NCBI GenBank assembly: GCA_003220075.1 | Contig: QHRJ01000042.1 | Location: 4,374 to 46,539, forward strand | Reading direction: 5' to 3' | DNA: 42,166 nucleotides | From: Verrucomicrobiota bacterium | Lineage (GTDB): Bacteria; Verrucomicrobiota; Verrucomicrobiia; Chthoniobacterales; UBA10450 | Part shown: in pieces, positions 1-42,166 of the stretch | How the letters are laid out: the number at the start of each line of letters is the position of its first letter | Position numbering within the stretch: position 1 is the stretch's first letter | Program-made: the position numbers and the translations under genes | The notes under the pieces: model-generated | Seen by the model: only the letters and a program-made list of their open reading frames with translations | The model's database searches: none | What the model was told of the DNA's origin: nothing

Positions 1-705
1 GAAACATCAGTTCTAGACCGCGCGGTGGCTATCGAGCCGAACGATGTCAATACGAGAGTCGCGCTTGCGGCCCTCCAATTCCATTGGAAAGCCGATACGG
101 AACCATTGCATCGAACAATCAATTCCATCCGAGCCACTAGTCCCGACAGCCTGCCGAATGTCGCCTACGACTGGATGAACTGCGCGTTAGCTGAGCGCGA
201 TGCCGCAGCGGCAAAGAATGCGTTGAATACATTCGGGAACATTCCCGTGAGCGATTATGATGTTCACTTAAATCGCCCGCTAATCGAAGGCGTTTTGGCC
301 CGCATGGCAAAAGACGAAGCCAAAGCCTGCGCCGCATTCACCGCAGCCCGCGCCGAGCAGGAGAAAATTGTCGGTGCTCAACCAGATTACGGGCCGCCGT
401 TGTGCGTGCTGGGTTTGATTGACGCCGGTCTTGGCCGGAAAGAGGACGCGTTGCACGAAGGGCGACGCGCGGTCGAACTTCTGCCTGTCGAAAAAGATGC
501 GATCATTGGTAAGCTCATGATTGAATACTTGGCGATGATCGCTGCGTGGGTCGGCGATAAAGATCTCGCCTGCGAACGATTGGCCATTGCGGTCCGTCCT
601 CCGAGCACCGTTAGTTATGGTCAATTAAAACTACTGCCGTTTTGGGATCCGCTGCGTGGCGACCCGCGCTTCGAAAAAATCGTCGCCTCCCTCGCGCCAA
701 AATAA
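1..705 (+). CDS. TPR-repeat protein, C-terminal part (gene starts upstream of the window)
   Basis: The frame of the 25..705 track ORF stays open back to base 1 (ETSVLDRAVAIEPNDVN...). It has TPR-like helical repeats. Its tail LLPFWDPLRGDPRFEKIV mirrors the tails of the cyclase-TPR proteins at 1619..6473 (DPIWDSIRNDPRFQELV). Confidence 0.6.
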   Translation, partial: ETSVLDRAVAIEPNDVNTRVALAALQFHWKADTEPLHRTINSIRATSPDSLPNVAYDWMNCALAERDAAAAKNALNTFGNIPVSDYDVHLNRPLIEGVLARMAKDEAKACAAFTAARAEQEKIVGAQPDYGPPLCVLGLIDAGLGRKEDALHEGRRAVELLPVEKDAIIGKLMIEYLAMIAAWVGDKDLACERLAIAVRPPSTVSYGQLKLLPFWDPLRGDPRFEKIVASLAPK

Positions 706-712
706 GTTTCAC

Positions 713-898
713 CACGGATTACACGGATAACGCAGATAGGGAAGCGATTCAGAAGGACTGGTAGGGCGCGCGACCCGGGCTTGTCCTGCTGTCCTGAGTG
801 AAGTCCAAGGAGGCGCGCCGAATAAAGCGTCGAAATTGTAGGGCCTCTGTGTCAGACGCCAGCCAAGAACTGATCCGTGACATCCGTGTCATCCGCGG
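713..898. repeat. MITE-like intergenic element bounded by inverted CACGGAT / ATCCGTG heptad arrays
   Basis: The left end is CACGGATtaCACGGATaacgc (713..733). The right end gATCCGTGacATCCGTGtcATCCGCGg (872..898) is its inverted counterpart. The GC-rich core contains ggtagggcgcgcgacccgggc. The 15-mer cggataacgcagata (724..738) recurs exactly at 22423..22437. Confidence 0.45.
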
Positions 899-1041
899 TT
901 TTCCCAACTTTCCGCGTAACACCCGGCCAAATCTCGCGCAGTACATCAGTGAACAGCCAGAAGTGACTTCTCATGGTGAGAAGCCAAAGAAGGCCAAAAC
1001 AACAAAAAGAAAAAGTTCCACATCAACAAAGGATATTAATT

Positions 1042-1476
1042 ATGCGACATAACAAAATTCTTTCTGCGGCAATCGTACTGTGCGTGATTGCCTTCTTCAC
1101 GATGGGCTCGGTGCCCTCCGCGTCGGCTTCCACGCCCATACCGGTTACCATCACTGCTACATTTGATTTTTCGAATTTTCCCAATGTATCGGGAACCTTT
1201 ACCACAACCGGGGCCCTTACAATTTCAGGGCCTGCTACAATGCACGTTGACCTTAATCCCTTTAATGGTGTAAGAGCTCATTGCGTGGTTACGTTGATAG
1301 CATCAAATGGAACCATCGTTATTGATCAGCAATGTCAATTTGCCACTTCCCCACCTAAGGGAAGGTGGGAGATTGTAGGTGGCACAGGTGCTTATGCGAA
1401 CCTTAACGGGAACGGGTCACTGCAGTATTTCGCAAGCAGCCGTCACGCTTCATCGCGTGGCGGCTTGTTGTTTTAA
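1042..1476 (+). CDS. small secreted protein of unknown function
   Basis: An ATG at 1042 inside the 973..1476 ORF gives MRHNKILSAAIVLCVIAFFTMGSVPSASA, a classical signal peptide. The mature part is Thr/Gly-rich and beta-type, with GRWEIVGGTGAYANLNGNG (a weak dirigent/AOC-barrel-like motif). Confidence 0.5.
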   Translation: MRHNKILSAAIVLCVIAFFTMGSVPSASASTPIPVTITATFDFSNFPNVSGTFTTTGALTISGPATMHVDLNPFNGVRAHCVVTLIASNGTIVIDQQCQFATSPPKGRWEIVGGTGAYANLNGNGSLQYFASSRHASSRGGLLF

Positions 1477-1618
1477 CCGTAGTGGCAGGCGTGCCGCCTC
1501 GACCGCAATAGTTACGACACAGCGGGAGAGATCGGCCGTCCCGATCGTCGGTTAAACTCTGACTACCACTGTCGCTGGCAGATTGATCACTGAATTCCGC
1601 GAAGAACTTCTTTCGTTT

Positions 1619-4063
1619 TCACGGTTTCTTTTCCGTAACGAGTTCCTGAAAGCGAGGATCGTTACGGATCGAATCCCAGATCGGGTCAAGGCGCAGAAGT
1701 GCCGGGACAATCTCGGTGGGTGCGGAGGTTTGCACCAGCCGTTTTAGAATGGGAATAGCATGGTCGGCGTCGCCCAACAAAGCGTAGATCTTAGCCATGG
1801 CCGCCTCTCTGCCGGGACCTTCAAATGGATCCTCGGAGCTGGGCTGCATGACCATGCCTTTTTGTCCTTCGGCCACAGCTGAGGCTGCGTCGCCCAGGCC
1901 TGCGTAGGCGACGCCCAAATTAGAATGCAGTTCCGCCGCCGGACCAGCATCTGGTGCTGCTTTCCCAAGTTCCCGTTGGAATTCCTGCGCTGCTTGTTGA
2001 TAGGCGGCTCTCGCGGCGGCCACGTTACCGGCGCGCTGCTGAGCCAGGCCAATATCAAGAAAAAGCCCCGCCTTCTCTCGGTCCGACTTGTCATTCAACC
2101 CTTTCCCCAGAATATCTACGACCTCGGCGTAACGCCTCTTAATCATAGCGTAGTAGCCGCGGGCCTCCACGTCAGTATGCGGATTCGCAACCATGGCTTC
2201 TGCCGCTTCGAGGTCTCCCATCGCCAAAAGATTAAATGTCTTGATCCCAATGCCCGATGCATTCGTCGGGTCGACGGTGAGGATGTGGTCCGCTATGACC
2301 AGCGCGTCCGAAAAATGGCGGACAGCCACATAGGTTAGCGCAAGAGCAGAAGCGAAGGTGATGTTACGCGGATCAAGTTCGACGGTGCGGCGCAGCGCCG
2401 CGATCGCTTCATCCCAATGCCCAAGTCGCCGTTGGATCAGGCCCATCGCCGCCAGGACGTCAACATTGTTAGGAAGGTTCTTCTCAGCTAGCTGGAACTC
2501 CGCTAACGCCCCGTTGAAATCACGCTCTCCGTAATAGCGGTAATAACCAAGAGCAAGATGAGTTTCCGGCAGGTTTGCGTCGAGCGCGAGCGCATGATCG
2601 AGGGAATCCTTGGCCGCCGCCAGCCGCGCCGGGCTTGGATCGAGTCCTAACCAGTAACTATTACTCTGCACACTGGAGAGACGTGCCCAAGCCAGTACAA
2701 AAGTGGGTTCCAACTTCACTGCCTCTTGATAGGAATGGATCGCACCGTCCACGGTAGGCTTATCAAACGGGGAGCCAGCTGCAAATGCGCGACCACGCAG
2801 ATAGGCATCGTAGGCGGCGGTATTGTTCGTCGGCTTGGCCTCTACCCGCGCTTTTTCCTGCGGACTCAACGTGGCGCCTACACCCGCCGCAATCTCCGTC
2901 GCCAACTCACCCTGCAAGGCAAGTGAATCGGCCATGGTGCGATCGTAGTCTTGAACCCAGATGTGGCGATCCGTTAACGCATCGATCAGTTGTACCGAAA
3001 CGCGAATATGGTTCCCAGACCGACGTACACTTCCCTCGATGACATTGCTGACACCGAGTTGCTGCGCAATTTCTTTGAGATTGCGGGTAATGCCAGTCTT
3101 ATACTGCATCACAGACGTGCGACTGATCACCTTCAGATCCTTGATCTTGGCCAGACTAGAGAGCAACTCTTCCTGAATTCCATCAGCAAAGAAAGCGTTC
3201 GCTTTTTCCTCACTCAGATTGTCCAGCGGAAGAACGGCAATGCTTTTGTCAGGAATGGATACAGCGATTGCGCTGGATTTCGGAGCCACCCGATGAGATA
3301 GAAGCCAGGTACCAGTAATTCCGGCAACTACCAGTAAGGGTATGCCGATTATCAGCGACCGTTTGCGTGTAGCGATCCTGGAAGCGCGATGATCGAGCGC
3401 GCTTTGTTCCTCCCGGGCGCGCTTTATTTTTTTTGGTAGCTCAGGATTGCCAACTTCATCATCGTAGAAGTTGACTACTTCAACGCGGACGCCGTGTTTA
3501 ACTTCGACAGCTCCTAGTTCATGCAGGTATGGTTGCCACTCCTCATACTGGCCCAGGTCATCCGCGACGCGCTTAGCGAGAAGGATGTGACCGGTATCAC
3601 CACAATCCATCACTCGCTGCGCCATGTTAATGCCAGCCCCAGCGACATTCGATCTATCATTCACATCGGTCACACCGCTGACTGGACCGCTGTTGATCCC
3701 CATCCGGAGTTGTAGGGCGAGCGCTCCCGCTTGCTGCCATTCTTCCCCGGCAAACGGGAGCGCCTGCCCTACAGCTTTGCTGATTTCGATGGCGCATTTC
3801 ACCGGGGCGTCGGGACTGGTAAAGAAAGCCAGCGCCATCCCGTCACCGGTCGGCAAACGCACCAGTTTATCAGCCGCTTCGGCACGACGGAATTGTTCCG
3901 TGGCACGAACTATTTGATTCAATTGCTGGAGTAACTCGCTCTGCCGATTAATCGGCAAGTTGGAGTATCGCACGATGTCGACAAACAAGACATGCGCGAT
4001 CTCAAGCTGACGATCTGGTTTATCTTCGGAAGACATGCGAATCGCGCCTGAAGGGTCTAGCAT
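1619..4063 (-). CDS. class III adenylate/guanylate cyclase fused to a TM helix, a TolB-N-like periplasmic module and TPR repeats (paralogue 1)
   Basis: Cyclase motifs are LEIAHVLFVDIVRYS, GDGMALAFF, RMGINSGPV and NVAGAGINMAQRV. There is one TM helix (LIIGIPLLVVAGITGTWLL), then IAVLPLDNLSEEKANAFFADGIQEELL, then TPR repeats. The likely true start is ATG 4036 (MSSEDKPDRQLEIAHV). Confidence 0.85.
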   Translation of the reverse strand: MLDPSGAIRMSSEDKPDRQLEIAHVLFVDIVRYSNLPINRQSELLQQLNQIVRATEQFRRAEAADKLVRLPTGDGMALAFFTSPDAPVKCAIEISKAVGQALPFAGEEWQQAGALALQLRMGINSGPVSGVTDVNDRSNVAGAGINMAQRVMDCGDTGHILLAKRVADDLGQYEEWQPYLHELGAVEVKHGVRVEVVNFYDDEVGNPELPKKIKRAREEQSALDHRASRIATRKRSLIIGIPLLVVAGITGTWLLSHRVAPKSSAIAVSIPDKSIAVLPLDNLSEEKANAFFADGIQEELLSSLAKIKDLKVISRTSVMQYKTGITRNLKEIAQQLGVSNVIEGSVRRSGNHIRVSVQLIDALTDRHIWVQDYDRTMADSLALQGELATEIAAGVGATLSPQEKARVEAKPTNNTAAYDAYLRGRAFAAGSPFDKPTVDGAIHSYQEAVKLEPTFVLAWARLSSVQSNSYWLGLDPSPARLAAAKDSLDHALALDANLPETHLALGYYRYYGERDFNGALAEFQLAEKNLPNNVDVLAAMGLIQRRLGHWDEAIAALRRTVELDPRNITFASALALTYVAVRHFSDALVIADHILTVDPTNASGIGIKTFNLLAMGDLEAAEAMVANPHTDVEARGYYAMIKRRYAEVVDILGKGLNDKSDREKAGLFLDIGLAQQRAGNVAAARAAYQQAAQEFQRELGKAAPDAGPAAELHSNLGVAYAGLGDAASAVAEGQKGMVMQPSSEDPFEGPGREAAMAKIYALLGDADHAIPILKRLVQTSAPTEIVPALLRLDPIWDSIRNDPRFQELVTEKKP
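3711..3773. repeat. 63-nt two-armed palindromic element lying inside the cyclase paralogue 1 coding sequence
   Basis: The sequence is tgtagggcgagcgctcccgcttgc ... ggcaaacgggagcgcctgccctaca. Its reverse complement matches 7287..7349 at 55 of 63 positions without gaps (hand alignment). Confidence 0.75.
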
Positions 4064-4121
4064 CTACTTTCCTAGCTGCGTTCGCCACCGTCGAGACGAA
4101 AGCGCCGCTTCGTTTTTTTAA

Positions 4122-6473
4122 TTACGGTTTCTTTTCCGCCACGAGTTCCTGAAAACGCGGATCATTGCGAATCGAATCCCAAATGGGATTTATGCGCATC
4201 AGCTCCGGTGTAATCTCTGTGGGTGAGGAAGTATGAAGCAGGTGCTTGAGAATGGGAATCGCTTCATCAGCATTCCCAAGTAAAGCGTAGATTTGTGCCA
4301 TTTGCTCCTGGCGCTCCGGGCCTTCAAACGGATCCTCGGAAGTCGGTTGCAACGCAATACCTTTTTTCCCTTCGGATATCGCGGAGTCTGCGTCGCCCAG
4401 TCCGGCGTAATCGACACCCAAAAGAGAATGCAGTTGTGCAGCAGGACCCGCATCCGCAGCGACGGTGCTCAACTCTTGTGTTATCTCCTGGACTCCTTGT
4501 TGATAGGTCACCTTTGACGCCGCCACATTGCCGGCGCGCTGCTGGGCCAGGCCAAGGTCGAGCAGAATCTCCTTCTTTTCATCGCCGCGTGCGTCCTTCA
4601 ACGCTTTCGAAAAAAGATCTGCCGCCTCAGCATAGCGGCGCTTGTTCAGAGCCTGGTGGGCGCGGAGATGCAAGCTTGCACCAGGATTCGCGACTACCAG
4701 GTCCGCAGCCTCCGGATTTCCCATTGCCCAAAGGGACCATGTTTTGAGGTTGACAGCCTGTGTATTCGGCGGTTCGACGGCAAGGATGTGGTCACATACG
4801 ACCAGGGCGTCGGAAAAACGCCGCGTGCTAATATAGCTAAACGCAAGAATAGAAGCGGACTCGATGTTACGGGGATCGAGTTCGACGACACGGCGCAGCA
4901 CCGCTATGGCTTCATCCCAATGGCCAAGGCGCCGCTGGATCAAGCCGATCGCCCTTAGCACCCCAACATCGTTAGGAAGACTTTTCTGCGCGAGCTGGAA
5001 TTCTGCGAGTGCTCCGTTAAAATCGCGCACTCCGTAGTGGCGGTAATAACCAAGCGCAAGATGCGTTTCGGGCAGGGTAGGCTGAAGCGCGACAGCATGA
5101 TCAGCGGCATCTTTAGCTGCCGCTAATCGGGCCGGAGTTGAGTCAATTCCAGTCCAGTAAACTGAACTCTGCGCACAAGAAAGATACGCCCAGGCCAAGG
5201 CAAAGCTGGGATCCAAAGTTACAGCCTCTTGAAATGAGCGGGCCGCGCTCTCCTGATTGGATTGATCTGTGGTTAAACCGGCCGCAAGCGCGCGCCCGCG
5301 CAGATAGGCGTCATAGGCAGCCGTATTTTTTGTTGGCCGAGCTTCCACCCGCGCCTTTTCCTGTGGACTCAGCGTCGCACCTACTTCGGCGGCAATCTCG
5401 GTGGCGAGCTCCCCCTGAAGAGCGAGCGAATCGGCCAGCGTGCGATCGTAGTTCTGCACCCAGATATGGCGATCGGTCAGCGCATCGATCAGTTGCACGG
5501 AAACGCGAATATGGTTTCCGGAGCGCCGCACACTGCCTTCCACTACGTTGCTTACTCCCAGTTGCTGCGCAATCTCTCGGAGATTACGCGTGATCCCACT
5601 CTTATACTGCATGACCGAAGTGCGGCTAATCACTTTCAGATCTTTGATCTTGGCCAGATTGGAGAGCAATTCTTCCTGGACGCCATCGGCGAAAAACGCG
5701 TTCTCTTTTTCTTCACTCAAGTTTTCCAAAGGAAGAACAGCGATGCTTTTGTCCGTTATAGTTGAGTTCGAGCGCGTCGGTCTCCGCGAAACAATCACGA
5801 ACGCGGCTACTATGGCGCCGAGCAAAAGCAGTGCGGTTGCCACGGCACCCCAGCGCAACCGAGCTCGATGCTTCTTAAGCATCTCAAACTTTTTCGGAAG
5901 CTGTGGATTGCCAAACTCGTCACCATAAAGGTTTGCCACGCCGACACGCAGGCCGTGTTTGACTTCACATGCGCCAAGGTCATGCAGCAACGGCCGCCAC
6001 GGATCGTATTGGTCGAGATCTTCGGCGACACGTTGCGAAAGCAGGATATGACCAGCATCGCCGCAATCCATCACGCGTTGTGCGACATTGATCCCGGCGC
6101 CGGCGACATTGGCCCGTCCCGTCACGTCAACAAGTCCGCTGATGGGACCGCTGTGTACGCCCATCCGCAATTGCAGTTTGGGGTGGTTCTTGAGCGCGCG
6201 GCTGATTTCCGTCGCACACTGCACTGGCCCTTCCGAGCTGGTGTAAAAAACCAGCGCCATGCCGTCGCCCGCCGGAATCTTTACTAACTTATCGGCCGCT
6301 TCGGCCTTCTGAAATTGTTCCGAGCCGCGAACGACTGAAGTCAGTTCATCCACCGCCGCACGCTGGTCATTTATCGAGAGCTTGGAGTAACCCACGATGT
6401 CGATAAAGAGGACATGCGCGATCTCCAGCGAGACCTCTTTTTTGACTTCGGTTGTCATTGCTGCCGACACCAT
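4122..6473 (-). CDS. class III adenylate/guanylate cyclase / TolB-N-like / TPR protein (paralogue 2)
   Basis: It has the same architecture as 1619..4063: LEIAHVLFIDIVGYS, GDGMALVFY, RMGVHSGPI, a TM helix, IAVLPLENLSEEKENAFFADGVQEELL, TPR repeats and the tail DPRFQELVAEKKP. The likely start is ATG 6458. Confidence 0.85.
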   Translation of the reverse strand: MVSAAMTTEVKKEVSLEIAHVLFIDIVGYSKLSINDQRAAVDELTSVVRGSEQFQKAEAADKLVKIPAGDGMALVFYTSSEGPVQCATEISRALKNHPKLQLRMGVHSGPISGLVDVTGRANVAGAGINVAQRVMDCGDAGHILLSQRVAEDLDQYDPWRPLLHDLGACEVKHGLRVGVANLYGDEFGNPQLPKKFEMLKKHRARLRWGAVATALLLLGAIVAAFVIVSRRPTRSNSTITDKSIAVLPLENLSEEKENAFFADGVQEELLSNLAKIKDLKVISRTSVMQYKSGITRNLREIAQQLGVSNVVEGSVRRSGNHIRVSVQLIDALTDRHIWVQNYDRTLADSLALQGELATEIAAEVGATLSPQEKARVEARPTKNTAAYDAYLRGRALAAGLTTDQSNQESAARSFQEAVTLDPSFALAWAYLSCAQSSVYWTGIDSTPARLAAAKDAADHAVALQPTLPETHLALGYYRHYGVRDFNGALAEFQLAQKSLPNDVGVLRAIGLIQRRLGHWDEAIAVLRRVVELDPRNIESASILAFSYISTRRFSDALVVCDHILAVEPPNTQAVNLKTWSLWAMGNPEAADLVVANPGASLHLRAHQALNKRRYAEAADLFSKALKDARGDEKKEILLDLGLAQQRAGNVAASKVTYQQGVQEITQELSTVAADAGPAAQLHSLLGVDYAGLGDADSAISEGKKGIALQPTSEDPFEGPERQEQMAQIYALLGNADEAIPILKHLLHTSSPTEITPELMRINPIWDSIRNDPRFQELVAEKKP

Positions 6474-6569
6474 TCCCGTTTTGCCGGCAAAAATCGAGTT
6501 TTAACGAAGAAAGAGAAAAGGCGCACCGTTCTTGCGAACGATGCGCCTCTCTTAGAAAGAAGAAGTTTA

Positions 6570-6885
6570 TCATGGCGAGATAAGCCATCATGGGTGAGTT
6601 TTTCAGGAAGCTGTGAAAGGCTTCCATCATCTCAACGACGACGACGTTTTGGCAGGTGTCGATGAACTGATGGTAGGTCTCGGCGGCGTCGGCCCAGCTC
6701 CAGGTATCGGTAAAGGCGTGGAATTGTGCCTGGCTTACTTCGCCGCTGGTTTCGCGAAAGAGGACGTTGTAATCGGCATTGGAATTAAACGGCGGGTCAA
6801 GATAAACGAGATCGACGCTGGCGTTCGGGAACTCCGTGGTGTTCCGAAGCCATCCGAGATTATCGCCGAAATACAACCGGTTCAT
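6570..6885 (-). pseudogene. 5' fragment (about 105 codons) of a beta-class N6/N4 DNA methyltransferase
   Basis: The sequence MNRLYFGDNLGWLRNTTEFPNASVDLVYLDPPFNSNADYNVLF...AQFHAFTDTWSW...MMAYLAMI contains DPPF (motif IV). The AdoMet-binding half of the enzyme is absent. The rest of the 6367..6885 track ORF is read-through into the region upstream of the cyclase. Confidence 0.7.
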
Positions 6886-7037
6886 TCAACAGCTAGAGAT
6901 TCCTCGACTTCGCTCGGAATGACAACTGGGTGCAGCGTCACGCTGCTCGCCGAAGTAAAGCCGGTTCATTCAATAACTATAGATTCCCATTCGACTGCGT
7001 TCAGGGCAAGCTCTCGACTTCGCTCGGACTGACAAAC
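6863..7037. repeat. tandem duplication of the methyltransferase start codon region plus upstream motif
   Basis: Copy A (6863..6903) and copy B (6947..6987) match at 35 of 41 nt and both encode MNRLYFG on the minus strand. Each copy is followed by ctcgacttcgctcgg (6903..6917 and 7013..7027). Copy B carries a 25-nt insertion. Confidence 0.65.
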
Positions 7038-7171
7038 CGAATGGATTACGTCGGGTCGTCCACGAAGAGGACGTGAGCAATTTCCAGATCAAAGTCCGAT
7101 AGTGAGTCGGCGGCCATTCAATATAACGCAGAATTGCAATCGCGGAGGCGATGGTCAATGCTGTAGCTTTC

Positions 7172-7277
7172 TGTAGCGGGGGTCGCTGGTAGATCGGCCG
7201 CTCCCGCGGGCGATGCTAAATTAATATCGAGCAAGGGCTACTCTGTACACGCGCCGAGGTCAGCGACCCCGGTTACA
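7172..7277. repeat. about 105-nt intergenic element with terminal inverted repeats
   Basis: The left arm is tgtagcgggggtcgctg (7172..7188). The right arm cagcgaccccggttaca (7261..7277) matches it at 15 of 17 nt as a reverse complement. Confidence 0.5.
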
Positions 7278-7285
7278 ACAGCAGA

Positions 7286-7350
7286 TTGCAGGGCAGACGC
7301 TCCCGTCTGCCGGGGCAAAATGGTGGCAAGCGGGAGCGCTTGCCCTACAA
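7286..7350. repeat. 65-nt two-armed palindromic element, intergenic twin of 3711..3773
   Basis: The sequence is ttgcagGGCAGACGctccCGTCTGCCggggcaaaatggtGGCAAGCGggagCGCTTGCCctacaa. It has two 8-bp-stem hairpins flanked by TGYAGGG / CCCTACA ends. Confidence 0.75.
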
Positions 7351-7351
7351 T

Positions 7352-7478
7352 CTAAAACTTCTTCTTCAAGGAGACGTACCAGAATTGTCTTTTGATATCG
7401 AAGGTTTGTTCGTCGCAGCCGTTCTCAAACGTTCCGGCGCCAAAAGGAGGATCCAAATCGAACGCCGACAGCGTTATC
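7352..7478 (-). pseudogene. relic of the last 41 codons of a second TonB-dependent receptor
   Basis: The minus-strand translation is ITLSAFDLDPPFGAGTFENGCDEQTFDIKRQFWYVSLKKKF*. It matches the tail of the intact receptor (LTLGMQNVFDSNPPFAGGAFENGYDESLADIKGRFWYVQLKKRF*) at 25 of 41 positions. It starts immediately after the intact gene's stop codon. Confidence 0.65.
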
Positions 7479-10400
7479 TTAGAATCTCTTCTTTAGCTGG
7501 ACGTACCAGAACCGGCCTTTGATATCGGCAAGCGATTCATCGTAGCCGTTCTCGAACGCTCCGCCGGCGAATGGCGGATTGGAATCGAAGACATTTTGCA
7601 TTCCAAGCGTGAGAGTCGTGTCATTTAGCCAAGCGCGCCAACCACATGTACTGTACTCTGCGGTAGAGATGGGCGCGACACTTTTCTCCTTACCATCGTG
7701 CATCTTCACATTCTTACCGCCATCCTTCGCGTAACCGGCTACTTCTTGCTGAGCTACCGGCACCGGTAACTTAAACGTATAAGAAGCGATCAGGTCGAGC
7801 GTGGTCCACTCCCGTATTTTGCGCGGCTTCGAGCCGCGACCGACTAGGTCGATATTATCATCCTGATACTGGCCGGTGTAGTGAACTGTCCCGCCGACAT
7901 CGAAGCCGGCGAGCCAGGTGTCAACCGGCCCGTCCCAGAACGCACTGGCAAAGGCTCGAGTATGCGGCATCGATCCGCTGAAGTTCAATCCAACCGGAAA
8001 CCCACCTGAGAGCCCAAAGCGGTGAGTGTCGGGACTCGCCTGAAACTCAAAGCGGGATAGATAAGTCCCGTTAAGGGTGAAGGTAAGCCTGCCAAAATCA
8101 CCACGGCCAAAGGTCGATGAATTCAGAATATAGATCGCTTCGTAATCAAGACCTTCCACCACCGCGCGTGTGAGGTTTAAACTGGGATTGATGACCTCCG
8201 TGATTGGATCGGGAAACATCGGAGTTCCGGCCATCGGATTACGAATCACCTCCCCCGGAAAGCTGCTTTCATGATCGATAATGAATTGCGGGTCGACGGT
8301 GGACGCAATCGATCGAAGGTCGATATGCCAAAAATCAGCGCTCAGGGTAAGACCTTTGATCCATTTCGGGCCGTAGACGACTCCGTAAGACCATTCATAG
8401 GCAACCTCCGGCTTCAGGAGCGGGTTTCCCTGGGTGATTACCCGGATCCTGGTGCCGGGCTGGGTCAAATTCTTTGGATCGCGAGCATCATCGGGAACCG
8501 ACGCGAAACCCTCGGTCCCTGCCGGGGTAAGGTCGGGTAATGTCGGCGCATGAAAGGCTTCGCTGTAAGTGCCACGCAAGGTGAGCACGCCAATCGACTT
8601 GGGGTCAAGCGGCTGCCAGCGAATGGAGAACTTCGGCTTCTGCGCATCAAACCGGGAGTGTTCCTCAGGCAAAACCGAAGGAGCAGTCGTCGCAGATGTA
8701 TTCTGGCTGTACCATTCTTCGCGTTCAGCGATGTCGAACTCGAGACTGTACGCTCCCGGCAACTCCCACGCCGGGCTGGCGATTGGAATCCGCACTTCCT
8801 GATAAGTTGACCAAACGTCGCGGTTCACCTTTGAGGCTTGGAAATCCTGGGAACCAATTGTGTCAAAACTGGTGTTCTCCGAGTCTGGATCGCTCCTCCA
8901 CCTTTCCCCGTGGTAATCGAGCCCGGCCGCAAAGGAGACTGGCCCGGCGGGAAGATTGAACAGATCCCCATCGAGATGGAAATAAGCCAATGGCAACTCA
9001 AACTGGCCGGTGGCATGGAGCGTAACGTAGACCCGGCTTATTGCCGCCTCGGTGTTCTTACCCTGGAATCCAAGGAACGGGTTAAACGCTGTGGCCGGAT
9101 CCGTATCCAGCAGCGCTGCGCGTAAGCCAGCCCGGCTAACAACGCCGCCGGTGAGGTTTTCCTCCTCGTTGCGGGAATAGCGGAAACCCAATTCCCAATT
9201 CCAATTCTTGAAGTAATCTCCAAACTCTCCCATCTGGCCGCGAACTCCGGCATCAAACAGCATGTCGTGGAACGTGTTTTTGGATGTTCTGACGGCTGCG
9301 TCGTTAATGCCGCGAAAGCGAACCCCGGTGCTCACCGGCGTGCCATCGGGCAAAGTCGCATCTGCGACCGTGAAGGGATTAAACGGATTTTGGATTGGCA
9401 CGCTGATCCCGGCAGGACTGAAGGTATCGCCGTTCGATTGCTTGAACGCATCCGGGTCGAACGGAGTAGCCGCCAGGGCGGCATCAAAAAATGAGCGGGT
9501 ATATTTGAAGTCCGCAAATACCTCTAAGTACTTGTCACAAATATCGCGCGTGAAAGAGCCATAGAAGCTCTGACGATCCGCCGCCGGAATCGATGGCGTC
9601 AAAGCCGCGAAGTTGTAGAATTGGAAGTTGCCATCCGGATAACTAAGACCTTTTGGAACCGCTGAACTAAAAATATTGATGTATTGCGGACTCGCCGCGA
9701 CGTTCGGAAACGCGTGTGGGGTGGGAGTGATTACACCTGGGAGCAACTGGTAGAAGTTCAGTTGTCCATTAGCTATTACATTCACCCTGCCGGGAAGATT
9801 GGGACTGCGATTATCAAATCCGCCCCACGCATCTTGGTTCGCGTTACTGCTAATGTTGCGGTCGCGACTGTAGATTGCGGCCCGATCGTAGGCATCGGCA
9901 ATAATCACGATATCGGTCTTGTCATCCCCCGTTCCGGCAATCATCCACGTCTCGAGCTCGCGTGCGTCATTGGAGGAGCCCAGATTCGTATTGCCAATAC
10001 TGCCTCCGATCTCCAGACCACGGAATTTGTGTTTCAAAAAGATATTGAACACACCCGCCACCGCATCACTCCCGTAAACCGCCGAAGCCCCATCCTTCAA
10101 GATGTCGATGTGATCAATCATTGGAAAGGGAATGAGATTAATGTCCACTCCGCTAGTGCGGGGTGCAGCGCCCCCGGTCCCGCCATTCAAAGTCCCGCCA
10201 CTCCCAATTATCGCGACACGCTTTCCATCGATGAGAACGAGAGTCTCCTTAGGTAGCAAGCCGCGCAGATTGGGAATGACAGCGCCATCACCGCCATTGG
10301 CGATGTTCTGGTTGATGGTCGCGCCCATTTCCTGCGGCAGCTTGTTAAGCAGGTCAGTTGTGTTGCGCACGCCTAATCTCTCGATGTCTTCTGTGCGATA

Positions 10401-10595
10401 GGTATCCACCGGATTCGGCCCTACTTCTTCGGCAGTGGGAATATTTGAGCCGGTAACTATGACACGCTCGGCTTCTGCCGTTGCGCCAGCCTGCTCGGGA
10501 GGCGGTGAAGCTAGCGTGGCAGGCACCACATCTTGAGCGAAAACATTCCCGGCAATTAAAAGGGCGAAAGCAATGCTCGCGCGCCGCTTACTCAT
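7479..10595 (-). CDS. TonB-dependent outer-membrane receptor
   Basis: ATG 10595 gives the signal peptide MSKRRASIAFALLIAGNVFAQD. Plug motifs are present (VIVTGS, NLRGL, LVLIDGKR), followed by a long barrel and a C-terminal ...GRFWYVQLKKRF with terminal Phe. Confidence 0.85.
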   Translation of the reverse strand: MSKRRASIAFALLIAGNVFAQDVVPATLASPPPEQAGATAEAERVIVTGSNIPTAEEVGPNPVDTYRTEDIERLGVRNTTDLLNKLPQEMGATINQNIANGGDGAVIPNLRGLLPKETLVLIDGKRVAIIGSGGTLNGGTGGAAPRTSGVDINLIPFPMIDHIDILKDGASAVYGSDAVAGVFNIFLKHKFRGLEIGGSIGNTNLGSSNDARELETWMIAGTGDDKTDIVIIADAYDRAAIYSRDRNISSNANQDAWGGFDNRSPNLPGRVNVIANGQLNFYQLLPGVITPTPHAFPNVAASPQYINIFSSAVPKGLSYPDGNFQFYNFAALTPSIPAADRQSFYGSFTRDICDKYLEVFADFKYTRSFFDAALAATPFDPDAFKQSNGDTFSPAGISVPIQNPFNPFTVADATLPDGTPVSTGVRFRGINDAAVRTSKNTFHDMLFDAGVRGQMGEFGDYFKNWNWELGFRYSRNEEENLTGGVVSRAGLRAALLDTDPATAFNPFLGFQGKNTEAAISRVYVTLHATGQFELPLAYFHLDGDLFNLPAGPVSFAAGLDYHGERWRSDPDSENTSFDTIGSQDFQASKVNRDVWSTYQEVRIPIASPAWELPGAYSLEFDIAEREEWYSQNTSATTAPSVLPEEHSRFDAQKPKFSIRWQPLDPKSIGVLTLRGTYSEAFHAPTLPDLTPAGTEGFASVPDDARDPKNLTQPGTRIRVITQGNPLLKPEVAYEWSYGVVYGPKWIKGLTLSADFWHIDLRSIASTVDPQFIIDHESSFPGEVIRNPMAGTPMFPDPITEVINPSLNLTRAVVEGLDYEAIYILNSSTFGRGDFGRLTFTLNGTYLSRFEFQASPDTHRFGLSGGFPVGLNFSGSMPHTRAFASAFWDGPVDTWLAGFDVGGTVHYTGQYQDDNIDLVGRGSKPRKIREWTTLDLIASYTFKLPVPVAQQEVAGYAKDGGKNVKMHDGKEKSVAPISTAEYSTCGWRAWLNDTTLTLGMQNVFDSNPPFAGGAFENGYDESLADIKGRFWYVQLKKRF

Positions 10596-10929
10596 CGCTT
10601 GATCAGACTCGTCCTCATTGTGAACCGTTCGCTTAGCTCGCGTGAGTGTGGGCAACTCAATGGAGCGGAGGCGAGCCAAATGTCGCTTAAGCGGACTTCC
10701 CTAATCGGGACGATTATTTTCGATCGCGCTGAGTGGTATTTTCGCGGTCTATGTTGCCGGCAAGTGGCACCGGACTGGCGTTGCGTGTGCTCTCCGGGAG
10801 GAAAGTTGACCGCCCCCCGGAGAACGCCTAATATGCTCTCCCGTTTTCGGTCCGAGCATTGCGTACCGGCGACGGATCGACGCTGAAAAAGCGCCGCTGT
10901 TTATTGCTCCAAGGAGGCAGTTTTAATTT

Positions 10930-12636
10930 ATGGCTCAAATGCAGGATTTATTGGCGAAATCGTTCCGCGACTTTCGCGAAGGCAGCATCGTCAAAGGTCG
11001 CGTGCTGGAAATTCGTCCCCGCGAAGTGCTGGTGGACATCGGTTACAAATCGGAGGGCGTGATCCCTTCAGCCGAGTTCGAGAACATCGATAGCCTGGAA
11101 GTCGGCGATGAAGTGGACGTGTTGCTAGAGCGTCTCGAAAACGACGAGGGGATGGTCGTACTTTCCAAAGAAAAGGCCGCGTATCGCCAGAATTGGAACA
11201 AAATCGCCAGCGTTTTTCAGGGCGATGGTCTGATCAAAGGCAAAGTGAAGTCTGTGGTTAAAGGCGGGCTGATGGTGAACATCGGAGTGGAAGCATTTTT
11301 GCCGGCGTCGCAGATCGATATCGTGCCGCCGAAAGATTTGCAGCAGTTCGTCGGCAACACCTACGATTTCAAAATCGTTAAGATTAATGATGACCGTCGC
11401 AATGTCGTTTTAAGCCGGCGCGAAATCATTGAACAGGAACGAAGCGAGAAGCGGCAGAAGTTCCTCGAAAGCGTGAATGTGGGCGATCGCGTGATCGGCA
11501 CGGTGAAGAACCTGACCGATTTCGGCGCTTTCATCGACCTCGACGGCATGGATGGGCTCCTTCACATTACCGACATGACCTGGGGCCGGCTCGGTCATCC
11601 GAGCGAGATGGTCAAAGTAGGTCAGCAGCTCGAAGTCGTTGTTCTCGATATCAACAAGGAAAAGGAGCGCGTCTCGCTTGGACTAAAGCAGACGCAAAGG
11701 AATCCGTGGGACCAGATCGAAGAACGTTTCCCGGCCGGCCAGAAGGTCAAAGGCAAGATCACGAACCTTGTTCCTTACGGTGCATTTGTGGAATTGGAGG
11801 AAGGTGTGGAAGGATTGATCCATGTCTCGGAACTTTCCTGGACGAAACGAATCATGCGGCCGTCGGATATTTTAAGTGTGGGTCAGGAAGTTGAAGCCGT
11901 CGTGCTGGGGGTAAACAAGGAGGAACAGAAAATTTCGCTCGGCCTGCGCCAACTCGAACCCAATCCGTGGGACGAAATTGAGAAGAAGTTCGAGATCGGT
12001 AGTCGGGTTAAAGGGCACATTCGCAACATGACCGCTTACGGGGCTTTCGTGGAACTAGCCGACGGCATTGACGGTATGATTCATGTTTCCGATCTAAGCT
12101 GGACCCGAAAGATCAATCATCCCAGCGAAGTATTTAAGAAGAACGACGAAGTAGAAGCCGTCGTCATTGACATCGACAAGGTCAACCAGCGAATCAGTCT
12201 CGGTATCAAACAACTGAGCGAGGATCCCTGGAAGAACATTGATCAAAAATATAAGATCGGAGATTTGGTTAAAGGCAAGGTAACAAAACTGGCGAGCTTC
12301 GGTGCGTTCGTTCAACTACAAGACGACATCGATGGACTTGTTCATATTTCCCAGTTAAGCGAGAATCACGTCGCAAAAGTTAAAGATGTCCTAAAGGTGG
12401 GGCAGGAAGTAGAAGCGCGCGTGATCAAGGTAGATAAGATTGAACGCAGGATCGGTCTATCGATCAAGGCAGCGAACTATTCCGAAGAAGAACTGCGCAA
12501 AGAATCCGAAGCCTTCGATACTCTGCGCCCGGGCGAAGACATGGTCGGCCTGGAGAAAGCTTTTGCCGCCGCCGAGCAGGAAGACTATCGCCCCGGCGAA
12601 GGGAAGAAACCCAAAGACGATTCCAAGGGCAAATAA
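10930..12636 (+). CDS. rpsA: 30S ribosomal protein S1
   Basis: The 568-aa protein has six tandem S1 OB-fold repeats (G..V.G.V......G.FV.L pattern, e.g. GTVKNLTDFGAFIDL, GKITNLVPYGAFVEL). Confidence 0.95.
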   Translation: MAQMQDLLAKSFRDFREGSIVKGRVLEIRPREVLVDIGYKSEGVIPSAEFENIDSLEVGDEVDVLLERLENDEGMVVLSKEKAAYRQNWNKIASVFQGDGLIKGKVKSVVKGGLMVNIGVEAFLPASQIDIVPPKDLQQFVGNTYDFKIVKINDDRRNVVLSRREIIEQERSEKRQKFLESVNVGDRVIGTVKNLTDFGAFIDLDGMDGLLHITDMTWGRLGHPSEMVKVGQQLEVVVLDINKEKERVSLGLKQTQRNPWDQIEERFPAGQKVKGKITNLVPYGAFVELEEGVEGLIHVSELSWTKRIMRPSDILSVGQEVEAVVLGVNKEEQKISLGLRQLEPNPWDEIEKKFEIGSRVKGHIRNMTAYGAFVELADGIDGMIHVSDLSWTRKINHPSEVFKKNDEVEAVVIDIDKVNQRISLGIKQLSEDPWKNIDQKYKIGDLVKGKVTKLASFGAFVQLQDDIDGLVHISQLSENHVAKVKDVLKVGQEVEARVIKVDKIERRIGLSIKAANYSEEELRKESEAFDTLRPGEDMVGLEKAFAAAEQEDYRPGEGKKPKDDSKGK

Positions 12637-12689
12637 CTAAGGGCGGGGCGAAGCGGCCAAATGCTCTGACCTTAATCGAGGAGAAAGAA

Positions 12690-12744
12690 CACAGATCGCG
12701 GGTGTCTTGGGAATGGGGGCAGGAGATCGTTCGCGAAACGCCGG
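12690..12744. repeat. dispersed copy of the repeat unit found in tandem at 33647..33744
   Basis: The sequence cacagatcgcgggtgtcttgggaatgggggcaggagatcgttcgcgaaacgccgg matches 33690..33744 at about 48 of 55 nt. It lies between the convergent rpsA and glmS genes. Confidence 0.6.
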
Positions 12745-12880
12745 TCGGAACACCCGTGAATGATCTGAGCCAATTCTTTCCGGGTAGCAACACAGTGGCC
12801 GCGACTGCCGCCATTTCTTCGATTCCGCAGGCTGAAAGCCCGCTGGGTGCACAGGCAAAAATTCCTATGTTCCGGCCGCC

Positions 12881-14737
12881 TTATTCTACCGTTACGCTCT
12901 TGGCGAGATTCCGCGGTTTGTCGACGTCGCAACCCAATTCAACGGCAACATGGTAGGCAAATAACTGGAGCGGGATCGCTGTCAGAACCGGCGTTGCGAA
13001 CTCGGGAGCACGGGGGATCTCGATGATATCGTTCGCGATCCCCTTTAACTGTTTTGCGCCGTCGCCGCTGGTCAGCACGATTATTGGTCCTTTGCGCGCC
13101 TTGACCTGCTCAATGTTATTCCGATTTTTGCAAAACACCGCATCATCGGGCGCGACGAAAATCGAAGGCAAATCCGGTCGCACCAAGGCGATGATACCGT
13201 GCTTCAGTTCCGCGCTCGGATGGCCTTCAGCAAAGAGATAAGTGATCTCTTTCATCTTCAGGGCACCCTCCAACGCGACAGGAAAATTAAATTGCCGGCC
13301 GAAGAACAACATTCCCTCGGCCTCGACATATTTCTTCGCAATCGAACGAATTTGCTCGCTCAACTTCAGCACCGATTCGATCTGTTCGGGCAAGGCTTCG
13401 AGTGCTTCTATTATGCGCGATCCCTGTGAAGAGGAAAGATGCCGCATTCGCCCCAGTAGCAGTCCGATTAATGCCAGAATTGTGACCTGCGAGGTAAATG
13501 ATTTGGTGGCTGCGACGCCGATCTCCGGCCCGGCGTGCATGTAAACCCCGCCATCACTTTCGCGCGCGATGGTGCTGGCAACGTTATTGCAGATGCCGAG
13601 AGTGCGAAATCCTTTGCGCTGGCTTTCGCGCAACGCACCGAGTGTGTCAGCGGTTTCGCCGCTTTGGCTAATGGCGAAAACGAGGGTATTGCCGCTCATC
13701 GGGGTGTTGCGATGGCGGAACTCGCTGGCGTATTCCACTTCTACCGGAATGTTCGCCAGCTGTTCGATGAGATATTCCCCGACCAGCGCGGCGTGCAATG
13801 CCGTCCCACACCCAGTTAACACGACGCGGGAGACATCGCGCAATTCCCCCGCTGTCATGTTTAATCCGCCGAGTTTAGCCGTGCATTCTTCGGTGTTGAG
13901 CCGTCCGCGCATGGCATCGCGCACCGAGTTCGGCTGCTCAAAGATTTCTTTGAGCATGTAATGGGGAAAGTCTCCCTTGCTGACGTCTTCCGCCCCAAAC
14001 TCGACCTTGCTGATTTGGTAATTGCCGGACTCGCCCGCGACCGAGCTGATTTCGAATTTATCGCGCGAGACCGCAACGATATCGAAATCGTTAAGATAAA
14101 CGGCGTCGCGGGTGTGAGCGACGATCGCGCTCACGTCGCTGGCGAGAAAATTCTCATCTTTACCGACGCCGAGGACGAGGGGCGAACCGCGCCGCGCACC
14201 AATCATGAATTCTTTGATGTCGGAATGAACGAGCGCGATGCCGTAGGTGCCGATCACTTGTTTAAGCGCGGCACGGGTAGCATTGACCAGGCGAGCTTTG
14301 GAATCGGCGCCGTCAATTTGCTCATAAATGCTGCCGATTAAATGCGCCAGCACTTCAGTATCGGTGTCGGAAGTGAACTGGTGGCCGCCTTCGCGCTCGA
14401 GTTGCTCGCGCAGCGCGGCGTAATTTTCAATCACGCCGTTGTGCACCAGCGCAATTTTTCCGCTCTGGTCAAAATGCGGATGCGCATTTTCGTCGGTCAC
14501 TTTTCCGTGGGTGGCCCAGCGAGTGTGGCTGATGCCGTACTGCCCCGAGGGCGGTTTCTCGGTCATTAACTTGGCAAGATTCGCGATTCGTCCGGCGCAT
14601 TTCCGCGTCTCGATCTGCTTGCCATTTACGATCGCGACGCCAGCGGAATCGTAACCGCGATATTCGAGGCGACGTAGACCATCGAGAAGGATAGGCGCCG
14701 CTTCCGCGCGTCCGACATATCCGACAATTCCACACAT
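12881..14737 (-). CDS. glmS: glutamine--fructose-6-phosphate aminotransferase
   Basis: ATG 14737 gives MCGIVGYVG, with the N-terminal Cys nucleophile. There are two SIS domains and the C-terminus is ...NLAKSVTVE. Confidence 0.95.
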   Translation of the reverse strand: MCGIVGYVGRAEAAPILLDGLRRLEYRGYDSAGVAIVNGKQIETRKCAGRIANLAKLMTEKPPSGQYGISHTRWATHGKVTDENAHPHFDQSGKIALVHNGVIENYAALREQLEREGGHQFTSDTDTEVLAHLIGSIYEQIDGADSKARLVNATRAALKQVIGTYGIALVHSDIKEFMIGARRGSPLVLGVGKDENFLASDVSAIVAHTRDAVYLNDFDIVAVSRDKFEISSVAGESGNYQISKVEFGAEDVSKGDFPHYMLKEIFEQPNSVRDAMRGRLNTEECTAKLGGLNMTAGELRDVSRVVLTGCGTALHAALVGEYLIEQLANIPVEVEYASEFRHRNTPMSGNTLVFAISQSGETADTLGALRESQRKGFRTLGICNNVASTIARESDGGVYMHAGPEIGVAATKSFTSQVTILALIGLLLGRMRHLSSSQGSRIIEALEALPEQIESVLKLSEQIRSIAKKYVEAEGMLFFGRQFNFPVALEGALKMKEITYLFAEGHPSAELKHGIIALVRPDLPSIFVAPDDAVFCKNRNNIEQVKARKGPIIVLTSGDGAKQLKGIANDIIEIPRAPEFATPVLTAIPLQLFAYHVAVELGCDVDKPRNLAKSVTVE

Positions 14738-14921
14738 AATTTTAGGAGGAAGATTATAGCATATTTCCGGCCCATAGCGCCCTGCCATCTCGAGCGAAAA
14801 TGCCAGTCCGGCTCGAGATAACGCTAGCAGATCGCCGTTGACTAAAGTTGGCGACTGGGAAGGCGCCGTTCCTTCAAAAATTTTGCGAGCAGCAAATCCG
14901 GTTTGCGATCACATTAGCGCG

Positions 14922-16217
14922 ATGCAAGCCCCTGCGCTTCCGCCCGGCACGACCCAGCGCACTCTCGCCATCATCATGGGTGGCGGAGCGGGCACGCGAC
15001 TCTTCCCATTAACCAAAGACCGCGCAAAACCGGCCGTGCCACTCGGTGGAAAATATCGGTTGGTCGATATCCCGATCAGTAATTGCCTGAACTCCGGCCT
15101 GCGCTCGATCTATTTGCTCACGCAATTCAATACCATGTCACTGCATCGCCACATTCAGGCGAGCTACAAGTTCGACAATTTCTCCCGGAGCTTTGTCGAT
15201 ATTCTGGCGGCCCAACAAACGCCCGAAGGGTCGCAATGGTACCAAGGAACCGCCGACGCCGTGCGGCAAAACATGCGTTACTTCCTCGAACGACCGTTCG
15301 AGTTTTATTTGATTCTCAGCGGCGACCAGCTTTACCGGATGGATTTTCGCTCGCTTTTGCATCAGCACATTCGTTCCGGCGCAGAGATCACACTCACCAC
15401 CAAACCGGTGAAGCGCGATCAGGCGGCGGAGTTCGGAATCATGTCTAGCGGCGAAGACCGGCGTATCACGCGATTTGTCGAGAAACCGAAGGAGGCGAAA
15501 GTGCTCGATGCGTTGAAAATGGACCGCGCCTTACTGGCAGCCATCGGGCACGGAGAGGACGAGGAATTGTTTCAAGCATCGATGGGTATTTACATCTTCA
15601 ACCGGAACGTGCTGATCGAATGTCTCAACAACGATCTGTTTGATTTTGGCAAGCACGTCATTCCGGCTGCGATCCAAACGCGTAATGTCAGCGCCTACAT
15701 TTTCGACGGCTACTGGGAAGATATCGGAACGATTCGCGCCTTTTACGAAGCCAATCTCGATCTCACCGACTTAGTTCCGGCTTACAGTTTTTTCGAATCC
15801 GACGCGCCGATTTACTCTCATCCCCGGTTTCTCCCCGGGAGCAAGATCAACGGCGCGAGCCTGCGCCAGGCCATCATTTCCGACGGCTGCATCATATCCG
15901 ATGGCCACATCGAGCGCAGCGTTATCGGGGTGCGCAGCATTATTCAAAGCGGCGCGACCATTCGTAATAGCGTGGTGATGGGCGCTGATTTTTACGAACT
16001 CGATAGCGATCGCGGTTCGGAGATAATTCCCATCGGCATCGGCCGCAACTGCGTAATCGATCGCGCTATCATTGACAAAAACGCACGCATTGCCGACGGA
16101 GTGGTGGTTACGCCAGAAGGGAAACCGGAAAATTTCGACGCGGAAAATTATTACATCCGCGACGGTATTGTGGTGATTCCGAAGAACGCAACCATTCCGC
16201 CAGGGTTCTGGATCTGA
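14922..16217 (+). CDS. glgC: glucose-1-phosphate adenylyltransferase
   Basis: The motif GGGAGTRLFPLTKDRAKPAVPLGGKYRLVDIPISNC is followed by a C-terminal left-handed beta-helix. I prefer ATG 14922 over the TTG at 14838 used by the ORF track. Confidence 0.9.
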   Translation: MQAPALPPGTTQRTLAIIMGGGAGTRLFPLTKDRAKPAVPLGGKYRLVDIPISNCLNSGLRSIYLLTQFNTMSLHRHIQASYKFDNFSRSFVDILAAQQTPEGSQWYQGTADAVRQNMRYFLERPFEFYLILSGDQLYRMDFRSLLHQHIRSGAEITLTTKPVKRDQAAEFGIMSSGEDRRITRFVEKPKEAKVLDALKMDRALLAAIGHGEDEELFQASMGIYIFNRNVLIECLNNDLFDFGKHVIPAAIQTRNVSAYIFDGYWEDIGTIRAFYEANLDLTDLVPAYSFFESDAPIYSHPRFLPGSKINGASLRQAIISDGCIISDGHIERSVIGVRSIIQSGATIRNSVVMGADFYELDSDRGSEIIPIGIGRNCVIDRAIIDKNARIADGVVVTPEGKPENFDAENYYIRDGIVVIPKNATIPPGFWI

Positions 16218-16236
16218 TCGAGACCGCGTGCAAACA

Positions 16237-16286
16237 AACGGGCAAGATGCCCGTTGGCCCCACAGCCAAGATGGCTGTGCTTACAA
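16237..16286. repeat. paired GC-rich hairpins between convergent genes (REP-like, possible terminator)
   Basis: The hairpins are AACGGGCAagaTGCCCGTT (16237..16255) and CACAGCCAagaTGGCTGTG (16261..16279), followed by cttacaa. The same hairpin type occurs at 36475..36493. Confidence 0.5.
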
Positions 16287-16308
16287 TGCCTGCGTCTTTC
16301 GCTCCCGC

Positions 16309-16512
16309 TCAGCGGCGATCTGTCATCCCCGCGAACTGGCCTTGGGTTTCCCACTTCTCCTGTTTGTTCCAAGGAATCTGGGATTCTTTTTTGGCATCAG
16401 GATCATCGACCAGCGCCGGTCTCGGTTTCTCTGTCGCGCATGCGACCAAGGCCATGCAACCTGCCAACAGCAGTAAAGCAGAGATTGTTCGTTTAGGAAT
16501 TCGAGCTAGCAT
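16309..16512 (-). CDS. small lipoprotein (67 aa)
   Basis: An internal ATG at 16512 gives MLARIPKRTISALLLLAGCMALVAC, which contains an LAGC lipobox. It overlaps the 3' end of the upstream gene by 20 nt, consistent with coupling. Confidence 0.45.
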   Translation of the reverse strand: MLARIPKRTISALLLLAGCMALVACATEKPRPALVDDPDAKKESQIPWNKQEKWETQGQFAGMTDRR

Positions 16513-17284
16513 AAATGACGGTATCACCGGGTTGCACCTGAACGCCACGCGCCAGGCTGTTTCCGAGAATATCGCCAATAGCTGTCGCCGGTTCAACTGA
16601 GGAAATGCGAATTTTTCCGATGATGGTGGTGTCTCGTAGCACTAACATTTCGGCATTCGGCTCCAGGCCCTGGCGATTGCCGAGATTGAGCACGACAAAG
16701 TTGTAGGCTTGATTCACCGCCAGCACCGTCCCGCGGATCGAAGGATGAAAACTCGGCTCGCGGCGCTGCACCATTACCTCCGGTCCGCGCGATTGTTCAC
16801 GCGTTGGTCCCAGTTTTTCGGCGATAAAGGTTTTCTCGTGTTCTGCGCTCTCCAGTTGTTTCCGCGCATCATCAAGCTGGGCTTGTAGCTCTGCTATCGA
16901 GGGCGCGCCTGGATTTGGGTTCGCGGACGTTTGGGTCATTTCTTGCATGTGTTTCTGCAATTCCGCAATCTGCGATTCGTTCGCTTGCAACTTGCCTCGC
17001 AAATCTGATTTTTCGCTTTGTGTCTTCACCAATTCCGCTTCCGCGCTCGCTATCCGATTCTCGTTTTCGGCAATCTTCGTTACTTCATTCGCAACCTTCG
17101 TTTCCCGGTTCTTGATATTCTTCTCCGCTGTTTGACGCTGGCGCTCAGCCGATTCGCGCTGACTTTTGGCCATCGCTACCTCGTTACGCAACGCCTTGGC
17201 TTTGCTTCCATTCAAGGCGCCGAATAACGCTGAAATGAGGAGCAGCGACACCGAAATAGCGAGGAGTGGCTTCGGAGAATTCAC
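16493..17284 (-). CDS. membrane-anchored coiled-coil protein with a C-terminal beta-rich domain
   Basis: There is an N-terminal TM/signal anchor (PLLAISVSLLLISALFGAL), about 120 aa of charged heptad-like sequence, then VLAVNQAYNFVVLNLGNRQG...GKIRISSVEP...VQPGDTVIY. Function is unknown. Confidence 0.6.
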   Translation of the reverse strand: MNSPKPLLAISVSLLLISALFGALNGSKAKALRNEVAMAKSQRESAERQRQTAEKNIKNRETKVANEVTKIAENENRIASAEAELVKTQSEKSDLRGKLQANESQIAELQKHMQEMTQTSANPNPGAPSIAELQAQLDDARKQLESAEHEKTFIAEKLGPTREQSRGPEVMVQRREPSFHPSIRGTVLAVNQAYNFVVLNLGNRQGLEPNAEMLVLRDTTIIGKIRISSVEPATAIGDILGNSLARGVQVQPGDTVIYASSNS

Positions 17285-17585
17285 AGGTGGATTTACGGGA
17301 AGGACTTTTTACACGAAAAGAGGCCGAAATAGCAATACGGAAATGCGAAATTTATACGTCTATTGGGACGTCCGACTTTGCGTGGGTCCACCGCAAAAGG
17401 CGCGGCGTTGCGATTTCTGTAGCGGCGATCTATGACCCCCGGACAGACCAGCCTACAGATCCGAGCGCCTGCTGTCTTTTCCACAAGGCTTGAGGCCTGT
17501 GGCGCACCGGAGATCCGTTTCCCCCAAATTAGGATACTGCCCCAATTCTTGCGCCCCTGTCCGGCCCGCCCTATAGATGGTACGC

Positions 17586-17732
17586 ATGGGTCAACAACTC
17601 CGAAGACGCGCCAAACGAAAACGTCGCAGAGCTTATCTCGAGCGCAAAAGTGCCAAGCAAAAATCGATGCGTCGCGAATCCACGCGCGCCAAACCAAAGA
17701 AATCTGCGTCACTACCGGCTCCAGCAGAGTAA
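17586..17732 (+). CDS. candidate 48-aa arginine/lysine-rich small protein
   Basis: The ATG-initiated ORF encodes MGQQLRRRAKRKRRRAYLERKSAKQKSMRRESTRAKPKKSASLPAPAE and ends 13 nt before the probable GTG start of the NYN gene. I see no clear SD, and it is below the ORF-track size cut-off. Confidence 0.3.
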   Translation: MGQQLRRRAKRKRRRAYLERKSAKQKSMRRESTRAKPKKSASLPAPAE

Positions 17733-18150
17733 TGTCAGCCGTTCCGTGCGCGCCCGCTACCTGATCGTCGATGGCCATAGCGCGATTTTCCGTTGGTCGG
17801 AAATGCAACGCCTGCACGCTCGCCGCTCCTCACTCGCGCGCGATGCCCTAGTCAAAAAGCTTCGCGATTACCAGGATTACACCGGCGTTCGCGTCGTCGT
17901 GGTTTTCGATGGCAAGGGGACTTCTGCCACCGAACAATCGGAGCCGCACGGCGTGCAGGTTTTTTATTCGCGCGCTGGACAAACTGCCGACGCGATTATC
18001 GAACGCCTGGCCAGCAAGTATGCCGGAAAATTCGATCTCACCGTCGCGACTTCCGATTTACTCGAACGGGAAACGGCCAGCGCCTGTGGCGCGGATTGTA
18101 TTTCGATCGAGAACTTAAGGGCGCTGATTAACGAAGCGGTGCCGAATTAA
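17650..18150 (+). CDS. YacP/Rae1-like NYN (PIN-like) domain protein
   Basis: Motifs are RYLIVDGHSAIF, VVVVFDGKG, VFYSRAGQTADAIIERL and TVATSDLLE. The domain begins at about the GTG at 17746, which is the more likely start. Confidence 0.7.
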   Translation: MPSKNRCVANPRAPNQRNLRHYRLQQSNVSRSVRARYLIVDGHSAIFRWSEMQRLHARRSSLARDALVKKLRDYQDYTGVRVVVVFDGKGTSATEQSEPHGVQVFYSRAGQTADAIIERLASKYAGKFDLTVATSDLLERETASACGADCISIENLRALINEAVPN

Positions 18151-18581
18151 GCTGCGCCAAGTAATTCCCGCTGCAGCCGAACGCGCCGTGCGTTGTAGCG
18201 CGCGGCTGCTAACACTCTTGCGAGGACGCAGTACAGCTGTTCCACCGGCAAATTTTTACTCACGTATCCGCTCGCGCCTGCACGCATTGCCGCTCGCATT
18301 TGCGCCTCATCAGAACCCCTCTCTGTGAAAACCACGATTGGTAACCTAGCGTCGATCGCACGAAGGGAGGCGATCAAAGACATTCCATTAGCGTTCGGCA
18401 AATTGAGGTCGACGACGACCACTTCACATTGATTTTCGCTGAGCCAGTTGAGAGCCTTGTCTCCTTCGATGGTGGCATTCGAGGGATGTCCCCTCTCGGA
18501 GAGATAAGTTGCGAGGAATTCCGAAACGCGCGGATCATCATCGACGAGGAGGAATTCAGCGGCTGGCTGGGCGTGTTGCAT
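18147..18581 (-). CDS. stand-alone response-regulator receiver (CheY-like)
   Basis: The 144-aa protein has LLVDDDPRV, VVVVDLNLPNANG, PIVVFTERG and GASGYVSKN, and has no output domain. Confidence 0.8.
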   Translation of the reverse strand: MQHAQPAAEFLLVDDDPRVSEFLATYLSERGHPSNATIEGDKALNWLSENQCEVVVVDLNLPNANGMSLIASLRAIDARLPIVVFTERGSDEAQMRAAMRAGASGYVSKNLPVEQLYCVLARVLAAARYNARRVRLQRELLGAA

Positions 18582-18749
18582 TTGCTATAAATCCAATAAT
18601 TACAATAGCAACAATCTTGCCAGCATTTCTCCATGCCATTGCAGCGCAAAACCCTCCCGCTCATGCTCATACTCTTGCTCACGCTGGAGCCCAGACGTGC
18701 TAGTGCAGCCTTCTAAACCCGCCAAGTCTCGAAGCTCCCTGCACCCCGC

Positions 18750-19763
18750 CTACTTTTTCAGCTTCGCTTCGAGTTTTTTTACTCGCTCGAAAAACTCCCC
18801 TAGTCGCCGCACCCACGCCAATTGCACTTTCGCTTCTTTCAAGGGCACCGATGGGGTCGCCCACCAAACTCCCCCGTTGAGATTCTTCGAAACCCCAGTT
18901 TGCGCCCCGATCATCGTGCCGTCAGCAATTTCGATGTGCCCGATGATTCCGGCCTGTCCACCAATCATCACTCTTTTCCCGATGCGGACGCTCCCAGCAA
19001 TCCCCGTTTGCGCGGCAATGACGGTATCTTTTCCAATCACAACGTTGTGGGCCACCTGCACCAGATTGTCAATCTTCGCGCCCGCCTGAATCCAGGTCCG
19101 ACCGAAGCGCGCCCGATCGATCGTCGTGTTCGCGCCGATCTCCACGTCATCGTCGATTTGGACAATTCCGATCTGCGGCACTTTCTGCTGACCTTGCGCC
19201 GACATTTCGAAACCGAATCCGTCTGCGCCAATCACGGCCCCGCTGTGTAAAATTACTCGCGCCCCGAGCCGGCAGCGTTCCCGAATTGTTACTCTCGGAT
19301 AAATCATGCAGCCGTCGCCAATAACGACATCGTGCCCAATGTAACTCCCGGCGCCAATGACCGCGCGGGATCCAATTCGCGCGCCGGCTTCGATCACCAC
19401 CAACGGTTGAATGGAAATGTGATCGCCCAATTTCGCCCGCGGGTGAATGACTGCGCTCGGATGAATTCCCGGCGCGAATTTTATCGGAGGCGGCGCGAAC
19501 TTGGTAACGACCTGCTCGAATCCTTTCGCCGGATTTTCCACCCGAATTGTTGCTGCTCCGACTGGTTCGGAAAAATCGGGCGGCACAATCACGGCGGCGG
19601 CGCGCGTTTTGCGCAGTTGCGCGATGTAACGCGGATTGTTGAAAAACGAGATCTCATGGACGGTCGCTTCTGCCAAAGAAGCTGCGCCGGTGATTTTCGT
19701 TTCCGGATCGCCCTCGAGTTTTCCGCCGGACAATTTCGCGATTTGTTCCAGAGTAAGTGTCAC
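18750..19763 (-). CDS. lpxD: UDP-3-O-acylglucosamine N-acyltransferase
   Basis: The 337-aa protein has an N-terminal uridine-binding domain (ISFFNNPRYIAQL), a long run of hexapeptide LbH repeats and a C-terminal helix. Confidence 0.9.
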   Translation of the reverse strand: MTLTLEQIAKLSGGKLEGDPETKITGAASLAEATVHEISFFNNPRYIAQLRKTRAAAVIVPPDFSEPVGAATIRVENPAKGFEQVVTKFAPPPIKFAPGIHPSAVIHPRAKLGDHISIQPLVVIEAGARIGSRAVIGAGSYIGHDVVIGDGCMIYPRVTIRERCRLGARVILHSGAVIGADGFGFEMSAQGQQKVPQIGIVQIDDDVEIGANTTIDRARFGRTWIQAGAKIDNLVQVAHNVVIGKDTVIAAQTGIAGSVRIGKRVMIGGQAGIIGHIEIADGTMIGAQTGVSKNLNGGVWWATPSVPLKEAKVQLAWVRRLGEFFERVKKLEAKLKK

Positions 19764-19777
19764 AGTTCTCTTCTAAA

Positions 19778-19897
19778 TTGTAGAGGCGCTTGTGCCAAGC
19801 GCCTATCGAATGTGTTATCCGGCGGTTCAACAATTGTTAGGGCGCGGATCTTCGCCGCCAATTTCAAGACCGGCGGCCAGAATGACCGCCCTACAAC
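19778..19897. repeat. REP-like elements of the TGTAG...CTACA type
   Basis: One hairpin is ttgtagAGGCGCTTGtgcCAAGCGCCT (19778..19804). A 64-nt two-armed unit follows: ttgttagggcgcggatcttcgccgcc ... cggcggccagaatgaccgccctacaac (19834..19897). Confidence 0.5.
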
Positions 19898-20035
19898 GAG
19901 CTGCGTAAGGCAAGACCAGTCCGGCTCGGACCGAGGGATATCCGCCGTAAAGATATCGCGATCCCCTTCTTCACACTCGCTCGCACTGTGAGGCCGAGTA
20001 ACTAGTCCGAGTCACCACCTGCGGATACGCCTCGC

Positions 20036-20938
20036 TTAGCTATTCGATGCGTCGAAAATGCTCTGAATGGATTTATCGAGCATAGCATTGAACTCAGCGT
20101 CAGATTGCTGAGCCGTCAGCCCTTCAACCAGCGCGCGGGAAAAACTGGCAACAACCCCATGATTTTTGCGCAAACGATTATTTGCTTCTTCCCGCGAATA
20201 GCCGCCGGAGAGCGCAACCACTCTCAGAACCCTGGGATGTTTGACAAACTCGGCGTAGAAGTCGTCCTGCTCCGGCAGCGTAAGCTTGAGCATGACGAAC
20301 TGACCAACTGGCAATTCGTTGACCTTCTCGAGGATGCCTGCTTTGAGTAATCGCTCCGCTCTTCCTTTTTCCGGACAGTGAATATCAATCTCCGGCTCGA
20401 TGATCGGTACGAGGTTGGCGGAGATAATCTGCCGAGCGATTTCGAACTGCTGGATCACGACGTTCTTGATACCTGCTTCGTCGGCTTGTTTGATCACTGA
20501 GCGCATTTTGGTTCCGAAGATCCGCTTGGCCCTCGCTTTGTCGAGGAGCGCAGGCAGCATCGGCATGGGCTTCATCAACTGAACCCCGTCTTTCTCGGCG
20601 GCAAGCCCTTTGTCCACTTTCAGAAACGGCACGACCAGTTTCACGTTCCAAAGATAGTCGGCGGTGGGCTGCCTTTCGATTTCCCTGTCCATTGTGTTCT
20701 CGAACAGGATGGCGCCAATAATCCGTTCCCCGTTGAAGCCGGGACTAGTGATGATGCGGGTCCGCATCTGATGCACGATGGCGAACATCTCCTCATCGCT
20801 GGACCACGTATTCTCTTGAATTCCGTAAAGACGCAGGGCTTTCGGCGTGCTGCCGCCGCTTTGATCCAGTGCCGCAATGAAACCGGAACCAGTCTTAATT
20901 TTTTGCAATTGTTCTTCGTTAACGGCGATAGATTTCAT
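20036..20938 (-). CDS. fda: class I fructose-bisphosphate aldolase (Fda type)
   Basis: The 300-aa protein has [34 protein letters not shown] and [12 protein letters not shown], the same layout as staphylococcal Fda. Confidence 0.9.
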
Positions 20939-21126
20939 GATGTCTCCTTCAATTCTCGGTGGTAGTTAGTTTAACCAAGTTATTGCTAGCACTGCGCCCC
21001 ACGACGAACTTGCCGTCGGCGACCTTGTAAAGCTGAGCCGTCGTCACGATCATGCCGCGAAACTAAAACGGGAAAACCGAACCGAAAAGCAATTCTTCGC
21101 GCTCGACGGTAGCGGTTCCGAGCGGT

Positions 21127-21213
21127 CGTCATCCCGAGCGTGGGTTGAGGGATCCCGATGCGTTACGCTCAAGCTTTCATGGCGAGATCCCTCGACTTGC
21201 GCTCGGGATGACG
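21127..21213. repeat. 87-nt perfect-ended palindromic element
   Basis: The arms are cgtcatcccgagcgtgggttgagggatc (21127..21154) and gatccctcgacttgcgctcgggatgacg (21186..21213). Single arms of the same motif (ctcgacttcgctcgg-a-atgac) occur at 6903..6924 and 7013..7034. Confidence 0.7.
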
Positions 21214-21230
21214 GCGCGGCGCGCGAGCGG

Positions 21231-22328
21231 TCAGCTCAGATCCTTTTCCAGAAAATAAAGGTAGAGGATCGCCATCGCGTCGGTTTCGACATCCAAAGGG
21301 TTATCGTACTCTGCCGAAAGCTCGTAGCGATGATCGTGTTGAATCGGAATCCCCTTGATCGACTTGAATTCGTCGACGTAGGCAACACCAACCCGGTCCC
21401 GCCAGTCTTGCGAATTCAACCGAAAGATCGTCGTCCCCGCTGTCAGATCACGCAACGCCATCCCTCTGGCAAATGGATGAACATGAATCGTCGCATAATG
21501 AACTGTTGTGTCGAAAGGGAGATTGAGCTGTGGCGTAATCTCCGTCGTGTAGATGTGATGACCCGGGGGGACGATCCAGTGGTTCATTAGGCTATTGTCG
21601 GGTTTCCCTACAGTTACTTCCCCTGACAGGTTCACTTTCGACAATTCTGCGCACCCGGCTCCGATGTGCATTCCGGCTTGCGGCATACACGCAGGTCCCA
21701 TCTTTGCCGACACGCCGTGGGGCTGCAGAACATATAGCGCACGGCGGAAAAGCGCTTTCGTGGGTGCGCCCGGCTGATCGCCCGCAATCGTGTGCACCTT
21801 CGTCCGGATGCGAACGTTCACCACTTGATCCCTTTGGTTCAGATTTAGAGACATCGTCACATAATCCAGAGCGGCGTCGGAGGGAATGGGTACGCCAAAG
21901 CCCGGCGGAAGCTCGATCGAGGGCCGGCCCGGTACCAGAGTGAAGAGGCGCCAGTCGAGGTGAGTCTTTCCTTCCATCTGCTGATTGTACTGACCAGGTG
22001 TTCTGCCATGCTCGGCGAAGGTAAGATTGGAATGACAGAAAAACTCCTGGGAAATCGGCTTTTGCGCCGTGGCGTCGACAACCTCCGTTTCCAACCCAGT
22101 GACCCATTGCACTCCAGATTTCGCGCCCGTCGCGAGATGGATTCCACTCTGAATCGACCAGGGCCCTTCCATCGAGCGGTAGATCTTGTCCAACCGATAT
22201 GGATCGGACACAAGCGTGTGTAAGCCATCAGCCTTTGCTTTCGCTGCGGGATCAGGCCGAGTGACTGAATAAACTGCGGGCACGACAAGAGCGCCCGCGA
22301 TGGCGAGAAGGACAAACTGCCGATTCAT
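21231..22328 (-). CDS. secreted protein of unknown function (possible Cu-monooxygenase-like fold)
   Basis: The signal peptide is MNRQFVLLAIAGALVVPAVYS. The C-terminal half carries TIHVHPFARG ... DAMAILYLYF, an H-x-H ... M pattern that recalls the PHM/DBH CuM site. The resemblance is weak. Confidence 0.55.
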   Translation of the reverse strand: MNRQFVLLAIAGALVVPAVYSVTRPDPAAKAKADGLHTLVSDPYRLDKIYRSMEGPWSIQSGIHLATGAKSGVQWVTGLETEVVDATAQKPISQEFFCHSNLTFAEHGRTPGQYNQQMEGKTHLDWRLFTLVPGRPSIELPPGFGVPIPSDAALDYVTMSLNLNQRDQVVNVRIRTKVHTIAGDQPGAPTKALFRRALYVLQPHGVSAKMGPACMPQAGMHIGAGCAELSKVNLSGEVTVGKPDNSLMNHWIVPPGHHIYTTEITPQLNLPFDTTVHYATIHVHPFARGMALRDLTAGTTIFRLNSQDWRDRVGVAYVDEFKSIKGIPIQHDHRYELSAEYDNPLDVETDAMAILYLYFLEKDLS

Positions 22329-22564
22329 CTACCGGCACTTCGAAGCACAGCATGTGCCGATTTCGTTCGACTAATCCGGCCTGCGCCGGATTCATTGGCG
22401 CAATTTCAAATCGCGAACAGCGCGGATAACGCAGATAAAATTCCAACCGCGCCCAATCTTCACCGGAATCATCCGTTTAACCCGCGGAATTCGTGGTTAC
22501 TTTATTCAACTTGTTTCAGGGAATAAGCCTTCGTCTTTGCGCCTGAGTAGTCAAAGTAGATCGA

Positions 22565-23410
22565 ATGCGAGTTTTCATCCTCACTTTGCTCGCGATGATA
22601 GCGTTCGCGGGCAATTCCCTTCTCTGCCGATTGGCGCTCAAGCGAACCGCGATTGACGCGGCCAGCTTTACTTTCATCCGCATTTTGTCTGGCGCGATCG
22701 CGCTCTGGCTTATCGTGACAATTTGCAAAGGAACCTCGCAGAAAGCAGGAGGTTGGGTTTCGGCTCTGGCGCTGTTCGCCTATGCGGCCGCTTTTTCGTT
22801 TGCCTATATCAGCCTTTCCGCCGGAACAGGCGCACTGCTTCTTTTCGGCGCGGTCCAGGCAACGATGATCCTTTGGGGACTGCGGACGGGAGAGCGAATG
22901 CGGACGCGACAATGGCTTGGCCTCGCCCTCGCCGTGGGGGGATTGGTAGCACTGCTATTTCCCGGTCTGTCGGCGCCCCCGATCGACGGTGCTCTAGTAA
23001 TGATATGCGCCGGAATCGCATGGGGATTCTATTCGTTGCGAGGCAAAGGTGCAGGTGATCCTGTGACCACCACGGCTGGCAATTTCTTGCGCGCCGTGGT
23101 CTTTGCTGCGGGGTTGAGCATGGTCCTGCTGCCGTGGGTCAAGCTCGATCTCGCGGGCGCCGGCTATGCGATACTCTCGGGAGCGATAGCTTCCGGAGTT
23201 GGCTATGTGATCTGGTACAGCGTTTTGCCAGAACTAAAAGCTGCCAGCGCCGCTACGGTGCAACTTAGTGTGCCGGTCCTAGCCGCCGCCGGTGGCATAT
23301 TATTTCTTGGCGAGTCGATTACGTTGCGTTTTCTCCTCGCATCCCTTGCCGTCCTCGGCGGAATCGCGCTCGTCGTTACAGAAAATACGCAGGTCGTTCC
23401 GCCTGACTAA
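22565..23410 (+). CDS. EamA/DMT-family transporter
   Basis: The 281-aa protein has about ten hydrophobic helices in two EamA-like halves (FAGNSLLCRLAL..., GIAWGFYSLRGK...). Confidence 0.8.
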   Translation: MRVFILTLLAMIAFAGNSLLCRLALKRTAIDAASFTFIRILSGAIALWLIVTICKGTSQKAGGWVSALALFAYAAAFSFAYISLSAGTGALLLFGAVQATMILWGLRTGERMRTRQWLGLALAVGGLVALLFPGLSAPPIDGALVMICAGIAWGFYSLRGKGAGDPVTTTAGNFLRAVVFAAGLSMVLLPWVKLDLAGAGYAILSGAIASGVGYVIWYSVLPELKAASAATVQLSVPVLAAAGGILFLGESITLRFLLASLAVLGGIALVVTENTQVVPPD

Positions 23411-23463
23411 ATCGACCCAACTAACCAGAATTGGGCAAAGCAGCTCGTTAATACACCACCGCG

Positions 23464-24300
23464 TCACTGAGCACATTCGACCGCGTGAACCTGGACCGGC
23501 CGATCAAAACCTTTCAGAGAGACTTCGCCCAAGGGACGAAACATTAGCCCCTTTCCAATGCATAATTCCGCTACCGCGGTCGATACCAGGATTTGATCGG
23601 GTTGGGCGTGGGAACAAAGGCGTGCCGCCAGTTGAACGGTTGTTCCAAAGATATCGTTGTTTTGCTCGACTGGTTCACCGGCCGCGCCACCGATCCGAAC
23701 TTTGATATGGTGATCGCGTTCCTCTCGCTCACGCCGCGCCAACTCACGCTGGATTTGCATTGCACAACGGACCGCGGCTGCGGCTGATACAAAAGACGCC
23801 ATGATGCCATCGCCCGTGTGCTTCACTTCGCGTCCCTTCGACGCGGCCAAAGCGTCCCGCACGATGCTGTCGTGCACGCGCAAAAATTCCATCGCTATCT
23901 CGTCCCCTAACTTCTGCGTCAGTAAGGTTGAGTCGACGATGTCCGTAAATAAAACAGTTCGGATTCCGGGATCTCGCGCGTCGACTGCGCCACCGGGTAA
24001 AAGGGCTGCGCCTGCCGTATTTACTTCGCTGCCGCCGAGGAACAAATCGGCGACTTCCGGCTCAACTTGAATAATTTTTTCCGCGACCAGGCCGTGCGCT
24101 TCGCGATGGACTTGCTTGGCGGCTTCAGCAGTTGGTGCCTCGCAAAGGCAAAAGATTTTGCCGGCGCTCTCATTCACCCAGTACCTGTGATAATGAACAC
24201 CGTATTTCCCCTCGACCGCGACATCATGGGCGTGCGCCTTGGCCACTTCTTCGGCGGTGATTCCTCCCTGAATCTCGTGAATGTCCATGTATGTTGGCAT
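23464..24300 (-). CDS. DUF4242 (SCO4226-like) domain fused to a class III nucleotidyl cyclase domain
   Basis: ATG 24300 gives MPTYMDIHEIQGGITAEEVAKAHAHDVAVEGKYGVHYHRYWVNESAGKIFCLCEAP...AHGLVAEKIIQV. The cyclase part follows: VLFTDIVDSTLL, HTGDGIMASF, RIGGAAGEPV, DIFGTTVQLAARL. Confidence 0.8.
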   Translation of the reverse strand: MPTYMDIHEIQGGITAEEVAKAHAHDVAVEGKYGVHYHRYWVNESAGKIFCLCEAPTAEAAKQVHREAHGLVAEKIIQVEPEVADLFLGGSEVNTAGAALLPGGAVDARDPGIRTVLFTDIVDSTLLTQKLGDEIAMEFLRVHDSIVRDALAASKGREVKHTGDGIMASFVSAAAAVRCAMQIQRELARREREERDHHIKVRIGGAAGEPVEQNNDIFGTTVQLAARLCSHAQPDQILVSTAVAELCIGKGLMFRPLGEVSLKGFDRPVQVHAVECAQ

Positions 24301-24319
24301 CGGATCTCGCGGCGGCAAC

Positions 24320-24832
24320 CTATCCTGAGGCGAGCCGATACTCAACGTCGATCTTGGCCGGCCGACTCAATGTTTGGTAAACAACGCAGTATCGTTCCGT
24401 CAGGCGAAGCAGGGTAGCCAGTTGCTCTTCGCTCGCATCGGTGTCGAGATCGAATTGCAATCGTATCTGCTGGAAACCGACCGGTACGTCCTTCGACACT
24501 CCCAAGGTGCCGCGAAAATCGAGGTCGCCTTCGGCACGCACTATGGCATCCCGTAACCGGATACCGAGCGCGGTAGCGACCGCATTCAAAGTAACACCAG
24601 CGCATCCGACTAATGCCTCAAGCAACATATCGCCCGAGCAAGCGCTGAGACCGTCGCCACCGGTAGCGGGATGAAGCCCGGCTTCGACCGACGCCTTTCC
24701 CGTTTCTATCTTGCAGGTAACACCTTCACCAAGCCGTCCTTCGGCCCGGAGCGTGATGCGCGCTTTCTCTGGTTCCTGCCGGTATTGCTGCTTCACCGGC
24801 GCTTGCAAGGATCTTAGTTCCTCGGCATTCAT
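24320..24832 (-). CDS. OsmC/Ohr-family peroxiredoxin-like protein
   Basis: The 170-aa protein has the OsmC pattern with two Cys residues (GLSACSGDMLLEALVGCAG). Confidence 0.85.
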   Translation of the reverse strand: MNAEELRSLQAPVKQQYRQEPEKARITLRAEGRLGEGVTCKIETGKASVEAGLHPATGGDGLSACSGDMLLEALVGCAGVTLNAVATALGIRLRDAIVRAEGDLDFRGTLGVSKDVPVGFQQIRLQFDLDTDASEEQLATLLRLTERYCVVYQTLSRPAKIDVEYRLASG

Positions 24833-24929
24833 GTTTCGTATTCAGTTAGAGCTCCACCTGGCGAGAATTGGACTTATAAGACCGATAGGACCTATGTTCA
24901 GCCGCGGCCTTCACCTGCAACGGACGAGC

Positions 24930-26251
24930 CTATGCAGAAACAGCCGAGCCTTTCTTGCTCGGCTTTATGTTTTGGTTCACTCGGAAAAGGTTATCGGGAT
25001 CATATTTATTCTTGATCTGAACTAATCGCTGATAGTTATCTCCATAAGTCGCCTTCACTCGTTCTTCTCCTTCATCCATCATAAAGTTTACGTAAGCTCC
25101 CCCGGCAGAGTATGGGTGCAGCGCGTCCCAATAACTTTTGGTCCAGGAAATAGTCTTGTCGTTGTTGGCCGGATCGGGATCGACTCCGACCATGACTTGA
25201 GTCCAGGTTGCATCGCGGTAATTCCACGCCGTTTCGTGTTTGCCGACGCGCCCAGCCGCTCCGTTGATTGGATAAAGATGCATGGTGGAGTGCATCGATG
25301 GTAGCGCCTTGCCAAATTTAATATGTTCGGCAATCGCTTCGTCGCTTAGTTCCTTCACAAAGTCCGCGCGCCAGTACCACTGCAATCCCGGCGGATAAAT
25401 CCCATCGAACCTTGCGGCAAACTACCGGTCCATGTCCAGACGACACCGCACATCTTTTTCAGATGAAGGTGCTCGGGAAAGGGGGCTGCCGGGGGCACCG
25501 TGAGAAAAGCGAACCAACCATTCAGGTCGTCGGGCGCGGTCTTAATTAGATCGCGATACCATTTCATCACCTCGGCCGCTTCCCTTAGTTCATATAACAT
25601 TGGCCCGCCATAAATCGTACCGATCGGATGCAACTTGAAGGTAAACGAAGTTACTACCCCGAAGTTCCCGCCGCCGCCGCGAATGGCCCAGAACAAATCA
25701 GAGTTTTCCTCTGCATTCGCTTTGACAAAGCTTCCGTCCGCCAGGACCAGATCAGCTGAAATCATGTTGTCGATGGTTAGTCCGCACTTGCGGGTTAGAT
25801 GTCCAATTCCTCCACCGAGAGTTAATCCACCAACACCGGTCGTCGAAATAATTCCGCTGGGAGTAGCGAGGCCGAAGGCATGAGTGGCATGATCGACATC
25901 GCCCCAGGTGCATCCGCCGCCCACGGTTACAAGGCGCGCCCCCGGATCGACCCGTGCATATTTGATCAGCCCGAGATCAATCACTAAGCCGTCATCGCAA
26001 ATTCCCAGTCCGCCGCCGTTATGGCCTCCGCTACGGACGGCAAGAAGCAGATCATGTTTTCTGGCAAAGTTTACGCAGTCGATTACATCCGCCGCGTCCG
26101 CGCAACGCGCGATCAAGCGCGGCTTCTTGTCGATCATCGCATTGTAGACTTTGCGGGCATCATCGTAATCGCGGTCGTGCGGCTCGATCACGTGGCCTCT
26201 CAACTTTGCCTTTAATTCAGCGATGGAATTCTCTTCGAGTGCTTTCTTCAT
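24930..26251 (-). pseudogene. FAD-linked oxidase (FAD_binding_4 + BBE-like C-terminus) split by an internal deletion/frameshift
   Basis: The N-terminal ORF 25355..26251 has RSGGHNGGG and GGGNFGVVTSF. The C-terminal ORF 24930..25385 has QWYWRADF and NYQRLVQIKNKYDPDNLFRVNQNI. The frames change at 25410..25424, and about 25-30 residues normally found between ..CxWTG and ..FDGxYPxG are missing. Confidence 0.75.
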
Positions 26252-26407
26252 GGAAGACTCAATAAAGAGTCGGGCGAGCGCTATTCAAGCGAACATAATG
26301 TCGAGAGCCTTGAGAAAAGGAGACCGAAGTCAGATAAGTAATGGAGGGACACGCGCTGTCGTGTCCCAAATATTGGGCGCCGACGGCGCGGCGCCCTCCA
26401 CCGGGGG

Positions 26408-28335
26408 CTAGTCGCCGTTCGCACTTGCGGGTAGCGCGATGCTAACCGCAGTGCCGCTCGTGCTGGTATCGATGTCAACACGACCGTTGTGATCGAACAC
26501 GGTCCGCTTGACGATCGGCAGACCCAGTCCCATGCCGCGCGCTTTTGTCGTCTGGCGCGGCCGCCTTCGTGAATCGGCTTGGCCGAAAGTGTGATCTTCG
26601 GTTTTTTCTGCTCGGTGACGGCTTCGGCCGCGTTCGCGACCAGATGCGCCACCGCTTCGGCCAGCGCCCCTTCATCGCCAAGAATCTTTGGCAAATTGGC
26701 AGGCAGTTCCGTTTCCACCGCCACGCCGCCGTTGACCCGAAATTTGCTGCGCGCAAGCTCGAGCCCGCGCTTTACCGGGGTGCGAATATCCAGCGGTCTC
26801 ATCTTCAATTCCGGCGGATGAGCGAAAGCATTGATCTGGGTAATGATCTTATCGAGACGATCGATTTCCTGAACGACGATCTGGTTGAAATTTTTTCGGA
26901 ACTCCGGATCATCGAAACGCTCGGGCAAAAGTTGCGCGAAAGTCTTAATCGCGACGAGTGGATTGCGAATTTCGTGCGACATACTCGCGGCCAAGTCCGT
27001 CCAAAAGGCGGCGCGATCGACCAGGTCTTGCTTTTGCCGCAAATTTTCCTCCACGGTCAGATCGTGAACGACGGCGACGGCACCGAGGGGAGTTTGCTGG
27101 TCGAGGAGTCGCCGCGCTTCGACCGAGAGGGAGCGGCGTGTGTTCGGATCGATCCACTGCCGCGGAGGAAGATTCGACTTTGCCCCAAGAGTTTCCCGCA
27201 ACATGATGGCCAGCCTTCGACCAACGGCTTCAATCGGCCGGTTGAGCGCATCGGAAGTTTTCAGCCCGAGGATCGATTCCGCGGGGGGATTAAACCAGCG
27301 AGTGATGCCTTCTTCATCAATGGCAACGATTCCCGGTGGGATCGATTTCAGGAGCGTTTCGGCCAGGGTTTTTTGCAGTGTGACCTCTTCGTAGAGAAGC
27401 GCGTTCTCGAGAACGGTGGAAACATGCTCGGCCAGGATCATCAGGCCTTCGAGATCACCGTAATCAAAGGGTAAACCGGTGATGCGATGGCCGAAAAACA
27501 GCCAGCCGATAATCTGGCCACGTGCATAAAGAGGGACGATAACCTCGGCGCCAACGCTATCGAGCGCCCGACGCAAGAGCGGCCGCTGATTTTGCGCGGC
27601 GATGTGTGCGAGGTTGGCGCGAGAAACGAGGTGCCCATGTAATTCGAACCAGCGGACCAGCGGATCGCGCTCGTTGTACTCGATCTCGTTAGTTTCTGGC
27701 AGGCAGCGCAGCCCGGCACGCAGGCGATAGCGATCTCCCTGACGCATGCGCGAAAAAATTCCAACGCGGGTCACGCCGGCGGCGTCCGCCACTCCTTCAA
27801 CGATGCTGGCGAGCAATCCTTCGACATTATCCAGGCTCCGAAAGACACGAGGGAAACGCAGCAGCGGCAGCGATGGCGCGTGCGCACGCTCCAGCACTGG
27901 CTCGGCCCGGCGGGGCTGTTCCGCTGAAGGACGATAATGCGATTGTTCGCGCAGGTCGCGATTCTCCTGCATGACCTTTAGGTGATCGAAGGCGCGGCCG
28001 ACCAGGGTTTGAAAACGGTGACGGTCGAGCTGCAAATCTTCCGCCGCATAAATGTCGGATTGTTCGGCCTCGCGCAGCGGTTCGGAGCGAGGGGCGCCAA
28101 GAGCGATGACGAGCGATTCCGGCCAATCCTGTTCGAGTTGCTCGAGCAAGTCGCGGCATTCTTTTGCTCGCAGATCCATTAAAATTACCGCGGGCGAATT
28201 CTGTTGCAGCACGGCTTCCATCCGATTGGGGTCAGTGAGGTGGCGAACCAGTGCCATCGTGCGGAGAAAAGCTTTGACCCGTCGCGCCAGCTCAGCGTCC
28301 TGGGTATAGAGAATGCAAATGGGAGCGGCGCTCAT
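26408..28335 (-). pseudogene. REC-like / GAF / PAS / HisKA / HATPase sensor kinase with a broken ATPase domain
   Basis: The H-box is SHEIRNPLVAIKTFAQLLPERF and the N-box is HLVANAAEAV. After ...KPIHEGG (about 26560) the frame shifts. The real tail TTKARGMGLGLPIVKRTVFDHNGRVDIDTSTSGTAVSIALP...* continues in another frame to a stop at 26408. The G1 (DxGxG) segment is absent. The track ORF runs out of frame to 26281. Confidence 0.65.
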
Positions 28336-30747
28336 GCGGCCACCACTCCCTGATCAAAATGCACCAGCGGCAGAAAAATGTGAAAGACACTTCCCTTGGC
28401 TACCTCGCTTTCAACTTCGATTTGTCCGCCATGTTCCTCGATAATTCCGTGCACCACAGAAAGGCCGAGACCGGTTCCGAAATCTTTCGTCGTGAAAAAC
28501 GGATCGAACACCCGGGCAATATCCTCCCTTTTTATCCCCTCACCGGTATCGCGAATGGAAATGCATAGCGCTTCATGCCGCTTCTCGTCCGCCGGCAAAA
28601 GGTGCGTCACGAGAGAATCACCGGTCCGGATTTCGGTCTCCACCGTGAGCTCGCCGCCGCGTTTCATCGCATCCATGGCATTAAGGAAAAAATTGAGAAA
28701 AACCTGTTCCATTTGATCTGAGTCGGCCCGGATAGTATCGAGGCTTGCCTCCAACGTCCGGGTGAGTTTGATCTCCTTTTGATTCAACCGATGTTGAACG
28801 AGTTGAAAGGTTTTCTCCAGTACTTCGTGCACATGCATCGGCCGGAGCAACGGTTTTGCCGGGCGTGCAAACCGGAGCAGCTGATTGACCAGTGAATCGA
28901 TCCGATCAATCTCGTGCACGATTAAGCTGGAAAAGGTGTCGCGGAAATCAGACTCGTGGTAGCGCTCTGGTAAGAGCTGAGCAAAAGTCTTGATAGAAAC
29001 CAGCGGGTTCTTAATCTCATGCGCCATTCCGGCTGAGAGCGTCCCGAGGCTGGCGAGGCGATCGCTGCGACGAATTTGCAGCTCGAGCCGTTTCAGCGCG
29101 GTGATGTCGGTCACCACCATCAGCGCGCCCAGGAGCTCGCCGCCTTGACCGCGAAAAGTTGCGCTGCTAGCGCGCGCAAATGTGCTTCCCGCCGCGGCCC
29201 GCAATTCGACTTCCCGGTCTTCCTGGCGCTCCCCCGAAGTCAAAGTAGTCTGAATGATGTCACGCAAGGGTGCGGGCAGATCGTCAACCATTCGTTCTCC
29301 GCCGTTGGTATTCAAGCCGGCTATTTGCGCCGCTTCCTGAGGTGAATAGCTCGGCGTTTTCAATGGCGACGGCAAGTTGACCGCCCAACACCTGAAGCGC
29401 GCTCTGTTCAGTACCGCCATAAACGCGGCCGGAGAGCCTTGGCCCGAGAAGCATGATGCCCACGAGGTGCTCGCGTGAGAGAATCCCGACCGCAGCCGCA
29501 GCCCCGGCTGCTTCCAGCTGGCGGCGAATGGCAAAGGTCGTTGCGGTTCCACGAACGCGGTGAAGCTCTTCGAGGATGAGCGGTTCGTGATGAGCGGTCA
29601 ACCATTGCACCAAGGGCTCCTCCTCCTTGAATTGATCAACTATCCCAGGTAAACTGGAAAGCGGATAGCTTTTTCGAAAAACTTTACGCTGCGCGAGGTA
29701 GATCGTTACGCTATCAGTGCCGACAGCCTCACCAATCGTCGTAGCAAATCTGCGCAACAAGTCCGGCAAGGTAGTTACCGATTCCAGGATGGCCGCCGCC
29801 TTGCTAACGGTGGCACGAAAATCGATTCCACGGCCACCGACAAAAAGACGATCGGCTAACCTTTGAGAGAAGCCACGCGCCGGCGCCATGGCGAAGGTGA
29901 CGACCAAAGCTGCCGCGATGTGGGCAAAAGTGCGATCGGTTGAATAAAAAAGAGAGACTGTTACCTGGGCTACAAGCCACCAAACCGCTCCGTAAAGGGC
30001 AAGTAAGTATGTTGTGAGGACCCCGTAAGAAATCGCGCGCCGCAGAAAGAGGCCAACGTCCATGATCTTTCGCGTGGAAATCCCATAGGCGATGATCAGT
30101 GTGAATAGGACGGCTCGAAGTGGCGCAAACCAAAACAACTGAGAGGGTGGGACGAAGAACCGTAATATCTGGTAGGCGCCGAGAGTAAGAACCAGGATGA
30201 AAGTAGGGCCGAGTAAAAGGTAGCCGAGTTCCGATCGAATCCTACCGGAGCTATTCCTAAGATCGCGCAGAGAAGCGACAAGAAGAACAACCAGGGCACT
30301 CCCGAAACAGCAACCATAAAGATAGACACCCCAGCCATAGATCGGCTGTGGTGCGGCTCCGGGTTGATCAGGGAAGCGTGCTCCCTTCAAGAGAAGATTT
30401 GACTGACAGAAAATGATGAGGGCGAGAGCCAGGATGATCCATCCACGGGAGTGACGAAGGACATCTCGCCAAGTCGCGTCCGGCATGACCGTAAAAAGCC
30501 GGAGGAAGTTTAACGCTAATAAAATGAGGACAGCGGCAGCAAATGCTACTCGCATGTTTGTTGCAACAAATGCTAGATCGTGGCTAGTCGAACCAAAGTA
30601 GAGACTTGCCAGCCAGCAAATCATGGCGATCGACAGGATGAGGAAACTTTGGGTCGCCTTGCGATGGCGATTGGTGATGAAAACAGCGAACCCCACCGCC
30701 GCCTGGATCATTAACGCCCCAAGAATCGGGACTGCTTGACTGTTCAT
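28332..30747 (-). pseudogene. multi-TM / GAF / (PAS) / HisKA / HATPase sensor kinase split by an internal deletion/frameshift
   Basis: ORF 29284..30867 (true ATG 30747, MNSQAVPILGALMIQ) encodes about 8 TM helices plus a GAF domain ending in AIENAELFT. ORF 28332..29552 carries the rest: EAAQIAGL..., AHEIKNPLVSIKTFAQLLPERY, and an intact HATPase (DTGEGI, GTGLGL). The junction is at 29337..29345, and the first third of the PAS domain is missing. Confidence 0.65.
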
Positions 30748-31997
30748 TAGCAAAATACGCGATCCATCACCAACGAGCTGGCGCTTCCCCCGAGACCGCG
30801 CACATTCAAAAGCGCCTGGTGCACTTTGGCTTTGCGCGCGCGCAGCGGAACAACATCGAGATCGCAATCAGGATCGGCGGTCTGATAATTTGCCGTGGGA
30901 GGGATTAGTTGATCACGGATCGTTAGGGCACAGGCTGCGATTTGGAGCGGCCCTGCCGCGGCTAATGGATTCCCAGTGACGCCTTTGATGGAGCTAATCG
31001 GAATAGAATAGGCGTAGGGGCCAAATACCTCTTTGATAAATCGAATCTCGGCTGCGTCTAATATCGGATCTCCAGGTCCGTAGGCCGATATGTAATCGAT
31101 TTGGCTCTTTTCGCAGCGTGCGTTTGCCAATGCCATCTCCATGGAGCTGCGCAGGCCAGATCCATACTGAGCCGGCTCAAGATCGCGTTGGGCGGCATAA
31201 CCAGTTAGTTCGAGGTAAACATGTGCTCCTCGCGCTTCCGCCCGTTCCAGGTTTTCCAGCACGAACATTCCAGCACCTTCTGCCAGGACACCGGATTCCC
31301 GGTTTAAATCGAACGGTTTACTTGCACTTTCCGGATCTCCATTATGCGGGACCGTTAGACCGCTAGCTATAAAAGCCGCTACGGTATGAGGAGTTAAGGG
31401 CGCATCAGCCCCGCCGGCGATGGCGAGTTCGGCTTCTCCCGTGCGAATTGTCATGGCTGCGCTGGCAACGGCATCCAAGCCAGATGGACAGGCCGTTGAC
31501 ACTGTCGCCGCATGCGCACGCACGCCAATTCGATCTGCAATGGCATTAGCAGCGGCCTGCGGCTTCAATGCAGAAATCGCCGTCGGCGACATGCCGCGAA
31601 AACCGTGCCGGTCGAAATCGCTAATTGATCGTTCGATAATGTCCATCGCACTGGTGCTCACTCCAACGACAACCGGAGTGGGGCTCGGTAAATCTGCATC
31701 GTTAATCTCCAAGCCCGCGTCTTTCAGTGCCATCATTGTCGCGGCATAGGCGAACTGGGTATGACGTGCCATTCGCTTCGGCTTAAGTTCTGGCTCGATA
31801 TATTCAAATGGATCAAAATTCTTCACTTCCCCGGCGATTTGGCTTTTCAAATTGCTGGCGTCGAAAAGTGTGATTCGGCCAATGCCGCTACGGCCTTGGA
31901 GAAGCGAATCCCAGAATGCTTCCAATCCGACCCCATTCGGGGCGAGAACCCCCATCCCGGTGATGACGACGCGGTTTTGCTTAATCATAGCGCGCAC
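30747..31997 (-). CDS. FabF-like beta-ketoacyl synthase homologue with a non-canonical active site (Cys-Tyr-Asn)
   Basis: It matches KAS II over its full length: VVITGMGVLAPNG, STAC(170)PSG, the thiolase-fold C-terminus. AHGTxT is replaced by AY(306)GPGD, and GHxxGAAG by GN(343)PLAAAG. Confidence 0.85.
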   Translation of the reverse strand: MRAMIKQNRVVITGMGVLAPNGVGLEAFWDSLLQGRSGIGRITLFDASNLKSQIAGEVKNFDPFEYIEPELKPKRMARHTQFAYAATMMALKDAGLEINDADLPSPTPVVVGVSTSAMDIIERSISDFDRHGFRGMSPTAISALKPQAAANAIADRIGVRAHAATVSTACPSGLDAVASAAMTIRTGEAELAIAGGADAPLTPHTVAAFIASGLTVPHNGDPESASKPFDLNRESGVLAEGAGMFVLENLERAEARGAHVYLELTGYAAQRDLEPAQYGSGLRSSMEMALANARCEKSQIDYISAYGPGDPILDAAEIRFIKEVFGPYAYSIPISSIKGVTGNPLAAAGPLQIAACALTIRDQLIPPTANYQTADPDCDLDVVPLRARKAKVHQALLNVRGLGGSASSLVMDRVFC

Positions 31998-32160
31998 CAG
32001 CCGACGAAGAACCTGATCCGTCCAAAGGTTGGTTTAGACGAGTCGCGAAAAAGTTTAGCGCTGAAAGCAAACGAAGCTCTGGCATGCATTAAAGAGCCAA
32101 ATTCTAATGTCCCCACTAAATGCAGTCATTATATTTTCCATCCCCTGTGCCCCGCTGCAC

Positions 32161-32188
32161 TTATTCACAATTTTTCAGTTATTCACAA
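32161..32188. promoter_or_regulatory. direct repeat TTATTCACAA x2 in the divergent KS-operon / REC-HK intergenic region
   Basis: There are exact 10-mers at 32161..32170 and 32179..32188 (18-nt period) in an AT-rich patch. This is a candidate regulator binding site and rests on inference only. Confidence 0.3.
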
Positions 32189-32303
32189 GATCGATCTTGC
32201 GCGCCGTCTGTTTTTGTTTAACCCTCCGCCAAGCCCGCAATTGTTTCAGCCCGCGATAATTCACATTGAATACGGCACGCCCCTAGCTCTAAATCCGCCC
32301 ACA

Positions 32304-33464
32304 GTGCACATCTCCGCTGCTCCCGATCCTGCCAAGGTTCTCATCATCGATGATGAAATCGGACCACGCGAAAGCCTGCGCATGCTGCTCAAGCCTAGCT
32401 ATCAGGTCCATACGGCGGAAAACGTCGAGACGGGCCTGCAACTCTTACAGGAAAAGCGCCCTGATACCATCGTAATGGATATTCGCATGCCCGGAATGAA
32501 CGGTATTGATGGCTTGCGCAGGATCCGCGAAATCGATCCGCATCTTTCCGTGATCATGTTCACCGGTTTCGGCGCGCTCGAGACCGCCCAGGAAGCGCTC
32601 CGGCTCGGCGCTAACGATTATATCAACAAACCTTTTGACGCTGTGCAGATGCGCGAAGTGATCGGCCGCAACGTCGAGCGAACCCGTGTGCAGCGGCAAA
32701 GCGAGACGACCGCGCACGAACTGCAAGAACTAAACGAGCGCCTTCGCAACGAGCTCGCCCAAAAAGAACGCCTCGCTTCTCTCGGGCAGGCGTCGGCTGA
32801 ATTTGTGCACGATCTGAGTAATCCACTCACGATCGTCTGGGGTTACGTTCAAATTTTGGCCAAGAAATTGGAGCAATCTGGTGATGGGAATAACGGCGAA
32901 CGCAACGCGAGCTCATCCAGAGAATTGCACATTATCGAACAAAACGTGCGGCTTTGCCGTGAGCTTCTGACGATGTGGCAAAGCTACGGCAGGGTGGGTG
33001 CCATCAAACCGAAACCAATCTCGATGTCCAGCATCGTCCAGGATGTCGGCCAGAGCGTCACCGGCATGGCATCGCAAAACGGTGTCCAACTGGACTGCCA
33101 TATTGCCGAAGAAGAATTGACAGTTCTGGGCGATCCGACGCAGCTGACGCGCGCATTGCAGAACGTCATTGTAAATGCCATCCAGGCCGCAACCGAGAAA
33201 CATGGCAAGGTTGTGGTGAATTGCCGGGAGAAGGATCTTTACGCCGACATCCAGGTGCGAGACACCGGGTACGGAATTGCGGAGGACGAAATTGGAAAAA
33301 TCTTCGAGCCCTATTTCACTACCAAGCAGGGGAAAAATGGCACCGGTCTTGGGCTCTACATCACGAAAAAAGTAATCGACGACCACAAAGGATCGATCGA
33401 CGTGGCCAGCACCCTGGGAGTTGGAACGACCTTCACGCTGCGGCTGCCGCTGCACGATAAGTAA
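32304..33464 (+). CDS. hybrid response regulator-histidine kinase (REC-HisKA-HATPase)
   Basis: The REC domain has VLIIDDEIGPRE, IVMDIRMPGMNG and GANDYINKPF. The H-box is FVHDLSNPL. The HATPase boxes are NVIVNAIQA, DTGYGI and GTGLGL. The first ~180 codons of the 31761..33464 track ORF overlap the KS gene antisense. GTG 32304 is the first plausible start. Confidence 0.8.
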   Translation: MHISAAPDPAKVLIIDDEIGPRESLRMLLKPSYQVHTAENVETGLQLLQEKRPDTIVMDIRMPGMNGIDGLRRIREIDPHLSVIMFTGFGALETAQEALRLGANDYINKPFDAVQMREVIGRNVERTRVQRQSETTAHELQELNERLRNELAQKERLASLGQASAEFVHDLSNPLTIVWGYVQILAKKLEQSGDGNNGERNASSSRELHIIEQNVRLCRELLTMWQSYGRVGAIKPKPISMSSIVQDVGQSVTGMASQNGVQLDCHIAEEELTVLGDPTQLTRALQNVIVNAIQAATEKHGKVVVNCREKDLYADIQVRDTGYGIAEDEIGKIFEPYFTTKQGKNGTGLGLYITKKVIDDHKGSIDVASTLGVGTTFTLRLPLHDK

Positions 33465-33646
33465 GCTATAGTGGGTTCTCGGCGGGGGCCCGCGCCTGCT
33501 CCAATCTGATTTGGATCGGAAATCAGGATTCAAAGACGCGAACCTGCTTAGCGCAATCCTTAAAGGTTTGGATGCGGAATGTTCGATGCTTCGTACTAAT
33601 GAACCCGACGCCCTTACCTCAATTCTCTCCCTGACGCAGGGGAGGA

Positions 33647-33744
33647 CACAGGTCGTGGGTGCCTTTGGAAATCAGAGTGGGAGACCGTACACAGGTCGCG
33701 GGTGTCTTGGGAATCAGGGCAGGAGACCGTAAGCGAAGCGCCGG
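33647..33744. repeat. two tandem 42-43-nt repeat units plus shared flank
   Basis: Unit 1 is cacaggtcgtgggtgcctttggaaatcagagtgggagaccgta (33647..33689). Unit 2 is cacaggtcgcgggtgtcttgggaatcagggcaggagaccgta (33690..33731). Unit 2 plus its flank is repeated at 12690..12744. Confidence 0.65.
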
Positions 33745-36342
33745 GTGAGGGTCCTCTGGTTGTCGGAAGGCTGCGTCGCCTCCGGCCGCGCCGCGGGATA
33801 TCGAACTTACTTGCGGTGCTACCAATTCGTCGCACCGCAAAACCGCCCAAGTTGTCACGTAACAAAATACAAACCGCTTGTCAGGCCGCGACAGTTTCGT
33901 TTTGCTGCGAGCGTGTCCTCTGCCTACCGGATCGCTTCGCCGTTTTTAATTCGACTGGCCGGAGTTCCCTTTGATGTTCTTGAGGAGCTTGCGACGCCAA
34001 ACGCGTGCGCCGTCGCGCGCGATCTAATTGCGCAGGAAAAAGAACTCCACCACCTCAAAAGCGCTGCTCTGGAATTTGTCACTCGTCGCGATAGCGGTCT
34101 TAGCTCTGAAGAGTTCGCGGCCTGGCGCACTGCCATTCGTCGCGATAAAATTCCCGAGCAGAAAATTCCGCAACCGCTTCAAGAATACACGCGGGTTGCG
34201 ACCGCCGCCGAACGGGCACGCTCGCTGTTGGAACATCAGCTTCAAGAGGAATTGAGCCGAGCACGTCGCGCCTTGTTGCAAACAAGTCAGCGGATTCTTC
34301 CACGCTATCTCGTCTTCGGCTCGGGTCAGGTTCATCACCTCATCGATCACTCCGCCGGCGAGCTTCCCCCTCGCAACAGCCGCACCCGCGAACGTGAACG
34401 TCACCTTCTGCTCTACCTCCAGCGTATCGCGGCCAAGAACGATACCTTTAGCGAATTCGGTCCTTCCGCCTGGGGTTCGGCCAGTCAAAGTGGTTCCGCG
34501 CTAAATTTTGAACCGCGTCCGGGCATGGCGCGCCGCGAAGTTTTTCTGGAACGCTGGACGGCGCATGCTATCGCCGCAGCGATCAATTCCGATCCGCAAA
34601 CTTTTTCGGAGCACCGGCCGCGCCTCAATCCAATTGGCCTTCTCATCGGGAATCGTTTCGTCTTTGTGGATAGCGGCGACGTGATCGATCTTGCGCCCTC
34701 GGAAATAGAAATTATCGCACGGTGCAATGGCGCAACGCCCATACACGCGCTGATCCAGTCCACCAATGGAAACCAGTCTGCTGCAGCGCCCATCAGCGGA
34801 GAGCTCGATGTCATTCGCGGTTTGATCGATAAAAAGATCCTGATCGCTGCGCTGGAAGTTCCGGCGCTCGAACCCTTCGCCTTCCAGATTTTGCACGACG
34901 ATATCGCGGCCTGGCGCGAGGGAGCGGCGCGTCAGCGTTGGCTGCCGCTTGCTGATTCACTGGTTAAGTCCGCCGCGGATTTTTCAGGAACAACCGAGCC
35001 GACTCAGCGCCAACAAATTTTTTCCGCAGCGCGCCAGCAGCTTTCTCAGGTCGGCGCGGAACGCAAACCAGGTCAGCGCTCGCTTTATGCCGCAGTCAAT
35101 CCAATCGCGGAAGAATGTTTCCGCGATTGCAGATTCGAAATCAGCGAAACTCTTCTCGACGAAGTCGTAACCGACACGGAACCCTGGATCGATTTTTGGC
35201 GCGATAATTATGCTTTTGTCGCGTCGCGCGTTGCCGCCGGTTTGCGCATGGTATTGGAAAAGGTTGGAAAAAATACGCTGCCGCTGCCCGCGTTTTTGCG
35301 CGCCTGCGAAACAGCGAAGCTTCCATTGACCGGTCCAGGTCTCGTTGGCCTGGCCGTGATGGCGTTTCAGGAAATTAAAGTCGCCTTTCGCGAACGACTG
35401 AACCCGCACGGCCACCTCGCCGAGTATGAACTCACCGCCGCCGATTGCCACTTCGTGCGCGAAAATTTTTCCTACCAGAAATTTGACGAATTCACTTTTC
35501 CTTCCGGCGATTTACAACTTGCGGCCAAATCGCAGGACGCGATTTTGCGCGGCGAATATCGCTGGATCCTAAGCGAGCTGCATCCGGCTGCCGCTACCTT
35601 GCATCATTGTATGTACTGGAGTTGCCCCGATCACACCGCCCTTTCCCGTGCGCTTCAACTAAGCACGAGCGGCAAACCATTTTTTCATTTCGGTTTTTTC
35701 GCGGCCGATTTTACCGCCCATACTACGGTGCGGATTTTCGATGCCCTACCCCAGCAGGCGGTCTTCGCTGCGCCGCAGCGCGGTAATCCGCGATGGCACT
35801 CCGTTTCACCAGCGCACGCTGAAGTTTTTATCGAGCAAGATGGCGACGTCGCGCTTCGCGCCAATGGCCAATATCTCGGGTCCTTTGCCCGCAATTGGAT
35901 CATTCCACTTGGGTTTCATCCCTTCCAATTTGGGTCGGCGCCGCATACACCGCGCCTCCGTTGCGGGCGCGTTATTGTCCAGCGCCGCAGCTGGTCGGTC
36001 TCCAGCGAGGAAATGGGCGATGGAAATTTCGCTGGCCTTTCGCGTGAACTGGTTCTCGCCATTGAAAGATTGCGAGCCGCCAAAGATTGGCCCCGCTTCG
36101 TTTACATTCGCCCGACTGAACAGGCGTTGCGACGGAGTGGCGCGGAAGGTCGCGACAAAGATACCAAACCAGTTTTCATCGATCTCGAGAGTTATCTTTT
36201 CCTCGAAATTTTTCATCGCTGGCTGAGTAAAGCCGGTGAGTTGGAAATAACAGAAATGTTGCCCGCGCCTGAAGAACTTTGGTGGCACGAAGCCGATGGC
36301 CGTCGCACTTTCGAGCTGCGCACGCTGATGGTGCCGCGATAA
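33745..36342 (+). CDS. lantibiotic-dehydratase (LanB) family protein with the glutamylation domain only (small LanB / PEARL-like)
   Basis: Motifs are YRIASPFLIRLAGVPFDVLEEL, YLQRIAAKNDTFSEFGPSAWG (34414..34476), TPRLRCGRVIVQRRSWSV and PRFVYIRP...PVFIDLESYLFLEIF. The protein ends where the SpaB_C elimination domain would begin. The start is uncertain; GTG 33913 (VSSAYRIASPF) is plausible. Confidence 0.7.
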   Translation: MRVLWLSEGCVASGRAAGYRTYLRCYQFVAPQNRPSCHVTKYKPLVRPRQFRFAASVSSAYRIASPFLIRLAGVPFDVLEELATPNACAVARDLIAQEKELHHLKSAALEFVTRRDSGLSSEEFAAWRTAIRRDKIPEQKIPQPLQEYTRVATAAERARSLLEHQLQEELSRARRALLQTSQRILPRYLVFGSGQVHHLIDHSAGELPPRNSRTRERERHLLLYLQRIAAKNDTFSEFGPSAWGSASQSGSALNFEPRPGMARREVFLERWTAHAIAAAINSDPQTFSEHRPRLNPIGLLIGNRFVFVDSGDVIDLAPSEIEIIARCNGATPIHALIQSTNGNQSAAAPISGELDVIRGLIDKKILIAALEVPALEPFAFQILHDDIAAWREGAARQRWLPLADSLVKSAADFSGTTEPTQRQQIFSAARQQLSQVGAERKPGQRSLYAAVNPIAEECFRDCRFEISETLLDEVVTDTEPWIDFWRDNYAFVASRVAAGLRMVLEKVGKNTLPLPAFLRACETAKLPLTGPGLVGLAVMAFQEIKVAFRERLNPHGHLAEYELTAADCHFVRENFSYQKFDEFTFPSGDLQLAAKSQDAILRGEYRWILSELHPAAATLHHCMYWSCPDHTALSRALQLSTSGKPFFHFGFFAADFTAHTTVRIFDALPQQAVFAAPQRGNPRWHSVSPAHAEVFIEQDGDVALRANGQYLGSFARNWIIPLGFHPFQFGSAPHTPRLRCGRVIVQRRSWSVSSEEMGDGNFAGLSRELVLAIERLRAAKDWPRFVYIRPTEQALRRSGAEGRDKDTKPVFIDLESYLFLEIFHRWLSKAGELEITEMLPAPEELWWHEADGRRTFELRTLMVPR

Positions 36343-36381
36343 CTCCGTGAAATTCTCGCTATCAGATAGAAAAAGGGGAGC

Positions 36382-36493
36382 GCGGGCGTCTTGCCCGCTT
36401 TGTCCGGCATCCTGCCGGACAGTCTTCTTTAATGATCGGTCAAGAAGATCCGCAGGCGAGACGCGTGCGGCCCCCACAGACAAGATGCCTGTG
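36382..36493. repeat. cluster of three GC-rich hairpins (REP-like) between the LanB-like gene and parA
   Basis: The hairpins are GCGGGCgtcttGCCCGC (36382..36398), GTCCGGCAtccTGCCGGAC (36402..36420) and CACAGACAagaTGCCTGTG (36475..36493). Confidence 0.45.
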
Positions 36494-36504
36494 CCACGTC
36501 GCAA

Positions 36505-37305
36505 ATGAAAATCATCGCCATCGCGAATCAAAAAGGCGGCGTCGGCAAAACTACCACCGCGGTGAATCTCGGGGCTGCGCTGGCGGAACGTGCGCAACGC
36601 ATTCTGCTCATTGATCTCGACCCACAGGGCAATGCCACCAGCTCGCTCGGAATGCAGGACTTCGAAGGAGAAAGCCTATACGATCCTTTGCTGGGCGAGA
36701 CGACCCTTGCTAACAAAATTTTGCCGACGCGATTGGATCACCTCTTTCTCGTTCCAGCCGATCTCGATCTTGCCGGCGCGGAAGTGGAAATTGCACGGAT
36801 GCCGGATCATTTGCTCCGGCTGGCGCGAACATTGCAACCGTTGCGGGCCGACAGCGCCTTCGATTTTGTGCTGCTCGATTGTCCGCCTTCACTTGGAATT
36901 CTCATGAGCAACGCGCTCGCAGCGGCCGATGAAATTCTGACCCCGATTCAATGCGAATACTTCGCGCTGGAAGGTCTGGTCAAAATTGTGCGCGTGGTCG
37001 AGCAAGTGCGTGATTCGGGAGCAAATCCGAATGTTGAAATCGGCGGCATCCTCATGACGATGTTTGATAGTCGCACGAATTTGAGCGCACAGGTGGTGAC
37101 GGAAGTGCGCCAACATTTTGCCGCAAGAGTTTACGACACCGTTATTCCGCGGACGGTGCGCTTAAGCGAAGCGCCCAGCTTCGGCAAAACCATTCTGGAA
37201 TACGACAAAACCGGCGCCGGCGCCCGCGCCTACCGTGCTTTGGCGGACGAATTCATCCGGCGTCACGCGCCAGTTGCCGCCACCGCCGAAAAAGGTGAGG
37301 CCTGA
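36505..37305 (+). CDS. parA: ParA/Soj-type partition ATPase
   Basis: The protein has MKIIAIANQKGGVGKTTTAVNLGAALA (deviant Walker A), IDLDPQGNAT and VLLDCPPSLG, and is 266 aa. Confidence 0.9.
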   Translation: MKIIAIANQKGGVGKTTTAVNLGAALAERAQRILLIDLDPQGNATSSLGMQDFEGESLYDPLLGETTLANKILPTRLDHLFLVPADLDLAGAEVEIARMPDHLLRLARTLQPLRADSAFDFVLLDCPPSLGILMSNALAAADEILTPIQCEYFALEGLVKIVRVVEQVRDSGANPNVEIGGILMTMFDSRTNLSAQVVTEVRQHFAARVYDTVIPRTVRLSEAPSFGKTILEYDKTGAGARAYRALADEFIRRHAPVAATAEKGEA

Positions 37306-37421
37306 TCCTTCGCTCTGTTAGAAAGCGCCAGAGGACTGGCGCAGTCCAAGACGCTTCGCGAATTGGGACGCTTCAAAACATGCGCCAGCTTTGGAGTGGG
37401 GCAGCCCTCTGCCGCACCCAC

Positions 37422-37952
37422 TCATTCGGCCTCACCTCGGAGCTTCATCCACTGCTTCCGCGTAATAGCGAAGACGAATGTAGGAAAACCTCTGAAAGTG
37501 GTTTCCCTTTCTAAGGTCATTCCATTTTTCTCCGCCACTCGACGCGATGCCTGATTATCGGGATGGATCAACGAAATCAGGTACTCTAGTTTCAAATCGC
37601 GAACGCCATGATCGCGGACCGCGCGCGCTGCTTCGGTAGCAAGTCCGCGGTTCCAAAAATCCCGCTGCAGCCGATAACCGATCTCAATTTCCATTTTGCC
37701 GTCGACTTCATGATGAAAGAAACCGCAGTAGCCAGCGAGCGTGCCGCTCGACCGCACAATCATGGCGAATTGTGATGGCAAACCATCTCGGTTCCAGCCG
37801 ATCACTTTATCGAGAAAACCCTGCACTTGTTCTCGCTTCATCGGGCCCATCGAGAAACGCATGAAATCTTTGTCCGCCATCAATTCCCCCATCCGATCGA
37901 GATCATCGGCGGCGAATGGGCGCAGAATTAAACGCGGAGTTTCCAGGATCAT
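37422..37952 (-). CDS. GNAT-family N-acetyltransferase (RimJ/RimL-like)
   Basis: The protein has TPRLILRPFAADDL and IEIGYRLQRDFWNRGLATEAARAV (acetyl-CoA motif A), and is 176 aa. Confidence 0.85.
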   Translation of the reverse strand: MILETPRLILRPFAADDLDRMGELMADKDFMRFSMGPMKREQVQGFLDKVIGWNRDGLPSQFAMIVRSSGTLAGYCGFFHHEVDGKMEIEIGYRLQRDFWNRGLATEAARAVRDHGVRDLKLEYLISLIHPDNQASRRVAEKNGMTLERETTFRGFPTFVFAITRKQWMKLRGEAE

Positions 37953-38039
37953 TTTGCCACGTTGTAGCCGCGGTCGTTGGCCGCGGCATTCGATCTAATC
38001 ACATACAGTTAGCAGTCGAGTTACGACTCATAATTAAAG

Positions 38040-38681
38040 ATGCGAGCGAACGGACAAGATAGTTGGCGCCCGGCGCCCGTGCCGGAAACGAACAGCCTTG
38101 CTAAAGTTGTGGCCGCTGCGAAAGAGTGCACAGCCTGTCCGCTATACAAAAGAGCAACGCAGACGGTCTTCGGCGAAGGTCCGAAGCATGCCAAGATGTT
38201 GATGATCGGCGAGCAACCGGGCGATTATGAAGATGTGGCTGGGAAGCCATTCGTCGGTCCGGCAGGAAAAATTCTGGATCGCGCACTGGAGGAAGCAGGA
38301 ATTAATCGGGACGAAGTTTATGTCACTAACGCGGTGAAACATTTCAAATGGGAACCGCGCGGGAAACGACGGATTCATCAGAAACCGAGCTCTCGCGACA
38401 TCGCCGCCTGCCGGCCATGGCTGGAAACCGAGCTACGCCTGGTCGAGCCCAAGCTTGTTGTTTGTCTCGGTTCAACCGCGGGGCAGACAATCTTCGGACC
38501 GAGCTTCCGTGTCACGAAAGAACGTGGCAAAGTTTTATCGTCACGTTTTGCACCGAAAGTCGTGGCCACCGTTCATCCTTCCTCGCTCTTGCGTCAGCCC
38601 GATGAAGAATCCCGCGAACGCGAGTACAAAAATTTTGTCGCGGACCTGCGCGTTGCCGTAAAAGCAGCGGAGGCGAAATGA
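38040..38681 (+). CDS. udgX: family-4-related uracil-DNA glycosylase of the UdgX type
   Basis: The protein has CTACPLY, GEGPKHAKMLMIGEQPGDYED, VKHFKWEPRGKRRIHQKP (KRRIH at 38364..38378, His codon 38376..38378) and VHPSSLLR. Its layout is collinear with M. smegmatis UdgX as I recall it. Confidence 0.8.
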   Translation: MRANGQDSWRPAPVPETNSLAKVVAAAKECTACPLYKRATQTVFGEGPKHAKMLMIGEQPGDYEDVAGKPFVGPAGKILDRALEEAGINRDEVYVTNAVKHFKWEPRGKRRIHQKPSSRDIAACRPWLETELRLVEPKLVVCLGSTAGQTIFGPSFRVTKERGKVLSSRFAPKVVATVHPSSLLRQPDEESREREYKNFVADLRVAVKAAEAK

Positions 38682-38824
38682 CGCCCCAACACAGCGGCGA
38701 TCTCTCTCCGAGCTGTACGCTCTACGCGCCGGAAGCCAGATCGCCGTTTATAAGAGTCGGCGGCTTGGAAGCCGGCGCTCCTTGTGCCTCGCGCGATGCA
38801 AATACAACTTTGTCGCGGACCAAA

Positions 38825-39340
38825 TTAAGTGCTCGGACTTACCGATGGTGAAGCCGAAGCTGCCGGGGAAATTGCAGGCTTCTTTTCTTCCCGTTTCGCC
38901 CGGCGCGCTTCCCTTTCCGCCTTCTCTGAATCGGTCAATGGCCCAAGCTTCACGATTTTTGCCTCCATCGAGCCGTCGGGCATTTTATAACAAGAACCCC
39001 TCACCTCCTGATTAGCGACCACGTCTTTCATCGTCGCGGGCTGGCCACCCTTGGTGATGATGGTTTTGTCGGTAATCTTCAGGACACGCGAATTTTCTTT
39101 GCCGGCGATGCTGAACGTTTTTGCCTTGTCATCCACTGCGGCGATCATGCCCTTGAACGCAGTAGCTCGCATCTTGCCGCTAGCCGTTGCTGCTGTCGCG
39201 GGGGATGCATCCGCATCTGCGGAATTGCCGGCGTCCGGCGAAGGAAACGCTTTCTTCGGCGCGGCCTCCGTACGAAGCGGGAAGCCAATGACAACAGTCG
39301 CGAAAAACGCGGCGATAATTAAGAAATTCTTGTGTTTCAT
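38825..39340 (-). CDS. secreted protein of unknown function
   Basis: The signal peptide is MKHKNFLIIAAFFATVVIGFPLRTEA. It is followed by a low-complexity Ala/Asp linker, a small beta domain (FKGMIAAVDDKAKTFSIAG...VKL) and a charged, Ala/Ser/Pro-rich tail. Confidence 0.6.
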   Translation of the reverse strand: MKHKNFLIIAAFFATVVIGFPLRTEAAPKKAFPSPDAGNSADADASPATAATASGKMRATAFKGMIAAVDDKAKTFSIAGKENSRVLKITDKTIITKGGQPATMKDVVANQEVRGSCYKMPDGSMEAKIVKLGPLTDSEKAEREARRAKREEKKPAISPAASASPSVSPST

Positions 39341-39450
39341 GCGTCGATGAAGTTGTGCAGTTAAATGTTGCTCCGGCGTATCAATGCAATCTATCCAACG
39401 GAGTTTGAAAGGTGTGGCAAGGCGAAAATGCGTACGGCAAGGCGTCGGGT

Positions 39451-39478
39451 TTGAAAACGCGCCTCAACCTGATAAGAT
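39451..39478 (+). promoter_or_regulatory. sigma70-like promoter for tRNA-Ala
   Basis: TTGAAA (39451..39456), a 16-nt spacer, then TAAGAT (39473..39478). The tRNA begins 13 nt downstream. Confidence 0.45.
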
Positions 39479-39491
39479 GACGACCTCTTTT

Positions 39492-39564
39492 GGGGGTATA
39501 GCTCAGTTGGTAGAGCGTCTCGTTCGCAATGAGAAGGCCAGGGGTTCGAATCCCCTTACCTCCA
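39492..39564 (+). tRNA. tRNA-Ala (anticodon CGC)
   Basis: A manual cloverleaf fold works: acceptor GGGGGTA/TACCTCC with the G3:U70 Ala identity pair, D arm GCTC-AGTTGGTA-GAGC, anticodon arm TCTCG-TTCGCAA-TGAGA, T arm AGGGG-TTCGAAT-CCCCT. CCA is not encoded. Confidence 0.9.
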
Positions 39565-39894
39565 GTCCCGAAAGGTCGGGGCTGTCGCGCTGTAGCTATC
39601 GACCTGGCCGATTATCTCCACAGCGATAGGAGTTCTATCATCGGTTGCAGTGATTTCCTGAAGCCTTTCCACGATGCCTCGACGCTGGAGTCGTCGCAAC
39701 GGCTTCACCACTCGCACGTAGAAAGCGTGAGCATTCTCGTCAAAAGGATTGGATTGCCAAAACCTTCTGCCAACCCCGATTTCTAGTAGTCGCACTTTGT
39801 AGTAATCCGGCTCCAGCATTTTGGCATAATCGCTACGCGAAGTGACTGATAGTCTGGGAACAGCCGCCTAGCTGTGGCAATTTTGTTCGGGCGC

Positions 39895-40029
39895 CTAACC
39901 ACCGGTCAGCTTTCGTACGAGGCGTCTAACAACGTTGCCGCTGCGTTTGGTGTCACCACGATCGCCCTGGCCCTTGGCCACTTTTGTCTTGGCCTTTCTG
40001 CGCCGATCTGCCGCAAGTGATTGGCCCAT
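39895..40029 (-). CDS. candidate 44-aa basic small protein
   Basis: The ORF encodes MGQSLAADRRRKAKTKVAKGQGDRGDTKRSGNVVRRLVRKLTGG. It is preceded by AAAGAGG 5 nt upstream of the ATG, and an in-frame MKEVN extension is possible from 40044. I recognise no homology. Confidence 0.3.
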   Translation of the reverse strand: MGQSLAADRRRKAKTKVAKGQGDRGDTKRSGNVVRRLVRKLTGG

Positions 40030-41493
40030 GTTAACCTCTTTCATGAATTGACCGGCTTTGTTATACCTGAGGTAGCGTCGATGCCCTTTGCGCGGCTGTT
40101 ATAACAGTTCGTTTACTGGCCTTCGTGATCGTTTGGTTGGCATTGATCCCTCCTTTTTTGCTCTTATTTCGCACTCCAATCGATCTTTGGCTTTGACGGA
40201 CGCAGAGCCGGTGGAAGCGACGATATTTTGATGATGTGCCCCCGAATCGATCTGGTTAGACTGTCCACACGCGCGCGCGGAAAAAGGCCGCAGATGGTAC
40301 AGATCATCTTAGTTGAAAATGTAGCGCTGGGCTGCGCCCAGTACCGTTTCGGCGAGAAAAACAAGGGGAGATCGTTGCCGCCCCAATGACGCCTGCAGAG
40401 CTTACTAATATTATTGTTTATCTTAAAGATCCAGTTAGTATGGTAAATACGTATCTATTAAGGCAGGATAGGACGAATGAGTTCGGACGAGTATCACGGG
40501 GCCACCGAGGGCAGAACGGGCAAGGTAACGGGGAAAACCGCTGTACCTTGTGATCCATCGCATGGGGATTCTACGGTCCGGCCAATTTCGACCGCCCGGA
40601 AGCGGCCGACCATCGGCCAAACTCAAAAGCTGTTGCTTGCGGCACTTCGGCTGTGGGAACTGAAAAATGGCTTTCGCCGATAGGTTAAGTTTGCGCTGTG
40701 TTTTTCACGCTTGCCGATTCAATAACGCTCTTACATTTATCTGTCCGACCGTCTGCCAAGGATGGACAAAGCGAATCTCGATTCCCCGACGAGGCGATTA
40801 TCAAATACAATTTGGCCTCGCTACGAGAGCGTGACCGGCGACCTTGAATCGGCAAAAGCATATTTTGAGGAAATGCTTTGAGATTAATCTGAGCTGGCGT
40901 TTGGAAGATGAGGATTTGGAATCTCTTTAGGAGGCCATATAGACGATGATGTTCGTCGGCGATGTAAATCTGCGCGATTTCGGCAATTGCCTAGGCGGTC
41001 AGTGGCATTGCCGACATAAAGCCAATGCGCCGCAAATGAGTCGCAGCCAGACGTTGGACGCTTCAGCAAGTAGCGGCCGCGTTGGTCACGCAAAATTTCG
41101 ATCTGCCGGCCCCTGAGTATTCGCTCGCATAAGACACAAAGACGTTCATCGTCAAGCGAAGACCGGGTTCGACTTGTCGCCCGCCCTCAAAACCTTGAGG
41201 CGTTCTTGGGCTGTGAGATCATCTCTTTGCATAATACTGAAAAGAAAAACCAATTATTCAGCGTCAACAATCAGGCGGTATTCTGGTTGCTTAGTAGGCG
41301 GAAATCTTATCGCCACCGGCTACCACGTGAAACAGGTGCCGATTTCGTGGATCAATCGATCCCCGGAAATCGGTGCATCTTCATTCCGGCTCATTCGCGT
41401 AGGCGGGGGACATTGGCGTGCCTTGTGAACGTCTGGTGATTTATGCCTAGCGATATGATTGTCTAAGACCCGGCTGCATGGAAATTCGGTAAG

Positions 41494-41766
41494 ATGCCAA
41501 GCTCTACCTCAGTGTCGGAACGAGCGAAGGCTCTGTCGGCGGAGACGAACTGGTCTCTACTGCTCGTGGTCTTTGGATTGTCTGCGGTCCTTCAGGTCGT
41601 TATCGCGAGCCGAAGCGGCCTGTGGGCAGACGAGATTTACTCACTGGCATATGCAACGGGACACAGCTTGGAGCACCCAGCGCTACAGCGGACCCGCAGC
41701 GAGGCGATTTCGTTGAGCCCAACCACCCCATGCCGCACACCGCGACGGAAAACGATTCATCGTTAA
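41494..41766 (+). pseudogene. N-terminal fragment of a GT39/PMT_2-like membrane glycosyltransferase
   Basis: The TM helix WSLLLVVFGLSAVLQVVIA is followed by SGLWADEIYSLAYATGHSLEHPA (the loop-1 DE motif). The sequence then continues more plausibly in another frame (ADPQRGDFVEPNHPMP) and stops. No further TM helices follow. Confidence 0.45.
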
Positions 41767-41990
41767 GGCCGTTGATTTGTTGAGCGCAATTCTTTCGCTG
41801 GAGAGAGACGCGATAGCGCCAAAAGACGCTAACGGGAACGCGACGTGCCAGAACCTCGCCTAGGAGTACGCTCATTGAATCGCGAGCGCCTGATTCAGCG
41901 ATACGAACACAACTATTTTCGCGGTTGGATCGTCAGCACTTAGCGATGAGGCAGAAGGTATGCGCGTTCCTGGCGAAGGCCGAATAGCTG

Positions 41991-42166
41991 TTATCGAGGT
42001 CTAAGCTCCCACTCCTTGCCGGGGGTCAACCACACCCCTGATGGGCGGAGAAAAATCAGATTCGAATCCCACAGCGCAGTGAACAGATAGGTCCCCCCCG
42101 GTTCGACGTTCACTGTTGTCGAAGTCGGCTGCGGCAAGCCCACGTAGGACGCTGTGTTCACTGTTA
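41991..42166 (-). CDS. 3' end of an unidentified gene that continues beyond the window
   Basis: The minus-strand frame is open from the window edge: ...TVNTASYVGLPQPTSTTVNVEPGGTYLFTALWDSNLIFLRPSGVWLTPGKEWELRPR*. I do not recognise a family. Confidence 0.3.
   Translation of the reverse strand, partial: TVNTASYVGLPQPTSTTVNVEPGGTYLFTALWDSNLIFLRPSGVWLTPGKEWELRPR

Follow-up and report, generated by a model that had tools for sequence, protein, structure and literature searches.

A translated REPIN-like palindrome in a putative class III cyclase of soil Verrucomicrobiota: an old insert with arms conserved at the DNA level

The window analysed here, meaning the whole stretch of 42,166 nucleotides from a Verrucomicrobiota bacterium, contains two paralogous cyclase genes. 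Paralogue 1 (1619..4063, minus strand) encodes a protein of 814 amino acids with a class III cyclase homology domain, a TolB-like region and TPR repeats, while paralogue 2 occupies 4122-6473. The cyclase homology domain of paralogue 1 (3491..3997, minus strand; aa 23-191) matches PF00211 with 30.7 bits (cut-off 21.9), and Foldseek ranks Rv1900c (1ybt) and further class III cyclases highest for its model, with a probability of 1.00. From its sequence and predicted fold, the domain is a class III nucleotidyl cyclase homology domain and the protein a putative cyclase.

A 63-nt element at 3711..3773 lies in frame within paralogue 1. It consists of two inverted 25-nt REP units and a 13-nt spacer, and this two-unit layout is the anatomy of a REPIN. 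Unit A (3711..3735, plus strand) reads TGTAG followed by GGCGAGCG, the loop CTCC and CGCTTGCT; it comprises a GTAG head, an 8-bp stem including two G-T pairs and a 4-nt loop. Unit B (3749..3773, minus strand) reads TGTAG followed by GGCAGGCG, CTCC and CGTTTGCC, so that TGTAG starts both arms. The two arms, already quoted correctly in the first-pass annotation, flank a short spacer (3736..3748) and fold into one long hairpin, as in a REPIN, with near-perfect pairing and energies of -42.9 kcal/mol on the plus strand and -45.3 kcal/mol on the sense strand (z = -7.2 and -7.9, respectively); none of 200 shuffled sequences folded as well. The cyclase flanks (AAGC|...|ACTC) show no target-site duplication. 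This absence, combined with the net replacement of native codons described below, means that the insertion mechanism is not readable from the junctions. An Rfam scan of the window returned tRNA only and no RNA family at the element, and a search for intrinsic terminators was negative both here and at the related copy at 7287-7349.

The open reading frame reads through the element, as had been claimed, and its translation at this point is ...EISKAVGQALPFAGEEWQQAGALALQLRMG..., with the element itself giving (A)VGQALPFAGEEWQQAGALAL(Q) on the minus strand. At the same place paralogue 2 reads ...EISRALKNHPKLQLRMG..., and its uninserted loop at 6171..6197 (minus strand; GCG CTC AAG AAC CAC CCC AAA CTG CAA) encodes the ALKNHPKLQ reported earlier. 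The span from GDG to RMGxxSG measures 54 residues in paralogue 1 and 41 in paralogue 2, which bears out the proposed gain of 13 codons with the frame kept. However, the change is not a clean insertion. The element contributes 20 whole codons plus parts of two others, yet the gain is only 13, and the loop between shared anchor residues has 19 residues in paralogue 1 versus 6 in paralogue 2; the comparison therefore points to a net replacement of about seven native codons. In the AlphaFold model (mean pLDDT 86), the insert corresponds to aa 96-117, between a helix (86-100) and a strand (119-132), and forms a coil with a pLDDT of ~50-67 on a confident fold. This model, which had been suggested as a check for a surface loop, places the insert in the α3-β4 surface loop, predicted to be disordered and away from the conserved core.

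The window holds one intragenic and three intergenic REP elements. The sister REPIN at 7287..7349 lies 3 nt past the stop codon of a remnant that duplicates the 3' end of the TonB-dependent receptor gene. It carries the arm TGTAGGGCAAGCGCTCCCGCTTGCC on the minus strand, which is the commonest in the family, together with a compensated variant, TGCAGGGCAGACGCTCCCGTCTGCC; one arm has a TGTAG head and the other TGCAG. The reverse complement of 3711-3773 matches this copy, 3.5 kb away, at 55 of 63 positions without gaps, as first noted, while the runner-up ungapped match in the whole window reaches only 32/63. In a repeat search the pair was the longest inverted pair of the window (64 nt, 88% complementary), and the two spacers agree at 11 of 15 positions. 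The flanks of 7287-7349 (AGAT|...|ATCT) form an inverted extension rather than a direct repeat. Membership of the MITEs was not adopted, given that neither copy shows a target-site duplication, and the idea that 7287-7349 is a cyclase pseudogene fragment was rejected, its flanks being unlike those of the cyclase insert. The arm motif TGTAGGGCNNNCGCTCCCG, with up to three mismatches, occurs six times in the window against 0.46 expected, a number reached in none of 100 shuffles. The remaining elements belong to related REP variants: a degenerate intergenic doublet at 19835..19895, with the right arm TGTAGGGCGGTCATTCTGGCCGCC on the minus strand, between an aldolase-like and an LpxD-like ORF (named from their translations alone), and a single intergenic REP at 837..860 (plus strand; TGTAGGGCCTCTG TGT CAGACGCC). 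Neither a RAYT gene nor a Y1 transposase motif was found within the 42-kb window.

A genome contig scan for the REP arms listed at least 114 stretches, and exact arm matches, including those of the TGTAGGGC type, are concentrated in Verrucomicrobiota/Chthoniobacterales MAGs. Among the matches listed, the arms are often arranged in inverted doublets, and most lie where the longest spanning open frame is short (< ~160 aa), as expected of a family with many dispersed and mainly extragenic copies. Lone matches in Actinomycetota, Gemmatimonadota and other phyla, lacking the leading T and a partner arm, were set aside as chance; about 70 chance matches are estimated for 17 fixed bases in 596 Gb. The retrieved loci contain 19 strict doublets. 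Thirty distinct family arms share an invariant TGTAGGGC, although this block was part of the search pattern. In the same 30 members, 95% of the stem cells are paired, compared with 82.7% in shuffles (0/500 reach this value), and all five variable stem pairs have compensatory changes on both sides; slid controls reach 26-56%. The family is thus one of short palindromes with an 8-bp stem, a 4-nt loop and compensatory change.

Furthermore, the family is associated with RAYT genes in relatives. At locus L010, the gene at 5079-5504 matches the NCBIfam model NF047646 (REP-associated tyrosine transposase) with 93.4 bits (cut-off 80) and is flanked by doublets with the same CTCC-loop arm at 4991-5051 and 5503-5568, its stop codon being the TAG of a GTAG head. 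The L133 gene (3918-4403) scores 91.2 bits and has E. coli TnpA-REP (4ER8, E = 1.8e-11) as its best PDB match; doublets of a sister REP type lie on both sides of it, and a cyclase gene of the host family adjoins it. Further homologues score 84.2 bits (L059) and 77.3 bits (L091) against the same cut-off of 80. A cognate RAYT flanked by repeats is therefore found in relatives rather than in the window, and the REP doublets may be mobilised by RAYT. Indirect support for this comes from copies with similar spacers in unrelated contexts, namely the window cyclase, the window copy at 7287-7349 and L061 (2555-2618). Across ~610 kb of loci centred on the cyclase genes of relatives, the CTCC-loop REPs are found almost only inside cyclase genes, and some carriers of the insert may be REP-poor. 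In-frame copies in other genes include a DNA methylase (L007), a carbamoyltransferase (L018/L039) and an Ile-tRNA synthetase (L115), so the family enters unrelated ORFs in frame, as RPEs do. ORFs longer than 200 aa spanning doublets in L020, L043, L047 and L060 were not counted as intragenic, having no Pfam match, nor was the L035 permease, in which the element lies upstream of the domain.

The cyclase insert is widespread among the homologues of its host gene. Of the 119 classifiable closest homologues, 41 have the insert or a form derived from it by collapse, decay or expansion, and 18 DNA copies with homologous spacers were obtained. Many homologues, 63-92% identical at the protein level and drawn from many soil metagenomes, share both the position of the insert, down to the codon, and a homologous spacer, and a form with a 39-residue loop represents the footprint of a 45-nt in-frame deletion. 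The carriers are Verrucomicrobiota-type soil bacteria. Two contigs, Ga0209267_1015630 and Ga0066700_10005545, match the window at 99.5% and 96% identity, respectively. Since the spacers are homologous, these comparisons indicate an old insert derived from one ancestral event, neither private nor recent. On a tree of the cyclase domain alone, with the loop masked, insert-bearing genes are scattered and require 12 parsimony steps. This tree replaces one of full-length proteins, which was dropped after setting near-identical sequences apart, probably through recombination between domains. To explain such scatter, either gene conversion or several losses are required; its patchiness suggests conversion between tandem paralogues, which occur in arrays of 2-4 per locus. 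An invariant 8-nt block, AGCAAAGC, lies upstream of the insert and travels with it. In L142, the left arm is the other common variant of the family, GGCAGGCATTCCTGCCTGCC, the exact arm type flanking the L010 RAYT. Orthology between the window and L001 from downstream synteny was dropped, as the neighbouring proteins proved unrelated, and homology alone is claimed.

The REP arms in this translated insert are conserved at the DNA level beyond their flanks, which is the new observation made here. The third position is variable in two of the 16 codons of the arms, compared with 108 of the 120 in the flanks (p = 2e-10); for codons whose amino acid never changes, the third position varies in 2/13 in the arms and 58/67 in the flanks (p = 1e-6). 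Across copies, identity is 87.5-100% in the arms and 64-94% in the flanks. The 13-nt spacer, with identities of 53-100% and four of five third positions variable, appears to evolve like ordinary coding DNA. At synonymous sites the arms match the commonest sequences of the family, which argues for a process still at work on them at the DNA level: a REP-binding protein may recognise them, or other copies may correct them. A second rate comparison, between the carbamoyltransferase inserts of L018 and L039, was uninformative, these loci being more than 99% identical.

The explanation that we consider highly probable is that a REPIN of a RAYT-associated Verrucomicrobiota REP family entered the loop of an ancestral cyclase once, was inherited and spread among paralogues. 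The element belongs to a REP family of soil Verrucomicrobiota (Chthoniobacterales) associated with RAYT (Y1/HUH) transposases. One copy would have entered the α3-β4 loop in the ancestor of the cyclase/TolB-like/TPR subfamily, replacing about seven codons. The insert would be tolerated, and probably neutral for the enzyme, because the net gain of 39 nt (13 codons) is divisible by three, because its reading frame has no stop codon, and because its Ala/Gly/Leu/Gln/Pro-rich peptide is predicted to form a disordered loop away from the conserved core. Once inherited, it would have spread through tandem paralogues as genes were duplicated and short tracts converted, and some lineages would since have lost part of it, let it decay or expanded it. 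A purely passive passenger would not be expected to show such strong conservation of its arms at synonymous sites.

Several other explanations have to be weighed against this one. A chance palindrome, or a structure arisen in situ outside any repeat family, draws on nothing but the GC-rich background; it is refuted by the 55/63 match at a second locus, where the background maximum is 32, and by identical arms at dozens of Verrucomicrobiota loci, also flanking RAYT genes, and we give it practically no credence. The first-pass annotation had implied that the element entered paralogue 1 recently and in this genome alone, leaving paralogue 2 to show the empty site, and the uninserted paralogue together with a similar intergenic copy only 3.5 kb off, with 11 of 15 spacer positions shared, agrees with this. 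However, homologues from many soil metagenomes, down to ~63% protein identity, carry this insert at an identical codon and with a homologous spacer, and deletion and decay derivatives exist; both findings refute this scenario and leave it very improbable. It is possible, and more plausible than either of these, though still doubtful, that the arms only seem conserved through repeated overwriting by paralogue conversion or by REPINs of the same genome, without selection on their sequence. The patchy distribution with 12 steps on the domain tree, the arrays of 2-4 paralogues, the invariant upstream block accompanying the insert and the L142 arm of the L010 RAYT type all speak for overwriting. 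On the other hand, conversion between paralogues would homogenise the spacer too, whereas the spacer diverges about as much as the flanks, and conversion within genomes fails to account for identical arms across metagenomes, unless one master sequence is shared.

The α3-β4 loop is a regulatory surface in mammalian cyclases, as in complexes of Gs-alpha with C2 (e.g., 1AZS), and 1AZS is among the fold matches of the host cyclase model. This loop position, the very stable hairpin of the sense RNA (-45.3 kcal/mol) and a conservation of synonymous sites in the arms far above that of the flanks would agree with a takeover of the hairpin by the host gene. The hairpin would then serve the cyclase transcript or its DNA, for example by making translation pause, by stabilising the mRNA, or as a site of RNase processing or protein binding, or the loop peptide would provide a regulatory surface, and conservation would reflect host-level selection, not the biology of a mobile element. 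We regard such a takeover as unlikely. What is conserved is the exact family sequence, including the loop letters, and not mere pairing; the 8-bp stem is preserved within each arm, and so are the mismatches of one arm against the other, a pattern better suited to REP units that are recognised singly than to one extended mRNA hairpin. Moreover, several lineages in which the element is deleted or decayed keep an intact ORF, no terminator-like feature or Rfam match accompanies it, and the loop is predicted to be disordered. Returning to the REPIN origin, a more specific extension can be put forward only tentatively: that the hairpins are held at their master sequences, while neighbouring synonymous sites are saturated, by a REP-specific process that continues at fixed loci (through RAYT, a different REP-binding protein or correction templated by other copies), or through co-option by the cyclase subfamily as a cis element inside its own coding sequence. 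Under active maintenance, L142 with its swapped arm would bear the mark of renewal in place.

By itself, the element is a further example of the known in-frame palindromic repeats that add loops to proteins. The suggestion that elements of its kind were undescribed is overturned by Di Nocera, De Gregorio & Rocco 2013 (PMC3733652), who catalogued GTAG REPs and REP dimers that lie within genes and code for 20-30 residues; translated GTAG REP doublets are thus already known. In the REPIN-RAYT systems (Bertels & Rainey 2011, PMC3116915; Nunvar et al. 2010), the REP doublets are likewise inverted and fold into a long hairpin, the repeats flank a single RAYT gene and persistence is vertical, and RAYT homologues of the relatives studied here exceed the NCBIfam equivalog cut-off and have E. 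coli TnpA-REP (4ER8) as best PDB match. However, classical REPINs are extragenic by definition, whereas the copy at 3711-3773 is translated, and under the simple REPIN quasispecies model a copy that stays at one locus should drift away from the master sequence, which these arms have not done. The resemblance to Rickettsia palindromic elements (Ogata et al. 2000; reviewed in PMC10969869) that had been pointed out holds for behaviour, in that a dispersed palindrome lies in frame in unrelated genes and is translated into a fold-compatible extra peptide, but not for membership. RPE-1-type elements measure ~100-150 bp and belong to Rickettsiales, with no known dedicated transposase, and RPE-4 and RPE-6 are CGTC-type REPs according to PMC3733652, so the GTAG head places the present element in the other REP superfamily. 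Membership was set aside on the basis of this head and of the Verrucomicrobiota-type carriers.

The cyclase insert also offers a natural experiment, a single insertion that can be traced through dozens of diverged gene copies in intact, arm-swapped, decayed, collapsed (the 45-nt-deletion footprint) and expanded states. The neighbouring codons serve as an internal clock, against which REP hairpins are seen to be constrained at the DNA level even when translated. This bears on how REPINs persist, whether through a benefit to the host, continued interaction with RAYT or correction between copies, and tandem paralogue arrays would provide a route for spreading such an insert by conversion.

The closest likeness is to the GTAG-17/18/19 families of the verrucomicrobium Opitutus terrae, the species with the largest number of intragenic GTAG REPs (e.g., VGPALAAGREQRARLPAAGERPPY; PMC3733652). 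They share the phylum, a short GC-rich hairpin directly behind a GTAG head, and inverted dimers in frame in known genes that encode 20-30 residues. Among their targets are a TonB-dependent receptor, an N-6 DNA methylase and TPR proteins, with tRNA synthetases in other species. The target list of PMC3733652 includes no nucleotidyl (class III) cyclase, and its supplements mention a cyclase once, a Sphingomonas diguanylate cyclase/phosphodiesterase. That study covered single genomes, without tracking one insert across homologues or addressing synonymous-site conservation. Unlike the O. terrae families, the stem and loop here are GGCAAGCG-CTCC-CGCTTGCC, and the carriers are Chthoniobacterales-like soil bacteria. 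Finally, the peptide encoded by O. terrae GTAG-18 starts with VGPALAAG..., similar to the VGQALP... at the start of the cyclase insert.

The 63-nt element at 3711-3773 is composed of two REP (repetitive extragenic palindrome) units and is not merely one long palindrome. The sequence first quoted for it was confirmed on reading the window. GTAG-type REPs consist of a GTAG head and a short hairpin, and a pair of inverted REPs around a short spacer constitutes a REPIN. Each arm of the element (arm A, 3711-3735; arm B, 3749-3773; 13-nt spacer) displays TGTAG and then its own hairpin, GGCGAGCG-CTCC-CGCTTGCT on the plus strand in arm A and GGCAGGCG-CTCC-CGTTTGCC on the minus strand in arm B. As a whole, the element forms a hairpin with almost perfect pairing, at -42.9 kcal/mol for the plus strand and -45.3 for the gene's sense strand; the folding z is about -7 to -8, and 0 of 200 shuffles are equally stable. 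The proposed match of its reverse complement to the intergenic copy at 7287-7349 holds, with 55 of 63 positions identical and no gaps, against 32 for the best unrelated ungapped window match; in a repeat search, no inverted repeat of the window was longer than this pair (64 nt, 88%). In the intergenic copy, one arm is perfect (GGCAAGCG-CTCC-CGCTTGCC) and the other is a compensated variant (GGCAGACG-CTCC-CGTCTGCC). Across 30 distinct arms, selected solely by TGTAGGGC...GCC, 95% of the cells in the 8-bp stem are paired versus 82.7% in shuffles (equalled by 0/500), and changes on both sides occur in 5/5 variable stem pairs; slid controls gave 26-56%. No target-site duplication is found at the element in the cyclase gene.

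The host is the minus-strand ORF 1619-4063 (814 aa), encoding EISKAVGQALPFAGEEWQQAGALALQLRMG, while its tandem paralogue at 4122-6473 (783 aa) encodes EISRALKNHPKLQLRMG. The first-pass annotation described an in-frame insertion of 13 codons. The frame and the net gain are correct, since the stretch from GDG to RMGxxSG comprises 54 residues in the host and 41 in the paralogue. The insertion is not a clean one: the element contributes 20 whole codons as well as one base to the Ala codon before it and two to the Gln codon after it, so that about seven native codons are missing and the codon-level comparison indicates a net replacement. PF00211 covers residues 23-191 of the host protein (30.7 bits, cut-off 21.9). 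The AlphaFold model of residues 1-230, built with 36 homologues as input (mean pLDDT 86), resembles class III cyclases such as Rv1900c (1ybt) with a probability of 1.00. As anticipated, the insert (residues 96-117) is predicted to lie on the surface, as a disordered loop that is called alpha3-beta4 in cyclases: between helix 86-100 and strand 119-132 it is modelled as coil with pLDDT of ~50-67, and the adjoining blocks exceed 90.

In-frame copies are also carried by other genes. A DNA methylase/Mrr-type protein (L007, 968-3055) contains the in-frame insert VGQALPPAAGKRRQPGTVALQ at 2653-2715, a carbamoyltransferase (L039, 5-1897; also in L018) has a 93-nt insert between two Pfam domains, and an Ile-tRNA synthetase (L115, 869-3643) harbours a degenerate doublet at 3230-3279. 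Strong Pfam matches lie on both sides of the insert in all three. The idea that this type of element is undescribed was not borne out, as translated REP dimers have been reported by Di Nocera et al. 2013 (PMC3733652), who divided REPs into GTAG and CGTC superfamilies and found that more than half of the inserts are dimers encoding 20-30 residues, e.g. VGPALAAGREQRARLPAAGERPPY. The same study equated the Rickettsia elements RPE-4 and RPE-6 with CGTC REPs, whereas the cyclase element is GTAG-type. In-frame MITE and RPE insertions have been reviewed (PMC10969869). What is new here is the family member and its host gene; the kind of element is already known.

The age of the cyclase insert was analysed in 119 classifiable top homologues (63-100% identity), with loop length counted from GDG to RMGxxSG. 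The uninserted loop of 41 residues is found in 78, and loops of 54, 53, 65 and 39 residues in 25, six, four and three, respectively; forms of 76, 48 and 43 residues occur once each. In 18 insert-bearing genes from soil metagenome loci, the spacers are all variants of GGGGAAGAAYGGCRG, while those of dispersed REPINs are highly diverse, which argues that the cyclase inserts are old, shared and descended from a single event. The 53-residue form has a decayed left arm. The 65-residue form carries an extra 33 nt (TCCGCCAGTCGGACGGACTCGTCCAGGGGCGAG) within the left REP arm (L117, 3792-3890; L127, 358-456), and the homologous protein P0029 has another 11 residues; both are nested additions inside the translated REPIN. 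The 39-residue form was considered as an empty site and rejected. It reads GTA GGA CAG GCG CTA CAG, the sequence left when 45 nt are lost from the interior of the insert's hairpin, and falls two codons short of the uninserted loop; it is therefore a deletion footprint.

In a neighbour-joining tree built from the cyclase domain after masking of the loop, two groups contain most of the insert-bearing genes, and both are interspersed with uninserted genes (12 parsimony steps). Deletion cannot account for this patchy distribution, because the uninserted homologues retain a normal loop, e.g. EINQQIRNHPELPLRMG. Tandem cyclase paralogues number two to four per locus, and short-tract gene conversion among them would be the simplest explanation. 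In the sense orientation, the eight bases that precede the element, AGC AAA GC (SKA) at 3774-3781, are invariant in 9/9 distinct insert-bearing genes (among them those of the window, L001, L002, L120, L126, L127, L132 and L142), but are not shared by the intergenic copies; a conversion tract may have its edge here.

The arms appear to be constrained at the DNA level. Pairwise comparison of nine distinct genes of the 54-residue form, with 360 nt of flank, gave identities of 87.5-100% in the arms, 53-100% in the spacer and 64-94% in the flanks (35-86% at third positions), with a sharp boundary at the arms. Third positions vary in 2/16 arm codons, 4/5 spacer codons and 108/120 flanking codons (Fisher p = 2e-10); for codons at which the amino acid is invariant, the counts are 2/13 in the arms versus 58/67 in the flanks (p = 1e-6). 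Stem complementarity is kept within each arm and arm-to-arm mismatches are conserved as well, which points to a constraint on single REP hairpins rather than on one long mRNA hairpin. The left arm in L142 is GGCAGGCA-TTCC-TGCCTGCC, the other common family variant. Under the REPIN quasispecies model unrenewed copies are expected to decay, whereas these arms are conserved, leaving three candidate causes: the arms may be under selection to be recognised by a REP-binding protein, may be corrected from other copies, or may have been co-opted by the gene.

An exact-pattern scan with GTAGGGCNNNCGCTCCCGNNNGC, using one genome per species, returned at least 114 stretches. Among the matches listed, those that combine a complete TGTAGGGC head with a complementary stem, and in many cases with an inverted partner, cluster in Verrucomicrobiota/Chthoniobacterales MAGs, and most doublets are spanned by short ORFs only; isolated matches in other phyla look like chance. 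Partner arms belong to a few recurring types, such as GGCAGGCA-TTCC-TGCCTGCC and GGCAGGCG-CGTC-GCCTGCC, and several REP types coexist in this bacterial group.

A motif search revealed small Y1/HUH proteins adjoining the repeats, scored with NCBIfam NF047646 ("REP-associated tyrosine transposase", RAYT; cut-off 80 bits). The RAYT of L010 (5079-5504, 93.4 bits) lies between doublets at 4991-5051 and 5503-5568, each with one TTCC-loop arm, the type seen in L142, and one CTCC-loop arm. Gene and repeat overlap at 5500-5506, where the RAYT reading frame stops at the TAG within the GTAG head of the downstream REPIN. The RAYT of L133 (3918-4403, 91.2 bits) lies immediately downstream of a cyclase gene from the host's family, and its best PDB match is E. 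coli TnpA-REP (4ER8, E = 1.8e-11; IS200-type TnpA, 0.05). It is flanked by sister-type doublets, TGTAGAGGCGGCCG-TGT-CGGCCGC, at 3790-3898 and 4408-4508; their TGT loop resembles that of a single REP at 837-860 of the window and one in L196. Further candidates are found in L059 (84.2 bits) and L091 (77.3 bits, below the cut-off, with four REP copies around the gene). The motif search detected no RAYT or small Y1/HUH gene in the 42-kb window.

Several other features were observed in the window. The 3' end of a TonB-dependent receptor gene is tandemly duplicated over 127 nt (7353-7479 and 7480-7606, 75-78% identical), both copies ending ...F-stop, and the intergenic REPIN starts 3 nt past the stop of the downstream remnant. 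A 172-aa minus-strand ORF (6367-6885) overlaps the start of the second cyclase paralogue; across 106 aa, its segment 6568-6885 shares 89.6% protein identity with the N-terminal part of the Chthoniobacterales methylase of L007. This match, together with the in-frame REPIN of the full-length methylase, makes the ORF look like a truncated methylase remnant. Further window segments match Verrucomicrobiae MAGs; judging by these similarities, the organism probably belongs to Chthoniobacterales or is closely related to that order. An unrelated inverted pair of 31 nt, CGTCATCCCGAGCG...CGCTCGGGATGACG, lies at 21127-21213, its halves 84% complementary and separated by 25 nt. It may represent a second family of small repeats; similar GTCATCCCGAGCG...GAGGGATC motifs adjoin REPs in L028 and L088. 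Finally, a 65-nt direct repeat (85% identical) is present at 12680-12744 and, 21 kb away, at 33680-33744, with a third partial copy at 33646-33670.

Follow-up and report, generated by a model that had tools for sequence, protein, structure and literature searches.

The window analysed here is the whole stretch of 42,166 nt between positions 4,374 and 46,539 of contig QHRJ01000042.1 from a Verrucomicrobiota bacterium (GCA_003220075.1; Chthoniobacterales; UBA10450). It carries a ketosynthase (KS)-like gene on the reverse strand (30747..31988), followed by two sensor kinase genes (HK1 and HK2) and faced by a divergent operon. The longest KS reading frame starts from a GTG at 31997 and encodes 416 amino acid residues (30747..31997). 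Because its homologues are 412-414 residues long, the true start is, by comparison of sequences, probably the ATG at 31988, giving a protein of 413 residues with the numbering C167/Y303/K335/N340. Residues of the window protein are cited below in the 416-residue numbering and substitutions in that of Escherichia coli FabF.

Kinases, control region and divergent operon

The KS stop codon overlaps the ATG of HK1 (TAATG, 30745..30749), and the HK1 stop codon overlaps the ATG of HK2 (ATGA, 28332..28335). An earlier note made from the sequence alone had described two coupled kinases on the strength of these overlaps; the overlaps and the gene order stand, but neither kinase is encoded by one uninterrupted reading frame in the window. 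A 98-bp deletion at about 29341 splits HK1 into two open reading frames (29284..30747 and 28332..29552, reverse strand). The 5' part (29284..30747) specifies a HisKA_7TM-like membrane domain and a GAF domain according to Pfam; the remainder of the PAS domain, HisKA and HATPase_c lie in another frame (28332..29348, with the deletion falling at about 29341..29348). HK2 (26408..28335, reverse strand) comprises REC-like, GAF, PAS and HisKA domains and a truncated HATPase_c, as identified by Pfam and hhalign, the latter recognizing the REC-like N-terminus with 93% probability. A 79-bp deletion at 26551/26552 removes part of its ATPase domain and shifts the frame; the previously given end, 26281, is an out-of-frame stop, and the in-frame stop lies near 26408. 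A downstream oxidase gene is likewise frameshifted by a clean 88-bp deletion. All three clean deletions (79-98 bp) fall within one 4-kb stretch and may be assembly errors. They are absent from loci L004, L006, L007 and L011, where the kinase genes are intact and encode 839 and 668 residues.

In the intact HK1 of L004, the match to HisKA_7TM (PF16927) covers positions 6-222 of the 224-position profile and scores 27.4 bits, below the cut-off (28.6 bits); HK1 of relatives scores 36 to 62.9 bits. By NCBIfam, the kinases are of the NtrB/AtoS/ZraS type. Pfam found no NtrC-type response regulator (REC, Sigma54_activat, HTH_8) in the window; such a regulator adjoins the module in relatives L058, L061, L064 and L068 and is not adjacent in Chthoniobacterales.

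The divergent REC-kinase gene reported previously is present at 32304..33464 on the forward strand. Its product, of 386 residues, has REC, HisKA and HATPase domains (Pfam) and has orthologues at every locus with sufficient flanking sequence and also in the distant modules L058, L065 and L068. The intergenic region, put earlier at roughly 300 bp, measures 315 bp (31989..32303). Within it, we located sigma-70-like -35 and -10 motifs directed toward the KS gene (32124..32129 and 32101..32106, reverse strand), two TTATTCAC repeats (32161..32168 and 32179..32186) and a palindrome, CAAGATCGATCTTG (32186..32199). A predicted sigma-54-like element, CGGCACGCCCCTAGCT (32273..32288, forward strand), recognized by its GG-N10-GC (-24/-12) motif, points toward the REC-kinase gene and is visible in all of the 38 distinct intergenic regions that we aligned. 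A comparable sigma-54-like sequence, TGGCACGCGTTCTGCT, lies 5' of TodX in L068. Rfam gave no match in the control region.

The divergent operon continues with a gene for a split-LanB-like protein of ~809 residues (33913..36342, forward strand) and ends with one for a ParA/MinD-like ATPase of 266 residues (36505..37305, forward strand; Pfam AAA_31, E 7e-56; conserved position). The kinase frameshifts, these two genes, the sigma-54-type promoter and a conserved His or Arg at position 398 of the KS family (see below) are all additional to the earlier description. The LanB-like protein is a homologue of glutamylation domains without an elimination domain: it scores 54 bits with Pfam Lant_dehydr_N (cut-off 28), its profile matches TbtB (6ec7, E 1e-5) and the top Foldseek matches of its predicted structure are TbtB, MibB and NisB (E 6e-9; model pLDDT 62). 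Since it also contains an RRE-like region and belongs to the same conserved block in Chthoniobacterales loci, one could picture a natural-product cluster in which the KS would lipidate or lengthen a ribosomal peptide processed by the LanB-like enzyme, under regulation by the kinases. We consider this very improbable. No conserved precursor-peptide reading frame was seen, the intergenic gaps in L006 and L011 being only 8-9 bp, and Pfam found no Lant_dehydr_C in the window reading frames. Elimination domain, cyclase, ACP, AT and transporter are all absent, and related modules at distant loci keep the KS-HK-HK order with a FadL/TodX channel in place of the LanB-like and ParA-like genes.

A ketosynthase fold with an altered active site

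The KS reading frame matches both the N- and C-terminal ketoacyl-synt domains of Pfam (E 2e-47 and 7e-23) and belongs to the thiolase-type KS fold. FabF entries are its best PDB matches in both sequence and structure comparisons; phmmer aligned it from end to end with FabF structures (4ls5, E 3e-81), in agreement with the end-to-end similarity to KAS II proposed earlier. The AF2 model superimposes on Bacillus subtilis FabF with a TM score of 0.78 (Foldseek, 4ls8), although the AF2 models are of low confidence (pLDDT 62-66). Active-site residues were mapped by phmmer against PDB sequences, by MAFFT with E. coli FabF and by HMM alignment, and all three agree. Cys170 (codon 31488..31490) corresponds to the acyl-accepting C163 of FabF, whereas Tyr306 (31080..31082) and Asn343 (30969..30971) occupy the positions of the catalytic H303 and H340. 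All three codons lie on the reverse strand exactly where they had been placed. The motif AYGPGD stands where FabF-type enzymes have AHGTST, Lys338 corresponds to K335 and Leu402 to the gate residue F400.

Phe400, Asn404 and loop 2 form the gate of FabF, and K65, R127, K128 and R206 serve ACP docking (PMC7138838). The family retains Cys163, Lys335, Asp311, Glu314, Phe202 and the GxGG loop; beside H303Y and H340N, it carries F400L/I, T305P, T307H/D, F398R and N404A, and gating loop 2 is shortened by four residues. The loop-1 motif reads N-V-R-G-L (30792..30806, reverse strand) in place of N-S-F-G-F, with Arg at F398 in 121/121 sequences and Leu or Ile at F400 in as many. The docking surface is changed by K65E, R127N, K128G and R206G, and its region 1 is partly kept (R68K, K69R). 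The KS scores 363.6 bits with the fabF equivalog model TIGR03150 (cut-off 493.75) and falls below the cut-off of every other NCBIfam KAS model. No KAS III/FabH model is among its best 25 NCBIfam matches, all of which are under their cut-offs. These replacements of both His residues, Thr305, Thr307, the Phe400 gate, part of loop 2 and the region-2 docking residues, together with the sub-threshold scores, support the earlier view that the protein is unlikely to be an ordinary chain-elongating FabF. One of the structure matches, 2GFY, is a FabF active-site mutant that still has a covalent acyl chain attached.

Conservation of the KS family and of its gene order

The Tyr/Asn pair is shared by all 120 close homologues retrieved, so that the set C/Y/K/N is invariant in 121/121 sequences, at identities of 72-95%. 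This conservation bears on the broken kinases of the window. Taken with the KS substitutions, the frameshifts in both kinases and in the downstream oxidase might be read as signs of a dying operon without function. That reading is scarcely credible: the KS gene is intact, its product is 72-97% identical in dozens of species and its key residues are fixed throughout the family, the kinases are whole in the four closest relatives examined, and clean gaps of this kind packed into 4 kb may equally reflect assembly error.

Relatives at 40-50% identity have C-H-K-N, C-W-K-N and similar sets, and position 303 is thus His, Tyr or Trp across orthologous modules. Among 32 representatives of this wider clade, which occurs in PVC bacteria (Verrucomicrobiota and Kiritimatiellae), Cys is found in all 32 at the acyl-accepting position, Asn in 29 at position 340 and His in 30 at position 398, where the C-Y-K-N family has Arg. 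Cys163, Lys335, Asp311 and Glu314 are invariant. The changes common to the clade are H340N, E349Q, T305P, F398 to His (Arg in the C-Y-K-N family), F400 to an aliphatic residue, the four-residue deletion in loop 2 and the loss of the region-2 ACP-docking residues; H303Y is an additional change in Chthoniobacterales. A neighbor-joining tree placed most non-canonical KS sequences apart from the canonical FabF group, with the C-Y-K-N family nested among them. Such a coherent derived signature argues for selection on a new site. Because it includes a newly conserved His or Arg at 398, the half-site for malonyl-ACP and decarboxylation appears, from the alignments, to have been rebuilt rather than merely crippled or decayed, the acyl-accepting half being kept. 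KAS III and chalcone synthases, which do condense, have a Cys-His-Asn triad similar to the parental C-H-K-N set seen in the sister clades, and loss of condensation is therefore not proven for the clade as a whole.

Gene order is conserved to a similar extent. The KS/HK1/HK2 layout with the divergent operon of REC-kinase, LanB-like and ParA-like genes is found in ~38 Chthoniobacterales species, wherever flanking sequence suffices, with stop/start overlaps at 39 of 45 KS/HK1 junctions and 37 of 41 HK1/HK2 junctions. In the wider clade, a non-canonical KS gene lies 5' of a HisKA_7TM kinase gene in 9/9 informative representatives, and these modules usually contain a further kinase gene, a gene for a sigma-54 regulator of the NtrC type and a divergently encoded FadL/TodX channel. 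No such neighbours were found at 14 canonical C-H-K-H loci, seven of which have an adjoining acpP. The rate of divergence is similar for KS, HK1, HK2 and the REC-kinase (45-50% identity with L058), and the association with kinases holds in different orders and phyla whereas the downstream housekeeping genes are not kept. Judged by synteny, the KS is evolutionarily locked to the sensor kinases. Neither of the two grounds for refutation named in the earlier note, Tyr and Asn lying away from the catalytic His positions and a KS-kinase arrangement not kept in related genomes, is borne out by the data. As the earlier note had stated, no ACP, AT, KR, DH or ER gene was detected nearby (Pfam on window reading frames of at least 150 residues; tblastn with AcpP), and related loci have no conserved biosynthetic partner such as an ACP or a ligase.

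These data also bear on whether the KS might be a divergent but ordinary condensing enzyme for a specialised fatty acid or lipid, sharing an operon with kinases that regulate the envelope or lipids. The full-length FabF fold with Cys, Lys335 and the GxGG loop would allow it, KAS III enzymes condense by means of a C-H-N triad, and the housekeeping genes for LpxD and an aldolase are often found 3' of the kinases in Chthoniobacterales. We nevertheless hold it to be quite improbable, given the loss of both His residues, Thr305/Thr307, the gate Phe400 and part of loop 2, scores under all NCBIfam KAS cut-offs, the lack of an acpP or fab neighbour such as canonical loci have, and a linkage to kinases that outlasts the housekeeping neighbours.

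Proposed role and comparison with known systems

Because the KS is always the first gene of a sensor-kinase operon, in soil and aquatic bacteria alike, a part in signalling that concerns a lipid-like compound is the most likely role of the KS-like protein. The KS gene would head a translationally coupled operon, followed by a 7TM-GAF-PAS kinase and a pseudo-REC-GAF-PAS kinase, and would form one signalling module with the divergent operon under the sigma-54-type promoter, which would supply the REC-kinase together with a FadL/TodX channel in relatives and with the LanB-like and ParA-like proteins here. In the model that we propose, the protein would have given up fatty-acid elongation. It would bind a fatty-acyl or other hydrophobic compound, or be acylated by it on the Cys, and the resulting ligand state would control the kinases, presumably by direct contact, much as PII controls NtrB. 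We put the chances at about even that the KS is such a non-elongating subunit of a sigma-54 two-component system, with an acyl or hydrophobic compound as the ligand that it handles. The FadL/TodX channels of related modules, which are channels for hydrophobic compounds, fit this type of ligand. The acyl-ligand role suggested earlier gains plausibility from them and from the locking of a seemingly non-elongating FabF derivative to kinases; the protein may sense, transfer or synthesize the ligand. A narrower and more tentative version is that the KS is a covalent acyl sensor, in which slow turnover of the Cys-bound acyl group is expected because the decarboxylation machinery is gone; acyl occupancy of the Cys would be read by the 7TM and soluble kinases and would set the output of the sigma-54 regulator for uptake of hydrophobic compounds.

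The retained Cys and the newly fixed His or Arg at 398 suggest real catalysis, so instead of a sensor the KS could be an enzyme, either a synthase or one of another kind. It might use acyl thioesters to make a hydrophobic autoinducer, which would cross the outer membrane via FadL/TodX and be sensed by the 7TM domain of the co-transcribed kinase, as in the synthase-receptor pairs CqsA/CqsS, RpfF/RpfC, PhcB/PhcS and PpyS/PluR. Cys, Lys and Asn are kept along with the residue at 398, as expected of an active enzyme; a sensor domain with several TM segments would be apt for a ligand that dissolves in membranes; synthase and receptor genes are commonly adjacent in autoinducer systems; and an O-methyltransferase and FAD oxidases adjoin the module in some relatives. 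We still regard a synthase-receptor pair as rather unlikely. Position 303 varies between His, Tyr and Trp in orthologous modules, so catalysis cannot depend on an acid/base there, and an ACP, ligase or other biosynthetic partner is not conserved. Moreover, the operon that sigma-54 would induce does not include the KS, which as a synthase would therefore lack the positive feedback usual in such systems, and the known function of FadL/TodX channels is uptake.

Few enzymes have been studied as well as ketosynthases, whose known non-condensing relatives (CLF, KS0) all act, to our knowledge, within biosynthetic machines. A clade of KS proteins with a rebuilt site, inherited as a unit with kinases in Verrucomicrobiota and Kiritimatiellae, would give the fold a signalling role. 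If the covalent-sensor version is true, it would be the first such role for a ketosynthase and a new class of two-component co-sensor. The clade would, in addition, reveal which component feeds the input into an uncharacterised multikinase pathway with sigma-54 in soil bacteria that rank among the most abundant. The Cys, the pair at 303/398 (Tyr/Arg versus His/His) and the 7TM kinase would provide a handle on the sensing of fatty-acyl or hydrophobic compounds. The name "3-oxoacyl-ACP synthase II" has probably been given to thousands of database entries that are not fatty-acid synthases. The literature that we searched contained no description of a KS-kinase system; several known systems share parts of it.

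With FabF/KAS II, the protein shares fold, length and ~36% identity (to the E. coli enzyme), but the Cys-His-His triad has become Cys-Tyr-Asn and kinases replace the acpP/fab neighbours. KS0 domains of trans-AT polyketide synthases (PKS) keep the Cys and lose the His of HGTGT; they are expected to be acylatable without performing decarboxylative condensation. The KS described here resembles them in its retained Cys and lost motif His (AYGPGD versus AHGTST). It differs in lacking the second His as well and in being a stand-alone protein of 413 residues; neither the window nor related loci contain an ACP or PKS, whereas KS0 is a PKS-module domain beside an ACP. CLF (KS-beta) and KSQ likewise combine the KS fold with an altered catalytic set and a non-condensing role. 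However, their Cys is replaced (usually by Gln) and they have a KS-alpha partner, whereas the KS of the window has its Cys but neither His, adjoins a kinase gene and is without a partner KS. CLF-like reading frames, with Gln, Ala or Arg at the Cys position, do occur at L040, L044 and L045. KAS III and chalcone synthases catalyse decarboxylative condensation with a Cys-His-Asn triad; the His is absent here, and the sister clades have C-H-K-N on a KAS II scaffold.

On the signalling side, the module resembles NtrB/NtrC with PII, and "trigger enzymes", in its NtrB/AtoS/ZraS-type kinases, the NtrC-type activators of relatives, the sigma-54-like promoter and a putative soluble metabolite-binding protein co-encoded with a kinase; here, however, the accessory protein is a condensing-enzyme homologue and there are three kinases. 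As in TodX-TodS/TodT and TbuX-TbuT, the FadL/TodX channel of relatives is divergent from regulatory genes and has a sigma-54-type element upstream. No KS-like gene is known in those systems, where aromatic compounds are bound by the sensors themselves; in the lineage of the window, the LanB-like and ParA-like genes replace the channel. CqsA/CqsS, RpfF/RpfC and PhcB/PhcS also place an enzyme that uses acyl thioesters next to a multi-TM histidine kinase, but their enzymes belong to other families, and the KS here lacks the residues for the normal chemistry of its own.

The altered ketosynthase site and its conservation

The ketosynthase (KS) ORF at 30747..31997 on the minus strand gives a 416-residue translation with matches to the two ketoacyl-synthase domains of Pfam; over its whole length it aligns with crystal structures of FabF (best match 4ls5, E 3e-81, phmmer against PDB). 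Because homologues are 412-414 residues long, translation probably begins at ATG 31988 instead of GTG 31997. An earlier note, made from the sequence alone, had assigned a Tyr and an Asn to the positions of the two catalytic histidines of FabF, and the codon coordinates it gave are exact. HMMER alignments place the catalytic Cys with KS ‘staCpsg’, and set KS ‘isaYgpgd’ opposite the FabF-type ‘inaHgtst’ and KS ‘kgvtgNplaaag’ opposite ‘ksmtgHllgaag’. In a MAFFT alignment of E. coli FabF and 120 homologues, the KS Cys corresponds to C163, Tyr to H303, Lys to K335, Asn to H340 and Leu to the gate residue F400. Misalignment of Tyr and Asn was ruled out, as phmmer searches against PDB, MAFFT and HMM alignments agree on the same placement. 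On the NCBIfam fabF equivalog the KS reaches 363.6 bits (cut-off 493.75), and it is also under the cut-off of all other KAS models in NCBIfam. AlphaFold models of moderate to low confidence (pLDDT 66 for the KS and 62 for the LanB-like protein discussed below) served fold assignment only, not active-site geometry.

The database search for KS homologues, proposed in the earlier note, listed 120 with 72-95% identity. Their sources are metagenomes, of soil among others; those few that are named are Verrucomicrobia. All carry C-Y-K-N (residues at FabF positions C163/H303/K335/H340), so that, together with the window KS, the four key residues are present in 121 of 121 sequences. With these residues invariant at this level of identity, a pseudogene was ruled out.

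Changes from E. coli FabF are family-wide: T305P, T307H/D, an invariant F398R, E349Q and N404A, as well as F400L/I, I108T and F133A. Gating loop 2 has lost four residues (A266-M269, E. coli FabF numbering), and the ACP-docking surface is altered by K65E, R127N/K/D, K128G and R206G, with R68 and K69 still basic. Retained are D265, D311, E314, F202 and the Gly residues of loop 1. In FabF, loop 1 (GFGG, 399-402, with gate Phe400, and Asn404) and loop 2 (265-275) gate acyl-ACP access, and AcpP is bound by two electrostatic regions, K65/R68/K69 and R127/K128/R206 (Mindrebo et al., PMC7138838). Read with these roles, the pattern of retention and replacement shows a preserved acyl-accepting half and a systematically changed malonyl-ACP/phosphopantetheine/gate half.

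The nearest relatives outside this family, sought among 50%-identity cluster representatives, share 40-50% identity with the KS and are mostly C-H-K-N, with some C-W-K-N, C-H-K-Q/C/S and C-N-R-H. A neighbour-joining tree (no bootstrap) separates most of the non-canonical ketosynthases from the canonical FabF group and nests the C-Y-K-N family among them, beside the relatives P0121 and P0127. Throughout this wider clade C163, K335, D311 and E314 are invariant, and a common signature is seen: H340N (29/32), E349Q (31/32), T305P (25/32), the loop-2 deletion (25/32) and a new His at position 398 (30/32). Where the wider clade has H303/H398, the Chthoniobacterales family has Y303/R398; across kinase-linked ketosynthases in the family alignment, His303 pairs with His398, and Tyr303 (or Ser303) with Arg398 (FabF numbering). 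The change in the Chthoniobacterales family looks like a paired switch, which suggests a joint role for both positions in the rebuilt site. Judged from these alignments, the site appears to have been rebuilt under selection, not to have decayed.

Kinase linkage and gene order

A scan of species-representative genomes found KS orthologues with 60-97% identity in about 38 Chthoniobacterales (Verrucomicrobiota) MAGs. Gene order was surveyed by tblastn with the six proteins of locus L001. Wherever flanks allow, the order is the same across these MAGs: a REC-kinase, LanB-like and ParA-like genes point one way, and KS, kinase 1 (7TM-like/GAF/PAS) and kinase 2 (REC-like/GAF/PAS) the opposite way, so the synteny on which the earlier note depended holds in related genomes. 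Both stop/start overlaps it had described in the window are present (TAATG, 30745..30749; ATGA, 28332..28335). Of 45 loci, 39 have the KS stop overlapping the kinase 1 start, by 1-10 nt; the kinase 1 stop overlaps the kinase 2 start in 37 of 41 (4 nt in 35, 17 nt in two).

Fetched homologues with at most 44% identity (Frankia, Chloroflexi, Actinomycetota and others) behaved differently: all 14 full-length loci are canonical C-H-K-H, and kinase-module neighbours were absent from every one of them in the tblastn survey. Seven of these 14 have acpP immediately upstream, and an adjoining acpP is the expectation for fabF. Ten non-canonical representatives were looked up, one of which (L060) lies on a contig too short to tell; in each of the other nine a HisKA_7TM-type kinase is the next gene after the KS. 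The difference between 9/9 and 0/14 gives a Fisher’s exact probability of about 1e-6, with samples that are phylogenetically non-independent. We infer that kinase linkage predates Tyr at position 303.

The fullest related modules are those of L068 (a Kiritimatiellae MAG), L065 and L058. On the divergent side, all three have a FadL/TodX-type outer-membrane channel followed by a REC-kinase; on the forward side come KS, 7TM kinase, second kinase and then an NtrC-type sigma-54 activator (L068, L058) or a REC-HTH_8 regulator (L065). The FadL/TodX family carries hydrophobic compounds. Identities between L058 and the Chthoniobacterales locus L004 are alike for KS (49%), kinase 1 (45%), kinase 2 (49%) and REC-kinase (50%); therefore these four genes have diverged together. 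L058 also has an O-methyltransferase gene and shares with L061 an additional FAD_binding_4 oxidase gene (1497..3110 in L058, 2301..3896 in L061; 41% identical to each other). In the window lineage a different, BBE-type FAD oxidase (24930..26251) directly follows kinase 2. A C-H-K-Q module, L064, has an unusual 515-residue protein with Sigma54_activat AAA+ and HisKA domains (4080..5627) between the 7TM kinase and the NtrC-type regulator.

The domain types assigned to the two kinases in the earlier note are borne out by their intact L004 orthologues: kinase 1 (839 aa) has HisKA_7TM-like, GAF, PAS, HisKA and HATPase_c domains, and kinase 2 (668 aa) REC-like, GAF, PAS, HisKA and HATPase_c domains. 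Profile-profile comparison (hhalign 93%, E 3e-7) matches the N-terminus of kinase 2 to true receiver domains, with the Asp aligned and the acidic pair and Lys missing. Uninterrupted frames in the window, also assumed there, did not stand. Compared with four relatives (L004, L006, L007 and L011; 90-97% identity across the block), the window has deletions of 98 bp in kinase 1 between GAF and PAS (~29341..29348), 79 bp in kinase 2 with loss of part of the ATPase domain (26551/26552) and 88 bp in the downstream FAD/BBE oxidase (25410). All three are clean, lie within 4 kb, and are intragenic and frame-shifting. Since these lengths are not multiples of three, kinase 1 is split into two overlapping ORFs (29284..30867 and 28332..29552), and kinase 2 reads out of frame to 26281, with an in-frame stop near 26408. 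Either genuine decay or faulty assembly could account for the deletions; the nearby KS, REC-kinase, LanB-like and ParA-like genes are unbroken.

The divergent control region and its neighbours

The REC-kinase was said to diverge from the KS across roughly 300 bp; with its start at GTG 32304, the intergenic region measures 315 bp. When 38 distinct intergenic regions between KS and REC-kinase were aligned, several candidate elements emerged. A sigma-70-like ATGACT-17 nt-TAGAAT on the minus strand (-35 at 32124..32129, -10 at 32101..32106) reads toward the KS. Two GTGAATAA repeats, present in the window as TTATTCAC (32161..32168 and 32179..32186), lie beside a CAAG-N6-CTTG palindrome (32186..32199). 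On the plus strand, a sigma-54-like element, CGGCACGCCCCTAGCT (32273..32288), reads toward the REC-kinase and fits the -24/-12 pattern (GG-N10-GC, compare TGGCACG-N4-TTGCW). Direct reading of the intergenic sequences identified this element in all 38 Chthoniobacterales regions, 15-25 nt before the annotated start. The remaining motifs are not universal; for example, at least two GTGAATAA-like copies are found in 29 of 39 regions. L068 has a closer sigma-54 match, TGGCACGCGTTCTGCT, 59 nt ahead of the FadL/TodX gene. NCBIfam models assign the kinases to the NtrB/AtoS/ZraS type, and relatives carry NtrC-type regulators alongside. Taken together with the sigma-54-like motif, this suggests that the KS-kinase operon may be a sensing arm and the divergent operon its sigma-54-dependent target. 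The 315-bp region had no Rfam match to a riboswitch or known RNA even at E <=1, and a conserved small ORF was rejected, the KS-proximal part being unalignable between species.

Downstream of the REC-kinase, a split-LanB-like protein of about 809 residues (33913..36342, plus strand) is homologous to the domain that carries out tRNA-dependent glutamylation in class I lanthipeptide dehydratases (Pfam Lant_dehydr_N at 54 bits; profile match to TbtB 6ec7). Top Foldseek matches to its low-confidence model (pLDDT 62) were TbtB, MibB, NisB, MadB and GodF, along with RRE-like matches. The protein lacks the elimination domain, and no conserved precursor ORF was found nearby. The next gene (36505..37305, plus strand) encodes an orphan ParA/MinD-like ATPase. 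Both genes are Chthoniobacterales-specific, co-conserved with the KS-kinase block, and occupy the position of FadL/TodX in relatives. As the earlier note had it, ACP, AT, KR, DH and ER genes are missing from the window, by Pfam scans of ORFs of at least 150 aa and by tblastn with E. coli AcpP. A lipopeptide or RiPP cluster, suggested by the LanB-like neighbour, was demoted on these grounds: the LanB/ParA-like genes are lineage-specific, a FadL/TodX channel takes their place in relatives, and precursor ORF, ACP and AT are all lacking.

The window has additional intergenic DNA at 33468..33876 (409 bp), 36339..36504 (166 bp) and 37287..37448 (162 bp), whereas in L006 and L011 the corresponding gaps are 5-9 bp, apart from the third one in L011 (86 bp). 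Within the first insert a unit of about 44 bp occurs twice in tandem, and 56 bp of this insert (33689..33744) are 87.5% identical to 12689..12744, suggestive of a small dispersed repeat. Further afield there are three adenylate/guanylate-cyclase-domain proteins on the minus strand (1619..4063, 4122..6473 and 23464..24345), two of them tandem paralogues with TPR repeats and one fused to a SCO4226-like nickel-responsive domain. A tRNA gene lies at 39492..39564 on the plus strand (Rfam RF00005, 72.8 bits), and the stretch from 39.3 to 42.2 kb has short ORFs only, with no clear ORF-rich region.

Proposed role and relation to known systems

Most likely, the KS derives from FabF, does not elongate chains and serves a two-component system as the subunit that handles an acyl or hydrophobic ligand. 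We favor this role because the nucleophile and supporting residues are invariant, because residues for malonyl-ACP binding, decarboxylation and gating in FabF (PMC7138838) are replaced, and, for the nature of the ligand, because related modules pair the KS-kinase genes with a FadL/TodX-family channel. Position 303 is His, Tyr or Trp in orthologous modules; a common function therefore needs no acid/base there. The tight coupling seen in the codon overlaps fits a joint task for the KS and kinase products, which may form a complex. The main rival casts the KS as an autoinducer synthase whose product the partner kinase senses, a reading kept alive by the new conserved His/Arg at position 398.

For a non-elongating ligand-handling subunit, the simplest model is that the KS Cys becomes acylated, or that the pocket binds a lipid, and that the acylated or ligand-bound state would modulate the kinases, much as PII acts on NtrB. 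With the condensation half-reaction disabled, an acyl-enzyme would last for a long time; that adducts of this kind can persist is shown by PDB 2GFY, in which dodecanoate is covalently bound to FabF K335A.

In databases, KS homologues are named ‘3-oxoacyl-ACP synthase II’ or ‘beta-ketoacyl-ACP synthase family protein’, and no NCBIfam model covers the family. The full-text literature searched holds no description of the KS-kinase module; papers matching HisKA_7TM were censuses or reviews of two-component systems in archaea and eukaryotes. Each part is familiar by itself: the KS fold, KS variants that do not condense (KS0, CLF), NtrB/NtrC-type systems and accessory sensors. The mechanism is our proposal; it is the combination of these parts that is unfamiliar.

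Follow-up and report, generated by a model that had tools for sequence, protein, structure and literature searches.

A putative PEARL-type ligase of the LanB fold in a conserved receiver-kinase and ParA operon of soil Chthoniobacterales

What does an enzyme of the LanB family do when no natural-product genes surround it? Stand-alone LanB-fold enzymes, which comprise PEARLs (peptide aminoacyl-tRNA ligases) and split LanBs, have to our knowledge so far been described as natural-product enzymes only, and they act on carrier peptides, RiPP precursors or, in one case, an NRPS product. The question is posed by a LanB-like gene in a 42,166-nucleotide stretch of Verrucomicrobiota DNA (hereafter the window), in which a first-pass annotation had described an orphan LanB-family enzyme with a glutamylation-type domain only and no RiPP partner genes.

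33913..36342, plus strand: LanB-fold gene, PEARL-type by its residues, GTG start, 809 aa (orthologue lengths, PF04738, AlphaFold2, dN/dS)

The open reading frame listed at 33745..36342 on the plus strand is present in the window sequence, and the motifs quoted from it were recovered in place, including the YLQRIAAKNDTFSEFGPSAWG block at 34414..34476, TPRLRCGRVIVQRRSW, PRFVYIRP...PVFIDLESYLFLEIF and the terminal ELRTLMVPR*. Since length and N-terminal alignment place the orthologues at 797-816 aa, the start is most likely the GTG at 33913, which probably yields a protein of 809 aa and leaves the first ~56 codons of the listed frame as non-coding sequence upstream of the gene. Pfam Lant_dehydr_N (PF04738) matches the protein significantly (E=8.9e-15, 54.3 bits against a gathering score of 28), and its homologues carry precomputed PF04738, while a Pfam search for the elimination domain PF14028 (SpaB_C) gave no match in the protein at E<=1. 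The family profile matches TbtB (6EC7) with E=2e-26 and the alignment extends to residue 854 of 861 of the TbtB chain, so the protein stops where a stand-alone glutamylation protein ends. An AlphaFold2 model (pLDDT 93.3, pTM 0.91) predicts the whole LanB glutamylation-domain fold and, in Foldseek, superposes best on TbtB (E=2e-23, TM 0.67), followed by MibB, GodF, NisB and MadB, all with E<1e-15. The domain searches and the superposition, both proposed in the first-pass annotation, agree with its assignment to the family.

34414..34476, plus strand: YLQR...KNDT.S.FGP block with Y168 and R171 (tblastn against BhaB7 fragments; conservation)
35509..35583, plus strand: putative ATP-site residues D533, E555 and H557 (conservation; segment alignment to BhaB7)
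35983..36321, plus strand: putative adenine-binding R691 and Y731, and the C-terminal E801-x-R803 (profile alignment to TbtB 6EC7; invariance; literature)

The same annotation had placed the enzyme in the tRNA-Glu-dependent type, and here the residues point elsewhere. Among 40 diverse homologues with identity down to 21%, D533, E555, E801, R803, R171 and R691 are invariant, and H557, Y168 and R14 are conserved in at least 90%. DNA fragments of BhaB7 (SI of PMC11962472) align with the protein at three blocks, YLQR..KN(D/E)T..FGP, SPDL and ILGEIH; the first of these reaches 32% identity over 62 aa (tblastn E=7e-8) and equates Y168 and R171 with BhaB7 Y205 and R208, which are predicted to bind the 3'-CCA end of the tRNA (PMC11962472). 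D533, E555 and H557 correspond to D558, E575 and H577 of BhaB7 and to D542, E564 and the His of TglB. Profile alignment pairs R691 with TbtB R743, Y731 with TbtB F783 and E801 with TbtB E851, and R691 is also listed as the counterpart of BhaB7 R715. E801-x-R803 is equated with E801/R803 of TglB and E813/R815 of BhaB7 by position relative to TbtB E851 and by published numbering, not by alignment, R803 being matched to TglB R803 from its place two residues past E801. ATP-site roles have been reported for TglB D542, E564, the His, E801 and R803 and for BhaB7 D558, E575, E813 and R815 (PMC11117183, PMC11962472). The ATP-site Asp/Glu/His together with the Glu-x-Arg is given as PEARL-specific and missing from split LanBs, and the positions of TglB D542 and R803 are PEARL-only, with Tyr and Leu in TbtB (PMC11117183). 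Judged by these residues the enzyme would be PEARL-type (LanB-C) and, on the same reasoning, is predicted not to be one half of a Ser/Thr dehydratase.

The split LanBs TbtB (thiomuracin) and GodF (goadsporin) nevertheless have to be weighed. Among solved structures they match best both in fold (TM 0.62-0.68 along the entire chain) and in sequence (profile E=2e-26), their length and end point equal those of the LanB-like protein, and the structures compared returned no PEARL. The protein could accordingly be read as a split-LanB-type, Glu-tRNA-dependent Ser/Thr glutamylase whose elimination partner lies elsewhere or is absent, the latter leaving a stable glutamyl-ester mark on its target. We regard this as improbable. 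TbtB and GodF use Glu-tRNA without ATP, work with a separate elimination protein and belong to thiopeptide/LAP clusters, whereas the PEARL-only Asp and Arg are invariant in the LanB-like proteins, the YLQR..KNDT..FGP block matches BhaB7 rather than the YVARAAVKTSP of TbtB, and the window and the annotated loci L001-L003 contain neither a PF14028 protein nor azole- or pyridine-forming enzymes. Full-length LanBs (NisB, MibB, MadB) agree with the protein in the fold of their N-terminal domain (TMq 0.54-0.60) and also have an RRE-like subdomain that binds the leader; they differ in that the present locus lacks SpaB_C, LanC and LanA.

34618..34848, plus strand: RRE-like winged-helix domain, aa ~236-312 (DSSP on the model, Foldseek, PqqD match, deletion alignment)

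Characterized PEARLs, namely TglB/PmaB, BhaB-C(Trp)/BhaB7, BhaB-C(Ala) and AmmB1-4, resemble the protein in size (~800 aa), in the LanB glutamylation fold without an elimination domain, in the ATP-site Asp, Glu-x-His, C-terminal Glu-x-Arg and adenine-binding Arg plus aromatic residue, and, for BhaB7, in the YLQR..KN(D/E)T..FGP block. These likenesses raise the possibility of an ordinary PEARL serving a 'pearlin' pathway whose carrier peptide, tailoring and protease genes lie elsewhere in the genome, with the kinase and ParA neighbours being irrelevant. Besides the PEARL-type residues, this reading draws on the RRE-like domain, which is kept in most members of the clade and consists of three strands followed by three helices (DSSP on the AlphaFold2 model), with local Foldseek matches to TbiB1 and lasso B1 RREs (TMt ~0.63) and a weak PqqD match. 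It also draws on the nearest homologues outside the clade, which have 35-46% identity and sit in tandem arrays of 2-4 paralogues in DNA of 67-76% GC, an arrangement that resembles known multi-PEARL clusters. The search for partner genes extended to only ~10 kb on each side. We still hold a conventional pathway to be unlikely. Known PEARL systems keep peptide, tailoring and protease genes together and contain several paralogues, but no such gene lies within 10 kb of the LanB-like gene in ~150 loci, and the gene itself is single-copy and vertically inherited across the order. Its non-biosynthetic neighbours are fixed, and it overlaps the start of the ParA gene. In a subclade of ~685-aa proteins the RRE-like, peptide-recognition domain has been cleanly deleted while the remaining block stays intact. 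One residue speaks against the PEARL assignment itself: the LanB-like protein has Val at the position of BhaB7 R429, which is among the residues that were mutated in work on BhaB7 (PMC11962472).

The absence of biosynthetic partners, as originally described, holds up in the wider survey. Pfam scans of 39 further ORFs across the 42 kb window revealed no SpaB_C, LanC, YcaO, radical-SAM, peptidase or ABC exporter, and the window and its annotated relatives contain no tailoring enzyme or releasing protease. No conserved carrier-peptide ORF was found; the most widely conserved small-ORF clusters are promoter DNA or tRNA genes. The gap between the upstream kinase gene and the LanB-like gene has a median of 90 nt and the LanB-like gene usually overlaps that of ParA by 4 nt, spacings too short for a carrier-peptide gene beside the enzyme. 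As had been argued, the setting differs both from that of split dehydratases of the thiopeptide type and from that of PEARLs in biosynthetic clusters, although the list of known settings given there was incomplete. SnaE (threopeptin) is a PEARL-like enzyme without a carrier peptide that occurs in NRPS/PKS clusters, where its proposed role is the amidation of a free carboxylate on a substrate made non-ribosomally (PMC11212132). A LanB-annotated enzyme without a carrier peptide and with a ketosynthase gene nearby is common to both loci. Unlike that of SnaE, the present locus has no NRPS/PKS line: domains of the A, T, C, AT or TE type are absent, as are a carrier protein, a thioesterase and a transporter. 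Its sole ketosynthase is a stand-alone FabF-like protein with a Cys-Tyr-Asn triad, lacking both catalytic His residues and sharing an operon with sensor kinases. The label 'lantibiotic dehydratase' is misleading for this clade, in which both the elimination domain and RiPP partner genes are missing.

26281..28335, minus strand: sensor kinase HK1, GAF-PAS-HisKA-HATPase, ~668 aa in relatives (domains)
28332..30867, minus strand: sensor kinase HK2, GAF-PAS-HisKA-HATPase, ~840 aa in relatives (domains, synteny)
30747..31988, minus strand: FabF-fold ketosynthase-like protein, 413 aa (B. subtilis FabF 4LS5 E=3e-81; alignment)
32304..33464, plus strand: REC + HisKA + HATPase kinase, first gene of the operon, 386 aa, GTG start (Pfam/NCBIfam)
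36505..37305, plus strand: Soj-type ParA ATPase, last gene of the operon, KGGVGKT Walker A (PDB 8RAY E=4e-76; Thermus Soj E=2e-67)

Pfam bears out the earlier account of the neighbours (two-component genes, parA and a ketosynthase-like gene), but the LanB-like gene is no orphan: it is the middle member of an operon running from the REC-histidine kinase to ParA. Comparison of ~150 loci, all from Chthoniobacterales, places the orthologues in one fixed block without lanthipeptide or thiopeptide clusters. The degenerate ketosynthase and two sensor kinases point one way; the REC-histidine kinase, the LanB-like gene and the Soj-type ParA point the other, and these six genes are kept in essentially every sampled genome of the order. 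ParA is the next gene downstream in 126 of 127 loci, the REC-kinase is the next gene upstream in 124 of 126, and the ketosynthase-HK2-HK1 block is present in all 75 loci with enough flank. In 37 of 61 loci the LanB-like stop codon overlaps the ParA start in a 4-nt ATGA. Genes outside the block differ between loci. No parB lies near parA, and a search of 86 loci found no ParB motif.

The REC-kinase keeps Asp59 and the H-box His169, and both it and HK1 score best against AtoS/ZraS (Pfam/NCBIfam), which are kinases of sigma-54 activators. In the ketosynthase-like protein the Cys (ACPSG) is kept and the two catalytic His residues are replaced by Tyr and Asn, a combination found in 65 of 65 orthologues; the protein scores under the fabF equivalog cut-off. 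From its sequence the gene is assigned as a dedicated degenerate paralogue rather than fabF, and its product is probably non-decarboxylating. PADLOC defence-system models gave no match for the LanB-like or ketosynthase-like proteins, and weak generic matches only for the REC-kinase and ParA.

Could the enzyme be functional and its neighbourhood uninformative, the block being leftover ancestral synteny of a single order and ParA a housekeeping Soj? Because all loci come from a single order, some of the synteny could reflect inheritance rather than function, and UDG and GNAT genes (unrelated to the block) and a tRNA-Ala gene are retained downstream in 59-70% of loci. ParA is very similar to chromosomal Soj proteins and looks like an ordinary one, so its link with the enzyme may be incidental. 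Against this, genes of the block are kept in 98-100% of loci compared with 59-70% for flanking genes, and LanB and ParA have stayed together in L053 and L129, which are rearranged and have lost the kinases. The ATGA overlap, one conserved promoter for the three genes and the dedicated ketosynthase paralogue in place of fabF further argue for a functional association, and leftover synteny appears a poor explanation. From the missing partners and from deletions in other window genes one might propose a decaying remnant of a lanthipeptide, thiopeptide or PEARL cluster that has since been lost, but this is refuted by selection and conservation and deserves next to no credence: the reading frame is unbroken, selection is purifying (dN/dS 0.09-0.17), the catalytic residues do not vary, and at least 579 related stretches occur in soil metagenomes. 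The clade is widespread in abundant soil Verrucomicrobia.

32101..32129, minus strand: sigma-70-type promoter ATGACT-17-TAGAAT of the divergent ketosynthase-kinase operon, the single such match in 31900-37500
32161..32186, plus strand: two direct TTATTCAC repeats upstream of the sigma-54-type element
32274..32288, plus strand: sigma-54-type -24/-12 element GGCACG-N4-TAGCT, 15 nt before the REC-kinase start, the single match in the window

Promoter motifs between the two operons are likewise conserved. A sigma-54-type element is found in 62 of 69 loci, mostly 22-25 nt before the aligned start, against 1 of 1380 shuffles. Two half-sites of the TTATTCAC repeats occur in 38 of 69 loci, spaced mostly 18-21 nt apart, and are a possible activator-binding site. 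Both hexamer blocks of the sigma-70-type promoter are conserved in orthologous intergenic regions. No sigma-54 activator gene was present in any locus examined.

How might these parts work together? The lack of biosynthetic partners, the fixed block with sensor kinases and the operon with ParA suggest that the cell has co-opted an amino-acid-adding chemistry for regulation, and we favour, with some confidence, a functional PEARL-type ligase recruited into a signalling/partition operon rather than a natural-product cluster. The arrays of the nearest outside homologues, which resemble multi-PEARL clusters, agree with such an origin. In PEARLs, ATP serves to phosphorylate a carboxylate, which is then joined to the amino group of an aminoacyl-tRNA. 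The sigma-54-type operon lies back to back with a sigma-70-type operon of the ketosynthase-like protein and the two GAF-PAS kinases. A signal sensed by the kinases would act through an NtrC-type activator encoded elsewhere and switch on the LanB-like operon. The enzyme, made together with ParA, would then place an amino acid on the carboxylate of a substrate other than a classical neighbouring carrier peptide; this could be a cellular protein, modified at its C-terminus, or else a small carboxylic acid. Among proteins, the candidates would be the -Ala-Ala end of HK2 and the tail behind the conserved last helix of ParA. Among the block proteins only HK2 has a conserved C-terminus, ending in -Ala-Ala, and this conservation is partly forced by the overlapping HK1 start codon and Shine-Dalgarno sequence.

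39491..39565, plus strand: tRNA-Ala(CGC) with G3:U70, loosely linked to the six-gene block

The tRNA-Ala(CGC) gene lies 0.7-9 kb beyond ParA in 31 of the 44 loci whose flank reaches 8 kb or more, and is a possible candidate for the donor. A more specific version of the favoured reading, which we put forward as speculation with rather low expectation, is that the phosphorelay-induced, sigma-54-controlled enzyme adds an amino acid from charged tRNA, perhaps Ala-tRNA(CGC), to the C-terminus of HK2 or ParA and so alters stability or activity. In a variant of it, the amino acid would be joined to an acyl carboxylate that the ketosynthase-like protein (Cys-Tyr-Asn) handles, giving an N-acyl amino acid signal sensed by a membrane kinase.

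Alanine tailing by RqcH and the L/F-transferase both move an amino acid from charged tRNA onto a cellular protein and would be parallels to protein tailing by this enzyme as a control over the fate of its target, with folds and mechanisms unrelated to it. If true, such tailing would be of a new kind, tRNA-dependent and ribosome-independent. More broadly, the clade is unlike known ones in being single-copy, under strong purifying selection, free of biosynthetic partners and in one operon with genes for a receiver-kinase and for ParA of the Soj type, conserved vertically across an order and preceded by a sigma-54-type element. If the chemistry is true to the residues, the clade is a candidate case of amide ligation that depends on tRNA and serves signalling, the turnover of proteins or the partitioning of chromosomes, with six proteins and one tRNA as a concrete set for study.

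36343..36504, plus strand: palindromic REP/MITE-like insert of 162 nt between the LanB-like gene and parA (gap distribution, insert alignment)

In the window, a deletion of ~98 nt near 29341-29348 breaks HK2 into two ORFs, and in HK1 a 79-nt deletion at 26551/26552 takes out part of the ATPase domain; these frameshifting deletions, if real, would leave the regulatory half broken in this genome. The 162-nt insert, which carries a hairpin at 36400-36422, is lineage-specific and is also present in the 100%-identical contig L089.

The open reading frame at 33745..36342 on the forward strand, described in the first-pass annotation as an orphan LanB glutamylation-domain enzyme, is real, with 865 open codons, and every sequence motif quoted for it is found at its given position. 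Close homologues are 797-816 aa long and begin at the position of GTG 33913, which makes 33913..36342 the most likely extent of the gene and 809 aa the most likely length of its product. The protein matches Lant_dehydr_N (PF04738) at 54.3 bits (cut-off 28) and lacks SpaB_C; no NCBIfam model matches it, and a PDB search with the single sequence returns 0 matches, so that a family profile is needed. AlphaFold2 gives an unusable model from 20 close homologues, a shallow alignment (pLDDT 63, TM ~0.26), and a confident one from 40 diverse homologues (pLDDT 93.3, pTM 0.91). In a Foldseek comparison, the best matches of the latter are two glutamylation proteins that stand alone, TbtB (E=2e-23, TM 0.67) and GodF, as well as the N-terminal domain in each of MibB, NisB and MadB. 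The family profile aligns with TbtB as far as residue 854 of the 861-residue chain; the LanB-like protein therefore stops at the end point of a split LanB, as had been proposed from its sequence. Pfam annotation of 39 other ORFs in the window agrees with the first pass in finding no elimination domain, LanC, YcaO, radical-SAM enzyme, peptidase or ABC exporter, and PADLOC assigns the LanB-like system to no known defence system.

Peptide aminoacyl-tRNA ligases (PEARLs) and glutamylases have in common an adenosine-holding arginine, an aromatic residue and a glutamate (TbtB R743, F783 and E851), as described by the van der Donk group (PMC11117183, PMC11962472). An aspartate and an arginine of the ATP-grasp-like site are restricted to PEARLs (TglB D542 and R803; BhaB7 D558 and R815), which also carry a glutamate (TglB E564, BhaB7 E575) followed two residues later by a conserved histidine (PMC11117183, PMC11962472). 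Among 40 full-length homologues with identities down to 21%, R171, D533, E555, R691, E801 and R803 of the LanB-like protein are invariant, and conservation reaches at least 90% at R14, Y168 and H557. Profile alignment equates R691, Y731 and E801 with TbtB R743, F783 and E851; the PEARL-only Asp and Arg positions are occupied in TbtB by Tyr and Leu (PMC11117183). For PEARLs, the comparison sequence was taken from the BhaB7 gBlock gene fragments printed in the SI of PMC11962472 and searched by tblastn. The SI text was machine-read, and its S618D fragment contains indels and gives no tblastn match; counting along the fragments recovers the published numbers D558 and E575.

Correspondence between the LanB-like protein and BhaB7
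Residues 143-202, ...YLQRIAAKNDTFSEFGP... against ...[Y]LQRLCTKNETTSFFGP...: 32% identity, E=7e-8; Y168 = Y205, R171 = R208
PSGD533LQLAA against TSPD558LMIAK: fragment alignment
YRWILSE555LH557 against YQVILGE575IH577: read from the translation of the S618D fragment, without a tblastn match

The assignment of E801-x-R803 rests on the equivalence of E801 with TbtB E851 and on the published residue two positions on, rather than on a direct PEARL alignment. The LanB-like protein is like BhaB7 and other PEARLs in its ATP-site Asp and its Glu-x-His, and like BhaB7 in a YLQRxxxKN(D/E)T motif; TbtB and GodF read YVARAxVKTSP. With D533 and R803 invariant and a BhaB7-like YLQR block, its residues are of the PEARL type instead of the tRNA-Glu-dependent glutamylase type named in the first-pass annotation. 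Judged by these residues, the enzyme is fairly likely to use ATP for activating a carboxylate, which would then be joined to an aminoacyl-tRNA.

Scanning one genome per GTDB species gave 79 loci, all with titles of Chthoniobacterales or unclassified Verrucomicrobia MAGs, and a metagenome scan gave at least 579 related stretches, almost exclusively from the same Chthoniobacterales clade; 80 of them were retrieved. One of these 80, the near-identical contig L089, carries LanB-like and REC-kinase genes 100% identical to those of the window (99.75-100% nucleotide identity overall).

Gene order around the LanB-like gene (tblastn with the window's neighbouring proteins; loci with sufficient flank only)
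ParA, next gene downstream: 126/127 loci
REC-histidine kinase, next gene upstream: 124/126 loci
KS-like protein, HK2 and HK1, beyond the REC-kinase on the other strand: 75/75 loci

Genes outside this six-gene block vary among lineages, and the block neighbours themselves are fixed, so the gene is no orphan: it has constant kinase, ParA and KS-like partners. The LanB-like stop codon overlaps the ParA start as ATGA in 37/61 loci. At two loci, L053 and L129, the kinases and the ketosynthase-like gene are absent and the LanB-like/ParA pair is retained beside an H+-pyrophosphatase and an exosortase gene, which identifies LanB-ParA as the tightest unit. Against six orthologues, the dN/dS of the LanB-like gene is 0.09-0.17, ruling out the decaying relic that had been named as an alternative. 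A search with the KS-like protein for the block without its LanB-like gene returned in-clade matches only, at 72% identity or more. Literature searches on this gene block found no description of it; the PEARL-type enzyme sits in a setting without description in the literature searched, and the LanB-like finding is both real and more structured than the first pass had supposed.

A hidden gene in the 162-nt gap before parA was considered and rejected, since the gap consists of palindromic repeat DNA; inserts of this kind, 127-178 nt long, replace the ATGA junction in only ~14 lineages, the window (36343-36504) included. The insert is a GC-rich, REP/MITE-like element, with a hairpin at 36400-36422 in the window copy, and the LanB/ParA junction looks like an insertion hotspot. 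The upstream junction (33465-33912) also holds inserted repeat DNA in the window's lineage, with a tandem 43-nt repeat at 33646-33731.

The partner proteins include the REC-kinase and the KS-like protein.

32304..33464, forward: REC-kinase, with a receiver domain and its Asp, a normal H-box and an ATPase domain
30747-31988, reverse: KS-like protein, FabF fold (against 4LS5, E=3e-81)
31479-31493, 31071-31085 and 30963-30977, reverse: motifs of the KS-like protein

HK1 and HK2 are GAF-PAS kinases, the N-terminus of HK2 being of 7TM type in one relative. ParA belongs with the chromosomal Soj proteins (8RAY, E=4e-76; Thermus Soj, E=2e-67), and no ParB motif occurs near the block in 86 loci. The KS-like gene is translationally coupled to the two sensor kinases. 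Its product scores below the fabF equivalog cut-off and, in all 65 orthologues, keeps the active-site Cys with the catalytic histidines replaced by Tyr (AYGPG) and Asn (TGN, TGNPL). The two catalytic histidines of KAS I/II enzymes drive malonyl decarboxylation; since both are replaced, the KS-like protein is probably unable to condense. A Cys-Tyr-Asn combination is not known to have been described for any KAS II variant.

An exhaustive representative search yielded 2,045 relatives of the LanB-like protein. Those at 35-46% identity lie on contigs of 67-76% GC, and several stand in tandem with one to three more small LanB genes, the same arrangement as in known multi-PEARL clusters; one relative at 30% identity is flanked by a PLP enzyme and a FabA/ApeI-like dehydratase. 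The multi-PEARL-like tandem arrays point to a biosynthetic origin, and the Chthoniobacterales gene looks like a PEARL from a biosynthetic setting that became fixed in a regulatory one.

Carrier peptides were sought in the window and across loci. Among ORFs of at least 20 aa within 33400-33960 of the window, no candidate was accepted; the gap between the REC-kinase and LanB-like genes has a median of 90 nt (~60 loci measured). When 2,436 small ORFs of 80 loci were clustered, the most widely shared clusters corresponded to the promoter region (both strands) or to tRNA genes, with no co-conserved small peptide ORF among them. The AlphaFold2 model contains an RRE-like winged helix at residues ~236-312, in agreement with a weak PqqD match. 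A subclade with a ~685-aa version of the enzyme (loci L054-L061, L074, L081 and L130-L152) has lost this RRE-like segment (~230-312) together with a helical hairpin (~43-92), its block being intact, and in a second group, of ~750-760 aa, the ~43-92 segment alone is missing. Loss of the RRE-like segment from an intact block indicates that leader-peptide recognition is not essential here and that the RRE would be dispensable. This loss is compatible with published findings that BhaB7 requires only a C-terminal 12-mer and that the substrate of SnaE is a small non-ribosomal acid (PMC11212132).

Tails of the block proteins were weighed as substrates, and those of ParA, the REC-kinase, the KS-like protein and HK1 were set aside because they vary across orthologues. 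The HK2 C-terminus, ...(A/V)-A-A in nearly all genomes (...LPLVRFDQEVVAA; window 28332-28346, reverse), is the sole conserved one in the block. The start codon and Shine-Dalgarno sequence of HK1 overlap this end and dictate its last codon and the preceding GAGGTG, but the penultimate Ala codon shows synonymous variation, a sign of selection on the amino acid itself. The HK2 C-terminus is a candidate substrate lead and looks like either an -AA degron of the ssrA type or the tail of a PEARL substrate, its conservation being partly forced by the HK1 overlap. As a further candidate, the KS-like protein could present an acyl carboxylate. A possible donor lies beyond ParA.

39491-39565, forward: tRNA-Ala(CGC) with a normal G3:U70, the only Rfam match

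This tRNA gene occurs 0.7-9 kb beyond ParA, on either strand, in 31/44 loci (L002-L080), also at loci that lack the GNAT and UDG genes in between; it is not retained more often than the UDG gene (29/44), which is unrelated. Its proximity to the block could be left over from old synteny or could mark it as a dedicated donor.

Regulation was inferred from conserved DNA in the divergent intergenic region at 31989-32303.

32129-32101, reverse: sigma-70-like promoter ATGACT-17-TAGAAT, the sole such match in 5.6 kb, both hexamer blocks conserved
32161 and 32179 (span 32161-32186): two TTATTCAC direct repeats upstream of the REC-kinase/LanB-like/ParA operon
32274-32288: GGCACG-N4-TAGCT element, its GG and GC spaced as in sigma-54 promoters (-24/-12)

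The sigma-54-type element is present in 62/69 loci, mostly 22-25 nt before the start codon, and in 1/1,380 shuffles. The best-scoring matches of HK1 and the REC-kinase are AtoS and ZraS, the kinases that work with sigma-54 activators; a gene for such an activator (GAFTGA motif) is absent near the block at every locus.

Relative to homologues with 87-95% nucleotide identity, HK1, HK2 and the FAD oxidase of the window are each short by 79-99 nt with shifted frames, and 86 nt present after the tRNA in L089 are absent.

~29341-29348, 26551/26552, 25410 and 39567-39598: four deletions of 79-99 nt against close relatives at 87-100% nucleotide identity, with HK2, HK1 and the FAD-dependent oxidase frameshifted and post-tRNA sequence lost

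Their similar sizes suggest that they may be assembly faults, not biology; if genuine, they break the sensor half of the block in this genome, and the LanB-like gene, REC-kinase and ParA are intact. The flanks hold several further features.

38040-38681, forward: UdgX-family uracil-DNA-binding protein, after ParA in ~60-66% of loci
37422-37952, reverse: RimJ/RimL-type GNAT, after ParA in ~60-66% of loci
1619-6473, reverse: two adjacent paralogous adenylate/guanylate cyclase + TPR proteins of 814 and 783 aa
23464-24345: third cyclase, fused to an SCO4226-like nickel-binding domain

In many genomes, the 3' end of the GNAT gene overlaps that of ParA. Past the tRNA gene, ~2.5 kb (39600-42166) of lower GC (52%) holds no ORF of at least 100 aa, and could be an integrated-element remnant or degraded genes.
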